Shown in pieces: positions 1 through 64,000 of a stretch of DNA of 64,000 nucleotides. Numbering within the stretch: the stretch's first letter is position 1; each line of letters opens with the position of its first letter. A program made the position numbers and the translations under genes. The notes below the pieces were generated by a model. The model did no database searches, had not been told where the DNA came from, and worked only from the letters and a program-made list of their open reading frames with translations. The stretch comes from Alphaproteobacteria bacterium. Lineage in GTDB: Bacteria; Pseudomonadota; Alphaproteobacteria; JACZXZ01. The stretch lies in the NCBI GenBank assembly GCA_035294245.1, contig DATGLG010000067.1, positions 173,726 to 237,725 on the forward strand, in the 5' to 3' direction.

Positions 1-276
1 CAGCAGCGAGACGGGAATCATCACCTTGACGGTCGTGGCGAGCGCGTCGAGCCAGGCCGCGCTGCCGAAGAACTTCTCGTACCATTGCAGGGAGAAGCCC
101 GGCGGCGGGAAGCTCAAGAAGGGGGCCGAGCTGAAGGAGATGATGATAACAATGGCAAGCGGCGCCAGCATCATCACGACGACGAGGGCGCAGACGAGGA
201 AGCGCAGGAGCGCCCACCAGCGGATCGCCGGGACTGCGAGCCGCGGCCGGGTCGGGGCGGCGAGGGTCGCGGTCAT
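1..276 (-). CDS. ABC transporter permease (PotC/PotI-like), truncated by window edge (start at 276, 3' end beyond position 1)
   Basis: Reverse-strand translation from ATG at 276..274 gives MTATLAAPTRPRLAVPAIRWWALLRFLVCALVVVMMLAPLAIVIIISFSS..., a typical permease N-terminus. ATGA start/stop overlap with upstream permease gene. Confidence 0.55.
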   Translation of the reverse strand, partial: MTATLAAPTRPRLAVPAIRWWALLRFLVCALVVVMMLAPLAIVIIISFSSAPFLSFPPPGFSLQWYEKFFGSAAWLDALATTVKVMIPVSLL

Positions 277-1130
277 CGTGCCCAGCCCGCCCGTGCCGCC
301 GTCGCGCGGCGGATGAGCGCGAAGCTGATCGCCGTTCCCACCAGGAGGATCATGGCGAGCGCCGCAGCGAGGCCCCAATTTCCGAAATCCTCGATCTGGA
401 TGAGAATGAGCTGCGCGATCATGACGTCTTGCCGGCCGCCGAGCAGGGCCGGCGTGATGAAGTAGCCGAGCGAGATGATGAAGACGAGGGCACAGCCGGT
501 GAGGGCGCCGGGCAGGCTGAGCTGGAGATAGACGCGCAGGAAGTTGCGCCAGGGCGGCGCCCCGAGCGTCGCCGCCGCCTGGGTGTAGAGAGGATCGATC
601 TTCGTCAGCACGGAATAGAGCGGCAGGATCATGAAGGGGAGCTGCACCTGCACCATGCCGATGAGGACGCCGATGCGGTTGTAGATGAGGTCCGCCGGCG
701 TCTTCAGCAGACCGAGGCCGATCAGCATGTCGTTGATGAGCCCGTCCCGCTGCAGCACCACCATCCAGGCGAAAGTGCGCACAAGAAGGCTCGTCCAGAA
801 CGGGACGAGGACGATGAACACGAGAAAGCGGCGCGCGCGCGCGCCCGCATGGGCCATGGTATAGGCGACGGGATAGCCGATCGCGAGGCAGAGGGCCGTG
901 ACCGAGGCGCTGATGACGATGGTGTTCCAGAAGACGCGCAGATAGACGGGCTGCTGGAGCGCGCTCGCATAGTTCTGCAAGCCCCAGACGGGCTCGTTCA
1001 CGCTGCGCAGGAGAAGCCAGCCGACGGGATAGAGGAACACCACGAGGAGCAGCAGAACCGCGGGAGTCACCAGCCAGGCGCGGCCGTCGATGCCCTCCGC
1101 CGCCGTGCCTCCGATGCGGCCGATCCTCAT
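273..1130 (-). CDS. ABC transporter permease, spermidine/putrescine type (PotB/PotH-like)
   Basis: 285-aa ORF; six-TM permease with EAA-like loop; operon position between SBP and second permease. Confidence 0.8.
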   Translation of the reverse strand: MRIGRIGGTAAEGIDGRAWLVTPAVLLLLVVFLYPVGWLLLRSVNEPVWGLQNYASALQQPVYLRVFWNTIVISASVTALCLAIGYPVAYTMAHAGARARRFLVFIVLVPFWTSLLVRTFAWMVVLQRDGLINDMLIGLGLLKTPADLIYNRIGVLIGMVQVQLPFMILPLYSVLTKIDPLYTQAAATLGAPPWRNFLRVYLQLSLPGALTGCALVFIISLGYFITPALLGGRQDVMIAQLILIQIEDFGNWGLAAALAMILLVGTAISFALIRRATAARAGWAR

Positions 1131-1203
1131 GCGCCGCCACTAAGGTCGCCCCGCGGGGCGCGGAAGACGTCGAGGTTGCAAGTCGCCGTCCTGCTTCGCG
1201 CCG

Positions 1204-2325
1204 CTATGAGAGCTTCCACAAGGTCCAACGGTCCTGCAGCGTCTTCAGATGGTCGCGCCAGTATTCGGCGTTGAGGAGAAAGCCCTTGTCGGCATTCGCG
1301 GGGTTGGTTGCGAGCCACGGTGCGATATCCTTGTCGATCCAGGCGAAGGCCTTGGGATTGGTCGGCGAGTAGGCGACGAGATTGGCGACTTTCGCCTGGT
1401 TCTCCGCCACCGTCATCTCGTCGATCAGGCCCATGGCGAGCGGCAGATGCTTGCTTCCCTTCGGCACCACGAGATAATCGATCGATTGGATGTTCTGGTT
1501 CCACTCGATCGCCAGCTTGCCGCCTTTCTTGACCGCGTCATAGGCGCGCCCGTTGAGGATGGTGCCGCAGGCGATCTCGCCGTCGACCAGGAGCTGCTGG
1601 GACTGGGAGTTGGTCTGCCAGAAGATGATGTCGTTCTTGATGGTGTTGAGCTTGGCGAAGGCGCGCTCGACATCGAGGGGATAGAGCTTGTCCGGCGGCA
1701 CGCCGTCGGCCATGAGGGCGATCTCCATGTTGGGCGAGGCGCTGTCGTTGAGCGCGCGCTTGCCGGGAAAGCGCTTGACGTCGAAGACGTCCGCCCAGCT
1801 CTTCGGATGGTTGTCGCCGGAAAACGTGCGCGTGCTGTAGCCGATATTGTAGGACCACACGATATTGCCGATGCCATAGGGATTCACATAGGCCGGCTTG
1901 ACCCGCGCGACGTCCACCGCCTTGGTGTCGATCTTCTCCAGAAGCCCGTCCTTGGCGACGTTGTAGAGCATGGCGTCGGTCACGTCGACGACGTCCCAGA
2001 TCGGATCGCCCGATTCCGCCATGGCGCGGAACTTGGCGACGCTGACGGGTCCGTCTTGAACCACCATCGCCCCCGTTTTCTGCGCGAAGGGATCGCAATA
2101 GGCGACCTTCTCGGCATCCTGATAGGCGCCGCCCCAGCTCGCGAAGACGACGCGCTGGCCCGCGAACTTGCCCGCAGCACGGGCTGGGCGGGCGAGGGCG
2201 CCGGCACTCGCGGCGGCCAATGCCCCGCCGGTCACGGCGAGGAAGGCGCGGCGCGTGAATTCGGGATCGCGTCCGCGGCATCCCTCGGCACCGGCGGGCT
2301 TGCTCGGAATCTTGTCCTTGTTCAT
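1204..2325 (-). CDS. ABC transporter periplasmic substrate-binding protein, polyamine type (PotD/PotF-like), Tat/Sec signal
   Basis: Real start is MNKDKIPSK... (ATG rc at 2325), with RRAFLAVTGGALAAASAGALA signal. The longer 846-aa ORF is an antisense artefact. PotD/PotF-family similarity by eye. Confidence 0.8.
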   Translation of the reverse strand: MNKDKIPSKPAGAEGCRGRDPEFTRRAFLAVTGGALAAASAGALARPARAAGKFAGQRVVFASWGGAYQDAEKVAYCDPFAQKTGAMVVQDGPVSVAKFRAMAESGDPIWDVVDVTDAMLYNVAKDGLLEKIDTKAVDVARVKPAYVNPYGIGNIVWSYNIGYSTRTFSGDNHPKSWADVFDVKRFPGKRALNDSASPNMEIALMADGVPPDKLYPLDVERAFAKLNTIKNDIIFWQTNSQSQQLLVDGEIACGTILNGRAYDAVKKGGKLAIEWNQNIQSIDYLVVPKGSKHLPLAMGLIDEMTVAENQAKVANLVAYSPTNPKAFAWIDKDIAPWLATNPANADKGFLLNAEYWRDHLKTLQDRWTLWKLS

Positions 2326-2465
2326 GGCTTGAACCCTCTCCCAGAAATCCGCGCGCGGACCCGGCCCGCGGCGCGCACACTCCCGCTCCCGCGCCCCCTT
2401 CTCTCGCCGCGCGTTTCGCGCGGGCGACGGCGCCGTCTCGCAGCGACGGCGCTCCGGCGGCATGA

Positions 2466-2483
2466 TTGTTTGTATAGAAACAA
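2466..2483. promoter_or_regulatory. Near-perfect palindrome TTGTTTG-TATA-GAAACAA in AT-rich divergent promoter region between pot-like operon and Rieske oxygenase gene
   Basis: Seen directly; 7-4-7 inverted repeat inside an AT-rich patch of otherwise GC-rich DNA. Confidence 0.3.
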
Positions 2484-2589
2484 ATCCTGTGCTTAAATAA
2501 AAGGGGATTCTTCCGCGGGCGGCACGGGATGAGGGCTTCGGCGCGAGGCCGCGGGCGAAGGGTCGGAACCAACCAGGACGAGGACGGCC

Positions 2590-3768
2590 ATGAACGCACC
2601 AGCTGCTTTGGGACAGCTCCTTCCCCTCGAGGCCTATACTTCGGACGAGTGGTTCCGCGCCGAGCAGGCCAAGCTGTTCGGCAAGGCCTGGGTCTTCGCG
2701 GGCATGGCCGAGGACCTGAGGGCGCCGGGCGATTACCAATGCGTCGATTCCGGCGCGTCCTCGCTGATTCTCCTGCGCGACAGACAGGGCGAGCTGCGCG
2801 CCTTCCACAATGTGTGCCGCCACCGCGGCGCGCGCCTGCTGGAAGGGCGCGGCAATGTGGGGAGCGCCATCACCTGCTTCTATCACAATTGGACCTATGA
2901 GCTGAGCGGCGCCTTGACCGGCGTCACCCTCGGGCGCGACCAGTTTCCCGGCATCGACAAGTCCTGCTATGGCCTGCGCCGGGCCCAGGTGGGGCGCTGG
3001 AAGAACCTCGTCTTCGTGAATCCCGATCCCGCCGCGGAATCCTTCGACGACTGGCTCGCCGGGGTGCCGGAGGCGCGCACCCTCAACGAGCCGGGCCAGC
3101 TCGCGCTCCACGATCCCGAGCGGCTGGTCGAGGTGTCGAGCGTGCGCTACCGCGTGCACGCCAATTGGAAGATCGTCGTCGAGAACTTCATCGACGGCTA
3201 TCACCTCCCGCTGCTGCACAAGGTCTCCCTCGGCGACGGCGATTTCATGAGGCAGAAATGGGCGCCGCGCGGCCGCCACGTCACCTTCTACCGCCCGCTC
3301 AAGCCCGGCATCTCCTATAACGACCAGCCCTTGCCGGTGATCGAGGGCATCCCGCCCACCTATGGTCTCGCCTATTACTGGCTCTTCCCCAGCGTGGCGA
3401 TCACCGAGACCGCGACCTTCTGGACGACCTTCCACGTCATCCCTCTCTCGGCCCGGGACAGCATCGTCCACAGTCGCCTGCGCGCGATGCCCGAGGCGCT
3501 CGCGCGCAAGGGCAGCCGGCAGGTGGCGGTGAACCAGGCGCTGCCGCGCCACGTGATCAGCGCCGAAGGTCCCTATGCGGAGATGCGGCTCGACCTGAGC
3601 GAGACCCATCCGCTCCAGTCGAACAACGTCATGGCCGAGGACATTTATGCCTGCGAGGCGGTGCAGCGGGGCATGGACTCGGGCTCCTGCGAGATCGGCC
3701 CCCTCTCCAAATGGGAATCGACTCTGACCTTCTTCCAGAAGCACGTGCTCGATTATATGGGGGCGTGA
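2590..3768 (+). CDS. Rieske (2Fe-2S) non-heme iron oxygenase alpha subunit, stand-alone (GbcA/CntA-like architecture)
   Basis: 392 aa; Rieske motif CRHRG...CFYHNW (CxH-x17-CxxH); catalytic domain with conserved His/Asp region. No beta subunit or reductase adjacent. Confidence 0.85.
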   Translation: MNAPAALGQLLPLEAYTSDEWFRAEQAKLFGKAWVFAGMAEDLRAPGDYQCVDSGASSLILLRDRQGELRAFHNVCRHRGARLLEGRGNVGSAITCFYHNWTYELSGALTGVTLGRDQFPGIDKSCYGLRRAQVGRWKNLVFVNPDPAAESFDDWLAGVPEARTLNEPGQLALHDPERLVEVSSVRYRVHANWKIVVENFIDGYHLPLLHKVSLGDGDFMRQKWAPRGRHVTFYRPLKPGISYNDQPLPVIEGIPPTYGLAYYWLFPSVAITETATFWTTFHVIPLSARDSIVHSRLRAMPEALARKGSRQVAVNQALPRHVISAEGPYAEMRLDLSETHPLQSNNVMAEDIYACEAVQRGMDSGSCEIGPLSKWESTLTFFQKHVLDYMGA

Positions 3769-3795
3769 GGCGCTTCGATTCGATCGAAGATCATC

Positions 3796-3911
3796 GTCAC
3801 CCCGGCCGACCCCGGATTGATCCGGGGAAGAGCCGGGCCCCAGCTTGAAGCGATGTCGCAGTGCTGGGCCCCGGATCGCGCCGCGCTGCCGCGCAGCTTG
3901 TCCGGGGTGAC
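3796..3911 (+). repeat. 116-bp MITE/REP-like structured repeat element, copy A (12-bp terminal inverted repeats gtcaccccggcc...ggccggggtgac)
   Basis: ~90% identical to the reverse complement of 5807..5922. Internal hairpins; no coding capacity. Confidence 0.65.
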
Positions 3912-4044
3912 GACGAGTGGAGCAAAATCCTACTTGATTCAGCAGCGAATGCAGGCAATCGTCGCGAAGCGATGACGTCGCGGATCACGAGCCAGCTCGG
4001 AGTCAAGACGCACGATCCCGTAATTCTTAGTAAGCTTATTTTAT

Positions 4045-4809
4045 CTAGGCTGCGCCGCCCGGTCGGCGCGCGCGCCGCTTGACAAATGCCGAAGCCGCAA
4101 GCTCCCGCTGCCCGGCCGGCTCCCGGCCTGCCGCGGCAAACAGGCTGAGCGCGAACCAAGAAGAGAATGCCTCCACCTCGCCACGCGACCCATCAAGACG
4201 AAGCCGGCCGTCGCGAATGGCGCTCTGGATTGGAACGTGGCCAAGCCAGATTTGTGTGAGGACACGCAAATTGGCTTCGACGAAAAGGTCGACGTCGAAG
4301 CCGGGATCGCGATAGCACAGATCGACAGCGCCGCGCTCGAAGACCAACCAGTAACGGCGTCGGCTGATCGGCACGCCGGAGAGTCGGAATTCGACGACCA
4401 ACCGCCGATTCCGCCTCGGCGCATGGGCCGCAACGTTGCGGCGAATGTCCCACATCAAAAGATCGGGGTCCAAATTCGCGGTATCGACGAGATCATGACG
4501 GAGCCAGCGCTGCGCCCAGAGCCCCATTTTCTCGACCACCGGGAAAAGCTCCCGGCCGGCCGCCGTCAGGTGATACTCGACGCCGCCACCCTCTCTGCGC
4601 CGACGCTCGACGATACCGGCGAACTGCAGCTGCCTGAGACGTTGCGTCAGCAGCGCCGACGACATTCGCGGCACCCCGCGCTGCAGATCGTTGAAGCGGA
4701 CGCTGCCGCACAACAGCTCCCGGATGACCAGCGGCATCCATCGCTCGGCCAATATCTCGGCCGCAAGGGCAATCGGACAGAACTGGCCGTATCCGCGTCT
4801 CTCAGCCAT
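4045..4809 (-). CDS. HxlR-family (MarR-like winged-helix) transcriptional regulator with ~130-aa C-terminal extension
   Basis: Start MAERRGYGQFCPIALAAEILAERWMPLVIRELL... is the HxlR signature. Last ~20 codons lie inside the duplicated junction segment 4015..4105. Confidence 0.75.
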   Translation of the reverse strand: MAERRGYGQFCPIALAAEILAERWMPLVIRELLCGSVRFNDLQRGVPRMSSALLTQRLRQLQFAGIVERRRREGGGVEYHLTAAGRELFPVVEKMGLWAQRWLRHDLVDTANLDPDLLMWDIRRNVAAHAPRRNRRLVVEFRLSGVPISRRRYWLVFERGAVDLCYRDPGFDVDLFVEANLRVLTQIWLGHVPIQSAIRDGRLRLDGSRGEVEAFSSWFALSLFAAAGREPAGQRELAASAFVKRRARRPGGAA

Positions 4810-4818
4810 GCCATATCC

Positions 4819-4888
4819 TAGCAAGAAACCACGTCGTGGCCACTTCACATTTTAAAGTTGAGGGCTCGGGCAGTCGGGGCGAAGCTCT
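4819..4888 (+). promoter_or_regulatory. ~70-bp promoter/operator module (copy 1) containing palindrome ccacgtcgtgg, upstream of PEP-CTERM gene and divergent from hxlR
   Basis: Recurs at 5952..6018 upstream of the ACAD-family gene (agcaagaaa...cacttcaca(t/a)tt(t/g)aa(a)gttga(g/a)ggctcgggc(a/g)gtcggggcgaagctctc). Confidence 0.4.
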
Positions 4889-4953
4889 CACACCGGGACA
4901 TGCGCGGCTCTCAAAGAGCATTACCCTCGTCGTCTTCTGCGAAGGAGACGTTT

Positions 4954-5742
4954 ATGTCGAATGGTAATTCCTTGGGCTTTCCGAACGGCGTACGCGCCGC
5001 GCTGCTCGTTGTCGCCGCCATACTGGCCAACACGAGCGCAGCAACTGCGGGCGTGTGGCAGTCGGGCGACGAGATCACTTACACCCAAGTCTCGTGGCCC
5101 GACAATGCGACGGCTGCCGCGCTGCTCACCGACCATTACAGCAGCGTGTATCTGTCCACCTCCGACGTTTTTGAGGTGGGCATCCCCGGCCCGAGCGGCT
5201 TTTCATTAAGCTTTGGCGATGCGTCGCATGTGCTGGCCTTTTTGCCCGAGGCCGGTATACCTGGGCCGCTCACCCAAAGTCAGACTAATCCCGGCTCCAG
5301 CGAATCCGGTCTGTTCGCTGGCGATGTGATGGCGTTGAAATTGGACGTTGACTTTTCGGATGCGGGGCTTCTGCTGGGCAGCTCCGGGATTCCGTTCGGG
5401 GACCTCGTCCTCAGCAACTTCCTGGTCGAAACATCCGACGCGGACCTCAACGGCTTAACCGTGCGCGAGTTTCTGGCCGACGACAACATGGCACTCGGTG
5501 GCGGTCCCAGCCTGAAACCCATCGCTATCATGGACTCGATTACCGAAGACGTGAATATTGCTTTTGATGGCGGTATCGTGACCCCGTTCGCGCAGGATCA
5601 TCTCGTGGCCCCCAGCATGCCCGTCTCTGCCGTGCCGGAGCCGTCCAGTTGGGTTCTGCTCGGCGCCGGGCTGGCGGCCCTCGCCGCGACCCGGCGCTGG
5701 CGAAAAACTAAAATCGGCGGCGGTCTCAAGCGCGTCTCGTGA
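4954..5742 (+). CDS. PEP-CTERM sorting-domain secreted protein
   Basis: RBS aaggag then ATG; signal peptide MSNGNSLGFPNGVRAALLVVAAILANTSAATA; C-terminus VPEPSSWVLLGAGLAALAATRRWRK is a PEP-CTERM motif. Confidence 0.75.
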   Translation: MSNGNSLGFPNGVRAALLVVAAILANTSAATAGVWQSGDEITYTQVSWPDNATAAALLTDHYSSVYLSTSDVFEVGIPGPSGFSLSFGDASHVLAFLPEAGIPGPLTQSQTNPGSSESGLFAGDVMALKLDVDFSDAGLLLGSSGIPFGDLVLSNFLVETSDADLNGLTVREFLADDNMALGGGPSLKPIAIMDSITEDVNIAFDGGIVTPFAQDHLVAPSMPVSAVPEPSSWVLLGAGLAALAATRRWRKTKIGGGLKRVS

Positions 5743-5806
5743 GTCGTAGAGAAGGCGATTGCGCTCCGGATTGGCTGGAGAAGGGCAGTTGCATCCGTTT
5801 TTATTC

Positions 5807-5922
5807 GTCACCCCGGACAAGCCGTGCGAAAGCACGGCGCGATCCGGGGCCCAGTACTGCGACATCGCTTCAAGCTGGGCCCCGGCTTCCCCCGGATCAC
5901 GTTCGGGGTCGGCCGGGGTGAC
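5807..5922 (+). repeat. 116-bp MITE/REP-like structured repeat element, copy B (inverted relative to copy A)
   Basis: gtcaccccggac...gtcggccggggtgac. Contains gccgtgc-gaaa-gcacggc hairpin and long imperfect hairpin gatccggggcccag...ctgggccccgg. Confidence 0.65.
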
Positions 5923-5951
5923 ATGGGGGAATCGAAATGAGAGACGTTAAT

Positions 5952-6018
5952 CACGAGCAAGAAAAAGCGTCTCCTCCACTTCACATATTGAAGTTGAAGG
6001 CTCGGGCGGTCGGGGCGA
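5952..6018 (+). promoter_or_regulatory. ~70-bp promoter/operator module (copy 2) upstream of ACAD-family gene
   Basis: Paralogous to 4819..4888; ORF-track translations of both contain ARAVGAKLS. Confidence 0.4.
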
Positions 6019-6050
6019 AGCTCTCGCGGACGCCCAAATCGAGGTCCGCC

Positions 6051-7184
6051 ATGTCCCGATCTCTCGACCTGGAAGCGCTTGCGGAGAGCATTGGACCGCG
6101 CTTTGCCGAGGGCGCGGCCGAGCGCGATCAAGGCGACGTCTTCGTATCGGGACACTACGATATTCTGAAAGAGCACAAGGTCTTTTCGGCGCTGGTTCCT
6201 GTCGAGCTCGGGGGTGCCGGTGCGCGCCATAGCGCCATGTGCGCCTTTCTGCGGCGGCTCGCCCATTATTGCCCATCGACGGCGCTGGCGCTGTCCATGC
6301 ACCAGCACCTCGTCGCGGCCGCGGTCTACCACCACCTCAACGGCAGGCCCGGAAAGGCGCTGCTGGAGCGGGTTGCAGCCAACGAGACGGTTCTCATCTC
6401 GACCGGCGCCAATGATTGGATGGAATCGAGCGGCACCATGGAGCGCGCCGCCGGCGGCTACCGCGTCAGCGCCAGAAAGCCGTTCGGCAGCGGTTCGCCT
6501 AAGGGCGGGGTCCTGGTGACCTCCGCGACGTTTAACGATCCCAAGGACGGCTGGCAGGTCCTGCATTTCGCCGTTCCTTTCGCCGCGCCCGGGATTTCGC
6601 TGGCCGATGATTGGCGCGCGCTCGGCATGCGCTCAACCGGCTCCCACACGATCGTTCTGGATAACGTCTTCGTGCCGGATGATGCGATCGCGCTGCGGCG
6701 GCCGCGCGGCCGGTTCCATCCCGCCTGGAATGTGATTCTGACTGTGGCAATGCCGCTGATTATGTCGGTTTACGCCGGGGTCGCAGAGGCTGCTGCGGCG
6801 ATTGGAGGCGAGCAGGCAAAAAAGCGCTCGAATGATCCAGCCGTGCCGTATCTGCTCGGCGAGCTGGCCAACGAGCTGACGACGGTCCAGCTTGCCATTG
6901 CCGACATGGTTCGCCTCGCCAACGACTTCGATTTCGCCATGAAGCTGGAGGTTGCCAACGCCATGCTGGTGCGCAAGACGATCGTCGCCGAGCATGTGCT
7001 GTCGACGGTGGAAAAGGCATTGGAGGCGGCCGGCGGCGCCGGCTTTTATCGTCCTGCCGGGCTCGAGCGGCTGTTGCGCGACGCCCATGGCGCGCAATTC
7101 CATCCCCTCTCAGCGAAACGCCAGCACCGGTTCACCGGCCGCATTGCGCTCGGCCTCGATCCTATCGCGGATGCGCCGGCCTGA
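6051..7184 (+). CDS. Acyl-CoA dehydrogenase family flavoprotein (possibly ACAD-type flavin monooxygenase)
   Basis: 378 aa from MSRSLDLEALAESIGPRF...; ACAD N/middle/C domain architecture by eye. Exact substrate unknown. Confidence 0.7.
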   Translation: MSRSLDLEALAESIGPRFAEGAAERDQGDVFVSGHYDILKEHKVFSALVPVELGGAGARHSAMCAFLRRLAHYCPSTALALSMHQHLVAAAVYHHLNGRPGKALLERVAANETVLISTGANDWMESSGTMERAAGGYRVSARKPFGSGSPKGGVLVTSATFNDPKDGWQVLHFAVPFAAPGISLADDWRALGMRSTGSHTIVLDNVFVPDDAIALRRPRGRFHPAWNVILTVAMPLIMSVYAGVAEAAAAIGGEQAKKRSNDPAVPYLLGELANELTTVQLAIADMVRLANDFDFAMKLEVANAMLVRKTIVAEHVLSTVEKALEAAGGAGFYRPAGLERLLRDAHGAQFHPLSAKRQHRFTGRIALGLDPIADAPA

Positions 7185-7196
7185 AGTCTGGGAGCA

Positions 7197-7300
7197 GTCG
7201 TGGGGTGGACGCCGGCTCCTGCGAGATCGGCTCCCTCTCCAAATGGGAATCGACGCTGCCTTTCTTCCAGAAGCACGTGCTCGACGATATGGGGGTGTGA
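7197..7300 (+). pseudogene. Remnant 3' end (34 codons plus stop) of a Rieske oxygenase gene; duplicate of 3670..3773
   Basis: Reads ...RGVDAGSCEIGSLSKWESTLPFFQKHVLDDMGV* versus RGMDSGSCEIGPLSKWESTLTFFQKHVLDYMGA* in the intact gene. No upstream coding body. Confidence 0.55.
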
Positions 7301-7637
7301 GGCTCTCCCGAGAGCGAGGTCATTGCGAGCGCCCGCGGCCGAGCCAGCAAGGCGGCGGGAGCGCGGCAATCCAGTCTCCTGGATCGCCACGATCGCGGAG
7401 CCTGTCCTCGGGCCGGCTTTCAGCCGGACCCGTGGGCGATCTCGCGATGATGGTTGCGACGCGACAAGGACGTCACCGCGAGCCGGAGGGGAAGCTTTGC
7501 GATGACGACGGGCCCGTGATTCTGCGCCGCTCCCGTAACCCTTAGTAAACTTATCTGGTCTAGGCTGCGCCGCCTGATCGGCGAGCGCGACGCTTGACAA
7601 ATGTCGATGCCGCAGGCGCCGCTCAGGATTCGAGCCT

Positions 7638-9875
7638 GTGAGAGCCTGGACCATCATGAGACGGCGCGGCGAGGTTTCGCGGAATAAGGAAAAGGAAGAG
7701 GCGGCGGATGCGGCCGCCCCGGCGGTCGCCACGGAGCGCAAGGGCTGGCGCCGGCGGTTGAAATTCTGGCGCCGCGGCACGGCGGCCCCGCGCCGCCCGC
7801 GCAAGGCGCGCAAGCCGCGGCGGCGCTCCTTCCTGAGGAACATCCGCATCGGCCTGCGCATCTGGGCGCTCGCCGGCCTCGGCGCCGCCGGCATCGCCGC
7901 CCTCTCGGCCTCCTATCTCGTCACCGACAATCGCATCAGCGCCGCCATGGCCGCGACCGCGGCGGACGAGCATTTCGCCCGCCTGGTGAACAAGGTCGCC
8001 GGCGTCATCGCGCGGATGCACACCGACGAGACCACCTATCTCCTCGCGCGGGACACGCAGTTCTCCTCGCAATTCCAGTCGGACGCCGTCGACGCCGATA
8101 CCGCCCTCTCCCTCGTCGAGCACGATCCGGTCGAGCCCGCCGTCGATGCCAAGGTGAAGGCGCTCCGCAGCGCCCTCGGCAAATATGTCGGCCAGTTCAA
8201 CATGGTCGACATGACCTTGAGCGCCATGGCCGGGGAGGGGCAGAACCTGCAAGTGACCCTCGCCGCCGCCGCCAAGGCGATCGAGGACGGCATCGCGGCG
8301 GCCCATGCGGATGCGCTCCGCGCCATGTTCCTCGAGCTCCGGGAGAGCGAGGCGGATTTCCGCCTCACCACCGATGCCAAATACGTGGCGGCCTTCGATA
8401 AGCTCGTCGCCGGCTTCGCCGCGGCGCTGCAAAAGGCGGAGATCGACGCTACGGCGAAGGCCAAGCTCGCCGAGGCCCTCGACCATTACAAGGCCGCCTT
8501 GCACGACTACGCCGACAAGGCGACGGCGCTCGCAGCGCAAACGACCAAGCTGCGCGCCGCCTATGGCGAGCTCGAGGCGCTGCCCGGCAGCCTCTACGAG
8601 GCGACGAGCCAGATGCGCGACAAGGTTGAGCTCACCGCCGACGAGGCGCGGCGCTCGGGCCGCGCCACCATGACGGCGCTCTGCATCGGCATCTTCTCCC
8701 TCTTCATGATCGTGACGTTTGTGCTCTCACGCAGCATCGGCCGGCCGCTGCGGCGCATCATCGCGGTGGTGCGGCGGGTCGCCGATGGCGATGCCGATGT
8801 CGAGGTGACGATCGATCTCGTCGGCCGCGACGAGGTGGGTGCGATGGCCGAGGCCGTCGAGGTTTTCAAGGCCAATGCCCGCGAGCGTGAGCGCCTGCAG
8901 GCGGAGCAGGCCGAGGCGGCGCAGGCGGCGGCGGCCGAGCGCGAGAGGCGCCGCATCGAGGATGCCGAGCGCGCCCGTGCGGAGGCCGAGCGCGCCGAGG
9001 CCCTGCGCCGCGAGGCCGATGCCGAGCGCCGGCGCATGCTCCAGGAGCTCGCCCAGGCGCTCGAGCAGAACATGCAGGCCCTGACCACGGCGGTGAGCGG
9101 GGCCGCAAGCGAGCTGCGCATGACGGCCGAGGGCATGGCTGCGACGGCCTCGACCGCGGGGCAGCAATCGGCGGCGGTGGCCGCCGCCTCGGAGCAGGCC
9201 TCGGGCAATGTCCAGGCGGTCGCCTCGGCGACGGAGGAGCTCGCCGCCTCGATCGCCGAGATCGGGCGCCAGGTCAGCCAGTCAACCGAGGTCGCCCGCA
9301 AGGCGGTGGCGCGCGCGCAGGATACGAGCAAGACCATCGAGAGCCTGGCCGAGGCGGCGCAGCGGATCGGGCAGGTCATCGATCTCATCAACGACATCGC
9401 CAGCCAGACCAATCTCCTGGCGCTCAACGCCACGATCGAGGCGGCGCGCGCGGGGGAGGCCGGCAAGGGCTTCGCCGTGGTCGCCGCCGAGGTCAAGGCC
9501 CTCGCCAGCCAGACCGCCAAGGCGACCGAGGAGATCGGCAGCCAGATCGGCGAGATGCAGCAGGCGACCCGCACGGCGGTCGCGGCGATCGAGGGCATCC
9601 GCAGCACCATCGCCGAGGTGAGCGAGACCGCGACGGCGATCGAGGCCGCGGTGGGCCAGCAGGGGGCCGCGACCGGGGAGATCGCCCAGAATATCCAGCG
9701 CGCGGCGGCCGGCACGCAGGAGGTCTCGACCAACATCGCCGGCATTACCGACGCCATCGACCGCACCGGCGGCTCGGCGAGCCGCGTGCTCACCGCGGCG
9801 AACGATCTCGCCGGCCAGGCGGACCGCCTCGATACGGAAGTCAAGCGCTTCGTCGGGCAAATCCGCGCGATGTAG
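7638..9875 (+). CDS. Methyl-accepting chemotaxis protein (two TM segments, periplasmic sensor, HAMP, Ala/Glu/Arg-rich linker, MCP signalling domain)
   Basis: Signalling-domain hallmark [37 protein letters not shown]. Exact start uncertain (alternative ATG at 7656). Upstream ttgaca at 7596. Confidence 0.85.
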
Positions 9876-10145
9876 CGCGCCCGCGCTGCGGCGCCATTCT
9901 CATGAAGCGTTGACGCGTAAGCGACCAGGCGGCGAAGCGCCGCACTTGCGCGCATCCGCCGATTTAACTAAGTCTTAGGCGCGCAAGCGCATCATCGGAC
10001 GCCAAGCGCGCAAGCGCGTCGTCGAGCCCGACCCCATGCCGCCTCCGAGCGGCATGCTGCACGCCCCACAGTCGCGGCGGTCGGCACGCGGCTCCCGCAC
10101 AGGGCGAGGCGCGGGAGAGGTCGGGCGCACGCAAAGGAGGATCGC

Positions 10146-10844
10146 CTGAAGATCATCAGTTGGAACCTGCTGCGTCTCGTCGGCGCCGCAGTCGAGGATG
10201 TCGCCGCACTCGTCGAGCGCGAGCATCCCGATCTCCTCCTCATGCAGGAGGCCACCAGGGCGGTCGAGGCGCTGCCGGCGCTGATCGGCGGGCATTTCCA
10301 TCGCCGGCCGCTGCCCACGCGCATCCACGGCCTCGCCGCCTGGAGCCCCCATTTCCTGCCGACGCCCGAGGTGCTGCCGCTGCCGGTCTCGCCCATGCCC
10401 GGGCGCCTGCCCCAGCGCATCGCCCAGCTGGTGCGGCTCGGCGATGTGACCTTCGCCAATGTCCATCTCTCCCACGGCCAGCTCCTCAATCGCCGCCAGC
10501 TCCTGCGCATCGCCCAGGCGCTGAGCGGGCCCGCCGCCGTCATCGGCGATTACAACGCCGTCGGTCCGATCCTGCTGCGCGGCTTCCGCGACGTGGGGCC
10601 GCGCGAGCCGACCCATCTCGCGCGCAATGTGCTGCCCTTCCGCCTCGATCGCTGCCTCGTGCGCGGGCTGAAATGCCTCGAGGCGCGCGCGCTCGATCGC
10701 GGCCCCTCGGATCACCGCCCGATCCTGCTCGATTTGCGGGTCGCCATGGCGGCGGCAACCACCCGCGCCATGCCCCATGCCGCCCATGACAGCGCGCCCG
10801 TCGCGGCGAATGGCCTCGCCGCCGCGGAAATCGCGGCGTTGTGA
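10146..10844 (+). CDS. Endonuclease/exonuclease/phosphatase (EEP) family protein; non-canonical or missing start
   Basis: Conserved N-terminus LKIISWNLLRL... lies upstream of the first ATG (10242) and follows RBS aaggagg (10134..10140). No in-frame ATG/GTG/TTG seen; CTG at 10146 is possible. Confidence 0.55.
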   Translation: MKIISWNLLRLVGAAVEDVAALVEREHPDLLLMQEATRAVEALPALIGGHFHRRPLPTRIHGLAAWSPHFLPTPEVLPLPVSPMPGRLPQRIAQLVRLGDVTFANVHLSHGQLLNRRQLLRIAQALSGPAAVIGDYNAVGPILLRGFRDVGPREPTHLARNVLPFRLDRCLVRGLKCLEARALDRGPSDHRPILLDLRVAMAAATTRAMPHAAHDSAPVAANGLAAAEIAAL

Positions 10845-11015
10845 GGCGCGGCTGCGGGCGCATGCGCGTTTGCGTCGCTACCGCCTTATAATCGCGGGAT
10901 GATCACGGCTTCGGGGGATGCGGGGGGATGCCAACGTCGCCCCCCTTGGGCGCGCCCCTGCATCCACCAGATATTGTAGGTCGAGGCCCCGCGTCTCGGC
11001 GCCGGGGCGAGAGCC

Positions 11016-11669
11016 ATGCACGCCATCGATCATCTCATCTGGGCCTGTCCCGATCTCGCCGCCGGCAGCGCGATCCTTGAAGGCCTGATCGGCACCACCC
11101 CCGCGGCCGGTGGCAGCCATCCCGGCGGCGGCACGCGCAACGCCTTGATCGGCCTGGGAAAGCGCTGCTATCTCGAGATCATCGCTCCCGATCCGGCCCA
11201 AGATCCGGCGGGCACCCCGGCAGAATGGATGGGCCGGCTCGCCCGGCCCGGGCTGGTGAGCTGGGCGCTCGCCGCCTGCGATCTCGGCGCGCTCGCCGCA
11301 CGGCTCGCCGTGCTCTCCATCCACACCAAGGGTGTCGTCGCCATGTCGCGCCGGAATCCCGACGGCACTTTGCTGCGCTGGGAGGTCCTGCGCCTCGCCG
11401 GCCATGCGTTCGGCCCGGTGGTGCCGTTCTTCATCGACTGGCTGGAGACACCGCATCCGGCCGCCGCCCTCCCCGCCGCCGGCGCCTTGCGGCGCCTCGA
11501 GATCCGCCACCCCCAGGCGGAGGCCCTGCGCCGGCTCTTCGTGGCACTTTCCCTCGATGTGCCGGTCGCTTCCGGCACCTTGCCGGCGCTCGCGGCCGTG
11601 CTGGAGACCCCGCGGGGGAAGGTCCCCCTTGCGGCCGCCGAGCCCATGCCCCCGCGCTGGCGGGATTGA
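11016..11669 (+). CDS. VOC/glyoxalase-like domain protein
   Basis: 217-aa ORF, glyoxalase-like fold by eye; TATAAT at 10887..10892 upstream. Confidence 0.6.
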   Translation: MHAIDHLIWACPDLAAGSAILEGLIGTTPAAGGSHPGGGTRNALIGLGKRCYLEIIAPDPAQDPAGTPAEWMGRLARPGLVSWALAACDLGALAARLAVLSIHTKGVVAMSRRNPDGTLLRWEVLRLAGHAFGPVVPFFIDWLETPHPAAALPAAGALRRLEIRHPQAEALRRLFVALSLDVPVASGTLPALAAVLETPRGKVPLAAAEPMPPRWRD

Positions 11670-11685
11670 GCCGAGCTCGCGGGTC

Positions 11686-13920
11686 TCAGTTCCCGACGAG
11701 GGCCGCCTTGATCCGCGCCGGGGTGAAGGGAACCGTGCGCAGCCGCGCGCCGGTGGCGTCGAAGATGGCATTGGCGAGGGCCGCGGCGACGGGGCTCGCG
11801 GCCGCCTCCCCGGCGCCGAACGGCCGCAGCTCCGGCCGGTTGATGAGAGCCACTTCGATCGCCGGCGCCTCGGGAAAGGCGAGGATGGGATAGCTCGCCC
11901 AATCCACGCTCGTCACCCGCTCGCGATCGAAGGTCACCTCCTCGTGGAGGGCGCGGCTCAGGGTCTGAACGATGCCGCCCTCGACCTGGTTCTTCAGCGC
12001 ATCGGGATTGATGATCAGCCCGCAATCATGGGCGCAGGCGACGCGGCGCACCCGCACCTCGCCGCTCGCGCGGTCGACGGCCACCTCCATCGCCATCGCC
12101 ACGTAGTTCTCGGCATGCTTGTAATGGACATAGGCGAGGCCGCGGCCGAGGGCGAGATTACCTTGGAGCGCTTGCGGATTTGGCCCGGGTCGCGCATCCC
12201 AGCGGAAGAGCTCGGCGGCCCGCGTCAGAACGGCAATGCCGCGCGGATCGTCGAGGCCGCGCAGGCGGAACGCCAGGGCGTCCGCCTTGGCCGCTGCTGC
12301 CAGCTCATCAACGAAGCCCTCGACGGCGAAGACATTGGCGATCTTCCCGGGCGCGCGAATGTTGGAGGGACGGAGCGGCGTGTCCTTGAGCCAGTGCACG
12401 CGCACCTGCACATGGGCCAGCTTGTAATCGGGGTCGGCGTTCTGGGAGATGAGCCCCGTCGAGAGTCCTTCGCGCTGACTCAGCCCCGCCGCTGCGGGAG
12501 CGAGGAGGGGCACGTTCGGCAGGCCGCGCGTCGCCTCGGGGAGCCACATCTCGGTCTCCCAGGCGAAGAGGCGGCCCTCGCCGTCGAGCCCGGCGCGGAG
12601 ATCGAGGAGCTGGGGCGGACCCTTGGGGTCCCAGCCATGCTCGTCCGCGCGCATCCATTGCACGCGCACCGGCCTTCCCACTGCCCGGGACATCAGCGCC
12701 GCATCCGCCGCGGCGTCGTCATGGCCATTCATGCCATAGCAGCCGGCGCCGTCGAGATAGACGAGGCGCACCTTCTCCTCGGGCAAGTCCAGCATCCTGG
12801 CGAAGGCCGGGCGGAACTTGTGGGTGGCCTGGGAAGCGGTCCAGATGATCGCCCGATCGGGATGCACATCGGCGACGGCGCAGGAGGGGCCGAGAGAGGC
12901 GTGGCTCTGGCAGGGCCAGTAATAGGTTGCGGCGAGGCGTCGCGCGGCGTGCGCGAGGGCGCCGCGCTCGCCGCGCTCGACCAGGGTCTCGTCGCGCGCG
13001 ACGGGGCTCGCGCGCACCACACGGGCGAGATTCTCGCTGCCCGGGAGTCCGCCGCCGCCCTCCCAGCGGGCCTTGAGCTCCCGGGCGGCCCGGATCGCCG
13101 CCCATTCGTCTGCCGCCACGACGCCGAGGAAGTCGCGGATGCGAACAATGCGGACTCCGGGGAGGCGGGCGATCGAGGACTCGTCGACGGAGATCAGGCG
13201 CGCGCCGATCGCCGGCGGGCGGATGGCGCGGCCATGGAGCATGCCGGGCACTGTGAAATCATGGACATAGACATGGGTGCCGGTGCATTTGGCGGGGAGA
13301 TCGGGCCGCGGCAGCGGCCGGCCGACGATGGTATAGCGGCCCGGGTCCTTGAGCGGCGCCTTGGCATCGACGGGGAGGGCGAATTGCCGCCCTCCGAAGA
13401 GCGCGCCGAGATCGAGCGTGACGTCGCCACTCACGCTGCGCAGTGCGCCGTCCGCGATGGTGAGCTCGCTCGCTGGGCGGCCAAGGCGCTCGGCACCGAG
13501 GCGCAGCAGGGCCTCGCGCGCCGTCGCCGCCGCCTGGCGAATCTGCACGCCGCCGCGGGTGACTCCGGAGCTTCCCGAGGTCGGCCCCTGATTCGGGGTG
13601 AGGGCCGTGTCCCCCTCGACGAGGGCGATGCGATCGACGGCGATCCCCAGCTCCTCCGCCACCATCTGGCGCATGGCGATGCGCAACCCGGTGCCGAGAT
13701 CGACCTTGCCGGTGAAGACGGTGACCGAGCCGTCGCCGTGGATGGCGAGGAAGCTGTCGACCTGATGAAGATCCAGAGGCTTGCCGAGATCGGCATCCGA
13801 GCCGAGCAGCGCCTGGGCCAGGGCGCGCGAGGCAGGAGCGGCGCCCAAGGCGAATCCGACCACCAGAGCGCCGCCGGACTTGAGCAGGTCGCGGCGGGAA
13901 AGCGCGGGCATGCATCCCAT
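11686..13920 (-). CDS. Molybdopterin-binding large subunit of two-subunit aldehyde oxidase/xanthine dehydrogenase family enzyme (isoquinoline 1-oxidoreductase beta, IorB-like), Tat signal
   Basis: Start MGCMPALSRRDLLKSGGALVVGFALGAAPA (twin-arginine); 744 aa; IorB/aldehyde dehydrogenase Mo-binding family similarity. The 923-aa ORF is an N-terminal over-extension. Confidence 0.85.
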   Translation of the reverse strand: MGCMPALSRRDLLKSGGALVVGFALGAAPASRALAQALLGSDADLGKPLDLHQVDSFLAIHGDGSVTVFTGKVDLGTGLRIAMRQMVAEELGIAVDRIALVEGDTALTPNQGPTSGSSGVTRGGVQIRQAAATAREALLRLGAERLGRPASELTIADGALRSVSGDVTLDLGALFGGRQFALPVDAKAPLKDPGRYTIVGRPLPRPDLPAKCTGTHVYVHDFTVPGMLHGRAIRPPAIGARLISVDESSIARLPGVRIVRIRDFLGVVAADEWAAIRAARELKARWEGGGGLPGSENLARVVRASPVARDETLVERGERGALAHAARRLAATYYWPCQSHASLGPSCAVADVHPDRAIIWTASQATHKFRPAFARMLDLPEEKVRLVYLDGAGCYGMNGHDDAAADAALMSRAVGRPVRVQWMRADEHGWDPKGPPQLLDLRAGLDGEGRLFAWETEMWLPEATRGLPNVPLLAPAAAGLSQREGLSTGLISQNADPDYKLAHVQVRVHWLKDTPLRPSNIRAPGKIANVFAVEGFVDELAAAAKADALAFRLRGLDDPRGIAVLTRAAELFRWDARPGPNPQALQGNLALGRGLAYVHYKHAENYVAMAMEVAVDRASGEVRVRRVACAHDCGLIINPDALKNQVEGGIVQTLSRALHEEVTFDRERVTSVDWASYPILAFPEAPAIEVALINRPELRPFGAGEAAASPVAAALANAIFDATGARLRTVPFTPARIKAALVGN

Positions 13921-13931
13921 GATCGCCTCCC

Positions 13932-14393
13932 TCAGGCGCCCGCCGCGCGCTGCACCGCCCGCAGAATGCGCGTATGGGTGCCGCAGCGGCAGAGGTTGCC
14001 GGCGAGCTCCTGCTTGATGTCGTCGAGGGACGGCTTGGGATTGCGATCGAGCAGGGCTTTTGCCGTCATGATCATGCCGTTGGTGCAATAGCCGCATTGG
14101 GCCGCCTGCTCGGCGATGAAGGCGGCCTGGACCGGGTGCGGCTGGTCCGGCGTGCCCAGGCCCTCGAGGGTGACGACGGCGCGGCCCGCGGCCTCGCTCA
14201 CCGGGACTTGGCAGGAACGCGCAGGGTTGCCGTCGATGAGCACGGTGCAGGCACCGCATTGCCCCAGGCCGCAGCCGAATTTCGGGCCGTGCAAGCCGAG
14301 GGCGTTGCGCAGAACGTAGAGAAGTGGTTGAGCCGGATCCCAGGACTCGACCGTGCGGGAGCTGCCATTCACCTGGATGTCGTACATCGCCAT
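13932..14393 (-). CDS. (2Fe-2S)-binding small subunit (IorA-like)
   Basis: 153 aa MAMYDIQVNG...; two Fe-S motifs CGLGQCGACT and CGYC...CRCG. Confidence 0.85.
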   Translation of the reverse strand: MAMYDIQVNGSSRTVESWDPAQPLLYVLRNALGLHGPKFGCGLGQCGACTVLIDGNPARSCQVPVSEAAGRAVVTLEGLGTPDQPHPVQAAFIAEQAAQCGYCTNGMIMTAKALLDRNPKPSLDDIKQELAGNLCRCGTHTRILRAVQRAAGA

Positions 14394-14579
14394 GGCGCAC
14401 CTTCGACCGTGAGCGGGCGGAAGCCGGAAGCATGATCCCAAATCGCGGCGCTGACAACGACGCCCGGGCTCGCGCACGCGATCGTGTAGCGGCCCAAGTC
14501 TGGTCGAGATTTTGCTTTGCCTCGACGGATTTGGCCGCCTAATCTCGGCGCCGATCAGAGAACCGAGGAGAGAGCGGCG

Positions 14580-15503
14580 ATGCGGGTAGCAATCATCGGC
14601 CAGCAGGATTTCGGCAAGGCGGTACTCGAGGCGTTCCTCGCGCGCGGCGACGAGGTGGCGGGAGTCTTCGTCTCCCCCGAGAAGCCGGGGGCCCGTCCCG
14701 ACCCCTTGCGCCAAGCCGCCGAGACGAAAGGCCTTAGGGTCTTCCAGATCGCCAAGTTCACCGAGGCGACGGCCCATGATGCCTTGCGCGGGCTCGCGGC
14801 CGATATCGGCATCATGGCCTATGTCCTCTCCTTCGTGCCCCAGAGCTTCTGCGCCATCCCCCGCCACGGCACCATCCAGTACCATCCCTCGCTGCTGCCC
14901 CTCCATCGCGGGCCGTCCTCGATCAACTGGCCGATCATCAAGGGCTTCACCAAGACGGGGCTGACCATCTTTCGCCCCACCGACGGGCTCGACGAGGGGC
15001 CGATCGTGCTCCAGAAGGAGGTCGAGATCGGCCCCGACGACACCCTGGGCTCGGTCTATTTCGACAAGCTCTTCCCTCAAGGCGTCGCGGCGATGCTCGA
15101 GGCGGCGAACCTCGTCATCGCCGGCAAGGCGAAGGAGCGGATCCAGGACGAGGAACAGGCGACCTATGAGGGCTGGGTCCGCACGGCTGAATCGCGCATC
15201 ACCTGGGCCCATCCCATCGACCAGACCTACAACCTCATTCGCGGCTGCAATCCCCAGCCCGGCGCGTGGACGACGCTCGGCGGCAAGAAGCTCTTCCTCT
15301 TCGATGCGCGCAAGCGGATCGCGCGTACCTTCGGCGAGGTGCGGGGCAAGAAGATCGGCCAGGTGGTGGCGGTAGGCGAGAAGAGCTTCACCGTGCACGG
15401 CCAGGGCGGCTTCATCGAGGTCTTCCGCTGCCGCTTCGAGGATGGGAAAAAAATCGCGGCGAACGAGGCCGGGATTGCCGAGGGTGCCCTTCTCGAAAGC
15501 TGA
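14580..15503 (+). CDS. Formyltransferase family protein (Fmt-like, N-terminal formyl transferase plus C-terminal domain)
   Basis: MRVAIIGQQDFGK...; HPSLLPLHRGPSSINW motif region typical of formyl transferases. Confidence 0.75.
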   Translation: MRVAIIGQQDFGKAVLEAFLARGDEVAGVFVSPEKPGARPDPLRQAAETKGLRVFQIAKFTEATAHDALRGLAADIGIMAYVLSFVPQSFCAIPRHGTIQYHPSLLPLHRGPSSINWPIIKGFTKTGLTIFRPTDGLDEGPIVLQKEVEIGPDDTLGSVYFDKLFPQGVAAMLEAANLVIAGKAKERIQDEEQATYEGWVRTAESRITWAHPIDQTYNLIRGCNPQPGAWTTLGGKKLFLFDARKRIARTFGEVRGKKIGQVVAVGEKSFTVHGQGGFIEVFRCRFEDGKKIAANEAGIAEGALLES

Positions 15504-15521
15504 GGGTTGCTGCGGCTGGGA

Positions 15522-16226
15522 TCAGAGGCCGAGATAGGCCTGGCGCACGCGCGGATCCGCCAACAGCTCGGCCCCGGTGCCGGAGAGCGCGACGCGGCCG
15601 TTCTCCAGCACATAGGCGCGCTCGGCGAGCTTGAGCGAGGCCGCCACGTTCTGCTCGACGAGCATGATCGTAAGCTCGGAAGCGAGCTGGCGGATGACGC
15701 GGAAGACCTCGGCGACGACGACCGGTGCCAGGCCGAGGGAGGGCTCGTCGAACATGATGAGCGTTGGATTGCCCATGAGGCAGCGCCCGATCGCCAGCAT
15801 CTGCTGCTCGCCGCCGGAGAGCGTGCCGGCGGGCTGGCGCTGCCGCTCGGCGAGCCGCGGGAAGAGCGCGAGGACACGCTCGAGCGTGCCGCGCGCGCCG
15901 GCACGAGCGCGCGGCACGAGCGCGCCCATGTCCAAATTCTCGCGCACGGTCAGGCGGGGAAAGAGCTGCCGCCCCTCCGCGACCTGGCCGATGCCAAGGG
16001 CGACGGCCTTGTGGCTCGGCCAGCCGGTGACGTCGATGCCGCGAAACCGCACCACACCCGCGAGCGGGCGCTGCATGCCGGCAATGGTGCGGATGAGCGA
16101 GGTCTTGCCGGCGCCGTTGCCGCCGACGATCGCGGTGATCGAGCGCTCGGGGATGTCGAGGGAGACACCGTCGAGGGCGCGCATGTCGCCATAGGCGAGC
16201 GAGAGATCGCGGACCGCGAGGATCAC
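15522..16226 (-). CDS. livF: Branched-chain amino acid ABC transporter ATP-binding protein (LivF-like)
   Basis: Walker A GGNGAGKT, signature LSGGEQQM, Walker B IMFDEPS. Confidence 0.85.
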   Translation of the reverse strand: MILAVRDLSLAYGDMRALDGVSLDIPERSITAIVGGNGAGKTSLIRTIAGMQRPLAGVVRFRGIDVTGWPSHKAVALGIGQVAEGRQLFPRLTVRENLDMGALVPRARAGARGTLERVLALFPRLAERQRQPAGTLSGGEQQMLAIGRCLMGNPTLIMFDEPSLGLAPVVVAEVFRVIRQLASELTIMLVEQNVAASLKLAERAYVLENGRVALSGTGAELLADPRVRQAYLGL

Positions 16227-16951
16227 GACACCTCCTCGCCGAGATAGGATTTGAGCACGGCGGGGTCGCGGGCGATCTGATCGGGGCGCCCTTCCGCGAT
16301 CTTCTCGCCGTGATGCAGGACGACGACGCGCTCCGCCAGCGCCATCACCGCGCGCATGACGTGCTCGATGATGAGGATGCCGACGCCGCTCTCGTGATTG
16401 AGGTCGCGCAGGATGGCGACGATGCGATCAACCTCCGTCGGCCTGAGCCCCGCCATGGTCTCGTCGAGCAGGAGCAGCCGTGCCCCCGTCGCCAGCGCAC
16501 GCGCGACCTCGAGGCGCTTGCGGTCGGGCAGCGTCAGCCCGCCGGCGTTCCGCGCGCGCTTGTCCCACAGCTCCAGGCGGCGCAGCACCTCGCCGGCGCG
16601 CTCGCGCGCCTCCTCCATCGTCGGCGCAGCCCGCAGCGCTCCGATGATCACGTTCTCCTCGACCGTGAGACGCGCGAAGGGCCGGACGATCTGAAAGGTG
16701 CGCGCGATGCCGGCGCGACAGACTTGCTCCGGCGGCAGGCGGTCGATGCGCCGCGAGGCGAAGCGGATTTCCCCGGCATCGGGAGCATGAACGCCGGCGA
16801 CAAGGTTGAAGAGCGTCGTCTTGCCGGCGCCGTTGGGGCCAATGACGGCGACGATCTCGCCGGCACCAACCTCGAACGAGACTGCGTTCACCGCGACGAG
16901 GCCGCGGAATCGCTTGGTAATCCCCGCGATGCTCAGTCGCGCCTCGCTCAC
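16223..16951 (-). CDS. livG: Branched-chain amino acid ABC transporter ATP-binding protein (LivG-like), GTG start
   Basis: VSEARLSIAGITKRFRGLVAVNAVSFEVGAGEIVAVIGPNGAGKTT... starting at GTG (rc of 16949..16951), overlapping livM stop. The 592-aa ORF is an over-extension. Confidence 0.8.
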   Translation of the reverse strand: MSEARLSIAGITKRFRGLVAVNAVSFEVGAGEIVAVIGPNGAGKTTLFNLVAGVHAPDAGEIRFASRRIDRLPPEQVCRAGIARTFQIVRPFARLTVEENVIIGALRAAPTMEEARERAGEVLRRLELWDKRARNAGGLTLPDRKRLEVARALATGARLLLLDETMAGLRPTEVDRIVAILRDLNHESGVGILIIEHVMRAVMALAERVVVLHHGEKIAEGRPDQIARDPAVLKSYLGEEVS

Positions 16952-17964
16952 GTGCGGTCCTTCGCCAATGGGGCGGTGAAGCCGAGGCGCTGCGCCAGCC
17001 AGGGCCAGACGCCGCTCGGGAGCGCGCGGATGATGACGATGAGCAAGAGGCCGCGGAAGACGAGCTCGATCCCGGGATATTCGATGCCGAGCGCCCGCGT
17101 CGTGCCGAGGAGGAACTCGCCGATGGGGGTCAGGATAAAGGCGCCGATGATCGGCCCCATAAGGGTGCCGAGCCCGCCAATGACAGGCCCGAGCAGCAGG
17201 TCGATCGAGCTGCCGATCCCGAAGATGTGCTCGGGGAAGAGATTGTTGTTGTAGAAGGCGTTGAACACGCCGGCCACCGCGGTCATCGCGGCGGAGAGCA
17301 TGACGGCGGCCATCCGGCAGCGGAAGACGTCGATCCCGAGCGCCCGCGCCGCGTCCTCGTCCTCGCGAATGGCAAGCCAGTAGAAGCCGAGGCGTGAGCG
17401 CAGAAGAGCGGCGCAGAGGACGAAGCCGGCAGCGGTGAGGGCCAGCATCACGTAGTAGTACATCGCCGGTCCGCCGCGCAGATAAAGCAGGCCCTGCTGC
17501 TTCGCCGCGGCGACGGGTAGGAAAAGGCCGCCGGAGGCGCCGGTCCAGGCGATATGGTCGAAGCCGATCCGCGTGAACTCGGCGAAGGCGATGGTGAGGA
17601 GCGCGAAATAGACGCCGGCGATGCGGAAGCGAAAGCCGAGCCAGCCGATCACCGCCCCTGCGAGCGCGGCGAGCGCGATGCCGGGGAAGAGCCCGAGGAG
17701 TGGGGGGATGCCGAAATGGACGAAGAGGGCCGCCGCCGAATAGGCGCCCAGCCCGATATAGAGGGCGTGGCCGAGGGAGAGGAGGCCGGCGAAGCCCATC
17801 ATCACGTTCCACGCCTGGCCGAGATAGGCGAAATAGAGAATGAGGATCAGGACGGAGAGCGTGTAGCGATCGAGCAAGGCGGGTGCGAGCAGCAGCGCCG
17901 CGAAAAGCAGGACGAGGCCGGCGGCGGCGCGCCGGTTGAGGCCCGCCGCGAGGCGCCGGATCAC
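16948..17964 (-). CDS. livM: Branched-chain amino acid ABC transporter permease (LivM-like)
   Basis: 338-aa multi-TM permease; operon context. Confidence 0.85.
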   Translation of the reverse strand: MIRRLAAGLNRRAAAGLVLLFAALLLAPALLDRYTLSVLILILYFAYLGQAWNVMMGFAGLLSLGHALYIGLGAYSAAALFVHFGIPPLLGLFPGIALAALAGAVIGWLGFRFRIAGVYFALLTIAFAEFTRIGFDHIAWTGASGGLFLPVAAAKQQGLLYLRGGPAMYYYVMLALTAAGFVLCAALLRSRLGFYWLAIREDEDAARALGIDVFRCRMAAVMLSAAMTAVAGVFNAFYNNNLFPEHIFGIGSSIDLLLGPVIGGLGTLMGPIIGAFILTPIGEFLLGTTRALGIEYPGIELVFRGLLLIVIIRALPSGVWPWLAQRLGFTAPLAKDRT

Positions 17965-18830
17965 GATCTCTCTCCGAGCAGCCCCTGGGGCCGCAGCACA
18001 AGGACGAGAACCAGGAGGGCGAAGGAGACCATGCTCTTCATCGAAGGATCGATGAGGAGCCCGGCGAGGGCCTCGGAAAGCCCGATCAGAACGCCGCCGA
18101 GCAAGGCTCCCGTCATGCTGCCGAGACCGCCGAGTATGACGATGACGAAGGCGAGCAGCGTGAGCGAGGGCGCGAGATCCGGCGTCGCGTCGGCGACGAG
18201 GATCATGAGCGACCCGGCCGTGCCCGCGCAGGCCGCACCGATGCCGAAGGTGAGGGCATAGAGGCGCTTATAGTTCAGCCCCACGACGCCGGCGCCGACG
18301 AGGTTGTCCGCGCAGGCGCGGATCGCGGTGCCGGTGCGGGTGTGACGGAAGAAGACGAAGACGGCGGCCGTCGCCGCGATCGCCGCCAGGGCTGCGTAGA
18401 CGCGCACCTTGTCGATCAGGAGCGGACCGATCTCGAAGCTGTCATAGCCATAGGGCACGTCGACATGACGGGCGTCCGGGCCGAAGATCATCAAAAGCCC
18501 ATTCGCGATGATGAGGGCGACACCGACGAGGAGGATGAACTGCTCGTGCTCGGGGCGCGACACGAAGGGATTGATTAGGGCCGCTTGCAAGGCGTAGCCG
18601 ATCACGAAGAGGCCGAGCGCCAGCGGCACCAAGGCGATGAAGGGGTCGAGATGGAGCGCCTGGAACAGCACGAAGGCGCCGTACATCGCGACCACGGTCA
18701 TCTCGCCATGGGCGAAATTGACGACGCGCACCACGCCGAAGATCACCGACAGGCCCAGCGCCATGAGGCCGTACACGAGGCCCGTCAGCAGCCCGCTGAT
18801 CACGACATTGGCGACGAGGGAGGCCGGCAT
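17961..18830 (-). CDS. livH: Branched-chain amino acid ABC transporter permease (LivH-like)
   Basis: 289-aa permease; 4-bp overlap with livM. Confidence 0.85.
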   Translation of the reverse strand: MPASLVANVVISGLLTGLVYGLMALGLSVIFGVVRVVNFAHGEMTVVAMYGAFVLFQALHLDPFIALVPLALGLFVIGYALQAALINPFVSRPEHEQFILLVGVALIIANGLLMIFGPDARHVDVPYGYDSFEIGPLLIDKVRVYAALAAIAATAAVFVFFRHTRTGTAIRACADNLVGAGVVGLNYKRLYALTFGIGAACAGTAGSLMILVADATPDLAPSLTLLAFVIVILGGLGSMTGALLGGVLIGLSEALAGLLIDPSMKSMVSFALLVLVLVLRPQGLLGERS

Positions 18831-18898
18831 GGGTCAGCCGGCGCGCAGCCGAGGGCGGCGCCTGGCGAAGGGGGGCGGGAGCCGTCGCCCGCCGTCGC

Positions 18899-20149
18899 TC
18901 ACGCGCGCTTCTGCCAGCCCGGCATGGGGAAGACGGGCGGCTTCACGGCGACATCCGCGGGGAGGACCACCGTCGGGACCCCGGCGAGATTCTCGAGGCA
19001 GGCCGAGGCGACGTTCTGGTTCTGGCCCTTGGCGTCGAAGGCGATCGGCCCGCCGATCATCAGATGCTCGGCAATGTGGGTCTTGCGGAGGGCATCGAGC
19101 AGCGCCGCCTTGTCGGCCGAGCCGGCACGCTTATGGGCGTCGGCGGCGATCAAGAGCGCCTCGAAAGTGAAGCCGACATTGAGAGCGTCATAGGCCAGGT
19201 TCTGGCCCTTGCTGGCGAAGGCCTTCTTGTAGGCCGCCTCGATCGGCGCCGCGAGCTTGCTCTTGGAATTGTACCACGGGACGTTGGAGATGCAGTAATC
19301 GGCGTATTTGCCGAGGCTCTTGAAGAACTCCTCGTCATACATGCCGGGGCTGCCCGGGCTCACGATGCCCATGGGCTCGACATGCTGCTTCACCATCTCG
19401 CGCACGAGCTTGATGGCGTCAGCCGCGCGCGTGGTGACGATGACGAGATCGGGCTTGTCCGCGCGCAGCTTGGCGACCTCGACGGAGAGATCCTGGGCCT
19501 TCGGATCATAGGCAATCTCGTCGATCAGCTTGAACGGCATGTCGAGAGTCGGGAACAGCTTGTCGATGGCCGCGCGATTGGCCTGGCCAAAGGTGTCGTT
19601 CGCATGAATGAACGCGGCCGTCTTCGGCGTGTGGCCCGTCGCCTTGAACAAGTCCTTGGTCAAGGTCAGGCCGTGGGTGATGAGATTGGCGCTGGTGGGA
19701 AAGTTGCGGAAGACGGTCTTGTAGCCCTGCTCCGTGATCTGGGGTGCGGCTGCGATGTTGATGACGAAGGGCACCCCGCGCTGCTCGGCGACCTGTGCGA
19801 TCGACAGGGTGGCGCCGGACTCGAAGGCGCCGACGAGCACCTGGGCGCCGTTGTCGATGAGCTTCTCCGCCTGGGTGCGGGCGAGGTCTACATTGCTCTC
19901 GAAGTCGACCGAGCTGAGCTCGATCGGCATGCCCATATCGGCGAGGATCGCCGGCGCGATGTCGGCGCCGCGCTGGCAGGCCTGACCTGCTTGCGCGAGA
20001 TAGCCCGAGCGCGGCAGCAAGAGCCCGATCTTGAGGGCCTGCTGGGCGCGCGCCGGGCGCCACGCAGCCCCTGTCGCGGCGAGGGTAGCTCCGGCGGCGA
20101 GCCCCTTGAGCAGGCGGCGGCGGCCGATCATGCGGCGACTGGCGGTCAT
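18899..20149 (-). CDS. Branched-chain amino acid ABC transporter substrate-binding protein (LivJ/LivK-like), Tat signal
   Basis: Real start MTASRRMIGRRRLLKGLAAGATLAATGAAWRPARA (ATG rc at 20149, RBS ggaggagcc); periplasmic binding protein type I fold. Confidence 0.85.
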   Translation of the reverse strand: MTASRRMIGRRRLLKGLAAGATLAATGAAWRPARAQQALKIGLLLPRSGYLAQAGQACQRGADIAPAILADMGMPIELSSVDFESNVDLARTQAEKLIDNGAQVLVGAFESGATLSIAQVAEQRGVPFVINIAAAPQITEQGYKTVFRNFPTSANLITHGLTLTKDLFKATGHTPKTAAFIHANDTFGQANRAAIDKLFPTLDMPFKLIDEIAYDPKAQDLSVEVAKLRADKPDLVIVTTRAADAIKLVREMVKQHVEPMGIVSPGSPGMYDEEFFKSLGKYADYCISNVPWYNSKSKLAAPIEAAYKKAFASKGQNLAYDALNVGFTFEALLIAADAHKRAGSADKAALLDALRKTHIAEHLMIGGPIAFDAKGQNQNVASACLENLAGVPTVVLPADVAVKPPVFPMPGWQKRA

Positions 20150-20308
20150 GGGGCTCCTCCCGGTCGTGTTCTGGGCGCGCGCGGCGCGACGCACAGCTAT
20201 GCGAAGAAATCCGCGCGCGGTCAAGCCTTCCGCCGGGAGGGAGCAGCCCGGGCGCCGTCGCTCAGCCCGAGGAGAAGAGCGGCCGAGATGCCGGCCGCGC
20301 GGCGACGC

Positions 20309-20857
20309 TTACCAATGGCGCACGCGCCCCACATCGACGTGAACGAAATCGGAGCGCGGATAATAGCCGACGCCGCCGCGATATAGGCTCATGGCGGCGC
20401 GGCGCACGCTGCGCAGCATACGGTCGGGCACGCGGATGTCGATCGCCATGCCCTGCATATGCAGGCTGTTCGCCGCGACGCCGTCGCTGAATTCGCGCAG
20501 CATTGCATTGGTCTTCGGCGAACGATATCCCGAGATGACCTGGTATGGCGCATGGCTGCCGAGCTTGCGGCGGAGCGCGTCGAGAAGATCGAGGAGCTGC
20601 GGGTCGATCGGAAAGACATCGCCCGTGCGGAAATCGCGGAGCAGGTGGTTCACCGCGCCGAGAGCGTCGGGCACATAGCGGCCGTTCACCCAGTAATCGA
20701 CTTTCAGGCGCTCGCCGGTGTGGAGATTGTCGAATGCGACTGAACGGAAATGTCCGCGCGGAATGGCCGCCAGCGCCGGCTTGACGGCGGCGCTCGCCAG
20801 CGTCGCGGCGCCGGCGCACAGGAACAGGCGGCGCCCCCAGGTGCTCCCCTCCTTCAT
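20309..20857 (-). CDS. DUF882 (YcbK-like, peptidase M15A-like) protein with Tat signal
   Basis: 182 aa; RRLFLCAGAATLASAAV signal; conserved YcbK-family C-terminal region. Confidence 0.8.
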   Translation of the reverse strand: MKEGSTWGRRLFLCAGAATLASAAVKPALAAIPRGHFRSVAFDNLHTGERLKVDYWVNGRYVPDALGAVNHLLRDFRTGDVFPIDPQLLDLLDALRRKLGSHAPYQVISGYRSPKTNAMLREFSDGVAANSLHMQGMAIDIRVPDRMLRSVRRAAMSLYRGGVGYYPRSDFVHVDVGRVRHW

Positions 20858-21013
20858 TGGTCTGCCCCCTTCGCGAGTTGCCCATGCCGACGCTTGCCGC
20901 GCCGGCGTCGCCCCAAGCCGACTCTTCTCCGCTCGGCCGGTCTTAAGGTTACCGCTTCGGGTCTTACCAAAAAGTTGAGAGGGCTGCCAATATTTTGTGG
21001 TTAATGAATGTAA

Positions 21014-22816
21014 TCAGCCATTGCGCTTGTGGGGGCTGGGCTGCGCTGCGATGCGACCGCGGGCGGCGAGGGCGGCAATCATGCGGCCGTCGCGGCCATA
21101 GGTGTCTTGGCGGAACTCGACCGTTCCATCGGGGTCCTCGATGGCCGTCCAATAGAGGATATAGGCGGGAAGCGGATGCCTCACCGGCAGGTGCACCGTC
21201 GCCCCCGCCGCGATCCCGGCATTGAGCTCGTCGAGCGTGCGATTGGCATCGCCGCCCAGGGCGAGGGAGGCCAGCTTGAGGGCATCCTCGACGCGAATGC
21301 AGCCATGGCTGAAAGTGCGGGTCGCACGCGCGAAAAGGCGGCGTGCCGGCGTGTCGTGAAGATAGACGTCGAAGGGGTTCGGCATCTCCAGCTTGATGCT
21401 GCCGAGGGAATTTTCCGGGCCGGGCAGCTGCTGCAAGCGGTAGAGGTAATGCCGCGAGGCGGGGGAGGCCCAGTCGATCCGGGTTCCGTAGGGGTCACCC
21501 TCGGGGCCGTTCAGGATCACGATGTTCTGGGACATGAGATAGGTGGGATCGCGCCGCAGCTTCGGCAGCATCTCCTTGAGCGCGATCGAATAGGGGACGT
21601 TCCACGGCGGGTTGACGGTCACCATCCGGACCACGGCGCGCAGGATCGGGCTGGGATGCTTGGGATCGCCGACCACGACCTTCGACACGAAGATCGGGCT
21701 GCCGTTCTCGATCACCTGCAGGCTGGCATCGGTTGTGTTGACGGCGATGTAGCGCTTCTCGATGGGGCGCGGCAGCCAGCGCCACCGCTCGAGATTGGCG
21801 ACGATCTGCTTCACGCGATAGGCCGCCGGGATATTAAGCATGGCGAAGGTGCGCGGCCCGATGCGGCCGTCGGGGTCGAGGCCATTGCGCGCTTGGAAGC
21901 GCAGCAGCGCCGCCGTGAGGTCGCCGGGCCGCGCCTGGTCGGGCGTGCTCGCGAGCGTCGGGTCCTCGACGGCGAGCCGGGCGCGCAGGATGGGAAGCCT
22001 GGGATCGCCGTCGCGGTCGAGCCGAAGCTCGCCGTCGCCTTTCGGGATCTGCGGCCAGCCCCCGGCTGCGGCGATGGCGCGGTAACGGCGGAGCGCGTCC
22101 TTGAGGCGTGCGTAGTCGGGCTCGGGTGGCGGCAGCTCGGCGAGAAGCTGAGCGAGATCGTCGTGGGCGAGGGCGACCGCGAGTGCGGCCGCCGCGTCGA
22201 AATGCTGGGCCGGCAGGCTGATCTCGTCATCGACGTCCTTGGGAGATATCCGCCCGATCCGCAGATCATGGGCGTAACGCAGGAAGGCGTCGGTGAGAAG
22301 GAGGTCGAGCGCCGCCGCCGCCTTGGCCGTCCGCGGCGCCAGTTGCGAGGCCAATGCGGCGACGTGGTAATCCGCGGGATCGAGCCCGTCATCGCCGGCA
22401 TGGGCCAGCGCCTCCTCGAGGAGTGCCGCCCGCTTGGCGCCGGCCGCGTCGCCGCTCCAGGCCGGCCGAAACTGGCGCAGCTCGTAAAAATGAAGGAGAG
22501 CCTCGGTGTCGAGCGGCTCGGCGTCCAGCCGCGGCGGCGCCGCCATGGCGTCGCGGATGGCCTGGCTGACCGCAGTGGGGTCGATGGAAGGCGCCTCTGC
22601 AACCGCGGCATGGGCGTTGCGCCCCGTGGCGCCGACGAGGAGAAGAGCGGTCAGCAGGATCGCCGTCGGGGGCAGGCCTGCGCGGCGCGGCGATGCGGAT
22701 CGGGAATGGCTATTCCGGTGCAACGACCAGCTCCATGCGGCGTTCGTCAAGGTGCAGCACCCGCTCCGACGGGAACTCGGGTGGAGCGGTGAGGGCTCGA
22801 ATCGAGCCCGAGGCAT
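21014..22816 (-). CDS. L,D-transpeptidase family protein (YcbB/LdtD-like) with peptidoglycan-binding region and YkuD catalytic domain
   Basis: Catalytic motif SHGCIRV; YkuD domain. N-terminal start uncertain (signal-like LPPTAILLTALLLVGATGRNAHA lies ~50 codons after first ATG). Confidence 0.75.
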   Translation of the reverse strand: MPRARFEPSPLHPSSRRSGCCTLTNAAWSWSLHRNSHSRSASPRRAGLPPTAILLTALLLVGATGRNAHAAVAEAPSIDPTAVSQAIRDAMAAPPRLDAEPLDTEALLHFYELRQFRPAWSGDAAGAKRAALLEEALAHAGDDGLDPADYHVAALASQLAPRTAKAAAALDLLLTDAFLRYAHDLRIGRISPKDVDDEISLPAQHFDAAAALAVALAHDDLAQLLAELPPPEPDYARLKDALRRYRAIAAAGGWPQIPKGDGELRLDRDGDPRLPILRARLAVEDPTLASTPDQARPGDLTAALLRFQARNGLDPDGRIGPRTFAMLNIPAAYRVKQIVANLERWRWLPRPIEKRYIAVNTTDASLQVIENGSPIFVSKVVVGDPKHPSPILRAVVRMVTVNPPWNVPYSIALKEMLPKLRRDPTYLMSQNIVILNGPEGDPYGTRIDWASPASRHYLYRLQQLPGPENSLGSIKLEMPNPFDVYLHDTPARRLFARATRTFSHGCIRVEDALKLASLALGGDANRTLDELNAGIAAGATVHLPVRHPLPAYILYWTAIEDPDGTVEFRQDTYGRDGRMIAALAARGRIAAQPSPHKRNG

Positions 22817-22943
22817 GATTTTTCGATAACCCTATCTCCGCCGAAACTCTAATCTGCGATCTGTTGCGCGAATGTTAAGGCCAGCCGGGCCGGGCCGTAA
22901 GCAAAATCGGCCGCGATGGGCCGGCGCGGCGAAGGAGGGAACG

Positions 22944-23291
22944 ATGTCGGACGAAATTGCGGCTGCGGACGGCCCTTATGTCTTTCACGCCAGCCGGGCG
23001 CCGTCGCGCGAGCTGGGGCCCGGCGTGACCGGCAAGGCGGCGCGCATGCCGGACGGGCTCGTGGTGCGCTATCAGGAGCGCGCCCCCGGCCATGACGGCG
23101 ATCATTGGTGCGAGTCCGGCCATACGGCCTACATCCTCGCCGGGCGCATCCGCTACGAATTTGCGGATCAGGCCGTCGAGGCGGGACCCGGCGACATTGT
23201 GCATATTCCCGCCGGCCACGCCCACCGCCACCGCCCGCGCGTCGTCGGCAGCGAGCCGGTGCGCTATTTCATCACCGAGTTCTGGGATTGA
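22944..23291 (+). CDS. Cupin domain protein
   Basis: 115 aa; His-rich cupin motifs HIPAGHAHRH. Confidence 0.6.
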   Translation: MSDEIAAADGPYVFHASRAPSRELGPGVTGKAARMPDGLVVRYQERAPGHDGDHWCESGHTAYILAGRIRYEFADQAVEAGPGDIVHIPAGHAHRHRPRVVGSEPVRYFITEFWD

Positions 23292-23345
23292 GTGGCTCTC
23301 CACCGATGTCCCACCGAGGCTGTTCCAGCGCGAGAGGAAACCGAT

Positions 23346-24056
23346 ATGGCCGAAGTTTCGCTTCCCGATTCCGTGACCAGCCTCGTCCGCGGGCGCCGCG
23401 CGGCGCTCCATCCCTTCGACCGGATTGAGCCGCGCCGCACAGCACTCCTCGTCGTCGACATGCAGACGGCCTTCCTCAAGGAAGGCTGGCCGACGGCGCT
23501 CGCGGCCGCGCGCGACATCGTTCCCGCCATCAACCGTCTCGCGGGGGCCGTGCGGCGCAGCGGCGGCGAGGTCGTCTGGATCGTCTCGACTTACGGGCCG
23601 GACGAGGACGATCGCTGGCCCATTCTCTTCGATCACATGCTCGGCCCTGCCGCTGGCGGAAATTTCCGCGCAGTCCTCACCGCCGGGCACGAGGGCCACG
23701 CCATCTGGCCGCTGCTGGAGCGGCGGCCGGACGACCCCGTCGTCAGCAAGAACCGCTTCAGCGCCTTCTGCGGCAGCAACGGCGCGCTGGAGGCACTGCT
23801 GCGTCGGCACGGCATCGATACGGTGCTCGTCGTCGGCACGGTGACGAATATCTGCTGTGAATCGACGGCGCGGGAGGCCAGTTTCCGCGACTTCAAGACC
23901 ATCATGGTCGCCGATGCCAATGCGGGGCGCTCGTCCGCGGATAATCTTGCGACCTTCTCGTCCTTCATCCTCGCCTTCGGCGACGTGATGACGGCAGATG
24001 AGGTGATTGCCCGGTTGGAAGCCGGCGCCGCGCCCGGCAAGGCGGCGACGGGATAG
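23346..24056 (+). CDS. Isochorismatase-family cysteine hydrolase
   Basis: MAEVSLPD...; catalytic Cys region VVGTVTNICCESTAREA; LLVVDMQ motif. Confidence 0.75.
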   Translation: MAEVSLPDSVTSLVRGRRAALHPFDRIEPRRTALLVVDMQTAFLKEGWPTALAAARDIVPAINRLAGAVRRSGGEVVWIVSTYGPDEDDRWPILFDHMLGPAAGGNFRAVLTAGHEGHAIWPLLERRPDDPVVSKNRFSAFCGSNGALEALLRRHGIDTVLVVGTVTNICCESTAREASFRDFKTIMVADANAGRSSADNLATFSSFILAFGDVMTADEVIARLEAGAAPGKAATG

Positions 24057-24187
24057 CACCGGGGAAACCTATTGACTCCGGAAACCGCCTAGGCTTGGTT
24101 GTGAGGCAATATGGGGGCGGCGGCCAGGCGCGGCCGATTCTTGTCGGCCGGGCCGAACGGCTCTCGAAACATGGCTGGAGGCTCGAA

Positions 24188-25771
24188 ATGTCGGGGAAGA
24201 AATGGCTCGCGGCCCTCGCCGCGGTGCTTGTTGTTGGATTGGCTCAGGCAGCGCCGGCATCGGCCAAGACCCTCAAATGGGCGAATGACGGCGACGTCTC
24301 GTCGATGGACCCCTATTTCCTCAACGAGACGTTCCTCCTTGGCTTCCTCGGCAATGTCTACGAGCCCCTGGTCGGACGGGACAAGAAGCTCCAATTGACG
24401 CCCAAGCTCGCCGTCTCGTGGGAGCAGACCGGGCCTACGGTGTGGCGCTTCCATCTGCGGCACAACGTCAAGTTCCAGGACGGCACGCCCTTCACCGCCG
24501 ACGATGTCGTGTTCTCCTATCATCGCGTCATCGGTGAAGGCTCCGACCTCAAGAGCAAGCTCGGCACCGTCGCCGAGGTGAAGAAAATCGACGACTACAC
24601 CGTCGATTTCGTCACGAAGACGCCGGACCCGCTGCTGCCGGGCGAATTCTCCCAGTGGTACATTATGTCGAAGGCGTGGTGCGAGAAGAACGGCGCCACC
24701 AAGACGGCGAATGTCAGCAAGAACGAGGAGAATTTCGCCACCCGCCACGCCAACGGCACGGGTCCCTTCATGATTACCGACCGCGAGCCCGACGTGCGCA
24801 CGGTCGCGGTGCCCAACCCCCATTGGTGGGGCAAGCCCGAGCATAACCTCACCGAGGTCGATTTCACCGTCATCAAGTCGGACGCGACGCGGGTGGCGGC
24901 CCTCCTCTCGGGCGAGGTCGATATGGTCTACAACGTCCCGCTTCAGGATGTAGACCGCATCAATCACACGCCCCACCGCAAGGTGCTGCAAGGCCCCGAG
25001 ATGCGCACCATCTTCCTCGGCATGGACCAGTGGCGCGACGAGCTGATTGACTCGAACGTCAAAGGCAAGAATCCCTTCAAGGATGTGCGGGTGCGGCGGG
25101 CCTTCTACCAGGCGATCGACGAGAACGCGATCGTGAAGAAGGTCATGCGCGGCGCGGCGACGCCTTCCGGCTTGATGGTCGCGCCCTCGGTCAATGGCTG
25201 GGACAAGGCCCTCAATGATCGCTATCCTTACGATCCAGCCGCGTCGAAGAAGCTCCTGGCGGAGGCGGGCTATCCGAACGGCTTTACGGTCGGGATGAAC
25301 TGCCCGAATGACCGTTACGTCAATGACGAGCAGATCTGCCAGGCCGTGGTTGCCATGCTGGCCAAGGTCGGCGTCAAGGTGAACCTCCTCGCCGAGACCA
25401 AGAGCAAGTATTTCGCCAAGGTCTTGGCCCGAAACACCAGCTTCTATCTGCTCGGCTGGACGCCCGATACCTATGATTCCTGGAACCCGCTCTTCAGCCT
25501 GATCGGAACTCCCGATGCCTCCGGCCGGGGCAAGTTCAACCTCGGCAAGTACTCCAACCCCAAGGTCGACCAGCTCATCACCGAGATCCAGAGCGAGACG
25601 AATCAGAAGAAGCGGAACGCCGAGATCGCCGAGGCCTTCAAGATTCACAAGGAGGAGTTCGGCCACATCCCGCTGCATCAGCAGGCGCTGGCCTGGGGCA
25701 TCAAGGACAACGTCCACCTCGTGCAGCTTCCCGACAACGTCTTCAATTGGGATTGGGTGAAGGTGGATTGA
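24188..25771 (+). CDS. ABC transporter substrate-binding protein, family 5 (peptide/nickel/opine type), copy 1
   Basis: MSGKKWLAALAAVLVVGLAQAAPASA signal; SBP_bac_5 architecture. Confidence 0.85.
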   Translation: MSGKKWLAALAAVLVVGLAQAAPASAKTLKWANDGDVSSMDPYFLNETFLLGFLGNVYEPLVGRDKKLQLTPKLAVSWEQTGPTVWRFHLRHNVKFQDGTPFTADDVVFSYHRVIGEGSDLKSKLGTVAEVKKIDDYTVDFVTKTPDPLLPGEFSQWYIMSKAWCEKNGATKTANVSKNEENFATRHANGTGPFMITDREPDVRTVAVPNPHWWGKPEHNLTEVDFTVIKSDATRVAALLSGEVDMVYNVPLQDVDRINHTPHRKVLQGPEMRTIFLGMDQWRDELIDSNVKGKNPFKDVRVRRAFYQAIDENAIVKKVMRGAATPSGLMVAPSVNGWDKALNDRYPYDPAASKKLLAEAGYPNGFTVGMNCPNDRYVNDEQICQAVVAMLAKVGVKVNLLAETKSKYFAKVLARNTSFYLLGWTPDTYDSWNPLFSLIGTPDASGRGKFNLGKYSNPKVDQLITEIQSETNQKKRNAEIAEAFKIHKEEFGHIPLHQQALAWGIKDNVHLVQLPDNVFNWDWVKVD

Positions 25772-25910
25772 TGCCCGTACAGGCGGGCCGCGCCGCTTCC
25801 AAGCGGCGCGGCCGTGCGCACCCTGCGTCCAAGGCCCGAGCTCCTGCCTCGTCGCGGCCTTGGCACTTCAAGGCCGGCGACGGCTGTCGTAGCGAAGAGG
25901 GAGGGGCAAG

Positions 25911-27491
25911 ATGACGAGAACACAGTGGCTCGCCGCGCTTGTTGCAGTCTGCGCGATCGGGGCGGCAACGCCGGCCTCAGCCAAGACCCTCAAATGGGCG
26001 AATGACGGCGACGTCTCGTCGCTCGAGCCCTATTTCCTCAACGAGACATTCCTCCTGGGCTTCCTCGGCAACGTCTACGAGCCCCTGGTGGGACGCGGAA
26101 AGAAGCTCGAGCTGGAGCCGAAGCTGGCGGTCTCGTGGGAGCAGACCTCGCCGATGATGTGGCGCTTCCATCTGCGGCACAACGTCAAGTTCCAGGACGG
26201 CACGCCCTTCACCGCGGATGACGTGGTGTTCTCCTATCAACGGGTGACGGCGGAGGGCTCCGATCTCAAGAGCAAGCTCGGCACCGTCGCCGAGGTGAAG
26301 AAGATCGACGACTACACCGTCGATTTCGTGACGAAGACGCCAGACCCGCTGCTCCCGGGCGAGCTCTCCCAGTGGTACATCATGTCGAAGGCGTGGTGCG
26401 AGAAGAACGGCGCCACCCATGCCACCACGGCCAAGCAGAAGGAAGAGAACTACGCGACCCGCCACGCCAACGGCACGGGTCCCTTCGTGATTACCGACCG
26501 CGAGCCCGATGTGCGCACGGTCGCGGTGCCCAACCCCCATTGGTGGGGCAAGCCCGAGCATGATTTGACCGAGGTCGACTTCCGCGTCATCAAGTCGGAC
26601 GCGACGCGGGTGGCCGCCCTCCTCTCGGGCGAGGTCGACATGGTCTACACCGTGCCCATCCAGGACGTGGACCGCATCAACCACACGCCCCACCGCAAGG
26701 TCCTGCAAGGCCCGGAGATGCGCACCATCTTCCTCGGCATGCAGCAGGGGTTGAGCGAGCTCGCGGATTCCGATGTGAAGGGGAAGAATCCCTTCAAGGA
26801 TGTGCGGGTGCGGCGGGCCTTCTACCAGGCGATCGACGAGAACGCGATCGTGAAGAAGGTCATGCGCGGCGCCGCGACGCCCTCCGGCCTCATGGTGGCG
26901 CCCTCGGTGAATGGCTGGAACAAGGCGCTCAATGATCGCTATCCCTATGACCCGGCCGCGTCGAAGAAGCTCCTGGCGGAGGCGGGCTATCCGAACGGCT
27001 TCACCGTGGGGATGAACTGCCCGAATGACCGCTATGTCAATGACGAGCAGATCTGTCAGGCGGTCGCGGCGATGCTGGCCAAGGTCGGCATCAAGGTAAA
27101 CCTCCTCGCCGAGACCAAGAGCAAATATTTCGCGCGCCTCCAGGAGCACAAGGTGAGCTTCTATCTGCTCGGCTGGACGCCCGATACCTATGACTCCTGG
27201 AACCCGCTCTTCAGCCTGATCGGAACCCCGGACGCCGCCACCGGCCGCGGCCGCTTCAATTACGGCAACTACTCGAGCCCCAAGGTCGATCAGCTCATCG
27301 CGCAAATCCAGAGCGAGACCGACCAGAAGAAGCGCGATGCGGAGATCGCCGAGGCCTTCAAGATCCACAAGGAGGAGTTCGGCCACATCCCGCTGCATCA
27401 GCAAGCCTTGGCCTGGGGCATCAAGGACAACATCCATCTCGTCCAGCTCCCCGACAACGTCTTCAACTGGAACTGGGTGCAGGTCAAATAG
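25911..27491 (+). CDS. ABC transporter substrate-binding protein, family 5, copy 2 (tandem paralogue, roughly 85-90% identical to copy 1)
   Basis: MTRTQWLAALVAVCAIGAATPASA; long identical stretches with copy 1. Confidence 0.85.
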   Translation: MTRTQWLAALVAVCAIGAATPASAKTLKWANDGDVSSLEPYFLNETFLLGFLGNVYEPLVGRGKKLELEPKLAVSWEQTSPMMWRFHLRHNVKFQDGTPFTADDVVFSYQRVTAEGSDLKSKLGTVAEVKKIDDYTVDFVTKTPDPLLPGELSQWYIMSKAWCEKNGATHATTAKQKEENYATRHANGTGPFVITDREPDVRTVAVPNPHWWGKPEHDLTEVDFRVIKSDATRVAALLSGEVDMVYTVPIQDVDRINHTPHRKVLQGPEMRTIFLGMQQGLSELADSDVKGKNPFKDVRVRRAFYQAIDENAIVKKVMRGAATPSGLMVAPSVNGWNKALNDRYPYDPAASKKLLAEAGYPNGFTVGMNCPNDRYVNDEQICQAVAAMLAKVGIKVNLLAETKSKYFARLQEHKVSFYLLGWTPDTYDSWNPLFSLIGTPDAATGRGRFNYGNYSSPKVDQLIAQIQSETDQKKRDAEIAEAFKIHKEEFGHIPLHQQALAWGIKDNIHLVQLPDNVFNWNWVQVK

Positions 27492-27558
27492 TGCGCTGGT
27501 GTGACATGTCGGCTCGTGCGGCAGGGAGTAAGCGGCGCAGCAAGCGTGACGTACCGCA

Positions 27559-28551
27559 ATGATTGCCTTCGTCCTGCGCCGCCTGCTGCAATCGATCTCG
27601 GTCATGCTCGTGGTAGCGCTGATCGCCTTCAGCCTGTTCCGCTATGTCGGCGACCCCATCAACAACATGGTCGGCCAGGACACCGGCGATCAGGACCGCG
27701 CGGCCCTGCGGCGCAGTCTCGGCCTCGACGATCCCGTCGTCGTGCAATTCGCGCGCTTCGTTGGCAATGCCGTGCGCGGCGAGTTCGGCGTCTCCTACCG
27801 GCAGGGCCGCAAGGTCTCGACTCTCATCGCCGAGCGCCTGCCCGCGACCATGGAGCTGAGCCTCGTCGCGGCGCTCTTCGCCCTACTCGTCGGCGTGCCG
27901 ATGGGCGTCTATACGGGGCTCAGGCGCGAGAGCTGGATCAGCAAATGTTTCCTCGCCTTTTCGCTCCTGGGCGTCTCCCTGCCGACCTTCCTCATCGGCA
28001 TTCTCCTCATTCTCCTCTTCTCGGTCTGGCTCGGCTGGCTGCCCGCCTTCGGGCGCGGCGAGGTCGTCCATCTCGGCTGGTGGACGACAGGGCTTCTGAC
28101 TGCGAGCGGGCTCAAGGCGCTGATCATGCCGGCAATCACCCTGGGCCTCTTCCAGATGACGCTGCTCGTGCGGCTTGTGCGCGCCGAGATGCTGGAGGTG
28201 CTCCGCACCGACTACATCAAGTTCGCGCGGGCGCGCGGACTCACCAATCGCGCGATCAATTTCGGCCATGCGCTCAAGAACACGCTCGTCCCGGTGATCA
28301 CCATCACCGGCATCCAGCTCGGCTCGATCATCGCCTTCTCGATCATCACCGAGCAGGTCTTTCAATGGCCCGGGATGGGGTTGCTCTTCATCCAGGCGGT
28401 GGCCTTCGTCGACATCCCGGTCATGGCCGCCTATCTCGTCCTGGTTGGCTTTCTTTTCGTGGTGATCAACCTCATCGTCGATCTCCTCTATTACACAGTC
28501 GATCCTCGGCTCCGCGCCGATCGCGCGATCGCGGGAGGGCACGGTGTCTGA
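27559..28551 (+). CDS. ABC transporter permease (DppB/OppB-like)
   Basis: 330-aa permease. Confidence 0.85.
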   Translation: MIAFVLRRLLQSISVMLVVALIAFSLFRYVGDPINNMVGQDTGDQDRAALRRSLGLDDPVVVQFARFVGNAVRGEFGVSYRQGRKVSTLIAERLPATMELSLVAALFALLVGVPMGVYTGLRRESWISKCFLAFSLLGVSLPTFLIGILLILLFSVWLGWLPAFGRGEVVHLGWWTTGLLTASGLKALIMPAITLGLFQMTLLVRLVRAEMLEVLRTDYIKFARARGLTNRAINFGHALKNTLVPVITITGIQLGSIIAFSIITEQVFQWPGMGLLFIQAVAFVDIPVMAAYLVLVGFLFVVINLIVDLLYYTVDPRLRADRAIAGGHGV

Positions 28552-29497
28552 GGCCGGCGCGCGAGGTGCGACGCGCTTCCGGCTGCGCGATGCCGTCGCG
28601 CGCGTGTGGGACAGCGACCTCTTCTATAGCTTTCGCCGCTCCAAGGTGACCGTCGCTGCCGCGGTCGTCACCCTCGTCATTTTCGTGAGCGCCGCCGCAG
28701 CTCCCCTGATCGCCCCCCACGATCCCTACGACCTCGCGACTGTCAGCCTGCTCGACGCCCGCAATCCGCCGGCCTGGATGGACGGCGGGAGCTGGGAATA
28801 TCCCCTCGGCACGGACAATCTCGGGCGCGACGTCTTCTCGACGATTCTCTACGGCTCGCGCCTCTCGCTTTTAGTCGGCTTCGCCTCGGTCATCTTCGCC
28901 ATGGTGCTGGGCGTCAGTCTCGGCCTCATCTCGGGCTATGCCGGCGGCGCCGTGGACGCGGTGATCATGCGCATCGCCGAGGTGCAGTTGAGCTTCCCGG
29001 CGATCCTGATCGCGCTCCTCGTCGACGGCATCATGCGCGGCATCGTGCCTCGCCAGTTCCAGGACCAGGTCGCCGAGTATGTCCTGATCCTCTCGATCGG
29101 GCTTTCCTATTGGGTGCATTTCGCGCGCACGGTGCGCGGCTCAACCATGGTCGAGCGCAGCAAGGAATACGTGCAGGCGGCGCGCGTCATCGGCCGTCGC
29201 CCTCTCGCGATCATGCTCCGTCACGTGCTGCCCAATGTCACGGGGCCGGTCCTCGTGATCGCCACGATCACGCTCGCGGTGGCGATCATCACCGAGGCCA
29301 CGCTATCCTTCCTTGGCGTCGGCGTGCCGCCGACCGAGCCCTCGCTCGGAACGCTCATCCGCGTCGGTAACGATTTCCTCTTTTCCGGGGAGTGGTGGAT
29401 TTCGATTTTCCCCGGCGTCGTGCTGGTGCTGCTGGTCCTCGCCGTCAACATGCTGGGCGATTGGCTGCGCGACGCCCTCAATCCCAAGCTCCGCTGA
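28544..29497 (+). CDS. ABC transporter permease (DppC/OppC-like)
   Basis: 317-aa permease; overlaps neighbours. Confidence 0.85.
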   Translation: MSEAGARGATRFRLRDAVARVWDSDLFYSFRRSKVTVAAAVVTLVIFVSAAAAPLIAPHDPYDLATVSLLDARNPPAWMDGGSWEYPLGTDNLGRDVFSTILYGSRLSLLVGFASVIFAMVLGVSLGLISGYAGGAVDAVIMRIAEVQLSFPAILIALLVDGIMRGIVPRQFQDQVAEYVLILSIGLSYWVHFARTVRGSTMVERSKEYVQAARVIGRRPLAIMLRHVLPNVTGPVLVIATITLAVAIITEATLSFLGVGVPPTEPSLGTLIRVGNDFLFSGEWWISIFPGVVLVLLVLAVNMLGDWLRDALNPKLR

Positions 29498-30501
29498 TGA
29501 CAAGCCTCAGCAATCAGCCGCCGCTCCTCGATGTCCGGAACCTCCGGGTTGAGTTCCCCACGCGGCGCGGCACGCTCGTAGCGGTCGACGACGTCTCCTT
29601 CTCGATAGCACCCGGCGAGGTCCTCGGCGTCGTCGGCGAGTCCGGCGCCGGAAAATCGATCACCGGCTCCGCAATCATCGGCCTCATCGAGCCGCCGGGC
29701 CGCATCGCCGGCGGGCGCATTCTCTTCGAGGGCGAGCGGATCGACAATCTGCCCTACGAGAAGATGCGCCGCGTGCGCGGCAAGCGCATCGGCACGATCT
29801 TTCAGGACCCGCTCACCAGCCTCAACCCGCTTTACACCGTCGGCCGACAGCTCGTCGAGACGATCTCCACCCATACGGATCTCGGCCCGCGCCAGGCCCG
29901 CGCCCGCGCCATCGAGCTCCTGGGCGAGGTGGGCATCCCCTCGCCGGCCCAGCGCATCGATCACTATCCCCATCAATTCTCGGGCGGCATGCGCCAGCGC
30001 GTGGTAATCGCGCTTGCGCTCTGCGTCAACCCGCGGCTCGTCATCGCCGACGAACCGACGACGGCCCTCGACGTCTCCATTCAGGCGCAGATCATCGCGC
30101 TCATCAAGAAACTCTGCCGCGAATATGGGACGGCGGTCATCCTCATCACCCACGACATGGGTGTGATCGCCGAGACGGCCGACCGCGTCGCCGTCATGTA
30201 TGCGGGCCGGCTCGTCGAGATCGGCCCGCTGCGCGAGGTGGTGAAACAGCCGCGCCATCCCTATACCGTGGGTCTCATGGGCGCCATCCCGTCCCTCCAC
30301 GGGACGGCCGATCAGCTCGTGCAAATCGACGGCAGCATGCCGCGGCTCAACGCGATTCCCTCCGGCTGCGCCTTCCATCCACGCTGCGCGCGACGCTTCG
30401 GGCGCTGCACCTCGGACCGCCCGGAGCTGATCGCCGATGGCGCGTCCCAGGCCGCCTGCTGGCTCTACGAGCCCGTGGCGCGGACCGGCAGCCATGGATA
30501 G
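29497..30501 (+). CDS. ABC transporter ATP-binding protein (DppD/OppD-like)
   Basis: MTSLSNQPPLLDVRNLRVEF; Walker A GESGAGKS; TGATG overlap with preceding gene. Confidence 0.85.
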   Translation: MTSLSNQPPLLDVRNLRVEFPTRRGTLVAVDDVSFSIAPGEVLGVVGESGAGKSITGSAIIGLIEPPGRIAGGRILFEGERIDNLPYEKMRRVRGKRIGTIFQDPLTSLNPLYTVGRQLVETISTHTDLGPRQARARAIELLGEVGIPSPAQRIDHYPHQFSGGMRQRVVIALALCVNPRLVIADEPTTALDVSIQAQIIALIKKLCREYGTAVILITHDMGVIAETADRVAVMYAGRLVEIGPLREVVKQPRHPYTVGLMGAIPSLHGTADQLVQIDGSMPRLNAIPSGCAFHPRCARRFGRCTSDRPELIADGASQAACWLYEPVARTGSHG

Positions 30502-31552
30502 GCGCCCGGGAAGCGAAGCGGCGGTCGAGCATCCCCTCGTGCGGGTGAGCGATCTCGCGCGCTATTTCGACGCCTCGGCACCGCTTCTCAATCGGCTCCT
30601 CGCGCGGACGGGCCGGCGTGTGCTTCGGGCCGTCGATGGGGTCTCCTTCGAGATTCCCCGTGGTCGGACGCTCGGGCTCGTCGGCGAGTCCGGTTGCGGG
30701 AAATCCACCGTCGCGCGGCTCGTCGTCGGTCTCTATCGCCCCACCCGCGGCACCATCGAGTTCGACGGGCAGGATCTGTCGCAGCACCGCTCCCGGCGCG
30801 AGGTCGAGCGCCTGCGGCGCCGGCTCCAGATGATCTTCCAGGACCCCTATGCCAGCCTCAATCCGCGCTGGCGGGTGCGCGACATCATCGCCGAGCCGAT
30901 CCGCGTGCATGGCCTCCTCCGCGATGGCGGCGCGATAACCCGGCGCGTCGACGAGCTCCTCGCGCAGGTCGGCCTCGCCGCCGCGGACGGCGAGAAATAT
31001 CCCCATGAGTTCTCGGGCGGCCAGCGTCAGCGCATCTCGATCGCGCGGGCGCTCGCGAGCGCTCCCGAGTTCCTCGTCTGCGACGAGCCGACCTCGGCTC
31101 TCGACGTCTCGGTGCAAGCTCAGATCCTCAACCTGATGAAGGACCTTCAGCGCCGGTTGGGCCTCACTTATCTCTTCATCTCGCACAATCTCGCGGTGGT
31201 TCGGCATATGGCCGATCAGGTGGGGGTCATGTATCTCGGCCGCCTCGTCGAGCTGGCGGATGCCAAGGCGCTCTTCAGCCGTCCCCGCCACCCCTATACG
31301 CGCCTTCTTCTCGAGACGGTGCCCGATCTCGATCTCGGCGGGCGCGTTCGCACGCCGGTCGGCGGCGAGGTGCCAAGCCCCATCGATCCGCCGCCGGGCT
31401 GCGGCTTCAATCCGCGCTGCCCCTTCGCCAATGAACGCTGCCGCCGCGAGCGCCCCCAGGCTCGCCTGGTCGAGGGTGGGCTCGTCGCCTGCCACGCCGT
31501 GGAGGAAGGTCGTCTTCCGGCGAGCGCTGCGCCGGCCGCTCAACTGGCTTGA
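30494..31552 (+). CDS. ABC transporter ATP-binding protein (DppF/OppF-like)
   Basis: [25 protein letters not shown]; Walker [10 protein letters not shown]. Confidence 0.85.
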
Positions 31553-31561
31553 TCCCGGATC

Positions 31562-32782
31562 TCAATCCTGCGCGCGAATGAAGTCGCGGATGCGCGGCAT
31601 GATCTCCTCGCGCCAGCGGCGGCCGTTGAACACGCCGTAATGCCCAACCCCCGGCTGGAGGTGATGGGCGCGCCGGCTGGCGTCCAGGCTGCTGCAGAGG
31701 ATATGGGCGGCGTAGGTCTGCCCCGGCGCGCAGATATCGTCCTCGGCGCCCTCCACGGTCATCAGTGCGGTCCGCGTGACGGCTCGCGGCTCGATCGGTC
31801 GCCCGCGTGAAGTCATGAGGCCGCGCGGCAGAAGATGCTGCTTGAAGACGGTGTCGACGGTCTGGAGATAGAACTCGGCCGTCATGTCGGTGACCGTCAG
31901 ATATTCGTCGTAGAAGCGCCGCGTCGCCGCGGCGTCGTCGCCATTGCCCTTGACCAGGTTACGGAACATCTCGGCATGGGCGCGGATATGCCGGTCGAGA
32001 TTCATGCCGACGAAATTGCCGATCTGGAGGAACCCCGGGAAGACGCGCCGCATGAACCCCGCATAGGGCATGGGCACCTGGGTAATCACCGTACGCTCGA
32101 GATAGGCGAGGGAGTGCTTCTCGGCGAATTCGTTCACCTTTGTCGGATTGGCGCGGGGATCAATCGGGCCGCCCATGAGGGTGATCGAGCGTGGTGCCAT
32201 AACGTCGCCCGCTGCCGCCATGATCGAGGTCGCCGCGAGCACGGGCACGGCCGGCTGGCACACGGCGATGACGTGCAGCGGCGAGCCGAGGAGATGCACG
32301 AACTCGATCATATGGTCGATGTAATCGTCGAGATCGAAACGCCCCTCCGCGAGGGAGATGTTCCGCGCGTTCAGCCAGTCGGTGACATAGAGGTCGTGAT
32401 CGGGAAGAAGGGCCGCCACCGTGCCGCGCAGCAGTGTCGCGAAGTGGCCCGACATCGGGGCGACCAGCAGCACGCGAGGAGCTGGCACCGGCTGCGCCTT
32501 CCTGAAATGAATGGCCCGGCAGAACGGCGTGGCATGGACGACGACTTCCTCGACCGCCACCGGCTCGCCGCTGATGACGACATGATCGATGCCGAAATCC
32601 GGCCGCTCATGGCGCAGCTTGGTCTCGGAGATCAGCTCGAAGGCGGCACCCAGGTAATCGAGAAACGGCAGGGCCGCGCTGATGGGCCAGGGCTGCTTCG
32701 CGAAAGGGCGCGCGGCATCGGCCAGCCGCCGCCACGGCTCGAGCAGCGCCTGCTGCGCAGCATAGGCCTGGTAGAGCAGCAT
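31562..32782 (-). CDS. phaZ: Intracellular poly(3-hydroxyalkanoate) depolymerase (PhaZ family)
   Basis: 406 aa; PHB-depolymerase C-terminal family resemblance. Confidence 0.75.
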   Translation of the reverse strand: MLLYQAYAAQQALLEPWRRLADAARPFAKQPWPISAALPFLDYLGAAFELISETKLRHERPDFGIDHVVISGEPVAVEEVVVHATPFCRAIHFRKAQPVPAPRVLLVAPMSGHFATLLRGTVAALLPDHDLYVTDWLNARNISLAEGRFDLDDYIDHMIEFVHLLGSPLHVIAVCQPAVPVLAATSIMAAAGDVMAPRSITLMGGPIDPRANPTKVNEFAEKHSLAYLERTVITQVPMPYAGFMRRVFPGFLQIGNFVGMNLDRHIRAHAEMFRNLVKGNGDDAAATRRFYDEYLTVTDMTAEFYLQTVDTVFKQHLLPRGLMTSRGRPIEPRAVTRTALMTVEGAEDDICAPGQTYAAHILCSSLDASRRAHHLQPGVGHYGVFNGRRWREEIMPRIRDFIRAQD

Positions 32783-32947
32783 CGAGTGGTCCGTCCTTTC
32801 TGGGTCGCGGGACGCGCGACACTAACATAAGGAGGCTACCCCGCATAGTTCTCGGGGCAAAAATCCGAGCACACCCCATATATAGAAATATTTCGTTGAC
32901 AATCGATTTCCGGAGCCCTGCGTCCTGGGCATGGGCGAGGTGCCGGA

Positions 32948-33673
32948 TCAGCGCAGCGGCGGGTTGCCTGCGTCGTCCGCGACAGCAAGCGCCTCCTTCA
33001 CGGTCTCGCCCTTGTTCCGAAGATGCGCCTTGAGAAGCGTAGCGAGGGTCTGGCCGTCGCGCGCGGCGAGTGCTGCAAGAATCTGCTCGTGCTCCTCGAC
33101 CGCTTGCGCCCAGCGTCGCTTCGACATATTGGCGAGATAGCGCGCCCGGCGGGCGCGTCCGGCCAAGTTGCGATAGACCGCGGCCAGCGTCGGGTTGCGC
33201 GCCGCCTCCAGAATGCGCTCGTGGATGCGCTGGTTGAGTGCGAAATAGGATGCGAGCTCGCCGCGCGTGTAGTGAAGCAGCATCTGGGCGTGGAGCACGC
33301 GAATCTCGGCGATCTCCTCCTCGGTGATGCGCGCCGCCGCGAGCTCGCCGGAGAGCGCTTCGAGGGCGCCCATCACCGAGAAGATCTCGTCGATCTCTTC
33401 GATCTTGAGGCGGGCGACGAGCGCGCCGCGGCTGGGGTTGAGCTCGACGAGCCCGTCCGCCGCGAGGACCTTGAGCGCCTCGCGCAAGGGGGTGCGGGAG
33501 ATCCCGAACCGCTCGCAGAGCAGGCGCTCGCGCAGTTTCTCTCCTGGCGCGAGCTCGCCCTCGATGATCATGTCTCGCAGCCGCGCCACCACCTCCTGGT
33601 GGAGCGAGCCGCGCCGGATGCGCATCACCACCGATGGGACCGGGGATTCGGACAAGGACACGTCATCGGACAT
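32948..33673 (-). CDS. GntR-family transcriptional regulator (FadR-type C-terminal domain)
   Basis: N-terminal wHTH ...LCERFGISRTPLREALKVLAADGLV. Confidence 0.8.
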   Translation of the reverse strand: MSDDVSLSESPVPSVVMRIRRGSLHQEVVARLRDMIIEGELAPGEKLRERLLCERFGISRTPLREALKVLAADGLVELNPSRGALVARLKIEEIDEIFSVMGALEALSGELAAARITEEEIAEIRVLHAQMLLHYTRGELASYFALNQRIHERILEAARNPTLAAVYRNLAGRARRARYLANMSKRRWAQAVEEHEQILAALAARDGQTLATLLKAHLRNKGETVKEALAVADDAGNPPLR

Positions 33674-36623
33674 CGCTTGCTCCTTCGCTCTCTCGGGCGA
33701 GCGCGCGCGCTAGCACGCGCGCGACATGCACGGCCTCGCGCCCGGCGCCATCCTTGATCTGATGCCGACAGCTCGTGCCGTCGGCGACGATGAGGGTGCC
33801 GGCATTCGCTTCCCGCACCGCTGGGAGCAGGGACAGTTCCGCCATCCTCATGGATACCCCGTAAGTCTCGGCGCCGTAGCCGAAAGCGCCCGCCATGCCG
33901 CAGCAGGAGGACGCGATGGTCTCGACGGTCAGGCCCGGCACCAGCTTCAGGACCCGCTCCACCGCGCCCATGGCGCCGAAGGCTTTCTGATGGCAATGGC
34001 CGTGGAGGAGCGCGCGCCTCTCGGGGAGGGCCTTGAGGGCCAGTGACAACTGGCCCGCCTGCTGCTCCTCGGCGAGGAACTCCTCGAAGAGGCGCGCGCG
34101 GCTGGCAAGCGCCGCCGCCTCCAGTCCCATCACCGGAAACTCGTCGCGGAGGGTAAGGAGGCAGGACGGCTCGAGGCCGAGGACCGGCGCGTCTTCGGGA
34201 TATTGCGCGAGAGCGGCAAGGAGGCGCCGCGCCTCGCGGCGTGCCTCGTCCACAAGCCCGGCGGCGAGAAAAGTACGGCCGCAGCAGAGCGGGCGGCCGC
34301 CCTCGGGCGCTTCGGCGACATGGACGCGATAGCCGGCGGCCTCGAGCACCGCGCGGGCGGCATGACCGTTCTCGGGCTCGAAATAGGTGGTGAAGGTATC
34401 GGCAAGGAGCACGATCTTTCGGCCGTTCCGATTGGCCGGTGCGGATGTCGGGCGAAAGATGTCGCGGCGCCAAGCGGGCAGGCTGCGCGCAGCGGCGAAG
34501 CCCAGCCAGCGCTCCGAGAGCTTGCGCAGCCCCGGCACCGCGTCGCGCAGATTGGTGAGCGGCGCGAAATGGGCCATGACGGGCGCATAGCGAGGCAGGT
34601 AGGCGACCAGCCGGTCGCGCAGGGAAAGTCCGTGGCGGCGGCCGTAATGGTGCAGGAACTCAATCTTCATCCGCGCCATGTCGACGCCGGTCGGACATTC
34701 GCGCCGGCAGCCCTTGCAGCCGACGCAAAGTCGCATCGTCTCCATCATGTCGTCGGCGACCAGGGCGTCGGGGCCGAGCTGGCCCGAAAGCGCCAGGCGC
34801 AGGGTATTGGCGCGGCCGCGGGTGAGATGCTGCTCGTCCTTGGTCACTCGGTAGGATGGGCACATCACATTGGCGTCGCGCTTGCGGCAGGCGCCGTTGT
34901 TATTGCACATCTCGACGGCACCGGCGAAACCGCCCCATTCCGACCAGTCGAGCGCCGTCTCGATGGGCGTGATGCGGTAGGACGGCTTGAAGCGGAAGAG
35001 GGCGCGGTCGTCCATCTTGGGGGCGCGCACGATCTTTCCCGGGTTGAGCAAGCCGCCGGGATCGAGGATGTCCTTGACGGCGGCGAAGTCCTCGACCATG
35101 CGGCTGCCGAACATCGCCGCGTGGAATTCCGAGCGCACGAGCCCGTCGCCATGCTCGCCCGAATGGGAGCCCTTGTATTCCCGCACGATGGCAAAGGCCT
35201 CTTCGGCGATGGCCCGCATCTTTCGCGCCCCCTCCGGATCCTTCATGTTGAGGATCGGACGCACATGAAGGCAGCCGACGGAGGCATGGGCGTACCAGGT
35301 GCCCGTCGTGCCGTGCTTGCGGAAGAGCGCGTCGAGCCGCGCGGTGTAGTCGGCGAGATCGGCGAGGTCGACGGCGCAGTCCTCGATGAAGGAGACCGGC
35401 TTTCCGTCGCCCTTCATCGACATCATGATGTTGAGCCCGGATTTGCGCACCTCCCAGATGTCGCGCTGGAAGGCAGGATCGACGGCTTCGATCACGGCGC
35501 CGGGGAAGCCGAGATCGCCCATCAAGGCGACGAGCGCCGCGAGGCGGCGGTTTTGCGGCTCCAGCTCCTCGCCGGCAAATTCCACAAGCAGCAGCGCCTC
35601 GGGCTCGCCCTGCACGAACCGCTCGATAGTGCGGCGGAAGAGCGGGATCGCCCGGGCAAGCTCGATCATGGTGCGGTCCACGAGCTCGACCGCATCGGGC
35701 CCCAGGGCCACGATGTGCCGTGTCGCGGCCATGGCCTGATAGAAACTCGGGAAATGGCAGACGCCGAGGACCTTGTGCTTGGGGATCGGGTGGAGCCGGA
35801 GCTCGATGCGGCGCGAGAAGGCGAGGGTTCCCTCAGAGCCGACGAGGAGATGCGCCAGATTGATCGGCGGCGCGTTGGCGCCGCGCGGGGTGAGCGCATC
35901 GATATTGTAGCCGCCAACGCGGCGCTGGAGCTTGGGGAAGCGCGCCTGAATCTCCTCGGCTTCGCGGCGGCCCAGGGCGAGCAGGGCCTCCACCATGCCC
36001 CGCTGCCGCGCCGTGAGCGCGTCATCGCCGCCGTTCGCGATCTCGGCGAAGCGCATCGCGCTGCCATCGGCCAGCGTCGCCTCGATGGCGCGGACATTGT
36101 CCCGCATGGTGCCGTAGCGGATCGATCTCGCGCCGCAGGAGTTGTTGCCGGCCATTCCGCCGATGGTGGCCCGGCTCGAGGTGGAGACGTCGACGGGGAA
36201 GAAGAGGCCGTGGGGCCGCAGAAAGGCGTTGAGCTGGTCGAGCACGATGCCGGGCTCGACGACGATGCGGCGACTCTCAGCATCGAATTCAAGGACGCGG
36301 TCGAGGTTGGGGCTGACATCGACGACGACGGCCTCACCGACCGTCTGGCCGCATTGGGAGGTGCCGCCGCCGCGCGGCAGGATAGGCACGCCCTCCGCGG
36401 CCGCGACCTCCACGACGCGGGCGATGTCGGCCTCGCTCTTCGGCGTGATCACGCCAATCGGCTCGATCTGGTAGATCGAGGCGTCGGTGGCGTAGCGGCC
36501 GCGGGTGAATGGATCGAAGCGAACCTCGCCTTCGATGGCAGCGCGGAAGCGGGCGGCGAGCGCGCTGTCGCCGATGCGCCCTCGCGCCTTAAGCCCCCTC
36601 GCTCCGCGCTCGTCCGGACTCAT
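33663..36623 (-). CDS. FAD-binding (PCMH-type) plus 4Fe-4S/CCG-domain fused oxidoreductase (YdiJ-like, D-2-hydroxyacid dehydrogenase type)
   Basis: 986 aa; N-terminal FAD-binding domain; central Cys clusters; C-terminal CCG-like cysteine motifs. Confidence 0.8.
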   Translation of the reverse strand: MSPDERGARGLKARGRIGDSALAARFRAAIEGEVRFDPFTRGRYATDASIYQIEPIGVITPKSEADIARVVEVAAAEGVPILPRGGGTSQCGQTVGEAVVVDVSPNLDRVLEFDAESRRIVVEPGIVLDQLNAFLRPHGLFFPVDVSTSSRATIGGMAGNNSCGARSIRYGTMRDNVRAIEATLADGSAMRFAEIANGGDDALTARQRGMVEALLALGRREAEEIQARFPKLQRRVGGYNIDALTPRGANAPPINLAHLLVGSEGTLAFSRRIELRLHPIPKHKVLGVCHFPSFYQAMAATRHIVALGPDAVELVDRTMIELARAIPLFRRTIERFVQGEPEALLLVEFAGEELEPQNRRLAALVALMGDLGFPGAVIEAVDPAFQRDIWEVRKSGLNIMMSMKGDGKPVSFIEDCAVDLADLADYTARLDALFRKHGTTGTWYAHASVGCLHVRPILNMKDPEGARKMRAIAEEAFAIVREYKGSHSGEHGDGLVRSEFHAAMFGSRMVEDFAAVKDILDPGGLLNPGKIVRAPKMDDRALFRFKPSYRITPIETALDWSEWGGFAGAVEMCNNNGACRKRDANVMCPSYRVTKDEQHLTRGRANTLRLALSGQLGPDALVADDMMETMRLCVGCKGCRRECPTGVDMARMKIEFLHHYGRRHGLSLRDRLVAYLPRYAPVMAHFAPLTNLRDAVPGLRKLSERWLGFAAARSLPAWRRDIFRPTSAPANRNGRKIVLLADTFTTYFEPENGHAARAVLEAAGYRVHVAEAPEGGRPLCCGRTFLAAGLVDEARREARRLLAALAQYPEDAPVLGLEPSCLLTLRDEFPVMGLEAAALASRARLFEEFLAEEQQAGQLSLALKALPERRALLHGHCHQKAFGAMGAVERVLKLVPGLTVETIASSCCGMAGAFGYGAETYGVSMRMAELSLLPAVREANAGTLIVADGTSCRHQIKDGAGREAVHVARVLARALARESEGASDVR

Positions 36624-36655
36624 GCGCCTCGTTCCTTAGGCGGATTACCGACAAG

Positions 36656-36765
36656 ATTGAATGCAATTCTCTGTCACCATAAAACGACTATATCTAATAT
36701 CATCAAAATAAAAGTCATTTCTCCGGACGCAATGAATTGACAGGGCAAAAATTGAATGCATAATT
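36656..36765. promoter_or_regulatory. AT-rich divergent control region with two palindromic sites
   Basis: Site 1 gaat-gca-attc within attgaatgcaattc (36656..36669); site 2 ttgaat-gcata-attcaa (36752..36768). Confidence 0.35.
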
Positions 36766-36800
36766 CAAATCATTGAGGTCAGGGATCGGGAGGGAGTGTC

Positions 36801-37997
36801 ATGTCCCATCGGAGCGGCCGCCATTTCCTCCAGATTCCCGGCCCCACCAACGTTCCCGATCGCATCCTGAGGGCCATCGACCGGCCGACCATCGATCATC
36901 GCGGGCCGGCCTTCCAGCGGCTCGGCGAGGAGGTTCTTTCCGGGCTCAAGTCGATCTTCAAGACGAAGGCGCCCGTTGTCATCTTCCCCGCCTCGGGCAC
37001 CGGCGCCTGGGAGGCGGCTCTCGTCAACACCCTCTCGCCCGGCGACAAGGTGCTCATGGCCGAGACGGGGCATTTCGCGACCTTGTGGTCCCGCATGGCC
37101 GCGCGCCTCGGGCTCCAGGTGGAGCTCATCCCGGGGGATTGGCGCCGCGGCGCCGATCCGGTCGAGGTCGAGCGCCGGCTCGCGGCCGATCGCGGACATG
37201 CGATCAAGGCCGTCTGCATCGTCCATAACGAGACCTCGACGGGGGTGACCTCGCGCATCGCCGAGCTGCGCAAGGCCATCGACCGCGCCCGGCATCCGGC
37301 CCTCTTCATGGTCGACACCATCTCCTCCCTCGCCTCCATCGATTATCGCCACGACGACTGGGGTGTCGACGTGACCGTGGCCGGCTCGCAGAAGGGCCTC
37401 ATGCTGCCGCCGGGCCTCTCCTTCAATGCGATCGGCGAGAAGGCGCGGGCCGCGAGCAGGACGGCGAAGCTGCCGCGCGCCTATTGGAGCTGGGAGGAGA
37501 TGCTGGCCTCGAACGCGACGGGCTTCTTCCCCTACACGCCGTCGACGAATCTCCTGTTCGGCCTGCGCGAGGCGATCGCGATGCTCCTCGAGGAGGGGCT
37601 CGACAATGTCTTCGCCCGGCACGATCGCCACGCCGAGGCGACGCGGCGGGCGGTGCGCGCCTGGGGCCTGGAAATTCTTTGCGCGGAGCCGCGGGAGTAT
37701 TCGAGCTCGCTGACGGCGGTGCTGATGCCGGCGGGCCATGATGCCGACGCCTTCCGGCGTGTGACGCTCGAGCGCTACGACCTCTCCCTCGGCAACGGCT
37801 TGGGCAAGTTGCAGGGGCGCGTCTTCCGCATCGGTCATCTGGGCGACTTCAACGATCTCATGCTGGCCGGCACGCTCTGCGGCGTCGAGATGGGGCTCGC
37901 CGCGGCAGGCGTGCCTATCAAGACCGGCGGGGTCGCGGCGGCCCTGGCTTATCTCGGCGGCAATTCCGGCGCGCACGCCGCGGCCCCCGCCGCGTAA
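36801..37997 (+). CDS. Class V aminotransferase, serine-glyoxylate/serine-pyruvate (AGXT) type
   Basis: 398 aa; SQKGLMLPPGLS PLP-lysine region typical of SgaA/AGXT. Confidence 0.8.
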   Translation: MSHRSGRHFLQIPGPTNVPDRILRAIDRPTIDHRGPAFQRLGEEVLSGLKSIFKTKAPVVIFPASGTGAWEAALVNTLSPGDKVLMAETGHFATLWSRMAARLGLQVELIPGDWRRGADPVEVERRLAADRGHAIKAVCIVHNETSTGVTSRIAELRKAIDRARHPALFMVDTISSLASIDYRHDDWGVDVTVAGSQKGLMLPPGLSFNAIGEKARAASRTAKLPRAYWSWEEMLASNATGFFPYTPSTNLLFGLREAIAMLLEEGLDNVFARHDRHAEATRRAVRAWGLEILCAEPREYSSSLTAVLMPAGHDADAFRRVTLERYDLSLGNGLGKLQGRVFRIGHLGDFNDLMLAGTLCGVEMGLAAAGVPIKTGGVAAALAYLGGNSGAHAAAPAA

Positions 37998-38049
37998 CCC
38001 GTGCCGCGCGGCAATCGCGGCAAACAATCAAAACGGGAGGACTTCGACC

Positions 38050-39387
38050 ATGCAAGCCCAGCAAAGGACCCGCAGCAAAGGGCGATGGTACATCCTGTTC
38101 CTGATCAGCCTGATGTACCTCATCACCTATCTCGACCGGGTGAACATCTCGACGGTGGCGCCGGTCATCAGCAAGGAGTTCGGCTTCGACAAGGTGACGA
38201 TGGGCGTGATCTTCAGCGCCTTCGTCTGGAGCTATGCCCTGTTCCAGGTGCCTGGTGGCTGGCTCGGCGACCGCTTCGGGCCGCGTCGCGTCCTCGCGGC
38301 GATCGTGAGCTATTGGTCGATCCTGACGGCGCTGACCTCGGCGGCGGCCGGAGCGGTCTCCTTCGTCGTGGTGCGGTTCCTCTTCGGCATCGGTGAGGCG
38401 GGCGCCTTTCCCGTGGCGACGCGCTCCATGCAGCTCTGGTATCCGCGGCAGGAGCGCGGGCTCTGCCAGGGCGTTTCCCATAGCGCAAGCCGCCTGGGTG
38501 CAGCGATTGCGCCGCCCGTCGTGGTGCTGATCATGACCACGCTCGGCTGGCAGTGGGTGTTCTATATCTGCGGCGCCGTCGGCATTCTCTGGTCCGTGCT
38601 GTGGTATCTGACCTATCGCAACCTGCCCGAAGAACACGGCCTCGTGAACAAGGCGGAGCTTGCGCATATCCGCGGCGTCGACGACGCCGGCAACATCAAG
38701 CAGGCGGAAATCGAGCGCACGGCCTCGGTGCCCTGGGGCACCCTGCTGCGGTCGCCGAATATGTGGGCGATCATGTGCGCCTATTTCACCTACGTGTACT
38801 GCCTCTGGATCTTCTTGAGCTGGCTGCCCTCCTATCTCGCCGAATACCGACATTTCACGCTGATCAAGGTCGGCGTCCTCGCCTCTCTGCCTCTCTGGGC
38901 CGGGGTGATCGGCGACACTGTCGGCGGCTGGGCCACCGATTGGCTGCTCGTAAAAACGGGCAACACCAAGCTGGCGCGGCGTCTCGTCGCCATCATCGGC
39001 CTGCTCGGCTGCGTCGTCTTCATCGTGCCCGCGGCCATGACCGCGAACGCCTATACGGCCGTGTACTGCCTCACGGCGTCGCTGTTCTTCCTCGAATGCA
39101 CGATCGGACCGTCCTGGGCCGTGCCCATGCATGTGGGCGGGAAGTATTCCGGGACGGTGTCGGGGATGATGAACATGGCGGGCAATATCGGCGGCGCCCT
39201 GTCGCCGGCGGTCTTCGGCGTCCTCGTCCAGTTCGGCTCGTGGCAGGCGCCCTTCATCGTGGCCGCCTGCCTTCTCGTCGCCGGGGCCGGGGTCTGGGCC
39301 TTCTGGCTGGACCCGACGGTATCGGTTCTCGAGAAGGCTGAGGGCCCGAGGCTGGCAACGCCCGCGCCCGCTCGCGGCGGCCGCTGA
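38050..39387 (+). CDS. MFS transporter (anion:cation symporter-like)
   Basis: 445 aa, 12 predicted TM segments. Confidence 0.8.
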   Translation: MQAQQRTRSKGRWYILFLISLMYLITYLDRVNISTVAPVISKEFGFDKVTMGVIFSAFVWSYALFQVPGGWLGDRFGPRRVLAAIVSYWSILTALTSAAAGAVSFVVVRFLFGIGEAGAFPVATRSMQLWYPRQERGLCQGVSHSASRLGAAIAPPVVVLIMTTLGWQWVFYICGAVGILWSVLWYLTYRNLPEEHGLVNKAELAHIRGVDDAGNIKQAEIERTASVPWGTLLRSPNMWAIMCAYFTYVYCLWIFLSWLPSYLAEYRHFTLIKVGVLASLPLWAGVIGDTVGGWATDWLLVKTGNTKLARRLVAIIGLLGCVVFIVPAAMTANAYTAVYCLTASLFFLECTIGPSWAVPMHVGGKYSGTVSGMMNMAGNIGGALSPAVFGVLVQFGSWQAPFIVAACLLVAGAGVWAFWLDPTVSVLEKAEGPRLATPAPARGGR

Positions 39388-39543
39388 GAAAGCGCGGCTG
39401 CGACGGGCACCGGCAACGATCCGGCGATTCGCGGTGGCTCTTTGCTCCAGGGCATGGCGTCATCCCCGCTGCGGCCCTGGATCGCGTCGGCATGGCGGCG
39501 ATTAAGCGCCAACTCAAGGTGCTCGCCGGACTCCGCGAGCCTC

Positions 39544-40266
39544 TTAGGCGGCGGCGACCTTGAGATTGCTCTCGCGGCTGTCGATCAGGCGATCGGGCAT
39601 GCAATGCTGCCGCAAGCGCTCGGGGTCGGTAAGCCGGACATGGTGGCCGCGCACTTCGACGCCGATCTTGCGCAGGGAGGAGAAGGCGCGGGACAGGCTT
39701 TCGGGCGTCATACCCAGGCGGGCGGCAATGAGGCGCTTGTCATGGGGCAGCTCGACGCTGCCATTGGCGCCATTCCCCTCGGCGAGAGCCATGAGATAGC
39801 AGCCGAGCCTCTGGGTCGAGGTCCGCAATTTCAAATCTTTCACCTGGCGCAGCATGTCGCGATATTGCCGCGACAGGGAGCCGAGCATGCAAAGGGACAA
39901 GCGCACGTCGCGGGCGAGCTGCTCGCGCAAGCGCGGCGCCGGGAGCATGAGGATGCGTGCGGGATGGATGATCTTCGCCGAGACCAGATAGGGCGTGTTC
40001 GTCAGCACTGCCGCCGGCATGAACGTGTCGACGGGCTCGACGATCTCGACGACGGTCTCGCGGGCATCCGACGAGGTCCCCGTCATCTGGACGCTGCCAT
40101 CGAGAAGGATGTGGAGAAAATCCGGCAGGTCGCCCTGCCGAAAGAGGATCGTCTGGCTGGGAAACCGCTGCAGGAAGGCGCCGGTGGTTAATTCCTGAAG
40201 GGTCTCCTCGGAGAGGCCGGTGAACAAGGGAACGGTGCGAAGTTGATCGAAGTCTTCTTGTTGCAT
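39544..40266 (-). CDS. Crp/Fnr-family transcriptional regulator
   Basis: cNMP-binding-like N-domain and C-terminal HTH; no N-terminal Cys cluster. Confidence 0.8.
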   Translation of the reverse strand: MQQEDFDQLRTVPLFTGLSEETLQELTTGAFLQRFPSQTILFRQGDLPDFLHILLDGSVQMTGTSSDARETVVEIVEPVDTFMPAAVLTNTPYLVSAKIIHPARILMLPAPRLREQLARDVRLSLCMLGSLSRQYRDMLRQVKDLKLRTSTQRLGCYLMALAEGNGANGSVELPHDKRLIAARLGMTPESLSRAFSSLRKIGVEVRGHHVRLTDPERLRQHCMPDRLIDSRESNLKVAAA

Positions 40267-40498
40267 GGCGAGTCCTCCTTATCGCTGCTCCCGCAGACCG
40301 GCCATTCCGCCGGCGGGCGGGCAATTTCTCGCCCCTCGCTTCGCGCTCGGACCTGTCCCCCAACCCCAATGGCCTCACGAGAGGCCAAGCCGGACAGATC
40401 GTCAAGTGGTATGTAATATATAAGCAAGAGCCGATCAACAATAGTCAATCGGGCCGGAGGGCCCGATCTCGGCGGGATGGAGGTCCGCTCGGCGGATG

Positions 40499-40822
40499 TC
40501 AGTTCGTGACGAGCTTCCTCGGCGTGTAGCGGCCGTTCTCGATGCCGGCGAAGAGCTCCTTGACCCGAGGATGGGAAATCGGCCGGCCGCTTTCGTCGGG
40601 CAGCAGGTTCTGCTCCGAGACATAGGCGACATAGGTCGTCTCGGCATTCTCGGCGAGGAGATGATAGAAGGGCTGGTCGCGATGGGGACGGACATTCTCC
40701 GGGATCGACATCAGCCATTCCTCGGTATTCGAGAAAATCGGATCGACATCGAAGATGACCCCCCGGAACGGGTGGATACGATGGCGGACAAGCTGTCCGA
40801 TTTGGAATTTCGCGGTTCTCAT
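40499..40822 (-). CDS. hspQ: Heat shock protein HspQ (YccV-like hemimethylated-DNA-binding domain)
   Basis: 107 aa MRTAKFQIGQLVRHRIHPFRGVIFDVDP..., characteristic HspQ N-terminus. Hairpin atcgggcc-ggag-ggcccgat at 40439..40460 downstream. Confidence 0.75.
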   Translation of the reverse strand: MRTAKFQIGQLVRHRIHPFRGVIFDVDPIFSNTEEWLMSIPENVRPHRDQPFYHLLAENAETTYVAYVSEQNLLPDESGRPISHPRVKELFAGIENGRYTPRKLVTN

Positions 40823-40870
40823 CTCGTTAACGCTCTCGCTTGAGCCGGTGGCACGTCTAGCCTCGGCGGA

Positions 40871-40888
40871 CTGTCACGCCACTGTAAC
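40871..40888 (+). promoter_or_regulatory. Candidate PHO box (CTGTCAC-gcca-CTGTAAC), ~150 bp upstream of pstC
   Basis: Two 7-bp direct repeats with 4-bp spacer matching alphaproteobacterial PhoB consensus CTGTCAT-N4-CTGTCAT (6/7 and 5/7). Confidence 0.45.
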
Positions 40889-41040
40889 AGAAGCGGCCTA
40901 ACATCCTCTCCGCCCGCCGGCCGTTCCGGTCGCCTCGAGGAAATTCTAGGCGACGGTGCGACGGTTGTGCAATGCGGCCGGCGGCGCGATCCGGATATGG
41001 CGCGACGGCGCGAGGCGGAATTCCGGGACAGTAGGGTGGG

Positions 41041-42027
41041 ATGGGGATCGCGAATGCATCGACGGGGCCGCGCGCGCCGGGAAGCGGGGTAAGGGCATTC
41101 CGCGCCGGTAAGCTCGGCGATGCGGTCTTCCACGCCCTGACCTTCGCCTTCGCCCTGCTCGTCCTTCTCGTGCTCGCCGCCATCATCGCAGCGCTGGCGC
41201 AGGGCGGGTGGCCGGCGCTGAGCAAGCTCAAGCTCGGCTTCTTCGTCAGCGCGACGTGGAATCCCGTCACCGAGACGTTCGGCGCGCTTGCGCCCATCTA
41301 CGGCACCATCGTCACCTCCGTCATTGCCCTCCTTTTCGGGGTGCCGGTCAGCCTCGGCATCGTCATCGTGCTTACGGAGCTGGCGCCGGTCTGGCTGCGC
41401 CGGCCGATCGGCACCGCCGTCGAGCTCCTGGCCGCCATCCCGAGCATCATTTACGGGATGTGGGGCCTCTTCGTCTTCGTGCCCTTCTACAAGGCCTATA
41501 TCCAGCCGGCGCTCGGCTCGACGCTCGGCAAGGTGCCGGTGCTCGGGGCGCTCTTCTCCGGCCCGCCCTTCGGCGTCGGCCTGCTGACGGCGGGCCTCAT
41601 CCTCGCCGTCATGATCCTGCCCTTCATCGCCGCGGTGATGCGCGACGTCTTCGCGACTGTGCCGCCGATGCTCCGCGAATCCGCCTATGGGCTCGGTGCC
41701 ACCACTTGGGAGGTGGTATGGAACGTGGTGCTCCCCTATACCCGGACCAGCGTGGTTGGTGCCGTCATGCTCGGGCTCGGGCGCGCTCTCGGCGAGACCA
41801 TGGCCGTCACCTTCGTCGTCGGCAACGCCCACGACATCAGCGCCTCGCTCTTTCTGCCCGGGGCCACGATCTCCTCGACGATCGCGAACGAGTTCACCGA
41901 GGCGGTCGGGAATATCTATTCCTCCTCGCTCATTGCCCTCGGCCTCACCCTGTTCGTGATCACCTTCGGCGTGCTGATCGCGGCCAAGCTGATGCTGCGC
42001 CGCCTCGCCGGCAGGGTGCCGGGCTAG
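41041..42027 (+). CDS. pstC: Phosphate ABC transporter permease PstC
   Basis: 328 aa; PstC family conserved core. Confidence 0.85.
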
Positions 42028-42029
42028 CC

Positions 42030-42878
42030 ATGTCGCGCTCCCTTTACCGCCGGCGCCGCGCCGTCAACCTCGTGCACATGACCGCCTCGGTGCTGGTGAC
42101 GGCGCTCGGCATCTTCGTACTCGCCTCGATCCTCTGGACCTTGCTCGAGCTCGGCCTCGCGGGCTTGACCCCGCGCATCTTCACGGCGATGACGCCGCCA
42201 CCCGGCAGCCCCGGCGGACTCCTCAATGCGATTGTCGGGAGCGTGATTCTGACCGTCCTCGGCATCGGTATCGGCGCCCCCGTGGGCGTGCTGGCCGGCA
42301 CCTATCTCGCCGAGTATGGCAAGACCGGCAAGATCGCCGAGGCGACGCGGTTCATCAATGACATCCTGCTGTCCGCCCCGTCGATCCTGATCGGGCTCTT
42401 CATCTACCAGGTCGCGGTGCTGCCGAGCAGCCACTTCTCGGCCTGGGCCGGGGCACTCGCGCTGGCGCTCATCGCCATCCCCGTCGTCCTGCGCACCACG
42501 GAGGACATGCTTCGCCTGGTCCCCAACGATCTGCGCGAAGCCGCGGCGGCACTCGGGGCACCCCGTTGGAAGGTTGTCGTGCTCGTGTGCTACCGCTCCG
42601 CCCGCGCCGGCATCCTGACCGGCATCCTGCTCGCGGTCGCGCGCATCGCCGGGGAGACGGCGCCGCTCCTCTTCACCGTGCTCAACAATCAGTTCTGGTC
42701 GGCGGATGTGAACGCGCCGATGGCCAATCTTCCCGTCGTCATCTTTCAATTTGCGCTCAGCCCCTACGAGGATTGGCAGCGGCTGGCCTGGACCGGCGCT
42801 CTGCTCGTGACCGCGAGCATTCTCGGCCTCAACCTCGCGGCGCGCTACGTGCTTGGCAAACGCGAGAAGCGTCCTTAG
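42030..42878 (+). CDS. pstA: Phosphate ABC transporter permease PstA
   Basis: Start [23 protein letters not shown] (ATG 42030) inside the merged 556-aa ORF; PstA family. Confidence 0.85.
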
Positions 42879-43748
42879 ATGGAGCAGCAGATGCTCAACG
42901 GCATATCGCCCCATGCGACCGCGACCGGGGAGAGGGCTCGATTGCACGCACCGGCATTCCTGGCAAGCGAGGTCGACGCGGAGGTGAAAGCGCCGGTGCC
43001 GAAGATCGAGATTCGCGAGCTGAAATTCTATTACGGCGCGACGCTCGCTCTGAAGTCGATCAGCATGGCGATTTACGAGCGGCGGGTAACGGCGCTGATC
43101 GGCCCCTCCGGTTGCGGCAAGTCCACGCTGCTGCGCACGCTCAATCGTATCTACGAGCTCTACCCCCATATGCGCGCCGAGGGCGAGGTGATCCTCGACG
43201 GCGAGAACATCCTGTCTTCGGGCGTCGACCTGAACCAGTTGCGGGCGCGCGTCGGCATGGTGTTCCAGAGGCCGACGCCGTTTCCGATGTCGATCTACGA
43301 CAACATCGCCTTCGGCATCCGCCTCTACGAGCGCCCCTCCGCCGTGGAAATGGACGAGCGGGTCGAGGCGGCGCTCACCAAGGCCGCACTTTGGGGCGAG
43401 GTGAAGGACAAGCTGCGGGCGAGCGGGTTGAGCCTTTCGGGCGGCCAGCAGCAGCGGCTTTGCATCGCGCGGGCGATCGCCCTCAACCCCGAGGTGCTCC
43501 TGCTCGACGAGCCGGCATCGGCGCTCGACCCCGTCTCCACCCAGAAGATCGAGGAGCTGATCAAGGAGCTGCGCGACGACTACACGGTGCTGATCGTGAC
43601 CCACAATCTCCAGCAGGCGGCGCGCGTCTCCGATTACACGGCTCTCATGTATCTCGGCGAGTTGATCGAGTTCGGGGATACGGAGACCATCTTCACCCGG
43701 CCCACCAAGAAACAGACGGAAGACTACGTCACCGGCCGCTTCGGCTGA
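42879..43748 (+). CDS. pstB: Phosphate ABC transporter ATP-binding protein PstB
   Basis: Walker [10 protein letters not shown]; PstB family. Confidence 0.9.
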
Positions 43749-43785
43749 GCGCGGCGCGGCGGCCGCGAATCGTTGGAGATTTCTC

Positions 43786-44394
43786 TCAAGCGGGCCGGCG
43801 CCGGGCCATGCGCCTGAGGCGCCACCCGGTCAGCGCCGCGAAGGCCGGGGCGCCAATGCCGGCCCCGATCAGAAGCGGCAGGAGCCCGTGCAGCCAGGCG
43901 ATCGGGCCAAAAAGATAAAGGAGATCGTCGAAGTCGAAGCCGGCGAGGCCTTCATAGGCCCGGCGCCCTGTCCCGTCGCGGCGCTCGAGCTGCTCCGAGA
44001 GAATCGAGGCCAGCGCTATGCTGCCCCCCGCCAGGATCCCGATGGGAATGGTGGCGCCGTCGAGGGGATAGCGGTCGGCAAGGCCGATGGCGATGGCGAC
44101 GAAGAACAGCGAGTTCGCCGCCAGGTCGGCCATGTAGTCGAAAAGATGGCCGGCGGCGCTCGAGAGCCCGCCGAGGCGCGCGAGCTCCCCGTCGGCGCGA
44201 TCGAGGAGGGCCGAGAGCGTCCATAGCAGGCCGCCCCAGATGTCCCAGCGATATTCGCCCATGGCGAAGGCGGCGCAGGCGGCGAGGGCGGTGATCAGGC
44301 GGAGCGTGGTCAAGTGATTGGGTGTCACCGGCGAGCCGATCAGCGGTCGCACGAGTGGCCGCATCAGGCGATGGGACCAGGAGGCGTTCGACAT
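43786..44394 (-). CDS. CDP-alcohol phosphatidyltransferase family protein
   Basis: 202 aa membrane protein; signature D-x2-D-G-x2-AR in ALLDRADGELARLGG. Confidence 0.7.
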   Translation of the reverse strand: MSNASWSHRLMRPLVRPLIGSPVTPNHLTTLRLITALAACAAFAMGEYRWDIWGGLLWTLSALLDRADGELARLGGLSSAAGHLFDYMADLAANSLFFVAIAIGLADRYPLDGATIPIGILAGGSIALASILSEQLERRDGTGRRAYEGLAGFDFDDLLYLFGPIAWLHGLLPLLIGAGIGAPAFAALTGWRLRRMARRRPA

Positions 44395-44434
44395 GGAACC
44401 GGGTTCCTCCTCACCGCCGCCGGCCTGACCGGCG

Positions 44435-45427
44435 CTAATCCCGAGACGGATTCGGACGGGCGCGTGGGCGGAAAATGCGCCGCCCCTCGGCGATCTGCCA
44501 GGCCGCCACCGCCGGCACGCTGGTCGCGAGCTCGCGCAGCCGCTTGGCGAGAGAGAGCGCGAGGGCCGCCCCCGGCGGAACCCCCAGCATCGTGCCGAAT
44601 AGCAGGAAGCCGCCCTCCTGGATCCCGATGGCGCCCGGCACGGCGAAGCCGGCGCTACGCGCCGCTTGGCCGAGGCTCTCGAGGATGAGGGCCTCCTTCA
44701 AGCCGACCCCGGCATTCATGAAATGTAGGAGAAGCCAGACCTCGCCGGCACCGAGGGACCAGGAGAGGAAATGCCAGGCGGCGCTGGTCACCAGGGCGCG
44801 CGGACGCCGATGGATCGACTGGATGGCGTCGTGGAGTCCCTTGATGCCCTCGAGGGACAGCCATCCGGCTTTCTTCACCAGGCGGTCGAGCATGTGCTCG
44901 ACCAGCTTGAAGAGCCCGAAGCGCTGCGCCAAGAGGAAGCCCCCGACAGCGATGAGTGCCGCGACGATTCCCGTCACGAGATCGACGACGTGCCCGCCTT
45001 GCGCCCCCGCCTGCACCAGCAGCGTGACGCCCACGATGGTGAAGAGGACCTGGGTGATGATTTGCGCGGTAATGTCGACGACGACGCTCGCCCCCGCCAC
45101 GTCGCCGCGCACGCCGTGGAAGGAGAGAAGCCGCGCCCCGATGATCTCGCCCCCGATATGGGCAAGCGGCAAGAGCGTATTGGTGCCCTCGCGAATCCAG
45201 CGAATTTTCACGAGCGAGAGGAGCGAGCGCTGCCACTTCCGCCCGATGAGCGGCCGCCAGCCAAGGGACGAGCATAGGAGCTGCGCGATATGCAGGCCGA
45301 AGACGGGGGCGAAGCCCCATTCGATGACGGCGAGCGCATCGAGAACGTCGCCGGCGCCCTGATAAAGCACGAGAGCCGCCGCGAGGGCGCAGCCGGCCAG
45401 CATGGCGAGGCAAAGGCCGAGCTTCAT
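44435..45427 (-). CDS. Lysylphosphatidylglycerol-synthase-TM / flippase-like (UPF0104) membrane protein, probable hopanoid-associated HpnL
   Basis: 330-aa polytopic membrane protein immediately downstream of hpnJ in same orientation; family assignment by eye. Confidence 0.55.
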   Translation of the reverse strand: MKLGLCLAMLAGCALAAALVLYQGAGDVLDALAVIEWGFAPVFGLHIAQLLCSSLGWRPLIGRKWQRSLLSLVKIRWIREGTNTLLPLAHIGGEIIGARLLSFHGVRGDVAGASVVVDITAQIITQVLFTIVGVTLLVQAGAQGGHVVDLVTGIVAALIAVGGFLLAQRFGLFKLVEHMLDRLVKKAGWLSLEGIKGLHDAIQSIHRRPRALVTSAAWHFLSWSLGAGEVWLLLHFMNAGVGLKEALILESLGQAARSAGFAVPGAIGIQEGGFLLFGTMLGVPPGAALALSLAKRLRELATSVPAVAAWQIAEGRRIFRPRARPNPSRD

Positions 45428-45484
45428 TGGCCTGCCCGCGCCACGGCCGCGGCGCCCCCCGGCGCTCGGCGGCTCGGATGGAGG

Positions 45485-46906
45485 TTAAGCGTGGTTTTCA
45501 CGCTGGCGCAGGAAATGGAAGAACTCGACGCCTTCCCTCAGGCGGCGCTTCATCATCTCGGAGCTCTTCACCATCTCCCAGGTGAGCTCCGCGATCTTGC
45601 TCGGACGGAAATAGAAGCGCTTATAGAAGACCTTGAGGGCCTCGAAGATTTCCTCGTTGGAGAGGTGGGGGTATTGCAGCGAGGAAATCTGGAATCCATC
45701 GCCCGCGACCAGGCTGTCGCTGTTCTCGTGCAGCCAACCCTTCATCACGGCCTCGCGATAGAGCTCGGTTCCCGGATAGGGGGCCGCGAGCGAGACCTGG
45801 ATGGTGTGGGGATTGACCTGCTGAGCGAAGCGGATCGTCTCCTCGATCGTCTCCTTCGTCTCGCCGGGCAGCCCCACGATGAAGGTGCCGTGGATGGTGA
45901 TGCCGAGCTTGCGGCAATCCTCGGAGAATTTGCGCGCAACCTCGATGCGCATGCCCTTCTTGATGTTGTGGAGGATTTGCTGGTTGCCCGACTCATAGCC
46001 GACGAGAAGGAGACGCAGGCCGTTCTCGCGCAGCACCTTGAGCGTCTCATAGGGCACGTTCGCCTTGGCGTTGCAGGACCAGGTCACGCCGAGCCTGCCG
46101 AGGCCGCGGGCAATCTCCTCGGCGCGGGGCCGATCATCAGTAAAGGTGTCGTCGTCGAAGAAGAATTCCTTCACCTGGGGGAAGTAGCGCTTGGCCAGCG
46201 CGATCTCGTCGATCACGTTCCTGGCGCTGCGCGTGCGATAGCGATGGCCGCCAATGGTCTGCGGCCACAGGCAGAAGGTGCAGCGCGACTTGCAGCCGCG
46301 TCCGGTATAGAGCGAGAGATAAGGATGCTGCAGATAGCCGATGAAGTAGTCCTCGATCACGAGGTCGCGCTTATAGACCTCGGTGACCCAGGGAAGCACG
46401 TCCATGTTCTCGATGATGGCGCGCTCCGGATTGTGCACGGCCTGGCCATCCTTGCGATAGCTGATGCCGTCGACCTCCGCGAAGGGCCGCCCCTCGGCGA
46501 TCTCCTTGATCGTGAAGTCAAATTCGGTCCGCGCCACGAAGTCGATCGCCTCCGAGGCCATAAGCGAGGGCTCGGGCGAGACGGCGACATGGGCGCCGAC
46601 GAGGCCGATCATCAGCTTGGGGTTCGCGCGCTTGAACGCCTCCGCCACCTTCACGTCGGAATGGAAGGAGGGCGTGCTCGTGTGCATGACGAGGAGCTCG
46701 TAATCTCCGGCCAGCGCCACGGTATCCTCGACGCTCAAGCCGCGGGCCGGCGCGTCGATCAGCTTGCTGCCGGGGACGAGCGCCGCCGGCTGGGCGAGCC
46801 AGGTGGGGTACCAGAAGGAGCGGATCTCGCGCTTGGCCTGGTAACGGGAGCCGGCGCCGCCGTCGAAGCCCTCATAGGATGGAGGATTGAGAAACAGGGT
46901 CTTCAT
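45485..46906 (-). CDS. hpnJ: Hopanoid biosynthesis-associated radical SAM protein HpnJ (B12-binding plus radical SAM)
   Basis: Start MKTLFLNPPSYEGFDGGAGSRYQAKREI (ATG rc at 46906); radical SAM CxxxCxxC in GRGCKSRCTFC. The 722-aa ORF is an over-extension. Confidence 0.8.
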   Translation of the reverse strand: MKTLFLNPPSYEGFDGGAGSRYQAKREIRSFWYPTWLAQPAALVPGSKLIDAPARGLSVEDTVALAGDYELLVMHTSTPSFHSDVKVAEAFKRANPKLMIGLVGAHVAVSPEPSLMASEAIDFVARTEFDFTIKEIAEGRPFAEVDGISYRKDGQAVHNPERAIIENMDVLPWVTEVYKRDLVIEDYFIGYLQHPYLSLYTGRGCKSRCTFCLWPQTIGGHRYRTRSARNVIDEIALAKRYFPQVKEFFFDDDTFTDDRPRAEEIARGLGRLGVTWSCNAKANVPYETLKVLRENGLRLLLVGYESGNQQILHNIKKGMRIEVARKFSEDCRKLGITIHGTFIVGLPGETKETIEETIRFAQQVNPHTIQVSLAAPYPGTELYREAVMKGWLHENSDSLVAGDGFQISSLQYPHLSNEEIFEALKVFYKRFYFRPSKIAELTWEMVKSSEMMKRRLREGVEFFHFLRQRENHA

Positions 46907-48057
46907 TCCGGCACCTCGGCGCCCCTCATGTTGACAACCATCTGCCCGTCCGTTTGAACCGAGAATTTCTGCGCGCGCCATTCCACCCTGCGTCCGATGA
47001 AGCTGGCGGCACGAATGGTGAACGTGATCAGGTCCCGCAACGGCACAAGCCACGGCCGCAGCAGACCCGGCCCTCCCAAGGTGGTATGGGCAACCCAATG
47101 CATCACGCCGCGCAACAGCACCGCGCCCCCGACAAGCGCCACGGCGCTTGCCCGGAAGCCGGTCGCGGCGGCCAATAAGATCGACAGCGGAAATGAATCC
47201 GTCAAGAAGCTGAAAGCATAGCCGAGCGGCCGCACCGTGCGCATCGTGCGAGCCCAGCGGAGCTCGTGGCGAAACAGCATCTTGAGATTGGGCTCCTCGA
47301 TGCTGAGCTCGACGATGTGCCGCGCCAGCGCCACCTTGTATCCCTGCGCCGCCACCAGCCGGCCGAGCATGTGATCGTCGGCAAGATAGGAAGCCAGCGC
47401 CTCGATGCCGCCGATCGCATTGAGAGCGCGGCGGCGCACCGCCATGGTGGCGCCGAAGCAGTATTCCAGGGGCTCGGAGATGAGCGCCACGAGCACCGAG
47501 GGCAGGAACCACTCGTTGATGAACATGGCGCCGAGCCGGCTCGCAAGCTGGGGGCGCGCGGGCGTGCCGCGATAGAGGCAGGTCGCCGCCCCTACTGCGG
47601 GATCGGTAAAGGCTGCGGCGAGGTCGGCGAGATATCCGGGGCCGACGCGACAATCCGCATCCGCGATCACCAGGATGTCGTGGCGTGCCTGCTTCAGCAT
47701 GTTGGCGACGTTGGAGATCTTGTAATTGCTGCCGATTACGCGGGGATCGATCACGAGCGCGGGCTCGCGCTCGGGGAATTCCGCAATCAGGCGCCGGATC
47801 ACGGGAATGGCCGGATCGCTCGCGTCCCGCACGCCGAAGAGGATCTGGAAGGCGGGGTAGTCCTGGGCGCAGAACGAGCGCAAATCCTCATAAAGCCGCG
47901 GCTCGAGGCCGCAGACCGGCTTGAGCACCGTGATCGGCGGCAGCTCCTGAGCGCGGGCCGCAGGCCGACGCTTTAGACCGGCGACGCGCAGGACCGCGAG
48001 AATCGTATAGCCCAGCGAGGCCACGATGATTGCATAGCCAGCAATCGTCAGCAGCAT
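46903..48057 (-). CDS. hpnI: Hopanoid-associated GT2 glycosyltransferase HpnI
   Basis: Start MLLTIAGYAIIVASLGYTILAV (ATG rc at 48057); VLKPVCG and DADC motifs; ATGA overlap with hpnJ. Confidence 0.75.
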   Translation of the reverse strand: MLLTIAGYAIIVASLGYTILAVLRVAGLKRRPAARAQELPPITVLKPVCGLEPRLYEDLRSFCAQDYPAFQILFGVRDASDPAIPVIRRLIAEFPEREPALVIDPRVIGSNYKISNVANMLKQARHDILVIADADCRVGPGYLADLAAAFTDPAVGAATCLYRGTPARPQLASRLGAMFINEWFLPSVLVALISEPLEYCFGATMAVRRRALNAIGGIEALASYLADDHMLGRLVAAQGYKVALARHIVELSIEEPNLKMLFRHELRWARTMRTVRPLGYAFSFLTDSFPLSILLAAATGFRASAVALVGGAVLLRGVMHWVAHTTLGGPGLLRPWLVPLRDLITFTIRAASFIGRRVEWRAQKFSVQTDGQMVVNMRGAEVPE

Positions 48058-48375
48058 GAGGGCTATGTGCGGCACGCTGGCGCTCTCCTTGGCCGCTTGG
48101 GTTGACAATTGCCAGGCCGTCGCGCCGGCGCAAGGGACGCATCTCCCGCGCTGCGGAAGGGGCCACATCGCGCGGGTGACCGACAACCGGAGCCTTTTAC
48201 CCGGCTTCCTTGGCAACGGAAAGAAAATCTTTGTCGCGTAACCATTTGGTAAGCGTTTCGCTGCGCCCCCTGTTAACGCGTCGCCGGCCGATGGCCATCC
48301 GCGCCACCGCATTGGCAAGACGGTCACCATCGGCGAGATTGATGCCCTCCCCAATGGAGGCCCTCATGACCATAT

Positions 48376-49187
48376 GGAAGAGGAACATGGTCCCAGGCAA
48401 GCCGCGCCTCGCCTATGACGAGGCCGGCGCCGGACCGGCGCTCGTCTTCCTCCACGGCATCGGGGGCAATCGGACGAACTGGCATGACCAGCTTCCGGCC
48501 TTTGCCGACCGCTTCCACGCCGTCGCCTGGGATGCCCGCGGCTATGGCGACTCCGATGACTATGACGGTCCCCTCGACTTTGCGGATTTCAGCGCCGATC
48601 TGCTGCGCCTTCTCGACCATCTCGGCGCCGCGCGGGCCCATCTCTGCGGCCTCTCCATGGGCGGGCGCATCGCCCAGGATTTTCATGATCGCCATCCGGA
48701 TCGCGTCGCCACGCTCGTGCTCTGCGATACCTTCGCCGGCTTCGAGGCTAGCTTCACGCCGGAGAAGCGCGCCGCCTTCGTCGAGATGCGGACGCGGTCG
48801 CTCATCGAGGGCGGCGCGCCGCGGGACATGGCGCCCGCGGTCGCCCGGCTCCTGATGGGGCCGCAGAGCCCGGCGCATGTCTATCGCCGCCTCGTCGACA
48901 GCATGTCCGCACTCCACACGGAGTCCTATATCAAGACCGTCATGGCGACCACGATGTACGACAAGACGGCGGCCCTGTCGCGGATCGCGGTGCCGACTCT
49001 CCTCGTCTATGGCGGCGACGACCGCCTCACGCCGGTCAAGATCGGCCGCGACATGGCGGCCAAGATTCCCGGCGCACGCCTCGTGGTGATCGAGGGATCG
49101 GGCCATCTCGTCAATATCGAGCAGCCCGATATCTTCAACGCGACGGTGCGCGATTTTCTGCTCGCCCATCGCGAGCGCGCATATTGA
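48376..49187 (+). CDS. Alpha/beta hydrolase fold protein
   Basis: RBS ggagg then MTIWKRNMVPGKPRLAYDEAGAGPALVFLHGIGGN; nucleophile elbow GLSMGG. Confidence 0.75.
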
Positions 49188-49211
49188 AGCGCGCCGCTGT
49201 GCCCGGGCAGC

Positions 49212-49505
49212 TTACTTCTTGCCGTAATTCGCCGCTAGATAGGCGATAATCTTCGGCACGTCCTCGGCGTTGACGGGACACCCATAGGCCTTGATCATCT
49301 TGTTGACCTCGGCCTCCCAGCCCTTCTGATCGAGGAAGGGCGAGTTGGTGATCGGATAATCGAGGCTGTGGCAGCCGACGCAGGCGCTCTGCACGAGATC
49401 CTTCCCCGGCCCGTCCTTGAGCTTGACCGCATCCTCGCCGGCCCAAGCGCTCGCGGCGAATCCGAGCATCCCGAAGGCCGCGGCTGCTCCCCACACCATG
49501 CGCAT
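49212..49505 (-). CDS. sorB: Mono-haem cytochrome c, SorB-like subunit of sulfite dehydrogenase
   Basis: 98 aa, signal peptide, haem motif CVGCH; RBS aaggagggg; immediately downstream of SorA. Confidence 0.75.
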   Translation of the reverse strand: MRMVWGAAAAFGMLGFAASAWAGEDAVKLKDGPGKDLVQSACVGCHSLDYPITNSPFLDQKGWEAEVNKMIKAYGCPVNAEDVPKIIAYLAANYGKK

Positions 49506-49518
49506 GGCATCCCCTCCT

Positions 49519-50754
49519 TTAGACGGCCTCGATCTGGATGTGCTGCACCACATTGTTGTGATAGCCGGCGCCGTTCCAGATCAGCTCGAAGACCTGGGTC
49601 GTGCCGGCCTTGTTGGATGCCTTGGCAATGATCGTGTGGGCGCCGCGCCTCGGCGTGAAGCTGTAATGCCATTGACGCCAGGCGAAACGGCCGAGGTCGG
49701 GGCCGAGGCTGGCGTCGCGCCAGCTCGCCCCATTATCCGTCGAGACCTCGACCCTCTGGATGCCGTAGCCCGCGTCCCAGGCGATACCCTGCACCGCGAG
49801 GGGCTTGCCTGCCTTGACGCGGGCGCCGGGATTGAGATTGGTGATGAGGGAATTGACCACCATCTCGGTGATCGGCGTCGTATCGGGCTTCTCCTGGGTC
49901 AGGAAGCGCTGGATGATCGGGAACTTCCCCGTCGGAATGCGGTAAGACGAGGTCACCCAGAAGCCCTTGAAGGGCTCGGAGAGGATCGTGACCTCGGTGA
50001 GGTGCTTCATCCAATAGGTCGCGGTCCAGCCCGGGACGATGAGCCGCGCCGGGTAGCCGTTGAAATGAGGCAGGTCGGCGCCGTTCATCGCATAGGCGAC
50101 GATGGTGTTCTCGTCGAGCGCCTTCCACACCGGCAAGCTCTTCTGGAAATCCGGTGTTGCGTCCATCACGGGGCCGTCGGCGCCGTTGAAGGCGACCTCC
50201 ACCGCCTCCTTCTTGACGCCGGCCTTGGCGAGCAGATCCTTGAGCCGCACGCCCTTCCATCTGGCGTTCCCCATGGCGCCATAGCCCCATTGCACGCCGG
50301 GGACGTGGGGGTCCGAGAGGCCGCGGCGGTTGCCGGAGCATTGGCACACCGCGGCGAACTCGACGGGCTCGAAATCGCGCTTGAGCTGGTCGAGCGAGAA
50401 GGCGACCGGCCGCTCGGCCGCGGCGCCGCTGATCCTGAGCTGCCATTTGGCGGCGTCGATCGTCTCGGGGATGCCAGCCAGGTGGTAGCGCACGAAGAAG
50501 GCGTTGTTGCGGGTATAGGCCTCGTTGAAATAGGCGGTCGGCGTCTCGTAATTCGGCGGCCGATAGGCGCGCTTGATGAGGGGAAGCTTGCCCGGCAGGG
50601 CATCGAGCACCGACTCGGCGAGAGCGCCCGCGGGCAGGCCGGGCGGGCCGAGATTGCCGCCGGCGGCCAGGGGGGATCGGCCCAGGAGCGTGGTGGCGCC
50701 GGCGAGCACCAGGCCGCTGCCGGCACTCTTGAGGACGGTTCTGCGGGTAATCAT
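49519..50754 (-). CDS. sorA: Sulfite-oxidase-family molybdopterin oxidoreductase, SorA-like catalytic subunit, Tat signal
   Basis: MITRRTVLKSAGSGLVLAGA Tat motif; Mo-cofactor and dimerisation domains by eye. Confidence 0.8.
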   Translation of the reverse strand: MITRRTVLKSAGSGLVLAGATTLLGRSPLAAGGNLGPPGLPAGALAESVLDALPGKLPLIKRAYRPPNYETPTAYFNEAYTRNNAFFVRYHLAGIPETIDAAKWQLRISGAAAERPVAFSLDQLKRDFEPVEFAAVCQCSGNRRGLSDPHVPGVQWGYGAMGNARWKGVRLKDLLAKAGVKKEAVEVAFNGADGPVMDATPDFQKSLPVWKALDENTIVAYAMNGADLPHFNGYPARLIVPGWTATYWMKHLTEVTILSEPFKGFWVTSSYRIPTGKFPIIQRFLTQEKPDTTPITEMVVNSLITNLNPGARVKAGKPLAVQGIAWDAGYGIQRVEVSTDNGASWRDASLGPDLGRFAWRQWHYSFTPRRGAHTIIAKASNKAGTTQVFELIWNGAGYHNNVVQHIQIEAV

Positions 50755-50949
50755 TCGCTCCCTCCCCTTGATTGCTCATTCTGCGGCGGCATTCGGGACG
50801 GGTGACGCACTCCCTTGAGCACCATGATAGGCCCGTGCTCGCGCTCGTGACAATGCGGCTCCCATGAGCCGCGCGAGCGAAGATTTCGCCTGCGAAGAGG
50901 CTGCGAAGAGGCTAGCCGAATCAGACGAAAAAGGGCAGTCTCCCCGCCC

Positions 50950-52503
50950 ATGGCAGAAGCGTCACAGGATCATCCGGGTTCGCCGCGGCTCGTGTTGGCA
51001 GGCATCACCAAGCAGTTTCCCGAGTGCCTTGCCAACGACCATGTCGACCTTGCGATCATGCCGGGGGAGATCCACGCCCTCCTCGGCGAGAACGGCGCCG
51101 GCAAGAGCACCCTCGTCAGGATCATCTATGGTCTGCTCCGCGCCGATGGCGGCGAGTTGCGCTGGGAAGGAACGCCGATCACCATCGCCAATCCCGCCGC
51201 CGCACGCCGACTCGGCATCGGCATGGTGTTTCAGCATTTCGCCTTGTTCGAGACGCTGACGGTCGTCGAGAACATCGCCCTCGGTCTCGATCAGGGCGGC
51301 GATCTCAAGACTCTGTCCCGGCGCATCGCCGAAGTCTCGAAGCATTACGGTCTCCAGGTCGATCCGCAGCGCCATGTCCACGCGCTCTCGGTGGGCGAGC
51401 GCCAGCGCGTCGAGATCGTGCGCTGCCTGCTGCAATCGCCGCGGCTCCTCATCATGGACGAGCCCACCTCGGTGTTGACCCCGAGGGAGGTCGAGCGCCT
51501 TTTCGTCGTGCTGCGCCGGCTTGCCGGCGAGGGCTGCAGCATCCTCTACATCAGCCACAAGCTCGACGAGATCCGCGCCCTCTGCGAGCGTGCCACGGTG
51601 CTGCGCCAGGGTCGCGTCGTGGCGAGCTGCGATCCGCGGCGGGAGACGGCCGCGAGCCTGGCCCAGATGATGGTCGGCCGCACTCTGCCGGCCGTCGATC
51701 GCCCGCCCGGCGAGGCGGGAGGCGAGGTGCTCGCGATCGACGGGCTTTCCCTTGCCGCCCAGGATCCCTTCGGCGTTGATCTCGCGGAGATCGGGCTCTC
51801 GGTGCGGGCCGGCGAGATCGTCGGCATCGCCGGGGTCGCCGGCAACGGCCAGACGGAGCTCTTGCGCGCGCTCTCGGGCGAGCGCCCGGCTCCGCCCGCC
51901 ACCATCCGCCTCGACGGCATCCCCATCGGGCGGCTCGGTCCGGCGGCCCGGCGGGCGCGCGGCCTCGCCTTCGTGCCCGAGGAGCGCCTCGGCCGCGGCG
52001 CCGTGGCCGAGATGACGCTCGCCGAGAACGCCCTCCTCACCGGCTATAGCCGCGGCCTCGTCTCTGCGGGATGGGTGCGCGGCGGCCGGGTGCGGCGTTT
52101 CGCCCGGCGCATCCGCGAGCGCTTCGGCGTGATCGCCGCCGCCGGCATCGATGCGGAGGCGCACAGCCTCTCCGGCGGCAATCTCCAGAAGTTCATCATC
52201 GGGCGCGAGATCCTGCTCGATCCCAGGCTCCTGGTCGCGGCGCATCCGACCTGGGGTGTCGATATCGGCGCCGCCCTGGCCATCCGCAAAGCCCTCCTCG
52301 AGCTGCGGTCTCACGGTGCCGCCCTCCTCATCGTCTCCGAGGATCTCGACGAGCTCTTCGAGATGTGCGACCGCATCGCCGTGATCGCGCGGGGGCGCCT
52401 CTCGCCGGCGCGCGCCGTGGCCGATGCCAGCCTCGAGGAACTCGGCGTGTGGATGAGCGGGCTCTTTGATGACGAATCCGGCGCGAACCGCGATGCGGCT
52501 TAG
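50950..52503 (+). CDS. ABC transporter ATP-binding protein, duplicated ATPase (BMP/nucleoside-sugar type)
   Basis: Two Walker A sites, GENGAGKST and [10 protein letters not shown]. Confidence 0.85.
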
Positions 52504-53569
52504 GCTCGAGCTACGCGAGCGGCCCTCGCGCGCCATCGCGCTCTGCTCGCCGCTTGCCGCTGTGGCGCTGACCTTGGCCTGCGGTGCGGCGCTGTTCACC
52601 GCGATTGGCTATGACCCGCGCGCCGTCCTCGATGCCTATTTCCTCAAGCCCCTCGGCAGCGTCTACGGGCTCGCCGAGCTCGCACTCAAGGCGACGCCCC
52701 TGGCGCTTTGCGCGACCGGCCTCGCGGTCGGCTTCCGCGGCAATGTCTGGAACATCGGCGCCGAGGGGCAGTTGACCATGGGCGCTATCGCCGGCGGCGG
52801 ACTCGCGCTTGCCTTTCCCGACAGCGAGAGCGGCTGGCTGCTCCCGGCCATGCTCGTGGCGGGCATTCTCGGCGGCATGGCCTGGGCGGCGATCCCCGCC
52901 TTCCTGCGCACGCGCTTTCAGGCGAACGAGATCCTCACCAGCCTGATGCTCACTTACGTGGCGCAGCTTTTCCTCGGCTATCTGGTGCATGGCCCGTGGC
53001 GCGATCCTGCCGGGTTCAATTTCCCCCAATCGCGCCAGTTCGGCGACGCCGCCCTCCTGCCCGTGCTCGTCGGCGGCACGCGCCTCACGCCCGCGATCTT
53101 CTTCGCCCTCGCCGCGGTCGCGCTCGTCTGGCTGCTGCTCGCGCGCAGCTTTGCCGGGTTTCGCATCCGCGTGGTGGGGCTCGCGGCGGCAGCGGCGGAT
53201 TACGCCGGCTTCAGCCATGGGCGCGTGATCTGGCTCAGCCTGCTGCTCTCGGGCGGGCTCGCGGGACTTGCGGGGATCTGCGAGGTCGCCGGCCCGATCG
53301 GGCAGCTCCTGCCGGTCATCTCGCCGGGCTACGGCTTTGCTGCCATCATCGTCGCTTTCCTCGGCCGCCTGCATCCCGTGGGAATCCTGCTGGCGAGCCT
53401 GCTCATGGCCCTCGTCTATCTCGGCGGCGAATCGGCGCAGGTGGATCTCGGCCTGCCGCTCGCGGTCACGGGGATGTTCCAGGGCCTGCTGCTCTTCTTC
53501 CTCCTGGCCGGCGATCTCTTCCTGCGCTACCGCCTGCGGGTCGCGGTGCCAGCTTCCGCGGCGGCATGA
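52466..53569 (+). CDS. ABC transporter permease (BMP-family system)
   Basis: Multi-TM permease; alternative start M at 52493. Confidence 0.8.
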   Translation: MMTNPARTAMRLRLELRERPSRAIALCSPLAAVALTLACGAALFTAIGYDPRAVLDAYFLKPLGSVYGLAELALKATPLALCATGLAVGFRGNVWNIGAEGQLTMGAIAGGGLALAFPDSESGWLLPAMLVAGILGGMAWAAIPAFLRTRFQANEILTSLMLTYVAQLFLGYLVHGPWRDPAGFNFPQSRQFGDAALLPVLVGGTRLTPAIFFALAAVALVWLLLARSFAGFRIRVVGLAAAAADYAGFSHGRVIWLSLLLSGGLAGLAGICEVAGPIGQLLPVISPGYGFAAIIVAFLGRLHPVGILLASLLMALVYLGGESAQVDLGLPLAVTGMFQGLLLFFLLAGDLFLRYRLRVAVPASAAA

Positions 53570-54495
53570 GCGGTCTCGACGCGAGCGCCGCGATCCTGGC
53601 CGCGACCCTTCGCGCGGGGACACCTCTCGTCTTCGCCGCCCTCGGCGAGCTGGTGGTCGAGAAGTCCGGCGTCCTCAATCTCGGCGTCGAGGGCATGATG
53701 CTGACCGGGGCCGTCGCCGGCTTCGCCACCGCGGCGGTGACGGGCGATCCCGCTCTCGGCTTCGCCGCGGCGATGCTGGCGGGAGCGCTCCTCGCCCTCG
53801 TCTTCGCCGCCGTCACTCTTTCCCTTCTCGCCAACCAGGTGGCGAGCGGCCTCGCCCTCAGCATTTTCGGCATCGGCCTCTCGGCCTTCGTCGGGCGCGG
53901 GTATATCGGCGCACCCGTCGCGGGCGTGGGATCGCTCTCGATTCCGGTCCTGAGCAAGCTCCCGCTGCTCGGCCCCGTTCTCTTCGCCCAGGACCCGCTC
54001 GTCTATCTCTCGATCGTCCTCTTTCTCGCCATCGAGTGGTTCCTCTACCGCACCCGCGCCGGCCTCATGCTCCGCGCCGTCGGCGAATCGCCCGGCGTCG
54101 CCCATGCGCTCGGCTATCACGTGCTGCGCATCCGCTACGCCGCGGTGCTCTTTGGCGGCGCCATGGCCGGGCTCGCCGGCGGCTATCTCTCCCTCGTCTA
54201 CACCCCGATGTGGGCGGAGAACATGACCGCCGGCCGCGGCTGGATCGCGCTTGCCCTCGTCGTCTTCGCCACCTGGAAGCCGCGCCGCGTGCTGCTCGGA
54301 GCCTATCTCTTCGGCGGCGTCACCATCCTCCAGCTCTATGCGCAAGGTGCCGGCCTCGCCGCCTCGGCGCAGCTCCTGGCGACCCTGCCCTATCTCGCGA
54401 CGGTGCTCGTCCTCGTGCTCATCTCGCGCAACGCGGCGACGATCCGGCTCAACGCCCCCGCCTCCCTCGGCAAGGCCTTTCATCCGGACGGCTGA
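53566..54495 (+). CDS. ABC transporter permease (second, BMP-family system)
   Basis: MSGLDASAAILAATLRAGTPLVFAALGELVVEKSGVLNLGVEGMM; ATGA overlap. Confidence 0.8.
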   Translation: MSGLDASAAILAATLRAGTPLVFAALGELVVEKSGVLNLGVEGMMLTGAVAGFATAAVTGDPALGFAAAMLAGALLALVFAAVTLSLLANQVASGLALSIFGIGLSAFVGRGYIGAPVAGVGSLSIPVLSKLPLLGPVLFAQDPLVYLSIVLFLAIEWFLYRTRAGLMLRAVGESPGVAHALGYHVLRIRYAAVLFGGAMAGLAGGYLSLVYTPMWAENMTAGRGWIALALVVFATWKPRRVLLGAYLFGGVTILQLYAQGAGLAASAQLLATLPYLATVLVLVLISRNAATIRLNAPASLGKAFHPDG

Positions 54496-54582
54496 GAGGG
54501 CATGATGCGCCGCCGCCGGCGGGGGCGCCGCGCGGGATTGCCCGGAGGGGCGGCAAGCACATCTTAGTGGGGGAGATCGGAT

Positions 54583-55677
54583 ATGAATCGTCGCAACGCA
54601 TTCAGGCGGCTGGGCGGGCTCGCTCTCGGAGCGGCGGCTCTCGCGATGGCCGGCACCGTCGGCGGCTCGGCTGCCGAGCCGCTCAAGGTCGCGTTCGTCT
54701 ATGTGAGCCCGGTGAGCGACGCCGGCTGGACCTTCCAGCATGAGACCGCCCGGCGCGAGCTCCAGCAGGCCTTGGGCGACAAGATCAAGACGAGCTTCGT
54801 CGAGAATGTCAGCGAGGGGGCCGATGCCGAGCGCGTCATCCGCGAGCTCGCCGCCAATGGCAACAAGGTGATCTTCACCACCTCCTTCGGCTTCATGAAC
54901 CCGACGATCAAGGTGGCGAAGCAATTCCCCAATGTGATCTTCGAGCACGCCACCGGCTACAAGCGCGCGAAGAACGTCGGCACCTATTCCGCGCGCTTCT
55001 ACGAGGCGCGCTATTTGACGGGCATGGTCGCCGGCAAGATGACCAAGACGAACACCCTGGGCTATGTCGCGGCGTTCCCGATCCCCGAGGTGGTGCAGGG
55101 CATCGACGCCTTCACTCTGGGTGCTCGCGCCGTCAATCCCAAGGCCGAGGTCAAGGTGATCTGGACGAGCGCCTGGTACGATCCCGGCAAGGAGCGCGAG
55201 GCGACGGACACGCTCATCGCGCAGGGTGCCGACATCGTGACCCATCACACCGATTCGACCGCCGTGGTGCAGGAGGCCGAGGCCAAGCACATCTACGCCA
55301 TCGCCTATCACTCGGACATGTCGAAATACGGCCCCCACGCCCAGCTCACCGCCGCCGTCCATCACTGGGGCCAATACTACATCCGCGAGGTGAAGGCGGT
55401 CCTGGCGGGCACCTGGAAGTCGGGCGACGTCTGGGGCGGCATCAAGGACGGGATGGTCGACATCGCGCCGCTCAACCCGGTCGTCCCCAAGGACGTCGCG
55501 GCATTGGTCGAGACGAGGAAGGGCGACATCGCCGCGGGCCGGTTCCAGCCCTTCCAGGGCCCCATCGACGACAACCACGGCAAGCTCCGCGTCCCCGCCG
55601 GCAAGGCCCTGACCGACAAGGAGATTCTGTCTCTCAACTGGTATGTGGCGGGGGTCCAGGGCGAGCTGCCGAAGTAG
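54583..55677 (+). CDS. BMP-family (Med/PnrA-like) ABC transporter substrate-binding lipoprotein/periplasmic protein
   Basis: 364 aa; signal peptide; BMP family. Confidence 0.85.
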   Translation: MNRRNAFRRLGGLALGAAALAMAGTVGGSAAEPLKVAFVYVSPVSDAGWTFQHETARRELQQALGDKIKTSFVENVSEGADAERVIRELAANGNKVIFTTSFGFMNPTIKVAKQFPNVIFEHATGYKRAKNVGTYSARFYEARYLTGMVAGKMTKTNTLGYVAAFPIPEVVQGIDAFTLGARAVNPKAEVKVIWTSAWYDPGKEREATDTLIAQGADIVTHHTDSTAVVQEAEAKHIYAIAYHSDMSKYGPHAQLTAAVHHWGQYYIREVKAVLAGTWKSGDVWGGIKDGMVDIAPLNPVVPKDVAALVETRKGDIAAGRFQPFQGPIDDNHGKLRVPAGKALTDKEILSLNWYVAGVQGELPK

Positions 55678-55681
55678 CGTC

Positions 55682-55725
55682 GTCGCCCGCGGGCGAGGGG
55701 GCGACTTTGGCATCCCCTTTTCGCG
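55682..55725 (+). terminator. Rho-independent terminator-like hairpin plus T-tract after SBP gene
   Basis: gtcgccc...gggcgac stem (contains 12-bp palindrome cgcccgcgggcg) followed by tttggcatcccctttt. Confidence 0.4.
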
Positions 55726-55840
55726 ATTTTCGGAGAAACGCCTTTGCTTTTAATGTGTTAGGAATGGATGCGGCGTGCCGCATCGCAAGGATGGGGTAAA
55801 CATAGCAGGGCATCCATTTTACCCTGCTACGGCCCTAACC

Positions 55841-57679
55841 TCACCGTCCGACGGCGTAGCCTTGCATGTTGCGGGGATTGGCGCCGGCCTTGAGGAACGG
55901 GCCGTCCTTGGCGCAGGCGCAGAGGCGGCCGAGGGACCAGGGCTCGCCCACGGTGACCTTGTGGCCGCGCTTCCGCAGCTCCTCTACGGCCTCCGGCGCG
56001 AAGCGGCCCTCGAGGGTGAGCGAGCCGGGCTCCGACGCACGCGGATAGAAGGAGTTGGGCCAGTGCTGGGATTGGAAGGCGGGCTGCTCGATCGCCTCCT
56101 GCAGGTTGAGCTTGTGGTCGACATGGCGGAGGAAGAACTGCAGCGCCCATTGGTCCTGGCCGTCGCCGCCGGGCGAGCCGAAGACCATGTAGGGCTCGCC
56201 CTCGCGGAGCGCCAGGCCGGGGCTTAGAGTCGTGCGCGGCCGCCGCCCCGGCGCCAGGCTCGCGGGATAGCCCTCCTCGAGCCAGAACATCTGGGCGCGC
56301 GAGCCGAGGCAGAAGCCGAGCTCCGGGATCACCGGCGAGCTTTGCAGCCAGCCGCCGCTCGGCATGCCGGCGACCATGTTGCCGTGGCGGTCGATCACGT
56401 CGACATGCACGGTGTCGCCGGCGACCACGCCGCTCGCCGCGAGATTGGGCTCGCCGGTCCCCACCGCCGCCATGCGGTTGGGCTCGCCGGTGCCCGCCGC
56501 GGCGAGTCCGCGCGCCGCCACGGCGATGCCGCCGGCGGCCTGGGGCAGGCGCGGCGCCCTGCCGCCCACACTTCCCGGCCGCAGCTCGAGGGAGGCCGTC
56601 TCGCCGATCAGCTTTCGCCGCGCGTCGTTATAGGCATCGCCGAGCAGGGCCGCCATCGGCACGTCGCAATAATCCGGGTCGCCATACCACGCCTCGCGAT
56701 CGGCGAAGGCGAGCTTCATGCATTCGTTGACGAGGTGGACGAACGCGGCGCCGTCGGGCTGGGTGGCAGCAAGGTCGAAGCCCTTGAGCAGCGCCAGGGA
56801 CTGGAGGAAGACGGGGCCCTGGCCCCAGGGCCCCGTCTTGGCGACGGTGTAGCCGCGATAGTCGTAGGTGAGGGGCGCCTCGATGCGCGCCTGCCAGCGC
56901 GCCATGTCGTCGGCGGTGAGCACGCCCCTGTGCCGCCGGCCCGAGCTGTCGAGGATCTCGTTGCTGCGGCAGAAGCGATCGATGGCCTCGGCGACGAAGC
57001 CGCGATAATAGGCGTTGCGCGCCGCCTCGACCTGCCTGACGCGATCGCCGCCCGCCGCCTCGGCCTCCTTGATGAGCCGCGCATAGCAATCGGCGAGGGC
57101 GGGATTCGTCATCAGGCTGCCGGGCTTGGGCGCCTTGCCGCCGCGCAGATAGACGGCGGCGGAGGTGGGCCAGGCCTCGCTGAAGAGCTGCGCCACCTTG
57201 GCCACGTACTCGCTCATCGCCTGGCTCACGGGATAGCCGTGGCGCGCGTAATGGATGGCGGGCTCGATCACCTCCCGCGGCGTCATGGTGCCGTGGTCGC
57301 GGAGCAGCGTCATCCAGCCCTCGAAGGCCCCCGGCACCACGGCGGCGAGAAGGCCGGTCCCCGGCACGAGGTCGAGGCCGAGGCTGCGGTAATGGGCGAT
57401 GGTGGCGCCCATGGGGGCGGGTCCCTGCGCGCAGATCACCTCCACGCGCCTGGTCGCGGCGCTGTAGAGGATGATCGGCACGTCCCCGCCGAGCCCGTTC
57501 TGGTGGGGCTCGACCACCTGGAGCGCGAAGGCGGCGGCGACCGCGGCGTCGAAGGCGTTGCCGCCCTTCTCGAGGATCCCCATGGCGACGCCCGCCGGGA
57601 TCCAGTGGGTGGTGGAGACGACGCCGAAGGTGCCCTTGATCTCGGGCCGCAGGGTGAACATCGCGGGAAGATCCTTCAT
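55841..57679 (-). CDS. Gamma-glutamyltransferase family protein
   Basis: Start MKDLPAMFTLRPEIKGTFGVVSTTHW (ATG rc at 57679); GGT fold. Internal 33-bp tandem duplication at 56447..56512. Confidence 0.8.
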   Translation of the reverse strand: MKDLPAMFTLRPEIKGTFGVVSTTHWIPAGVAMGILEKGGNAFDAAVAAAFALQVVEPHQNGLGGDVPIILYSAATRRVEVICAQGPAPMGATIAHYRSLGLDLVPGTGLLAAVVPGAFEGWMTLLRDHGTMTPREVIEPAIHYARHGYPVSQAMSEYVAKVAQLFSEAWPTSAAVYLRGGKAPKPGSLMTNPALADCYARLIKEAEAAGGDRVRQVEAARNAYYRGFVAEAIDRFCRSNEILDSSGRRHRGVLTADDMARWQARIEAPLTYDYRGYTVAKTGPWGQGPVFLQSLALLKGFDLAATQPDGAAFVHLVNECMKLAFADREAWYGDPDYCDVPMAALLGDAYNDARRKLIGETASLELRPGSVGGRAPRLPQAAGGIAVAARGLAAAGTGEPNRMAAVGTGEPNLAASGVVAGDTVHVDVIDRHGNMVAGMPSGGWLQSSPVIPELGFCLGSRAQMFWLEEGYPASLAPGRRPRTTLSPGLALREGEPYMVFGSPGGDGQDQWALQFFLRHVDHKLNLQEAIEQPAFQSQHWPNSFYPRASEPGSLTLEGRFAPEAVEELRKRGHKVTVGEPWSLGRLCACAKDGPFLKAGANPRNMQGYAVGR

Positions 57680-57755
57680 GGGAGCGGAATGGCGCGAACT
57701 ATAGACAGCGCGTCCCCGAGGGGCAACCGGCTCCGGGGCCGTGGACCGGCGATCC

Positions 57756-58262
57756 CTACAGCCTCTCCAAAGCCGCCAATGCCGTGGCGATCGGGAGGAA
57801 AAGGCGCAGCGGCCGCGACGGGAACCGGCGGAATCCGTATCCCTCATAGAATGCGGCGGCGCGGTCGTCCTTGGCGTCGACGACGATGGCGAAAACGGCG
57901 ACCGAGCGCCCGGCGCCGAGGATGCGGCGAATCGCATCGGCGAGAAGAAGGTCGCCGACCCCTTGTCCGCGCCAGCGCTCGTCCCGTGCGAGCCGCCCGA
58001 TCAAGGCCGCCGGTATCGCCTCATAGCGCGGCAGCCTGCGCGCGATCTCCTCGGGCAGATCCGCGATCGCCAGCGCGAACGAGCCGAGGCTGTAGAATCC
58101 GGCTACTCGCCCCTCGCCATCGACGGCCACGAAGACGCGCGCGACGTTGCGCTTCTCGTCTTGGCTCGCCCGTCGGTGGAACCACGCGTCGAGCTCGGCC
58201 TGGCCGCAGGAGAACCCCGCCCGATCGTGTTGCCGACCGAGCGGCTCGATTCGCAGCTCCAA
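57756..58262 (-). CDS. GNAT-family N-acetyltransferase toxin (TacT/KacT/AtaT-like) of type II TA pair
   Basis: 168 aa; acetyl-CoA binding RWRGQGVGDLLLADAI; immediately downstream of DUF1778 gene. Confidence 0.75.
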   Translation of the reverse strand: MELRIEPLGRQHDRAGFSCGQAELDAWFHRRASQDEKRNVARVFVAVDGEGRVAGFYSLGSFALAIADLPEEIARRLPRYEAIPAALIGRLARDERWRGQGVGDLLLADAIRRILGAGRSVAVFAIVVDAKDDRAAAFYEGYGFRRFPSRPLRLFLPIATALAALERL

Positions 58263-58267
58263 GACGG

Positions 58268-58567
58268 TTATCCGAAGAGATCGCGATGGCGCTTCAGCGC
58301 CGCAATCAGCTTCGCGGCCGGCGCCGGCGGATCGCGCAGGGCGTCGAGGAAGACGTCCCGATCGGCGCCGACGAGCAGCATGCGCTCGTGCTCATCGAGC
58401 AGGCGGCGTGCGCCTTCATAGGCAAGATCGCCGGCGGTCAATCCCGAAACTGCCATCGCGCGCTGAATGAGGCGCTTGGCCGAGGGCGCGACCCGCAACT
58501 CGAGCCTCTCCTTCTTCAACTCACGAGCGTGCGAGGGTTTGCGACGTGCAGAGCCCGGCATGGCCAT
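58268..58567 (-). CDS. DUF1778-family (TacA/KacA-like, RHH) antitoxin
   Basis: MAMPGSARRKPSHARELKKERLELRVAPSAKRLIQRAMAVSGLTAGD...; start at ATG rc 58567 (or 58561). Confidence 0.7.
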   Translation of the reverse strand: MAMPGSARRKPSHARELKKERLELRVAPSAKRLIQRAMAVSGLTAGDLAYEGARRLLDEHERMLLVGADRDVFLDALRDPPAPAAKLIAALKRHRDLFG

Positions 58568-58615
58568 TTCCTTCGTGCGAGAAAAAGTACGGCAAATCAC
58601 CGTGCATGACAAGTC

Positions 58616-58637
58616 GTGTGATCGGCGTGTGATCGGC
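58616..58637. promoter_or_regulatory. Tandem 11-bp direct repeat gtgtgatcggc x2 in the TA promoter region (candidate antitoxin operator)
   Basis: Perfect tandem repeat ~50-70 bp upstream of antitoxin start. Confidence 0.35.
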
Positions 58638-58704
58638 GGTTCCGCGGCCGCGGGGCGTCGGCTAAGCTCGGTCGCCTCGATAGATATATGAGGAGGCCGC
58701 GATC

Positions 58705-59577
58705 ATGAATACCGCGCTCAAGGGCGAGCTCGCCGGGCTCAGCCGCTGGGTCGGGCGGCGCGAGGAGAGCGAGGACGTGCTGCTCCCCCTTCACGTCGCC
58801 GGGCTTGCGGCCATGCTCGACCGCGACGACGCGCTGCCGCGCGGGGGCGACGCGGCCCCGCCCGGCGCTCATTGGCTGATCCGTCCGCGCTGGCTGCGCC
58901 AATCGGCCCTCGGCGCCGACGGCCTTCCCGAGCGCGGCGGCTTCATGCCGCCGGCCCCGCTGCCGCGCCGCATGTGGGCGGGCAGCCAGATCGCCTTCGA
59001 GCGGCCGCTCCGCGTCGGCGACAGGATCGTGCGCCGCTCCGAGATCGCCGATATCGCGGTGAAGGAGGGGCGCGGCGGCGTCCTCGTCTTCGTCAAGGTG
59101 CGGCACCGCTATCACGGCGGCGAGGGCCTGGCGCTCACCGAGGACCAGGACATCGTCTATCGCGAGGCCCCCGACCCCGCGCGGCCGGCGCCGCCCCCCG
59201 AGCCGGCCCCCGCCGACGGGCCCTGGCGCCGCGAGATAACCCCCGATCCCGTGATGCTCTATCGCTACTCGGCGCTCACCTATAACGGCCATCGCATCCA
59301 TTACGACCACCCCTACGTCACCAAGGTGGAGGGCTATCCCGGCCTCATCGTGCATGGGCCCCTGCTCGCGACCCTGCTTCTCGACCTCGTGCGCCGCGAG
59401 CAGCCCCAGGCGGCGCTCAAGCGCTTCGTCTTCCGCGCCATGGCCCCCGTCTTCGACACCGCCCCCTTCACGGTGAGCGGCGGCCCGGACGCCGATGGCC
59501 GGACGGCCAAGGTGTGGATCAAGCGCGCCGATGGCGGGCTCGCCATGCGCGCCGAGGCGAGCTTCGCCGCCGCGTAG
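58705..59577 (+). CDS. MaoC-like (hot-dog fold) dehydratase/enoyl-CoA hydratase family protein
   Basis: RBS gaggagg; double hot-dog-like organisation by eye. Confidence 0.65.
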   Translation: MNTALKGELAGLSRWVGRREESEDVLLPLHVAGLAAMLDRDDALPRGGDAAPPGAHWLIRPRWLRQSALGADGLPERGGFMPPAPLPRRMWAGSQIAFERPLRVGDRIVRRSEIADIAVKEGRGGVLVFVKVRHRYHGGEGLALTEDQDIVYREAPDPARPAPPPEPAPADGPWRREITPDPVMLYRYSALTYNGHRIHYDHPYVTKVEGYPGLIVHGPLLATLLLDLVRREQPQAALKRFVFRAMAPVFDTAPFTVSGGPDADGRTAKVWIKRADGGLAMRAEASFAAA

Positions 59578-59598
59578 ACTCCTCGATCTCGCCCGCGC

Positions 59599-60633
59599 CT
59601 ATCGCGCGCGGCGCAGCAAGACCCCCAGGCCGATCAGCCCCGCGCCGAGGAGGAGGATCGAGGCCGGCTCGGGAATAGCGACCTGGACCGGATCGAGCTC
59701 GAGGCCGGGGTCCGAGTTGTCGACGAGCAGCATATTGGGGAAATTCAGCGGCTGGTCGAGCGAGAGCAGATCCGTGAGCGGATCGTAGCTCGCGCTCAGG
59801 CCCAGCGTGCCGAAGTCGTGATTGAAGGCGTTGGCGAGCGCGCTCAGCACCTGCCCGTCGTTCTCGCCGGCGGTCGGATTCACGGTGGCGATGAAATCGC
59901 CCGGACAAAGCGGCAGCGATGTCAGATCGGGGCTGGAATTGCAATTGGCATCGAGCCCTTGGGGGTCATAGAGGCCGAACGACACCGAGGATGGGCCGGT
60001 TCCGCTCGCGTCATCGCCTGTCGCGTCTCCGCTCATCGCGCCGCCCCCGCCCATGCTGCCCCTGGAGCCGCCTCCGCCACCGCCTCCGCCACCGCCTTGC
60101 ATGAAATTGCCGCCCCCGGGCTCGAGGGTGCGGTTCCGGTAGCCCTGGGCGACGGTGCCGATGGCCGTCATTCCCGGAATGGTGACGATCGCGAATCCGG
60201 CCAGGCGGTTGGGCACCATGGCCTGAGGGCCGGGGAAGGGCGGCGTCGGCTGCCCGAAGGCATTGAGCGGGCGTCCGAAAAGATCGACCGCGCCGACCAT
60301 GGCCGGCTGGGTCGCGATCGTGGCCATCGGCGTGCCGGCCGGCAGCTTACCGGCGAGGATCGCCCCGGCGATCGCCTTGTTGATCGCGTCGACCCATTCC
60401 TTCGCCTTCCGCTGCGAGGCCTGCGCGGGGGTGTCCGTGGCGACCTTGGTGACCACCGCCGGCGCCGTCAGCTTCACTCCCTTGATGAAGAAGACCAGGA
60501 CATCGGTGCCCGACTGCCTCGGAACCGCCTGGGTGTAGACGTAATTCATGCCCTGCGCCTGCGCCGTGTGCATCGACACCAGCAGGGCGCCGAAGCTCGC
60601 CGTGATGACGGCGGCCGCAATCCGCATGCTCAT
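59599..60633 (-). CDS. PEP-CTERM sorting-domain secreted protein with Gly-rich low-complexity region
   Basis: Signal MSMRIAAAVITASFGALLVSMHTAQAQG; C-terminus IPEPASILLLGAGLIGLGVLLRRAR; poly-Gly from (ccgcctccgccac)x2 tract near 60060..60095. Confidence 0.75.
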   Translation of the reverse strand: MSMRIAAAVITASFGALLVSMHTAQAQGMNYVYTQAVPRQSGTDVLVFFIKGVKLTAPAVVTKVATDTPAQASQRKAKEWVDAINKAIAGAILAGKLPAGTPMATIATQPAMVGAVDLFGRPLNAFGQPTPPFPGPQAMVPNRLAGFAIVTIPGMTAIGTVAQGYRNRTLEPGGGNFMQGGGGGGGGGGSRGSMGGGGAMSGDATGDDASGTGPSSVSFGLYDPQGLDANCNSSPDLTSLPLCPGDFIATVNPTAGENDGQVLSALANAFNHDFGTLGLSASYDPLTDLLSLDQPLNFPNMLLVDNSDPGLELDPVQVAIPEPASILLLGAGLIGLGVLLRRAR

Positions 60634-60981
60634 CGTGTCCTCCCTTTGCGCGCTCGATCGCATCTCCCTTCGAAGTTGCGCCGCAGGAGGAGCCTTGGCT
60701 GCGCGGCACTGCGCCGCCTCGGCGAGTCACGCTCGTTGTTGCTTTTCCGGTGTCTCCTGCTGGCCTGCCTCGTGTTAACGACGCGCATTAACCATACGCA
60801 AATGCTGTGCCATCTTGATCATATTGAGAAAAATCAGGGTGTTATCGGCGTGGCGGTGGCGGTCGGCCCGTGAACATGTCAAAGGTGCCGACGCTTCTCC
60901 CGGATGCGCAGGCGGGTGACGGCCCCTTATGTCCCGATGACGCTCGCCATCGTGGCGTCGCGACGCCCGGTAGCCGAAGCG

Positions 60982-61590
60982 CTATCCGCGCGCGCGGCGC
61001 CTGGCATAGGCGCGGCGGGCGCGCTCGCGATTGCCGCAGATCTCGCTCGAGCACCACAGGCGGGAGCGGTTCGGGCTCTCATCGACGAAGAACCAGCCGC
61101 AGCCCTCCGCCTGGCAGCAGCCGAGACGGGCGGCGTCCCCGGAGGTGAGAAGCGCCGTCAGCGACCACAGGATCGGCCAGAGGGGCTCGGCGAGCGCCTT
61201 GCCCGGCAGGTCGTGGAGATAGCCGGCGCTTTCCCGGATCAGCCGCGGCTGCGCCGGCAGGGCGGCGAGCCGGCGATTGAACGCCGCCACTTGCGCGCGT
61301 CCGCCGCGGCAGAGCGTCTCCGCCGACCGCGAGATCTCGGCGCGCAACGCTCGCGCCTCCGCCATGACCGCCGCGGCGGCGGCTTGCCGCCGCTCGCTCA
61401 GCGCCCATAGCCTCGCCAGCGCCGCCGCCGGCAGGGTGCCGCGCGCCTCGCTCCAGGCGAGCAGGGCCGCGTAATCGGGGATCAGCTCCTCGGGGGCCGC
61501 CGAGGTACGCCAGTCCAAGGTGTTGGCGAAATCGAGGCAGATGCGGCCGCCAAAGAACTGCGTCGCGGCGGGGGCAAGATCGCTTGACAT
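60982..61590 (-). CDS. ABATE-domain / CGNR zinc-finger protein (putative stress-responsive regulator)
   Basis: C-terminal CGNRERARRAYARRR; N-terminal ABATE-like domain. Confidence 0.75.
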   Translation of the reverse strand: MSSDLAPAATQFFGGRICLDFANTLDWRTSAAPEELIPDYAALLAWSEARGTLPAAALARLWALSERRQAAAAAVMAEARALRAEISRSAETLCRGGRAQVAAFNRRLAALPAQPRLIRESAGYLHDLPGKALAEPLWPILWSLTALLTSGDAARLGCCQAEGCGWFFVDESPNRSRLWCSSEICGNRERARRAYARRRARG

Positions 61591-61593
61591 GAG

Positions 61594-62322
61594 GTGGCTA
61601 ATTATCTAACGCTCATGAGCATGAGAATGTCATCGGCGCTGCCCTTCACGGCCGCAGGCTTCCGCCGCGGCTTCGTGGCGGCCTTGCCCTTCATCGTCAG
61701 CAACGGCGTCGGGGGCATCGTCATGGGTGTTGCCTATCGCGGCCTGGGGCTTGGTTTCGCGGCGGCGGTGCTCTTCAGCCTGGCAGTCTATTCCGCGACG
61801 GCGCAGGCTGTCACTCTGGGCCTCTGGGCCATGCCGCCGCCGATCGCGGCGATGGTCGCCGCCTGCATGGCGACGAATGCCCGCTATCTGGTGATGGGTG
61901 CGCATCTGCGCCAGCTCTTCGCCGACATGCCGCGGCGCCTGATGCTGCCGATCCTGCTCCTCCTCGCTGATGCGTCGTGGCTGATGACGACGGCGGAGGC
62001 CGAGCGCGGCCGGCGCGACGCCGGCTACCTCCTCGGCAGCAGCCTGCCCATGGCGATCGGCTGGATCGGCGGCACCGCTCTCGGCCAGGCTCTGCCGCTC
62101 ACGCCCCATGGGCCGCTCGCTGTCGCGGCGGCCTTCCTGCCGCTCGCCTTCGTGGTGGCGCTCCTGCCGACCCAGTGGCGTGGCGCGCGGAGTCTCTTGC
62201 CCTGGGCCGTCTCGGCGGCAGTCGGGCTGGCGATCGCCGGAGCCTTCGGCGACAACTGGGCGATGCTGATCGGCGGCGGCGCCGGCACCTTGCTCAGCGC
62301 GCTCCGCGGCGACGATGCCTGA
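61594..62322 (+). CDS. azlC: AzlC-family branched-chain amino acid exporter subunit
   Basis: 242-aa membrane protein of AzlC family; followed by an overlapping small AzlD-like ORF. Confidence 0.8.
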   Translation: MANYLTLMSMRMSSALPFTAAGFRRGFVAALPFIVSNGVGGIVMGVAYRGLGLGFAAAVLFSLAVYSATAQAVTLGLWAMPPPIAAMVAACMATNARYLVMGAHLRQLFADMPRRLMLPILLLLADASWLMTTAEAERGRRDAGYLLGSSLPMAIGWIGGTALGQALPLTPHGPLAVAAAFLPLAFVVALLPTQWRGARSLLPWAVSAAVGLAIAGAFGDNWAMLIGGGAGTLLSALRGDDA

Positions 62323-62614
62323 CGCCCAGGTCCTCGCCGCCATCGTCGCCGTCGGCATTGCCAGCTATGCGATGCGCGTCGGCGGCTTCCTCGCGGCGAG
62401 CGTCATGCCCCAGCACGGCATGCTGCCGCGGCTCCTGCGCCTCGCCCCGGGCAACCTGGTCGTCGCCTTCGCCGCGGCCGGCATTCAGGAGGGCGGCTGG
62501 CCGAGCCTCGCCGGCTGCCTCGCCGCCGTTGCCACCATGGTTGCCACGAATCGCGAATGGGCGGCTCTCGGCGCCGGCTTTGCGGCGGCGGCCCTCGCCG
62601 CCGCCGTGATGTAA
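62315..62614 (+). CDS. azlD: AzlD-family small membrane protein
   Basis: 99 aa, hydrophobic, overlaps azlC stop. Confidence 0.7.
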   Translation: MPDAQVLAAIVAVGIASYAMRVGGFLAASVMPQHGMLPRLLRLAPGNLVVAFAAAGIQEGGWPSLAGCLAAVATMVATNREWAALGAGFAAAALAAAVM

Positions 62615-62624
62615 GCGACGTCCG

Positions 62625-63806
62625 CTATTTCCTCGCCAGGGCGGCGATGGCGGCGGCGAAGCGGGCGATCTCGTCCTCGCTGTTGTAGTAATGCACCGAG
62701 GCGCGCAGCACGGTGTCGAGACCGCGCGCCTGCATGTCGAAGAGCGTGCTGGCCCGGCTCGACACGGTGACGTTGATCGCCTGGGCCGCGAGGGCCTTCT
62801 GCAGGGCGGCGGGGTCCTTGCCCGCAACCGTGAGGGTGACGATGCCGCAGCGCTCGGCGCCGAGATCGTGGATCGCCACGCCGGGGATGCGCGCGAGTGT
62901 CGCGCGCAAGGCGTCGGCGAGCGCGCGGACGCGCCCATAGATGGCGTCGAGCCCCCAATCGAGGGCATAGTCGACGGCGGCACCAAGGGCGATCTTGGCT
63001 GCGATATTCGTCTCCCAATTCTCGAAGCGGCGCGCATCGGGCCGCAATTCATAAACGTCGGGCGCCGTCCAGGTGGCGGCGTGGAGATCGAGGAGTGGCG
63101 GCTCCAGGCGCTCGATCCACTCGCGGCGCACATAGAGGAAGCCGATGCCCCGCGGTCCGCGCAGATATTTGCGCCCCGTCGCCGAGAGCATGTCGCAGCC
63201 GATCGCCTCGACGTCGAGGGGCATCTGCCCGGCCGATTGGCAGGCGTCGAGGAGGAAGGGAACGCGCCACGCCTTGGCGATGCGGCCGATCGCCGCCGCC
63301 GGATTGACGAGGCCGCCATTGGTCGGGACATGGGTGACGGCGATGAGCTTCACCCGCGCTTCCATCATGCTCTCAAGGGCGGCGACCGAGAGCTGGCCGC
63401 TGGCGTCGCTCGGCACGACCTCGACCGTGCAGCCGCTGCGCCGCGCCACCTGCAAGTAAGGGATCACGTTGCTCGCATATTCGGCGGCGGCGGTGAGGAT
63501 GCGGTCGCCGGGAGCAAAGGCGAGGGAATAGAACGCCATGTCCCAGGCCCGTGTCGCGTTCTCGACGATCGCGATCTCGTCGTGCCGGCAATTGAGGAGG
63601 CGCGCGAGCGCGTCATAGCTGTGGTCAATGCGGGCCTGCGCGCGCGCCGCCGCCTCGTAGCCGCCGATCTCGGCCTCGAGCTTGATGTGGCCGAGGAGCG
63701 CCTCGACGACGGGTGTCGGCATGAGGGCGGCGCCCGCATTGTTGAGGTGCAGCACACGGGCGCAGCCGGGAGTCTCCCGGCGGGCGCGGTCAAGATCGAT
63801 GGGCAT
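62625..63806 (-). CDS. Class V aminotransferase / cysteine-desulfurase-like (isopenicillin-N epimerase / SufS-like family) PLP enzyme
   Basis: 393 aa; PLP-lysine region ATGRKYLRGPRGIG. Confidence 0.75.
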   Translation of the reverse strand: MPIDLDRARRETPGCARVLHLNNAGAALMPTPVVEALLGHIKLEAEIGGYEAAARAQARIDHSYDALARLLNCRHDEIAIVENATRAWDMAFYSLAFAPGDRILTAAAEYASNVIPYLQVARRSGCTVEVVPSDASGQLSVAALESMMEARVKLIAVTHVPTNGGLVNPAAAIGRIAKAWRVPFLLDACQSAGQMPLDVEAIGCDMLSATGRKYLRGPRGIGFLYVRREWIERLEPPLLDLHAATWTAPDVYELRPDARRFENWETNIAAKIALGAAVDYALDWGLDAIYGRVRALADALRATLARIPGVAIHDLGAERCGIVTLTVAGKDPAALQKALAAQAINVTVSSRASTLFDMQARGLDTVLRASVHYYNSEDEIARFAAAIAALARK

Positions 63807-64000
63807 GGGCAGCTCCCGCGATGTTTAGTCGGCCATCAAACAGGCTCGCCGCCGTCGCGTCAAACCCGTGGGCCGCGGCGCTTTGCCGTTGACAAGCCTG
63901 CGGGCGTGCGGCATTCATCGCCCCATGAGAGCTTCGCTCGACCTGCGCCTTGTCGCTAGCCGACGTCGCCGTCTTTCGACGGGGGCGTGGGATCGGCGCA

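Follow-up and report, generated by a model that had tools for sequence, protein, structure and literature searches.

The junction between a Rieske oxygenase gene and a methyl-accepting chemotaxis protein (MCP) gene is duplicated around a foreign module in the analysed window, i.e. the whole stretch of 64,000 nucleotides. This duplicated junction is a genuine yet ordinary recombination scar. Our leading account, to which we give somewhat less than even confidence, is integrase-independent recombination that inserted a module spanning an hxlR gene and a gene of the ACAD fold between the Rieske and MCP genes and left about 450 bp of target sequence in two copies. From left to right, the locus consists of the intact Rieske gene with block A1, spacer 1, block B1, the module, block A2, spacer 2, block B2 and the MCP gene. 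The features are as follows, with L025 and L026 denoting related module loci:

2590..3768, + strand: Rieske non-haem iron oxygenase alpha subunit, GbcA-like (Pfam Rieske and Ring_hydroxyl_A; the GbcA-like NCBIfam match falls below the family cut-off)
3660..3774, + strand: block A1, Rieske 3' end with stop codon and 6 nt further (87-88% identical to 7191-7306)
3796..3913, + strand: element E1, palindromic, REP/MITE-like, 118 nt, in spacer 1 (fold)
4013..4110, + strand: block B1, copy of MCP-upstream sequence, now hxlR 3' tail and 3' flank (84% identical to 7528-7620)
4045..4809, - strand: hxlR-family regulator with SCP2-like C-terminal domain, 254 aa (Pfam HxlR)
4087..4105, no strand: junction J1, where the hxlR end of the module meets the right-hand edge of block B (comparison with L025 and L026)
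4820..4889, + strand: D4-1, hxlR-proximal copy of the hxlR-ACAD intergenic region (repeat search, BLASTN, L026 alignment)
4890..5955, + strand: nested 1.07-kb insertion with the PEP-CTERM gene (4954-5742) and element E2 (5805-5922, inverted relative to E1) (Pfam PEP-CTERM)
5956..6025, + strand: D4-2, ACAD-proximal copy of the same intergenic region (84% identical to D4-1)
6051..7184, + strand: ACAD-fold protein, divergent partner of hxlR (Pfam; NCBIfam)
7179..7193, no strand: junction J2, ACAD stop (7182-7184) joined to the Rieske remnant (comparison with L025 and A1)
7191..7306, + strand: block A2, Rieske 3' remnant, gene body missing (repeat search, BLASTN)
~7320..7450, + strand: element F, palindromic, unlike E1, in spacer 2 (fold z -3.1; internal inverted repeat)
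7528..7625, + strand: block B2, finishing ~30 nt before the MCP start codon and contiguous with that gene (repeat search, BLASTN)
7656..9875, + strand: MCP with HAMP and MCPsignal domains (Pfam; GC3 0.92), a host-type gene

The repeat pairs are real and far above chance. A repeat search aligned 3667-3774 with 7199-7306 (block A, 88% identity, offset 3532) and 4013-4105 with 7528-7620 (block B, 84%, offset 3515). BLASTN of positions 3600-7700 against the 64-kb window gave 87.1% identity over 116 columns for 3660-3774 and 7191-7306 (E 6e-34) and 83.9% over 93 nt for block B (E 1.5e-22), whose similarity reaches, weakly, 4110/7625 in a local alignment. The local alignment score of the repeat pair was 224 vs 22 +/- 2.6 for shuffles, and two block B motifs have two exact matches each in the window, where about zero are expected. 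Each block forms a unique pair, with no third copy found by BLASTN in the window and no extra copies among 109 loci. The duplicated junction blocks proposed in a preliminary description are thus borne out, but its coordinates for copy 2 were about 5 nt off, and the common offset of ~3520 bp is actually two offsets that lie 17 nt apart. The proposed repeat unit of ~415 bp measures 446 bp in copy 1 (3660-4105) and 430 bp in copy 2 (7191-7620), and its homology is confined to the two end blocks.

The spacers of 220-240 bp between the blocks (3775-4012 and 7307-7527) showed no significant similarity to each other, even after the 118-nt element was cut from copy 1. Each holds its own, different palindromic element. 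The ends of E1 are closed by a 12-bp terminal stem (DNA fold z -4.9), and the element had no Rfam match. The preliminary description had copy 1 carry this element in addition, but copy 1 is not simply copy 2 plus the element, as copy 2 has a palindromic element of its own. A second copy of E1, previously overlooked, lies inverted at 5805-5922 within the nested PEP-CTERM insertion (90% identity; repeat search, BLASTN).

The Rieske gene is complete (GC3 0.88), and its final ~36 codons constitute block A1. The remnant A2, whose tail is far closer to the resident Rieske gene than to any of 40 homologues, holds a 31-codon ORF at 7205-7300 that has been annotated by JGI as a 31-aa gene. Alignment of the tail peptides, DAGSCEIGSLSKWESTLPFFQKHVLDDMGV and DSGSCEIGPLSKWESTLTFFQKHVLDYMGA, bears out the earlier observation that frame and stop are preserved, and the remnant does abut the ACAD gene, beginning about 7 nt past its stop. 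Of the 31 codons, 5 differ non-synonymously and 2 synonymously between A2 and A1; in A2, one of these changes turns the Pro that is invariant in the GP(L/M)S motif of the family into Ser (P->S). At all four polarisable positions, the residue most frequent in the family is that of A1, although the Pro and Asp of A2 are also seen in a few homologues; the terminal A/V position was left unpolarised as too variable. A2 is thus the decaying copy.

Both module junctions sit at module stop codons, at short or imperfect microhomologies. At J1, hxlR has lost its stop codon. In an alignment with 10 homologues, the family-conserved part finishes at codon 240 (4090-4092), and about 100 of the 120 close homologues listed are 239-241 aa long and end near residue 240. 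The family stop, TAA or TAG, is replaced by GCA at 4087-4089 in the window, and a read-through extension of 14 codons out of block B1 (4048-4089) leads to a stop at 4045-4047. The preliminary claims that the last 20 or so codons lie in repeat copy 1 and that the event created this C-terminus are therefore supported. L025 and L026 are mutually homologous for at least 50 nt beyond the hxlR stop, where the window switches to block B sequence and lacks this natural 3' flank. The hxlR end and B2 share an extended microhomology, TGCGGCnTCG, with 13 of 16 nt matching. At J2, homology to L025 stops at the TGA and homology to A1 begins at about 7191, with a 5-nt microhomology, GCCTG, common to 3648-3652.

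The foreign origin of the cargo is evident from its composition and relatives, in agreement with the earlier suggestion of acquired accessory DNA. GC3 is 0.75, 0.73 and 0.77 in the hxlR, PEP-CTERM and ACAD genes vs 0.86-0.92 in flanking genes and 0.84 +/- 0.05 in the window. Metagenomic relatives of the hxlR-ACAD module reach 84-92% DNA identity, whereas the nearest non-self proteins of the flanking Rieske and MCP genes are 70% and 61% identical, with none higher. The genes hxlR and ACAD form a conserved divergent pair separated by ~105 nt in 47 of 52 relatives (ACAD start 96-128 nt from the hxlR start), a chromosomal, housekeeping-type module that occurs without element context in 84 loci. 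The ACAD-fold gene, 89% identical in nucleotides and 91% in amino acids to that of L026, probably encodes a flavin-dependent monooxygenase of the HsaA/SfnB/DszC-like type, all matches being below cut-off. The nearest neighbour of hxlR is L025 (881 of 1000 bootstraps), whereas for the 5' half of ACAD it is either L026 or L032 (970 of 1000; L031 in the other 30, L025 in none). Judged by these affinities, the module is a mosaic, which fits recombination among diverged alleles at this locus.

The cargo is also composite, a property that had been overlooked together with a second, short duplication. Window positions 4094-4889 align with 6244-5449 of L026 and 5958-7184 with 5516-4301, so that the flanks of the PEP-CTERM segment overlap by 68 nt. 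Between hxlR and ACAD, the PEP-CTERM gene thus represents an insertion of its own, nested in their intergenic region, absent from all 84 related module loci and presumably later than the module itself. On entering this divergent promoter region, the segment would have duplicated the 68-70 nt (D4) that flank it. Each D4 copy contains the palindrome CCACTTCAcATtTTnAAGTTG (at 4842 and 5978), a putative HxlR operator, and through the duplication hxlR, the PEP-CTERM gene and ACAD each retain a copy of it. The D4 copies are 84% identical to each other vs 79-86% to orthologues, a range in which D4 alone cannot separate in-situ duplication from two alleles.

For the locus as a whole, the favoured scenario would place the inserted segment, A1 to the module, as a loop at a site within the Rieske gene, pushing the original Rieske 3' end, the intergenic region and the MCP upstream region (A2, spacer 2 and B2) downstream. 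B1 would have been fused to the very end of hxlR at the extended microhomology, thereby destroying the stop and adding the 14 codons, and the ACAD stop would have been fused, via the 5-nt microhomology, to the second Rieske copy at a position 36 codons short of its end. The path is most likely one of two closely related events. In the first, homology-facilitated illegitimate recombination, homology within the Rieske gene or upstream of it would have anchored the incoming DNA, whose ACAD end was then joined illegitimately; in the second, both module ends would have been joined illegitimately to sister chromosomes at staggered positions. The cargo and the surrounding +/-10 kb contain no recombinase, IS or tRNA gene, and neither an integrase nor an att core is present at the locus. 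Since an empty site or a donor-like arrangement was found in no relative, the order and direction of events and the pathway are deduced from a single clonal population. Further observations weigh against the scenario. Blocks A and B are 84-88% identical yet the spacers are non-homologous, which calls either for a diverged donor or for several indels or element insertions at a later time. The ACAD-side junction lies 0-7 nt from the stop, for which a random illegitimate join would need selection or luck. Alternatively, the match of 13/16 nt at J1 could have arisen by copying of B2 from an hxlR-linked B1, favouring duplication followed by deletion.

Both routes have counterparts in known systems. 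In T6SS effector, Rhs and CDI arrays, an intact gene likewise precedes new DNA, beyond which lies an orphaned 3' piece of that gene, the distal junction shows microhomology only and no recombinase is required; incoming DNA is proposed to displace the old 3' end via one-sided homology (PMC5361080). Here, however, the donor anchor is putative, and the locus records just one event, which affected a metabolic gene and no toxin/immunity array, the duplication continuing via the intergenic region into the upstream sequence of the next gene. The sister-chromosome route resembles transformation in S. pneumoniae, where incoming DNA can link sister chromosomes at staggered positions, and this inter-chromatid integration yields duplications and merodiploidy (PMC3784515). 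Extended microhomologies like that at J1 have been documented, with mismatches and gaps, at joints of double illegitimate recombination in A. baylyi (bioRxiv 10.1101/2023.11.22.568220). The documented cases in these two species are IS-repeat-mediated duplications of 100-900 kb or patches of ~100 bp or less, in contrast to the 3.1-kb insert and ~450-bp duplication here, known from sequence alone.

The preliminary description had favoured a Campbell-type single crossover, in which a circle of module plus A-spacer-B recombined with the chromosomal A-spacer-B and left one copy on each side. Its topology fits exactly, as collinear direct repeats bracket foreign cargo like the insert of an integrated suicide plasmid, and the identical runs of 18-23 nt in block A could have allowed RecA-dependent exchange at a time of higher similarity between the copies. 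We consider it unlikely, as such a circle would already need both illegitimate junctions exactly at the hxlR and ACAD stops to link segment and cargo, and prior insertion, imprecise excision and transfer make three events vs one. The cargo also lacks replication, mobilisation, recombinase or other vector genes, there is no plasmid match, non-homologous spacers interrupt the repeat, and neither circular forms nor an uninterrupted Rieske-MCP junction were found in 8-12 assemblies. The direct repeat around accessory DNA therefore stands, while circle integration is one of several topologically equivalent routes. Simple tandem duplication, also raised earlier, fits poorly since two ~100-nt blocks, not the cargo, are duplicated. 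An in-situ variant, in which the module already lay beside the Rieske gene, the 3.5 kb between Rieske codon ~357 and the ACAD stop were then duplicated in tandem, and a deletion spared little of the second copy but A2, spacer 2 and B2, appears improbable. Tandem duplications and their reduction are frequent in bacteria, the changes in A, about 6 non-synonymous and 4 of synonymous type, suit one constrained and one neutral copy diverging from identity, and ~16 nt of B2 resemble the native hxlR end. However, the deletion must begin within ~20 nt of the hxlR stop and leave B2 finishing just ~30 nt 5' of the MCP start codon, an earlier insertion of the foreign module is still required, and the spacers would be expected to align at ~82%, which they do not.

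Insertion of an integrative element into the Rieske 3' end, for which the element supplied a replacement before losing its integrase, is very unlikely, although the architecture matches e14, where icd runs into the prophage and the diverged C-terminal pseudogene icdC lies at the far end (PMC13626634). Unlike in e14, no integrase, excisionase or remnant was found in the three ordinary cargo genes or intergenic ORFs, the left boundary has no shared core beyond GCCTG, the cargo is just 3.1 kb with a module lacking element context in 84 loci, and the two copies of the repeat, 84-88% identical, differ in having non-homologous middles. An origin of the similarity by chance, by convergence or from a dispersed repeat family has no finding in its favour and a negligible probability, and is refuted by the shuffle score and E values, by the collinear blocks with near-equal spacing, by the in-frame gene tail in block A with its affinity to the resident Rieske gene, and by the absence of other copies in the window or the 109 loci.

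Under the favoured recombination scenario, selection would retain only outcomes in which the Rieske 3' end and the MCP upstream region both stay intact, and the duplication would survive for this reason. A2 would then decay as a pseudogene fragment, while B2 would continue to serve the MCP gene.

The hxlR, PEP-CTERM and ACAD genes form a cargo that is bracketed by two blocks in direct repeat, one from the 3' end of the Rieske oxygenase gene (A1 and A2) and one from the sequence upstream of the MCP gene (B1 and B2). The genes of the region, assigned with Pfam and NCBIfam, are the following:

273-1130, minus strand: ABC permease, GC3 0.89
1204-2325, minus strand: PotD-like binding protein, GC3 0.86
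2590-3768, plus strand: Rieske oxygenase alpha subunit (GbcA-like, below cut-off), GC3 0.88
4045-4809, minus strand: HxlR-family regulator with SCP2-like C-domain, GC3 0.75
4954-5742, plus strand: PEP-CTERM protein, GC3 0.73
6051-7184, plus strand: ACAD-fold protein (HsaA/SfnB/DszC-like, below cut-off), GC3 0.77
7656-9875, plus strand: MCP, GC3 0.92

Over the cargo and flanking genes, only HxlR, PEP-CTERM, ACAD, Rieske, MCP and ABC families were found with Pfam, and no recombinase or transposase was detected there or in the precomputed gene tables within +/-10 kb. No tRNA was found in a scan of 1-20000, no Rfam match at E <= 1 over 3000-8500, and no promoter in a sigma-70 scan, in which a TTGACA within block B had no -10 partner. 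The PotD-like ABC transporter divergently adjoins the GbcA-like Rieske gene (273-3768), and the same arrangement recurs beside a 63%-identical Rieske homologue (L023, 3812-9153), which suggests a conserved uptake-plus-oxygenase unit. Downstream of two distant Rieske homologues (52-53% identity; L008, 5340-7176; L011, 10001-12825) lies a convergent HxlR-like gene (44%) without an ACAD gene. Therefore, the adjacency of Rieske and HxlR genes recurs in unrelated genomes.

The presence of duplicated blocks on both sides of the cargo, as stated in the preliminary description, was confirmed by repeat search, BLASTN and alignment against shuffled sequences. The repeat search paired 3667-3774 with 7199-7306 for block A (88% identity, spacing 3532) and 4013-4105 with 7528-7620 for block B (84%, spacing 3515). 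BLASTN of 3600-7700 against the 64-kb window returned block A at 3660-3774 and 7191-7306 (87.1%, E 6e-34) and block B at 4013-4105 and 7528-7620 (83.9%, E 1.5e-22). The local alignment score between the copy 1 and copy 2 regions was 224, compared to 22 +/- 2.6 for shuffles; a chance origin of the similarity was excluded. Only two further pairs were found with BLASTN, both within the same 4 kb:

4820-4889 and 5956-6025, direct: D4 repeat of hxlR-ACAD intergenic DNA (D4-1 and D4-2), 70 nt, 84% identity
3796-3913 and 5805-5922, inverted: palindromic element E (E1 and E2), 118 nt, 90% identity

Apart from A, B, D4 and element E, nothing in the region is repeated, and the hxlR, PEP-CTERM and ACAD genes are single-copy. 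The end blocks (A 87%, B 84%) enclose a non-homologous middle of 220-240 bp, since spacer 1 (with or without E1) and spacer 2 (with or without the palindromic element F) aligned no better than at shuffle level, both globally and locally. As the spacers are non-homologous and each has its own palindromic element, the repeat unit consists of two homologous end blocks at near-equal spacing. Thus, the homology of the ends of the proposed ~415-bp direct repeat holds, but its continuity does not. The longest stretches without a mismatch between the two copies measure 23, 22 and 18 nt in block A and 16 nt in block B. Given the substrate requirements of RecA, set against identical runs of 16-23 nt, excision by homologous recombination should be rare today.

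Element E is a long hairpin closed by GTCACCCCGG.../...CCGGGGTGAC. E1 follows the Rieske stop and folds strongly (z -4.9), and E2 follows the PEP-CTERM stop (z -6.2). Element E had no Rfam match, and no third copy turned up in the window or among 109 retrieved loci. An inversion between the two E copies was considered and restores no canonical arrangement. Element F (~7320-7450, in spacer 2) is unrelated to E and has imperfect terminal inverted repeats, TCATTGCGAGCGCCC / GGGCGATCTCGCGATGA (z -3.1).

The hxlR and ACAD genes belong to a conserved divergent module. Homologues of the HxlR protein number in the thousands; the best 120 have 76-88% identity, and about 100 of these are 239-241 residues long. 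Divergent hxlR and ACAD-fold genes are neighbours in the related loci L025, L026 and L028/L029, and a metagenome scan added 79 further loci. Of the 52 relatives that reach 70% HxlR identity and have sufficient sequence upstream, 47 have the ACAD start 96-128 nt from the hxlR start (mode 105-109). Five hxlR relatives (78-84%; L036, L043, L068, L070 and L071) lack both the ACAD neighbour and the upstream palindrome, and therefore the module is at times disrupted in other loci as well.

On the DNA level, the window segments 4094-4889 and 5958-7184 are collinear with one unbroken stretch of L026, 6244-5449 (86%) and 5516-4301 (89%), and match L025 with 87% and 84%. The module has DNA relatives of 84-92% identity in other contexts, compared to 70% for the nearest non-self Rieske protein and 61% for the nearest non-self MCP. 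GC3 is 0.73-0.77 in the cargo versus 0.86-0.92 in the flanking genes, with a window mean of 0.84 +/- 0.05 (41 ORFs). The conserved layout, the close DNA relatives and the GC3 contrast show, in agreement with the earlier view, that the cargo is accessory DNA, related, according to the source names of its homologues, to Xanthobacteraceae/Bradyrhizobium-type modules. The module in the window is a phylogenetic mosaic. Its hxlR gene has L025 as nearest neighbour (88.2%; 881/1000 bootstraps), outside the L026/L031/L032 clade. The 5' half of its ACAD gene falls within this clade (90-92%, versus 82% to L025), with L026 or L032 as nearest neighbour in 970/1000 bootstraps and L031 in the remaining 30; L025 is never nearest. 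When L028 serves as outgroup, the window is joined with L026 by 51 informative sites and with L025 by 16. No direct repeats of at least 30 nt surround the module in L025, L026, L028 or L029. No Rieske, PEP or MCP homologue and no DNA resembling copy 1 or E1 was found in the 84 module loci, and the sole match to copy 2 or element F among them is a 26-nt stretch in L041.

Compared to the 96-128 nt of its relatives, the hxlR-ACAD intergenic distance in the window is 1241 nt, with both genes and the ACTTCA..AAGT palindrome present. The canonical region of about 105 nt is split here: the hxlR side retains 10 nt plus D4-1, and the ACAD side retains D4-2 plus 25 nt. The 1,066 bp in between contain the PEP-CTERM gene and E2, the inverted E copy. 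The flanks of this insertion overlap by 68 nt in L026, and neither the insertion nor a homologue of the PEP-CTERM gene was found in any of the 84 module loci. The preliminary description had missed this nested insertion. The D4 palindrome CCACTTCAnATnTTnAAGTTG, also written as CCACTTCA-N-AAGTTG, occurs exactly twice in the 64-kb window (4842-4868 and 5978-6004), once per D4 copy. In 29 of 47 canonical loci the motif keeps one constant position, about 32 nt away from the hxlR start, and it is likely the HxlR operator. The D4 duplication would therefore put a copy of the ACAD promoter and putative operator in front of the PEP-CTERM gene. The D4 copies are 84% identical to each other and 79-86% identical to orthologues, and the 70-nt repeat is neutral on in-situ duplication versus two alleles. 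An affinity of D4-1 to L025 seen by eye did not hold up.

The PEP-CTERM protein is a member of a large family with 1500 representatives at E <= 1e-3, the nearest with 79% identity. The N-terminal domain of the protein, about 190 residues long, matches no Pfam model and is present as 2-4 repeats in relatives of 400-1700 aa. Translation initiation of the gene could be blocked by a hairpin, CGTCTTCTGCGAAGGAGACG, at 4931-4950, which encloses the GGAG ribosome-binding site and stops 3 nt short of the ATG.

Both outer junctions of the cargo look like illegitimate joins. HxlR homologues stop after residue 240 (...GQRELAAS/T), and the window protein is 14 residues longer. Its DNA matches the family through ...GAGCTTGCGGCTTCG, after which the TAA/TAG stop of L025/L026 is replaced by GCA and block B begins (junction J1). 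Thus, the suggestion that the hxlR C-terminus was created by the event is borne out, with a 14-residue tail derived from block B. Since the mutual homology of L025 and L026 continues for at least 50 nt beyond their hxlR stops, the module was cut right at the hxlR stop. At the position matching J1, B2 reads ...GCGCCTGCGGCATCG followed by ACATTTGTC, and the extended microhomology between B2 and the hxlR end is 13/16, including TGCGGCnTCG. The minus-strand reading of B2 comprises 20 residues without a gene body. At the join of the ACAD stop to A2 (J2), L025 homology stops at the TGA (7182-7184) and A1 homology starts at about 7191, with the microhomology GCCTG common to 3648-3652. Foreign and resident DNA are therefore joined where they share microhomology, short or extended, and no long homology. 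Microhomologies with mismatches and gaps have been documented for Acinetobacter joints (bioRxiv 10.1101/2023.11.22.568220).

Block A1 lies within the intact Rieske gene, and A2 is a remnant past the other end of the cargo. Of the 31 codons of A2, 5 carry non-synonymous and 2 carry synonymous changes relative to A1 (9 nt altogether). One of these changes replaces the Pro of the GP(L/M)S motif, a residue that does not vary among 40 homologues. Four positions could be polarised, the terminal A/V being too variable; at these, A1 has the commonest family residue, and the Pro and Asp of A2 also occur in a few homologues. A2 is a decaying copy. It is much closer to the resident Rieske gene than to any other homologue and therefore stems from the same or a very close lineage. 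B2 is continuous with the MCP upstream region and ends about 30 nt before the ATG. The 31-aa protein gene called by JGI at 7205-7300 is a Rieske pseudogene fragment.

An uninterrupted Rieske-MCP junction was sought in relatives. All 8-12 assemblies with identical Rieske, ACAD or MCP proteins carry the occupied site with at least 99.97% identity, and neither an empty site with a single repeat copy nor a circular form was found among them. Protein searches in the databases used revealed no relative closer than 70% for Rieske and 61% for MCP. A Rieske protein scan of genome contigs gave a best match of 64% in different contexts, with no empty site or donor layout. The contexts of four homologous proteins (P0004, P0013, P0016 and P0122) share no downstream gene order; in P0016, the ABC transporter on the upstream side of the Rieske gene is all that is shared. 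A plasmid megablast of 3600-7700 gave no match.

The topology of two A-spacer-B copies around a cargo can arise by four routes. An insertion loop is tentatively favoured, on evidence from one clonal population. It could have formed by one-sided homology plus an illegitimate join, or the two ends of the cargo could have been joined illegitimately to sister chromosomes at staggered sites. This route is preferred because a single event suffices, because it accounts for two arbitrarily placed microhomology junctions that happen to leave both cargo genes intact, because no recombinase is required, and because there are close precedents, namely the orphan 3' ends of T6SS/Rhs arrays (PMC5361080) and the duplications created by inter-chromatid integration (PMC3784515). 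Campbell integration of a circle carrying A-spacer-B and the cargo, as originally proposed, fits the topology but is unlikely, as both illegitimate junctions would be needed in the circle beforehand and nothing pointed to a replicon, a circle or an empty site. The other original proposal, tandem duplication, fails in its simple form, as the cargo is single-copy and no two adjacent copies of the whole segment exist. Duplication followed by deletion is still less likely: one end of the deletion would have to fall no more than about 20 nt from the hxlR stop, the cargo would have to be acquired separately beforehand, and the spacers would be expected to align. An integrase-driven element like e14 in icd, since decayed, has very little probability, although the architecture is the same, because neither an integrase nor an att core was found.

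In e14, icd extends into the element and an icdC pseudogene remains at the far end (PMC13626634). Likewise, the intact Rieske gene ends here in A1 and the remnant A2 lies on the other side of the cargo, as expected of a target gene that received a new 3' end and whose original one was displaced as a pseudogene. Unlike integrase-mediated elements, the locus has no tyrosine or serine recombinase gene in or beside the cargo (Pfam; +/-10 kb) and no att core. The left boundaries (3648-3660 and 7179-7191) share only GCCTG, and the identical runs of 18-23 nt fall inside block A rather than at the boundary.

The locus is a further case of a known type of recombination scar and no new kind of system. 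It illustrates the scars of illegitimate recombination and provides a base-pair-resolved example of a foreign regulator/enzyme pair acquired by a chromosome without mobile-element machinery. The neighbours remain intact because the target was duplicated. The regulator gains a 14-residue tail, and the displaced gene tail decays. For annotation, this means that hxlR exceeds its family by 14 codons and that a pseudogene fragment is called as a gene at 7205-7300. The second insertion repeats the duplication, with the PEP-CTERM gene placed behind a copy of the putative operator region of the module. It is improbable, though conceivable, that both nested structures, the insert of 3.1 kb with ~450 bp of duplicated target and that of 1.07 kb with 68-70 nt, are natural products of one replication-coupled, recombinase-independent integration route, which may be long-patch double illegitimate recombination or inter-chromatid bridging. 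If true, such a route would typically produce long target duplications, which would let gene cassettes enter operon boundaries and divergent promoters while leaving the neighbouring genes undamaged.

Follow-up and report, generated by a model that had tools for sequence, protein, structure and literature searches.

Two 116-nt sequences stand in inverted orientation on either side of an hxlR regulator gene and a PEP-CTERM gene, within a 64-kb stretch of alphaproteobacterial DNA (the window), and the question raised by this locus is what kind of element they are and how they came to bracket the two genes. The reading favored here, with a probability of about 0.78, is that both are REP dimers of the CGTC-tagged superfamily with their tags outside, that they entered neighboring 3' intergenic regions of a rearranged locus as separate insertions, and that they likely serve as 3'-end hairpins. 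The elements are:

Element A, 3796..3911, plus strand: dimer, 116 nt long, in which two CGTC-type REP units have their tags facing outward, in the order alpha unit, spacer, beta unit.
Element B, 5807..5922, minus strand: dimer as in A, in the opposite orientation, reading beta unit, spacer, alpha unit on the plus strand.

Aligned as reverse complements with blastn, A and B share 89.7% identity in a 117-column alignment with a single 1-nt indel (E = 1.9e-30), which bears out the coordinates, the length and the approximately 90% identity that a sequence-only reading had given for an inverted 116-bp pair. A repeat search of the window returned the inverted arms as 3796-3913 and 5805-5922 (118 nt, 85% complementary, ungapped), and the homology between the copies breaks off at a pyrimidine-C tag, 2 nt beyond the ends of the 116-nt elements. 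The terminal inverted repeats agree perfectly over 10 nt (GTCACCCCGG / CCGGGGTGAC) and at 11 of 12 positions within one element; the ~12-bp terminal repeat described earlier is real to that extent, but the pair quoted for it, gtcaccccggcc / ggccggggtgac, is one end taken from two different copies. Directly 5' of GTCAC, the base is C at three of the four element ends and T at the remaining one. The peptide RRDPGPSTATSLQAG is found in frame -1 of A and in frame +1 of B, in agreement with the earlier remark that spurious ORFs over both elements have one peptide in common, and when the twelve frame translations of the two elements were compared with a protein database, nothing matched at E <= 10.

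Each element is composed of two different 47-nt palindromic units, alpha and beta, in opposite orientation, with a conserved 22-nt spacer between them. The units follow one pattern, consisting of a (C/T)GTC tag, the stem arm ACCCCGGN, a loop, the stem arm NCCGGGGC, and a CCA tail:

Alpha unit of A, 3796..3842, plus strand: 47 nt, GTCA-CCCCGGC-(~25-nt loop with hairpin CCCCGGATTGATCCGGGG)-GCCGGGC-CCCA.
Spacer of A, 3843..3864, no strand assigned: 22 nt (GCTTGAAGCGATGTCGCAGTGC), the loop of the central stem, with a small hairpin GCGA-TG-TCGC.
Beta unit of A, 3865..3911, minus strand: 47 nt, CGTC-ACCCCGGA-(25-nt loop with GCTGCGC-GGCA-GCGCGGC)-TCCGGGGC-CCA.
Beta unit of B, 5807..5853, plus strand: CGTC-ACCCCGGA-(loop with GCCGTGC-GAAA-GCACGGC)-TCCGGGGC-CCA.
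Spacer of B, 5854..5875, no strand assigned: 22 nt.
Alpha unit of B, 5876..5922, minus strand: TGTC tag variant (position 5923 is A on the plus strand).

In the alpha unit of A, the C at position 3795 completes a CGTC tag, and the stem has one mismatch beyond the A.C closing position. The stem ACCCCGGN / NCCGGGGC contains seven Watson-Crick pairs in addition to this A.C position, and its second position is C, not T. The spacers of A and B are identical at 21 of 22 positions, and in the loop hairpin of the beta unit, B differs from A by a compensated change of one pair (C-G in A, T-A in B) and the repair of one mismatch. The internal hairpins claimed earlier are indeed present, GCCGTGC-GAAA-GCACGGC in copy B and the central CCGGGGCCCAG...CTGGGCCCCGG. 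Single-strand folding of A and B gave -71 to -78 kcal/mol with RNA parameters (z = -5.0 to -7.7 compared with dinucleotide shuffles) and -38 to -42 kcal/mol with DNA parameters. In both copies, the strand in sense orientation to the inner gene (hxlR in the case of A, PEP-CTERM in that of B) has a fold 5-6 kcal/mol more stable than that of its complement. Because the loops are enlarged to ~25 nt and contain hairpins of their own, each single strand is predicted to fold as a very stable cloverleaf, or four-way junction.

CGTC-tagged REPs are defined by a CGTC, TGTC or CCTC tag, an 8-9-bp stem starting with A/T, a loop of 4-5 nt, and a CCA tail (Di Nocera, De Gregorio and Rocco, BMC Genomics 2013, PMC3733652). 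They occur mostly as tags-outside ("HH") dimers, whose 20-100-bp spacers are often conserved, are mainly alphaproteobacterial, have no associated transposase, and show atypical loops in Bradyrhizobium (PMC3733652). A and B are like them in the unpaired tag at the foot of the stem (CGTC in three of the four units, TGTC in one), in the CCA tail (all four units end in CCCA), in the tags-outside arrangement with a 22-nt spacer conserved between the copies, and in the intergenic location just past genes, the alphaproteobacterial host, and the absence of a linked transposase. The stem of A and B has eight positions and starts with A, though seven of these are Watson-Crick pairs, and its ACCCCGG sequence recurs in the CGTC-1-type units of Sphingomonadales. 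Intragenic CGTC-1 REPs have been tabulated with the peptides WTPDQVRGD and RHPGLDPGS (PMC3733652), and back-translation of these peptides yields ...ACCCCGGAYCARGTNCGNGGNGAC and CGTCACCCCGG..., with a stem matching the units of the window. However, under the stem convention of that paper the loops of A and B come to ~25 nt with a nested hairpin, where the definition has 4-5 nt; the stem closes on A.C and not on A-T, and the dimer is built of two different units. A and B are a new subfamily of known REP-type repeats, with the putative family membership of the pair and of related loci based on short motifs.

REPINs and BIMEs, which are mobilized by RAYT (TnpA-REP) tyrosine HUH transposases (Bertels and Rainey 2011; Nunvar 2010; reviewed in PMC6006769 and PMC5581495), are a second point of comparison. 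Like A and B, they are inverted REP doublets of ~100 nt that are able to fold as one long hairpin, have no target-site duplication, occupy 3' intergenic sites, and have sharp borders. Unlike them, A and B lack the GT[AG]G tag and have (C/T)GTCAC heads, and RAYTs are rare in Alphaproteobacteria. A RAYT gene flanked by cognate REPs (REPtron) was not found in the window, in its flank, between foreign element pairs, or among the 103 neighbor genes listed, and no RAYT-like ORF lies between the close element pairs in loci L015, L006 and L067. A further degenerate element copy was seen between the close pair of L015. The resemblance to REPINs lies in the way the element probably works rather than in demonstrated membership.

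A and B are the sole two copies of the element within the 64-kb window and 5 kb of flank. A fuzzy unit search of the window returned the four units of A and B along with seven weak matches (~5.8 expected by chance), and a scan of the window with a generic CGTC-REP grammar gave three matches, compared with 0.23 expected, all inside A or B. Element A lies between convergent genes, 27 nt past the stop of a Rieske oxygenase gene (plus strand) and 133 nt past the hxlR stop (minus strand). Element B lies 64 nt past the stop of the PEP-CTERM gene and 128 nt upstream of the start codon (6051) of an acyl-CoA-dehydrogenase gene (ACAD), where it sits 33 nt ahead of the second copy of a duplicated hxlR/ACAD promoter region. 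Another palindrome follows the ACAD gene:

Third palindromic element, 7319..7452 (borders approximate), no strand assigned: a different CGTC-type family, with head GTCATTGCGAG, a left unit ending in GGCAATCCAG, and expanded loops.

This palindrome begins 18 nt past the stop of a relic copy of the Rieske 3' end, which trails the ACAD gene; it has no homology to A or B, yet is of like kind, and a canonical dimer with its head is found in locus L038 (2105-2183). Each of the 3' intergenic regions in the cluster has a CGTC-type palindrome, and the rest of the 64 kb has none.

Scanning of genomes with the pattern GTCACCCCGG-N81-111-CCGGGGTGAC gave matches at 120 or more loci, which, among those listed, belong mostly to Sphingomonadales, Caulobacterales, Rhodospirillales, and unclassified Alphaproteobacteria; some terminal-motif matches are chance occurrences inside actinobacterial coding sequence. 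The parsed set, with A and B included, comprises 131 elements among the matches listed, and both halves parse in 114. Throughout this set of listed matches, GTCAC is preceded by C in 78% and by T in 19%, and the tail is TCCA or CCCA. The loops are mostly 7 nt long among these matches; loops of 13-33 nt are found in ~30 of the 131 elements, in MAGs of Caulobacterales and Rhodospirillales, and approximately half of the enlarged loops have a hairpin of their own. The nearest foreign units among the matches listed are a beta unit in locus L023, identical to the beta unit of A at 40 of 47 positions, and alpha units in loci L055 and L071, each matching the alpha unit of A at 34 of 47. Palindromic termini are conserved across the genomes of the listed matches and loops and spacers vary freely, as they would in REPs.

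The gene context, again among the matches listed, is tandem in 45 cases, convergent in 28, intragenic in 11, and divergent in 8, with a median distance of 47 nt past the stop codon. Their 103 nearest neighbor genes gave 160 Pfam families, none of which occurs more than twice among the listed matches, and no transposase is found among the best 25 of these 160 families. The related elements adjoin unrelated housekeeping genes. A plasmid blastn search in "distant" mode gave no match to the elements, and in viral contigs the cores of the alpha and beta units turned up once, as a chance match inside coding sequence. In independent assemblies, the GC-rich palindromes coincide with contig ends and with one scaffold gap, and an apparent 68-nt insertion in element B of locus L123 proved to be a scaffold gap of Ns with junk sequence.

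Comparison with relatives gives the history of the genes around the pair. Nine loci from relatives, obtained with four HxlR homologues, were compared; in eight of them hxlR and the ACAD gene are divergent neighbors, and the ninth is a short contig without an ACAD gene. Since a PEP-CTERM gene was not found between hxlR and the ACAD gene in any of the eight, the bracketed hxlR/PEP-CTERM pair never moved as a unit. The nearest relatives that have a PEP-CTERM gene carry it 46 nt downstream of the ACAD gene, and elements A and B are absent at the hxlR locus in the relatives examined. In the window, both copies of the hxlR/ACAD intergenic region are still present, one at each side of the segment with the PEP-CTERM gene and B. 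From the ancestral divergent neighborhood it follows that the conserved regulator-target pair is hxlR with the ACAD gene, and not hxlR with the PEP-CTERM gene as had been proposed from the sequence. Three old duplications were mapped at the locus, 4820-4889 / 5956-6025 (84%), 3667-3774 / 7199-7306 (88%), and 4013-4105 / 7528-7620 (84%).

The elements sit at the seams of old rearrangements, which would be in line with the known involvement of REPs at duplication join-points. An origin of the PEP-CTERM gene through tandem duplication of the gene for a 359-aa protein downstream of ACAD (L131) was rejected, as the two proteins are unrelated. An empty site for B was not recovered from the nearest relatives, in which nucleotide homology stops at the ORF borders.

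According to the favored reading, A and B would be two separate insertions of one repeat type in neighboring 3' intergenic regions of a locus that was rearranged several times, and their inverted placement around hxlR and the PEP-CTERM gene would be incidental. Spread would occur in trans via single-stranded hairpin DNA, like that of RAYT-mobilized REPINs, although no transposase is known to be linked to the CGTC class. B could also be a local copy of A, because both lie within 2 kb in a region rich in old duplications of similar divergence (84-90%). One of the two would then be a by-product of segmental rearrangement, a relic and no evidence of mobility, even if the element type is possibly REP-like. 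The 90% identity of the copies is close to that of the three other old duplications (84-88%), A and B have no further copy in the window, and their shared spacer is not found elsewhere, as a scan of a metagenome collection with its 21-nt core gave three matches, all due to chance and without an element, and the source contig was not among them. However, this origin is unlikely, given that the A/B homology stops 2 nt outside the ends with no other flanking sequence in common, that both units follow a grammar seen at more than 100 loci in other genomes, and that the direct duplications observed do not predict an inverted copy of the element alone.

A more far-reaching version of the REP assignment, for which the odds are long, holds that A and B belong to a still-active heterodimeric "orphan" CGTC REP subfamily, whose four-way junction would be the substrate of a non-RAYT enzyme. 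The elements would then have seeded the local gene shuffling, in which the PEP-CTERM and ACAD genes traded places along with promoter duplication and the 3.5-kb duplication relic arose.

As REP dimers inserted past stop codons, A and B would be transcribed within 3' untranslated regions. Their hairpins (-70 to -78 kcal/mol) would probably slow the progress of 3'-to-5' exonucleases or lessen read-through into the unit that follows, which in the case of B would be the ACAD promoter copy. The likely effect of A and B is that of a 3'-end RNA/DNA hairpin. The REP-like terminator or insulator that had been offered as an option was right as to the kind of element (tag, stem, CCA tail, tags-outside dimer), but neither a terminator nor an insulator role is borne out: a scan of 3600-6200 found no intrinsic terminator at A or B, and no T-run follows either, so without a U-tract they are not classical intrinsic terminators. 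This interval has a single intrinsic terminator match, which falls at 4931-4950 within the PEP-CTERM 5' leader.

The stability of the fold (z down to -7.7), the compensated pair in the beta loop hairpin, the GAAA (GNRA-type) tetraloop of B, and the better folding, by 5-6 kcal/mol, of the strand sense to the inner genes would also suit a structured non-coding RNA, either a small RNA or a cis-regulatory 3'-UTR element, with its function in a sequence-specific fold. Such a role appears quite improbable. Rfam 15 covariance models matched nothing at gathering thresholds anywhere in the window, nor did they in 3700-6100 even at E <= 1; the borders show neither a promoter-like nor a terminator-like site, and the covariation is between two sequences only. 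Moreover, what is conserved across the genomes of the listed matches is the palindromic termini, with loops and spacers free to vary.

The sequence-only reading had likened the pair to a composite transposon or MITE-flanked cassette without a transposase, comprising hxlR and the PEP-CTERM gene. The inverted copies 1.9 kb apart, their 10-nt terminal inverted repeats, the two genes between them, and a dip in GC to 0.60-0.63 over 3600-6300 agree with this proposal, which nevertheless has very little chance of being correct. No target-site duplication was found at A, at B or around the pair (flanks ATCATC|A|GACGAG and TTATTC|B|ATGGGG). Among the matches listed, 111 family members gave no signal above chance, with flank matching of 3.57 out of 10 versus 3.47 for shuffled partners, the tag base aside. 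Insertion into palindromic targets, or an "inverted TSD", was rejected on the same comparison, in which true partners match no better than shuffled ones once the tag base is set aside; the flanks look complementary because of their composition, C-rich on the 5' side and G-rich on the 3' side. A search for a cognate transposase found none in the window (40 ORFs checked) or in 5 kb upstream.

The gene order likewise argues against a cassette, with hxlR and the ACAD gene being ancestral neighbors, both copies of their intergenic region flanking the PEP-CTERM gene and B, the PEP-CTERM gene deriving from just downstream of the ACAD gene, and a third REP-type element standing after the ACAD gene. 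Element pairs in loci L051, L096, L045 and L006 bracket ordinary genes, namely those for an MFS transporter, a nucleoside transporter, TauD, a GST, and an unknown protein. Bacterial MITEs, such as Correia/NEMIS of Neisseria and ERIC, come from DDE insertion sequences and leave target-site duplications. As generally known, they are similar to A and B in having ~100-150 bp, terminal inverted repeats, strong secondary structure, an intergenic location, and co-transcription with neighbors, but A and B differ from them in having no duplication and no parent insertion sequence, none with the element termini being found in the window or flank.

That A and B are recombination sites of an invertible switch, turning over the 1.9-kb hxlR/PEP-CTERM segment, is scarcely credible in spite of a 116-nt inverted repeat around a segment with a divergent promoter region, since no recombinase gene is nearby, the arms are 10% diverged, one orientation was seen in all six contig places compared across samples (seven more being collapsed as similar), and inversion does not restore the ancestral divergent hxlR-ACAD order.

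The importance of these findings is modest. Because A and B are two ordinary REP-type repeats, the pair should not be annotated as a mobile cassette. An uncultured relative of Xanthobacteraceae and Bradyrhizobium is here seen to carry a CGTC-type REP variant whose loops are long and structured, and the long-loop variant is also present in several other alphaproteobacterial MAGs. As the CGTC class is still without a known mobilizing enzyme, genomes with multiple copies of such variants would be the place to seek it.

A repeat search of the window paired elements A and B as inverted arms of 118 nt. The sequence-only reading had described two inverted 116-nt copies of about 90% identity, and blastn confirmed this with 89.7% identity across 117 columns (E = 1.9e-30).

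Inverted element copies
3796-3911, + strand: element A, 116 nt
5807-5922, - strand: element B, 116 nt

The homology ends 2 nt beyond the 116-nt ends (3912-3913 and 5805-5806), and nothing is common to the flanks farther out; because this remaining flanking sequence is not shared, the repeated unit is sharply bordered. The terminal inverted repeats, originally put at about 12 bp, are present, with a perfect part of only 10 nt (GTCACCCCGG / CCGGGGTGAC), and the peptide said to be common to ORFs crossing both copies was recovered from the translations of A and B. The single-strand fold of each element was predicted to be a cloverleaf, consisting of a 10-bp terminal stem and three hairpins, with folding energies of -71 to -78 kcal/mol (z = -5.0 to -7.7) under RNA parameters and -38 to -42 kcal/mol under DNA parameters. 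Both strands fold very stably, and the strand of A in the sense of hxlR (an HxlR-family regulator gene) and that of B in the sense of the PEP-CTERM gene fold better than the opposite strand by 5-6 kcal/mol, which in these models is a weak hint of a role at the RNA level. Rfam gave no match to A or B, no intrinsic terminator was found at either, and sequence and unit searches revealed no further copies in the 64-kb window or in the 5 kb upstream of it (locus L121).

Each element was found to be a dimer, in which a 47-nt unit is followed by a 22-nt spacer and a different, inverted 47-nt unit. The two units, alpha and beta, follow the pattern (C/T)GTC, ACCCCGGN, a loop of ~25 nt, NCCGGGGC and CCA, and each loop holds a hairpin of its own, CCCCGGAT..ATCCGGGG in alpha and GCYGYGC-NNNN-GCRCRGC in beta. 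In copy B, the beta hairpin is the GCCGTGC-GAAA-GCACGGC structure already named in the sequence-only reading, with a perfect 7-bp stem and a GAAA cap. Relative to A, one of its pairs is changed with compensation (C-G to T-A) and a single mismatch is repaired; the heads, the tails and 21/22 spacer bases are unchanged. CCCCGG and CCGGGG are each present twice per element, and therefore two alternative folds are possible: each REP hairpin may form locally, or head may pair with head and tail with tail in a four-way junction, the fold that the energy model favoured.

This anatomy recalls the CGTC-tagged REP superfamily, which is found chiefly in Alphaproteobacteria and is defined by a CGTC tag (variants TGTC, CCTC), 8-9 bp stems, 4-5 nt loops and a CCA tail (Di Nocera et al. 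2013, PMC3733652). Its members occur predominantly as 'HH' dimers with the tags outside, in which the spacers measure 20-100 bp and are generally conserved, have no associated transposase, and in Bradyrhizobium have loops of unusual length (PMC3733652). The units of A and B agree with this class in tag, tail, dimer, spacer and location, which bears out their description as REP-like structured elements; however, their loops are ~25 nt rather than 4-5 nt, and the closing pair of the stem deviates (A.C). Because of these two departures from an otherwise matching plan, A and B are filed, on their sequence, as a putative new subfamily of this known kind rather than as textbook members.

Scanning one genome per species for the termini (GTCACCCCGG-N81-111-CCGGGGTGAC) gave at least 120 loci, and the matches listed came mostly from Sphingomonas and other Sphingomonadales, Caulobacterales, Rhodospirillales, Roseibium and unclassified Alphaproteobacteria. 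A few matches in Actinobacteria were set aside as chance, since they lie within coding sequence and are without internal structure. Separately, Sphingomonas-type CGTC REP dimers from two families (L028, L038) occur in the 1.67-Mb contig NZ_QDFQ01000001.1, a record under the title Arthrobacter sp. TPD3018 that may be mislabelled or contaminated. From the matches listed, a set of 131 elements, A and B included, was analysed. Both halves could be parsed as GTCA-CCCCGG-loop-CCGGGG-tail in 114/131, usually with a 7-nt loop, equivalent to a 5-nt loop on an 8-bp stem. Tails are either TCCA or CCCA, and GTCAC is preceded by C in 78% of cases and by T in 19%. Intragenic CGTC-1 elements encode the peptides WTPDQVRGD (Sphingopyxis alaskensis) and RHPGLDPGS (Erythrobacter litoralis) (PMC3733652); reverse translation of both yields the ACCCCGG stem seen in A and B, which ties the recovered family to the published class. 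Loops of 13-33 nt were found in ~30 of the 131 elements, from sources including Caulobacterales, Rhodospirillales and Roseibium MAGs, and roughly half of these enlarged loops contain their own hairpin. Among the matches listed, the closest foreign beta unit agrees at 40/47 positions (L023) and the closest alpha units at 34/47 (L055 and L071). Enlarged loops from several MAGs (L055, L071, L095 and L103) share the motif GGAGCG[AT]AGCG[GA] and lack a hairpin, an indication of a second type of insert in the loop.

Gene context, called by a crude gene finder that uses third-codon-position GC content, revealed that the typical site is intergenic and 3'-proximal: the elements listed lie between tandem (45), convergent (28) or divergent (8) genes, or inside ORFs (11), with a median separation of 47 nt between the element and the stop codon of the gene that runs toward it. 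A lies 27 nt past the stop of a Rieske oxygenase gene and 133 nt past that of hxlR, and B lies 64 nt past the PEP-CTERM stop. No target-site duplication was found in the flanks of the elements listed, and the two flanks of one element match no better than those of different elements, the tag base aside. The nearest neighbour genes (n=103) belong to 160 Pfam families, each seen at most twice, with typical housekeeping functions; the 25 families listed include no transposase, and genes enclosed by element pairs in other genomes are ordinary. Across L001-L120, the ~10-nt outward flanks, within the 12 nt outside each end, are C-rich and G-poor on the strand read toward the element, and position -2 is a pyrimidine in 90%; this may reflect a preferred target, or an outer section of the element that has gone unrecognised.

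The pair had also been proposed to form a MITE-flanked or composite cassette around hxlR and the PEP-CTERM gene. The window is part of a 307-kb metagenomic contig (JGI 3300027965) that has also been submitted as an 'Alphaproteobacteria bacterium' MAG. The window HxlR protein is 80-88% identical to Xanthobacteraceae and Bradyrhizobium proteins, and four homologues led to nine loci (L130-L138), in eight of which hxlR is the divergent neighbour of an acyl-CoA-dehydrogenase-like (ACAD) gene at a distance of ~105 nt; the ninth locus (L138) lies on a short contig that lacks ACAD. None of the nine has a PEP-CTERM gene between hxlR and ACAD, or an A/B-type element. The closest homologues of the PEP-CTERM protein (76-80% identity) are encoded 46 nt downstream of an ACAD orthologue that is 92% identical to the window protein, and comparison with L139-L145 showed a gene-order swap at 4954-7184, PEP-CTERM standing upstream of ACAD in the window. 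The locus also contains three direct repeats and a third palindrome.

Further repeats and palindrome
4820-4889 and 5956-6025: 70-nt direct repeat, 84% identical, duplicate hxlR-ACAD intergenic (promoter/operator) region
3667-3774 and 7199-7306: direct repeat, 88%, Rieske gene 3' end and relic copy past the ACAD stop
4013-4105 and 7528-7620: direct repeat, 84%, hxlR 3' end and relic copy 36 nt before a chemoreceptor gene
7319-7452: third palindromic element, 134 nt, head GTCATTGCGAG, tail GGCAATCCAG, expanded loops

The 70-nt repeat, with a core conserved in relatives (CAACTTTAAAATGTGAAGTGG), adjoins hxlR in one copy, which now serves hxlR and the PEP-CTERM gene, and ACAD in the other, which serves ACAD. 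From the gene order of relatives and the surviving intergenic halves, the ancestral unit is hxlR <- promoter -> ACAD -> PEP-CTERM. In the lineage of the window, the two promoter copies now flank the PEP-CTERM gene and B, which follows it. The DNA between A and B was never a unit. No transposase, integrase or HUH domain was found among the annotated genes of L121 and 40 further window ORFs, and the cassette proposal fails on these grounds and on the missing target-site duplication. The HxlR-family regulator itself (4045-4809, - strand) has 254 aa, twice the usual length, with a sub-threshold SCP2 sterol-carrier match in its C-terminal region (E = 8.9e-4); homologues from Xanthobacteraceae and Bradyrhizobium (~240 aa) conserve this long form. 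A Shine-Dalgarno-like AAGGAG immediately ahead of the PEP-CTERM start codon (4954) is overlapped by a hairpin of 8 bp with TTTATG behind it (4931-4950). This hairpin may be a translational or attenuator structure.

The Rieske and hxlR repeats, ~3.5 kb apart, whose relic copies fall in the interval from the end of ACAD to the start of the chemoreceptor gene (7656), are probably the remains of a 3.5-kb tandem duplication, mostly deleted. Sequence between the two repeat blocks is unrelated in the two copies; copy 1 contains A, and copy 2 contains the 134-nt palindrome at the corresponding position. This palindrome belongs to a different CGTC-type REP family than A and B and is its sole copy in the window; its head recurs in a canonical CGTC REP dimer in L038 (2105-2183). 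Every intergenic region downstream of a gene's 3' end in the four-gene cluster (3/3) therefore carries a CGTC-type dimer, which argues against a special bracket formed by A and B; none was found in the other ~56 kb of the window. GC content is 0.60-0.63 across 3600-6300 versus 0.67-0.73 on either side, and third-codon-position GC is 0.73-0.76 in the hxlR, PEP-CTERM and ACAD genes versus 0.85-0.92 in most window genes. The distribution of the dimers argues that REP-type elements accumulate, or are tolerated, at the seams of a slightly GC-poorer stretch that has undergone repeated rearrangement. No empty site was found in the close relatives compared. Three short contigs assembled independently from other samples (L122, L124, L125) end at window position 5933, 11 nt after B, a fourth (L126) ends at 5816, 10 nt into B, and the scaffold L123 is interrupted inside B by a gap of Ns and junk sequence (L123 4012-4072); these breaks are compatible with a repeat, a hairpin-induced drop in coverage, or population or strain variation.

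RAYT-type transposases mobilise GTAG-tagged REPs and are rare in Alphaproteobacteria (PMC6006769, PMC5581495). By analogy with RAYT-mobilised REPs and REPINs, the elements would spread in trans through single-stranded hairpin DNA, using an enzyme encoded elsewhere. Once inserted, an element would become part of the 3' untranslated region. Enterobacterial REPs form 3' untranslated hairpins that act as a barrier to exonucleases or read-through, and the hairpins of the elements described here would, if they behave likewise, form such a barrier.

What the first reader, a model, noticed from the sequence alone, without database searches (positions are those of the whole stretch)
4045..7184. Candidate regulatory unit of unknown function: extended HxlR-type regulator, PEP-CTERM exoprotein and ACAD-type flavoprotein
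The HxlR-like protein (4045..4809) is about twice the usual length (~255 aa against ~120). It carries a C-terminal extension of unknown function, partly encoded by repeat-derived sequence.

Its neighbours are a PEP-CTERM protein with no recognisable domains besides the signal peptide and sorting tag, and an acyl-CoA-dehydrogenase-fold flavoprotein. The flavoprotein could be a dehydrogenase or an ACAD-type monooxygenase.

HxlR/YodB/HypR-type regulators commonly sense electrophiles or oxidants. I do not know a described precedent for coupling one to an exosortase-dependent surface protein. The unit sits on the repeat-bounded island, so it may be a mobile accessory trait.
Basis: inference. Interest (0 to 1): 0.55.

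Follow-up and report, generated by a model that had tools for sequence, protein, structure and literature searches.

The report
Sensor-regulator module that captured a surface protein
The three genes are real: the core is a widespread two-gene unit, a DNA-binding regulator fused to a lipid-binding-type domain next to a flavin oxygenase, and in this genome and a few relatives a cell-surface protein gene sits in its control region with a second copy of the regulator's likely binding site.

Summary
All three genes are present as described. The regulator's "extra half" is not an oddity. It is an SCP2-fold domain conserved over the full length in thousands of ~240-aa HxlR-family proteins. Only the last 14 aa go beyond the usual family end.

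The conserved unit is a pair, not a trio. In 69 of 80 species-level loci, hxlR-SCP2 lies divergent from this ACAD-fold flavoprotein. The spacer is usually 97-120 bp and carries one position-fixed palindrome, ACTTCA-N5-TGAAGT. The flavoprotein looks like a group-D flavin monooxygenase rather than a dehydrogenase.

Here, 1,066 bp carrying the PEP-CTERM gene and a structured repeat sit inside that spacer. A 70-bp duplication gives the PEP-CTERM gene and the ACAD gene one palindrome each; these are the only two copies in 64 kb.

None of the 80 loci has this PEP-CTERM gene. However, all six of its closest relatives (≥70% identity) lie beside genes of HxlR-SCP2 units, in three arrangements. The closest regulator relative carries an unrelated PEP-CTERM gene after its ACAD gene.

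GC3 of all three genes is 3-4 SD below neighbouring genes, which suggests acquisition from elsewhere. Regulation and the inducing signal are inferred, not shown.

Verdict: a new variant of a known regulator/monooxygenase kind, of moderate interest.

The parts
3660..3774 (+). D1a: the 3' end of the intact Rieske oxygenase alpha-subunit gene (2590..3768). Left copy of the outer direct repeat.
   Evidence: It is 87% identical to 7191-7306.
3796..3913 (.). REP-A: a 118-nt structured intergenic repeat, inverted relative to REP-B.
   Evidence: There are only two copies in the window, about 90% alike with gaps.
4013..4105 (.). D2a: a repeat covering the last 19 codons of hxlR plus 32 nt downstream.
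   Evidence: It is 84% identical to 7528-7620.
4045..4809 (-). hxlR-SCP2 regulator gene, 254 aa. It has a winged-helix HxlR domain (aa 19-105) and an SCP2-fold domain (about aa 110-230). C11 and C165 are invariant across the family.
   Evidence: Pfam. Family alignments A1 and A3. AF2 model with pLDDT 85 and Foldseek hits to HypR/YodB/HxlR and to SCP2. C11 aligns with YodB Cys6.
4820..4889 (+). Copy 1 of the duplicated control region (D3a), lying between hxlR and the PEP-CTERM gene.
   Evidence: 4810-4889 plus 6026-6050 add up to 105 nt, within the 97-120 nt usual for undisrupted spacers in relatives.
4842..4858 (.). Candidate operator, copy 1: ACTTCACATTTTAAAGT, one mismatch to the palindrome.
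4954..5742 (+). PEP-CTERM protein gene, 262 aa: signal peptide, a ~185-aa passenger domain with no Pfam model, and the PEP-CTERM tag.
5805..5922 (.). REP-B: a 118-nt structured repeat between the PEP-CTERM gene and control-region copy 2.
   Evidence: RNA fold -79.8 kcal/mol, z = -5.9. It is 59 nt longer in the other assembly, L083.
5956..6025 (+). Copy 2 of the duplicated control region (D3b), upstream of the ACAD-fold gene. It is the copy more like the single spacer of the closest relative, L179.
5978..5994 (.). Candidate operator, copy 2: ACTTCACATATTGAAGT, a perfect 6-5-6 palindrome.
   Evidence: these are the only two matches in 64 kb, with 0.01 expected by chance.
6051..7184 (+). ACAD-fold flavoprotein gene, 377 aa. 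It is most like group-D flavin-dependent monooxygenases and N-oxygenases.
7191..7306 (+). D1b: a remnant of a diverged Rieske oxygenase 3' end. The last 31-32 codons are still in frame with a stop (about 7205-7300).
   Evidence: JGI calls a 31-aa gene here.
7307..7527 (.). A different intergenic repeat-like stretch (REP-C) between D1b and D2b.
   Evidence: A 63-nt match at 79% to L003.
7528..7620 (.). D2b: the second copy of the hxlR 3'-end repeat, just upstream of the chemoreceptor gene (7638..9875). Read in reverse it still gives [19 protein letters not shown] followed by a stop.
   Evidence: plus my own translation of the sequence.

Best explanation
**What it is.** The locus is a self-contained control unit that was probably acquired from elsewhere.

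**Core.** Its core is a one-component sensor-regulator: an HxlR winged helix fused to an SCP2-fold domain. It is transcribed divergently from an ACAD-fold, probably flavin-dependent, monooxygenase. The ~105-bp spacer between them holds a single palindromic operator, ACTTCA-N5-TGAAGT.

**Insertion.** In this genome a PEP-CTERM (exosortase-sorted) surface-protein gene and a structured repeat lie inside that spacer. Seventy bp of the spacer are duplicated, so the PEP-CTERM gene and the monooxygenase gene each sit behind their own operator and promoter copy.

**Proposed mechanism (inferred).** A regulator dimer binds both operator copies and holds the hxlR, PEP-CTERM and monooxygenase promoters off. 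It is released when a hydrophobic or electrophilic small molecule occupies the SCP2 pocket or modifies the invariant cysteines C11 and C165. The cell then makes the oxygenase and displays the surface protein together.

**Shown:** domain content, folds, synteny, operator conservation, the duplication, the recurrent PEP-CTERM linkage and the foreign composition.

**Inferred:** DNA binding, repression rather than activation, the inducer, and the enzyme's reaction.
For: **Regulator**
- HxlR hit with E 1.3e-22.
- There are 4,790 and 7,454 homologues in two capped searches, typically 228-240 aa and conserved end to end. Many carry a precomputed PF02036 (SCP2) annotation.
- The AF2 model (pLDDT 85) matches HypR/YodB/HxlR in its N-terminal half. 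Its C-terminal half matches SCP2 proteins and the SCP2-like domain of alkylsulfatases.
- C11 aligns with the sensing Cys6 of YodB. C11 and C165 are invariant in 52 sequences spanning 45-88% identity.

**Pair**
- An ACAD homologue lies divergent and adjacent in 69 of 80 genome loci, at 50-86% identity. The loci include Xanthobacteraceae, Stellaceae, Acetobacteraceae, Rhodospirillaceae, Bryobacterales and a Myxococcaceae MAG. The spacer is 97-120 nt in most of them.
- Genes flanking the pair are almost all different from one genome to the next.

**Operator**
- Apart from the two ribosome-binding sites, the palindrome is the only conserved element in the spacer.
- The strict pattern is present in 54 of 80 spacers, most often 51 nt upstream of the hxlR ATG. 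Only 13 other hits occur on both strands of 989 kb.
- Distant clades carry variant palindromes at the same place.

**Insertion**
- Two 70-nt copies lie in the window, each with the box, and these are the only two boxes in 64 kb.
- 80 + 25 nt rebuild a normal spacer.
- The same layout, with matching duplication end points, occurs in L096 and L178, where all three proteins are only about 64-77% identical to the window's.

**Linkage of PEP-CTERM genes to these units**
- P0124 (76% identical) follows a 91%-identical ACAD gene after 46 nt.
- P0122 and P0123 (78-80%) follow a methyltransferase. That enzyme is 62-74% identical to the divergent partner of HxlR-SCP2 genes in five loci, and three of those spacers (L026-L028) carry the same box.
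- L179, the closest hxlR relative, has a non-homologous PEP-CTERM gene 20 nt after its ACAD gene.

**Enzyme type**
- The best solved relatives are the nitrososynthases KijD3, DnmZ and ORF36, then XiaF, MsuC and DszC.
- The best NCBIfam hits are HsaA, SfnB and HpaB-type enzymes.
- Where MCAD-type dehydrogenases have the catalytic Glu in Y-E-G, this protein reads F-H-P-L-S (from the sequence and from my own knowledge of the ACAD motif).

**Precedent**
- Rv3095 is annotated there as an HTH transcriptional regulator (HxlR-type from my own knowledge); it represses the divergent ACAD-fold monooxygenase gene Rv3094c (PMC9904262).

**Foreign origin**
- GC3 of the three genes is 0.73-0.77, against 0.873±0.033 for 36 other genes in the window.
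Against: - There are no expression or DNA-binding data.
- No sigma-70-like promoter was found by the simple scan.
- The PEP-CTERM gene is absent from all 80 species-level loci and from the flanks of 79 of 80 more distant PEP-family loci. Any functional coupling is therefore narrow and dispensable.
- For P0122, P0123 and P0124 the contigs stop before any hxlR gene, so the regulator's presence there is inferred.
- Part of the linkage could be inheritance of one ancestral arrangement followed by local reshuffling, rather than repeated selection.
- The SCP2 Pfam score of the window protein itself is just under the curated cut-off (20.0 vs 21.3).
- No flavin reductase gene is conserved next to the oxygenase.
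- B. subtilis HxlR is an activator (named so in the PDB entries 7bzd/7bze), so the sign of regulation is open.
Confidence: 0.6

Rival explanations
1. The PEP-CTERM gene is a neutral passenger. The hxlR/ACAD neighbourhood is simply a tolerated insertion or recombination spot in PEP-CTERM-rich soil alphaproteobacteria. The gene uses its own promoter, and the 70-bp duplication is a by-product of the insertion or rearrangement with no regulatory meaning.
For: - Most pairs lack any PEP-CTERM gene (0 of 80).
- The direct 70-bp repeats allow easy loss. L029 has a spacer 86-89% identical to three of the four L096/L178 copies (77% to L096 copy 2) and has no insert.
- A dispersed, polymorphic structured repeat travels with the insert.
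- The window holds another PEP-CTERM gene elsewhere, so such genes are not rare in this genome.
- There are 64 nt of unique sequence upstream of the PEP-CTERM start codon that could hold a promoter of its own.
Against: - All six cluster representatives of the ≥70%-identity PEP subclade lie beside HxlR-SCP2 unit genes, in three different arrangements.
- A non-homologous PEP-CTERM gene occupies the post-ACAD position in L179.
- The box is retained in all six spacer copies of the three genomes that have the insert (one or two mismatches to the strict palindrome in five of them).
- The two copies in a genome appear to be homogenised with each other. In L178, copy 1 and copy 2 are 91% alike, while the orthologous copy 2 of L096 and L178 are 80% alike.
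Confidence: 0.25
2. This is a lipid-catabolic unit. The flavoprotein is a true acyl-CoA (or acyl-carrier) dehydrogenase. The SCP2 domain senses fatty acids or acyl-CoA, in the manner of FadR- or FadP-type control.
For: - All three ACAD domains are detected.
- T. thermophilus and short-chain ACADs, FadE16 and cyclohexane-carbonyl-CoA dehydrogenase are among the hits.
- SCP2 proteins bind fatty acids and acyl-CoA. The structures matched include a C16-bound mosquito SCP2.
Against: - The top-scoring solved relatives and NCBIfam models are oxygenases, and no dehydrogenase model comes near its cut-off.
- There is no Glu at the MCAD-type catalytic position; the sequence reads FHPLS.
- No beta-oxidation genes are conserved next to the pair.
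- In some relatives the regulator's alternative partner is a UbiE/ArsM-like methyltransferase or a BagK/FevA1-like FAD oxygenase, which are not lipid-catabolic enzymes.
Confidence: 0.12
3. The signal is thiol chemistry, not ligand binding. The regulator is a YodB/HypR/QsrR-like redox or electrophile sensor. It switches by alkylation of, or disulfide formation between, C11 and C165, and the SCP2 domain serves mainly as a structural or dimerisation platform.
For: - C11 aligns with YodB Cys6.
- C11 and C165 are invariant across 52 diverse family members.
- The structural neighbours are the redox regulators HypR and YodB.
Against: - An entire conserved SCP2-fold domain is a costly addition if only one partner cysteine is needed.
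- The distance between C11 and C165 in the model could not be measured with the tools available.
- The partner enzymes are not the classic quinone or nitro reductases of YodB regulons.
Confidence: 0.3

Closest known systems
Rv3095 / Rv3094c (/ Rv3093c) of Mycobacterium tuberculosis (PMC9904262)
   Same: An HTH regulator gene (HxlR-type from my own knowledge) lies next to an ACAD-fold flavin-dependent monooxygenase gene that it represses. Rv3094c is among the sequence hits of the window's flavoprotein (7f70, E 4.8e-10).
   Different: From my own knowledge, Rv3095 is short (about 158 aa) and is not known to carry an SCP2 domain. The mycobacterial cluster includes a flavin reductase (Rv3093c), whereas none is conserved here. 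Similarity to Rv3094c is weak and partial. No surface-protein gene is involved there.
YodB, HypR, QsrR and HxlR: one-domain thiol or aldehyde sensors of the HxlR/DUF24 family
   Same: They share the winged-helix fold and the conserved N-terminal Cys position. From my own knowledge, those regulators also bind palindromic operators near the genes they control.
   Different: Those proteins are about 105-130 aa and have no ligand-binding domain. Here a ~125-aa SCP2-fold domain with a second invariant Cys is fused to the winged helix. The target genes differ: an ACAD-fold oxygenase, a methyltransferase or a BBE-like oxidase, rather than quinone, azo or nitro reductases or the RuMP genes.
SCP2 sterol/lipid carrier domains, including the C-terminal SCP2-like domain of alkylsulfatases SdsA1, Pisa1 and YjcS
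   Same: The fold of residues ~110-230 matches (Foldseek probability 1.0, E 1e-5 to 1e-3). In distant family members the domain is annotated with PF02036.
   Different: Here it is fused to a DNA-binding domain. I found no paper describing an HxlR-SCP2 fusion. Ligand binding has not been tested.
PEP-CTERM/exosortase substrates, such as the flocculation protein PepA and XDP1
   Same: Signal peptide plus a C-terminal PEP-CTERM tag above the curated thresholds.
   Different: None of the named PEP-CTERM subfamilies is matched beyond the tag, and all whole-protein scores are below their cut-offs. The passenger is a separate, widespread domain with no Pfam model. From my own knowledge, PEP-CTERM genes are usually discussed with EPS loci and PrsK/PrsR-type control, not with a one-component small-molecule sensor.
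Nitrososynthases KijD3, DnmZ and ORF36, and other group-D two-component flavin monooxygenases (DszC, HsaA, XiaF, MsuC)
   Same: These are the best-scoring solved relatives over nearly the full length (E 2e-25 to 1e-11). As in KijD3 (aligned), the dehydrogenase catalytic Glu is absent.
   Different: Similarity is low and all NCBIfam equivalog scores are far below their cut-offs. There is no sugar-nucleotide or sulfur-acquisition gene context. The substrate is unknown.

Membership tests
HxlR/DUF24 family transcription regulators (PF01638) | Sequence match to the HxlR winged-helix model above the curated threshold | tested here: met
   79.9 bits against a cut-off of 20.8, aa 19-105. A profile of the family hits YodB, HypR (YybR) and HxlR structures.
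HxlR/DUF24 family transcription regulators (PF01638) | Winged-helix fold like the solved members | tested here: met
   The AF2 model matches HypR, YodB, HxlR, PA1607 and PA1374. TM-score normalised to the target is 0.5-0.78.
HxlR/DUF24 family transcription regulators (PF01638) | Binds a palindromic operator near the regulated gene | not testable with these tools
   Only comparative support is available. A position-fixed palindrome is found in 54 of 80 spacers. Binding itself has not been shown.
YodB/HypR/QsrR-type thiol sensors | Conserved sensing Cys in helix alpha-1 | tested here: met
   C11 aligns with YodB Cys6 and is invariant in 52 sequences. Its reactivity has not been tested.
SCP2 sterol-transfer family (PF02036) | Sequence match above the Pfam gathering score | tested here: not met
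   20.0 bits against a cut-off of 21.3 for the window protein. Many homologues at about 50% identity do carry a precomputed PF02036 annotation.
SCP2 sterol-transfer family (PF02036) | SCP2 alpha/beta fold | tested here: met
   Foldseek hits to yeast, insect, human and archaeal SCP2 and to alkylsulfatase C-terminal domains, probability 1.0.
SCP2 sterol-transfer family (PF02036) | Binds a lipid or other hydrophobic ligand in an internal cavity | not testable with these tools
   No coordinates or binding assay were available.
PEP-CTERM / exosortase-dependent proteins (TIGR02595, PF07589) | C-terminal PEP motif, hydrophobic helix and basic cluster, above the curated cut-offs, plus an N-terminal signal peptide | tested here: met
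   Pfam 29.0 vs 20.7 and TIGR02595 24.9 vs 16. The signal-peptide-like N-terminus was read from the sequence.
PEP-CTERM / exosortase-dependent proteins (TIGR02595, PF07589) | An exosortase (EpsH/Xrt) is encoded in the same genome | tested here: inconclusive
   None was found among the seven multi-TM ORFs of the 64-kb window scanned with Pfam; six other multi-TM ORFs, taken to be ABC-transporter permeases, were not scanned. A second PEP-CTERM protein lies at 59599-60663. The rest of the genome could not be searched.
Acyl-CoA dehydrogenases (true dehydrogenases) | Three-domain ACAD architecture | tested here: met
   Acyl-CoA_dh_N is above its cut-off (33.9 vs 22.9) and Acyl-CoA_dh_2 is above its cut-off (37.2 vs 22.7). 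The middle domain is below its cut-off (28.5 vs 33.3).
Acyl-CoA dehydrogenases (true dehydrogenases) | Catalytic glutamate base at the MCAD Glu376 (Y-E-G) position | tested here: not met
   The region after the conserved R-D-A reads HGAQFHPLS, with Pro at that position. This comes from the sequence, the KijD3 alignment and the ACAD motif from my own knowledge. The alternative helix-G base (IVD/LCAD type) was not examined.
Group-D two-component flavin monooxygenases (HsaA, DszC, SfnB, nitrososynthases) | Membership of a curated equivalog | tested here: not met
   The best scores are 51-71 bits, against cut-offs of 430-850. It resembles the class but belongs to no named family.
Group-D two-component flavin monooxygenases (HsaA, DszC, SfnB, nitrososynthases) | A partner flavin reductase is encoded alongside | tested here: not met
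   No gene is conserved next to the pair in the 80 loci, and none lies within the island. A reductase encoded elsewhere remains possible.
Genomic island / mobile element | Integrase, transposase or element-type terminal repeats | tested here: not met
   The 3.5-kb unit holds only the three genes. The bounding repeats are duplicated 3' ends of the Rieske and hxlR genes.
Genomic island / mobile element | Atypical composition and variable genomic context | tested here: met
   GC3 is 3-4 SD below that of neighbouring genes. Genes flanking the pair differ in nearly every genome.

The most novel reading that the evidence does not exclude
HxlR-SCP2 proteins would be a large, uncharacterised class of one-component sensors for hydrophobic or electrophilic small molecules. 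In some soil alphaproteobacteria, their control regions would have repeatedly recruited exosortase-sorted surface proteins, here by duplicating the operator. The cell envelope would then be remodelled in response to the same chemical cue that induces an oxygenase. That would be a chemical-input route to PEP-CTERM protein display, distinct from the EPS-linked two-component control usually assumed.
Probability: 0.3. Interest if true: 0.6.

Novelty: new variant of a known kind. Interest (0 to 1): 0.45.

Why it matters
**A large unstudied regulator family.** It identifies a very large family (thousands of sequences across several phyla) whose sensor module, operator and usual target can now be stated. 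This gives direct handles for experiments: a 17-bp box, two invariant cysteines and an SCP2 pocket.

**A possible case of regulatory capture.** A gene sits inside a divergent control region with a duplicated operator, and the two copies appear to be kept alike by gene conversion.

**An environmental input for PEP-CTERM proteins.** Very few of these proteins have a known function or trigger.

**An undescribed surface domain.** The passenger domain is widespread, folds confidently in the model and has no Pfam model.

None of this overturns current understanding, and the coupling to the surface protein is restricted to a narrow clade.

Tried and rejected
- **Wrong reading frame.** My first neighbourhood BLAST used the PEP-CTERM gene in the wrong frame (start 4955). 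I repeated it with the ATG at 4954. The result for the 80 loci was the same: no hits.
- **"The trio never co-occurs elsewhere."** I held this view. I rejected it when L096, L178, L087-L090, L092-L095 and L179 were examined.
- **[quoted passage not shown]** This is not supported. The second repeat copy keeps the same frame and stop codon, so the direction of derivation is uncertain.
- **Structured or known RNA.** Rfam found no match in 3000-8500.
- **Hairpin over the PEP-CTERM ribosome-binding site (4931-4950).** It is no better than shuffled sequence, z = -0.17.
- **Promoter scan.** No sigma-70-like promoter was found.
- **Literature.** There were no relevant papers for HxlR+SCP2, HxlR+"sterol carrier" or HxlR+PEP-CTERM.
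- **Exosortase in the window.** None was found among the seven multi-TM ORFs scanned; six presumed ABC permeases were not scanned.
- **PEP-CTERM tail scan of the 80 loci.** My own regex scan has imperfect sensitivity: the first version missed the window's own gene, and the loosened version still missed a 114-aa PEP-CTERM protein in L179.
- **History of the outer duplication (D1/D2).** Tandem duplication with deletion, and integration of a diverged allele, each need at least two events. I could not distinguish between them.

Full report
**1. What is at the coordinates**

Three genes are present.

- hxlR-like gene, 4045..4809 (-), 254 aa.
- PEP-CTERM gene, 4954..5742 (+), 262 aa. The ATG is at 4954 and is preceded by GAAGGAGA.
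- ACAD-fold gene, 6051..7184 (+), 377 aa.

Pfam and NCBIfam give the following.

| Gene | Hits |
|---|---|
| hxlR-like | HxlR on aa 19-105 (E 1.3e-22); a sub-threshold SCP2 hit on aa 138-217 |
| PEP-CTERM | Only the PEP-CTERM tag, above both curated cut-offs |
| ACAD-fold | Acyl-CoA_dh_N, _M and _2 |

The left neighbour is a Rieske oxygenase alpha subunit (2590..3768). The right neighbour is a methyl-accepting chemoreceptor (7638..9875).

The same sequence is assembled independently in JGI, NCBI and Logan data at 100% identity. It is therefore not an assembly artefact. The source is an uncultured alphaproteobacterium, on a 307-kb contig.

**2. Repeats**

There are four repeat pairs.

| Name | Copies | Identity | What it covers |
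|---|---|---|---|
| D1 | 3660-3774 and 7191-7306 | 87% | 3' end of the Rieske gene |
| D2 | 4013-4105 and 7528-7620 | 84% | Last 19 codons of hxlR plus 32 nt |
| D3 | 4820-4889 and 5956-6025 | 84% | Upstream of the PEP-CTERM gene and of the ACAD gene |
| REP-A / REP-B | 3796-3913 and 5805-5922, inverted | ~90% | 118-nt element |

REP-B folds into a strongly structured element (z = -5.9). D1 and D2 bracket the three genes as direct repeats.

D1b still reads as the last 31-32 codons of a diverged Rieske gene. D2b still reads as an hxlR tail with its stop codon. The outer repeats are therefore duplicated gene ends, a rearrangement scar, and not the termini of a mobile element. No integrase or transposase is present.

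**3. The regulator's extension is a normal family feature**

Two capped homologue searches returned 4,790 and 7,454 hits. Typical lengths are 228-240 aa and the proteins are conserved along the whole length. Many of the more distant hits carry precomputed HxlR plus SCP2 annotations.

The window protein exceeds the usual family end by only 14 aa ([14 protein letters not shown]).

An AlphaFold2 model built on 52 sequences has pLDDT 85. Foldseek matches its N-terminal half to HypR, YodB, HxlR and PA1607. It matches the C-terminal half to SCP2 proteins and to the SCP2-like domain of alkylsulfatases.

C11 aligns with the sensing Cys6 of YodB. C11 and C165 are invariant in the 52-sequence alignment.

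I found no paper that describes an HxlR-SCP2 fusion.

**4. The conserved unit is a pair**

A scan of one genome per species returned 468 relatives, and I examined the best 80 loci, at 84-50% identity.

- In 69 loci an ACAD homologue is the divergent neighbour. The spacer is usually 97-120 nt.
- Two of the other 11 loci are cut by a contig end.
- Five have a UbiE/ArsM-like methyltransferase as the divergent partner.
- Two actinobacterial loci have a BagK/FevA1-like FAD oxygenase instead.

Beyond the pair, flanking genes are almost all different from genome to genome. The pair behaves as a self-contained unit.

**5. The operator**

I aligned 35 spacers with the window's two reconstructed spacers. 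The only conserved elements were the two ribosome-binding sites and aCTTCAnATnTTnAAGTTG. The core of this is the inverted repeat ACTTCA-N5-TGAAGT.

A strict version of the pattern occurs in 54 of 80 spacers, most often 51 nt upstream of the hxlR ATG. There are 13 other hits on both strands of 989 kb. More distant clades carry variant palindromes at the same position. Three methyltransferase-type spacers (L026-L028) carry the same box.

In the 64-kb window the palindrome occurs exactly twice, at 4842-4858 (one mismatch) and 5978-5994 (perfect). Chance expectation is 0.01.

**6. The PEP-CTERM gene lies inside the spacer**

The segments 4810-4889 and 6026-6050 add up to 105 nt, which is a normal spacer length. 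It follows that 4890-5955 has been inserted together with a 70-nt duplication. This segment holds the PEP-CTERM 5' region, the gene, REP-B and 33 further nt.

Each of the PEP-CTERM and ACAD genes now sits behind one copy of the box. Copy 2 is the more similar to the single spacer of the closest relative, L179.

**7. Does the trio recur?**

It does not recur in the 80 species-level loci, where there are no tblastn hits. It is also absent from 79 of 80 metagenome loci encoding PEP-family relatives at 41-55% identity.

However, the six closest PEP-family clusters (≥70% identity) all sit beside genes of HxlR-SCP2 units.

- **Window, L096 (P0125) and L178 (P0126).** The order is hxlR <> PEP -> ACAD, with the spacer duplicated at matching end points. 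The three proteins are only about 64-77% identical to the window's.
- **L087-L090 (P0124).** The ACAD gene (91% identical) is followed after 46 nt by the PEP gene.
- **L092-L095 (P0122 and P0123).** The PEP gene follows a methyltransferase. That enzyme is 62-74% identical to the divergent partner of HxlR-SCP2 genes in L026-L028, L061 and L078.

At 65% identity (P0127) and below, the linkage is gone.

The closest hxlR relative, L179 (87% identical; ACAD 91%), has an undisrupted spacer. It carries a different, non-homologous PEP-CTERM gene 20 nt after its ACAD gene. L182 (88%) has the pair only.

The two spacer copies within one genome are more alike than orthologous copies are between genomes. 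In L178, copies 1 and 2 are 91% alike, while copy 2 of L096 and copy 2 of L178 are 80% alike. This suggests gene conversion. L029 has a spacer 86-89% identical to three of the four L096/L178 copies (77% to L096 copy 2) and has no insert, as expected if recombination between the repeats deletes it.

I conclude that the coupling is real and recurrent, but narrow in distribution and dispensable.

**8. The flavoprotein**

The best solved relatives are the nitrososynthases KijD3, DnmZ and ORF36, followed by XiaF, MsuC, DszC and Rv3094c. True ACADs score lower.

The best NCBIfam models are HsaA, SfnB and p-hydroxyphenylacetate hydroxylase. All are far below their cut-offs.

At the position of the MCAD catalytic Glu the protein has Pro (…RDAHGAQFHPLS…).

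The most likely reading is a group-D, reduced-flavin-dependent oxygenase of unknown substrate. No reductase gene is conserved nearby.

There is a described precedent for an HTH repressor of this kind beside an ACAD-fold monooxygenase: Rv3095/Rv3094c (PMC9904262).

**9. The PEP-CTERM passenger domain**

AlphaFold2 gives a confident model (pLDDT 88 overall, about 97 in the core). It has no Foldseek neighbour in the PDB.

A profile search of 1.84 billion representative proteins found 3,094 relatives, of which 546 have E ≤ 1e-30. Many are proteins of 400-3,270 aa with 2-4 tandem copies of the domain. Examples combine it with Big_9, cadherin-like, HYR, PKD or SpaA domains and with type-IX secretion tails.

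It is thus a widespread surface-protein module with no Pfam model, here in single copy with a PEP-CTERM anchor.

No exosortase gene was found among the seven multi-TM ORFs of the window that were scanned; six presumed ABC permeases were not scanned. A second PEP-CTERM protein is encoded at 59599-60663.

**10. Origin**

GC3 is 0.749 for hxlR, 0.734 for the PEP-CTERM gene and 0.770 for the ACAD gene. For 36 other genes in the window it is 0.873±0.033. The three genes are alike in composition and differ from their surroundings. Together with the variable context of the pair, this favours acquisition as a block.

**11. Mechanism proposed**

This part is inferred. A regulator dimer occupies the palindrome or palindromes and controls the divergent promoters. 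By analogy with Rv3095, YodB and QsrR it most likely represses them. A hydrophobic ligand in the SCP2 pocket, or modification of C11 and C165, releases it. The oxygenase and the surface protein are then made together.

The rival explanations are a neutral-passenger PEP-CTERM gene, a true lipid dehydrogenase unit, and purely thiol-based sensing. They are weighed in the fields for rival explanations.

**12. Verdict**

- **Observation:** confirmed.
- **Interpretation:** partly supported.
- **Novelty:** a new variant of a known kind. An HxlR-type regulator with an ACAD-fold monooxygenase is known. The additions here are a fused SCP2 sensor domain, a defined operator and a lineage-restricted capture of PEP-CTERM genes.
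- **Interest:** moderate.

Noticed in passing
window 4954-5742 (passenger domain, about aa 30-215): The passenger domain of the PEP-CTERM protein has no Pfam model. Even so, it has 3,094 relatives among 1.84 billion representative proteins. It often occurs as 2-4 tandem copies in large proteins that also carry Big_9, cadherin, HYR, PKD or SpaA domains and T9SS tails. Its AF2 model is confident (core pLDDT about 97) and has no Foldseek neighbour in the PDB.
   Followed up: partly
window 59599-60663 (-): A second, unrelated PEP-CTERM protein (354 aa). The organism therefore has several exosortase substrates. No exosortase gene was found in the 64-kb window.
   Followed up: partly
window 7205-7300 and 7528-7620: Two in-frame gene-end remnants lie between the ACAD gene and the chemoreceptor gene. 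One is the last 31-32 codons of a diverged Rieske oxygenase. The other is the last 19 codons of a diverged hxlR, with its stop codon. They point to an earlier duplication or to integration of a second allele.
   Followed up: partly
window 3796-3913 and 5805-5922; L083 about 4013-4071: A 118-nt, strongly structured repeat with terminal inverted GTCACCCCGG/CCGGGGTGAC (z = -5.9). It occurs only twice in the window, both times in this island. In another assembly of the same organism (GCA_037025085.1) the second copy is 59 nt longer, so it is polymorphic between assemblies.
   Followed up: partly
L026, L027, L028, L061, L078; L074, L077: Some HxlR-SCP2 genes have a different divergent partner. In five loci it is a UbiE/ArsM-like SAM methyltransferase. 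In two actinobacterial loci it is a BagK/FevA1-like FAD oxygenase. L026-L028 carry the same operator and L074/L077 a closely similar one; L061 and L078 do not clearly carry it.
   Followed up: partly
L179 3063-3743 and 1197-1541: The closest relative of the window's regulator carries a non-homologous PEP-CTERM gene directly after its ACAD gene. A further small PEP-CTERM gene lies 1.5 kb beyond that.
   Followed up: partly
L060-L080, spacers upstream of hxlR: The operator varies with clade while keeping its position. Examples are TAGTTCAAAATCTGAAGC in Acidobacteriota-type loci, CAACTTTCAAATCTGTAGTTG in one Rhodospirillaceae group and TAGTATAAAAAATGTAGT in another. This is a possible case of regulator and operator co-evolving.
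   Followed up: no
window 45485-47512 (-): A radical-SAM protein with a weak, sub-threshold B12-binding-domain hit (675 aa). It has the lowest GC3 (0.751) among the other genes of the window, so it may be another acquired gene.
   Followed up: no
window 7307-7527: A different repeat-like intergenic stretch, with a 63-nt match at 79% to an intergenic site in the related MAG locus L003.
   Followed up: no
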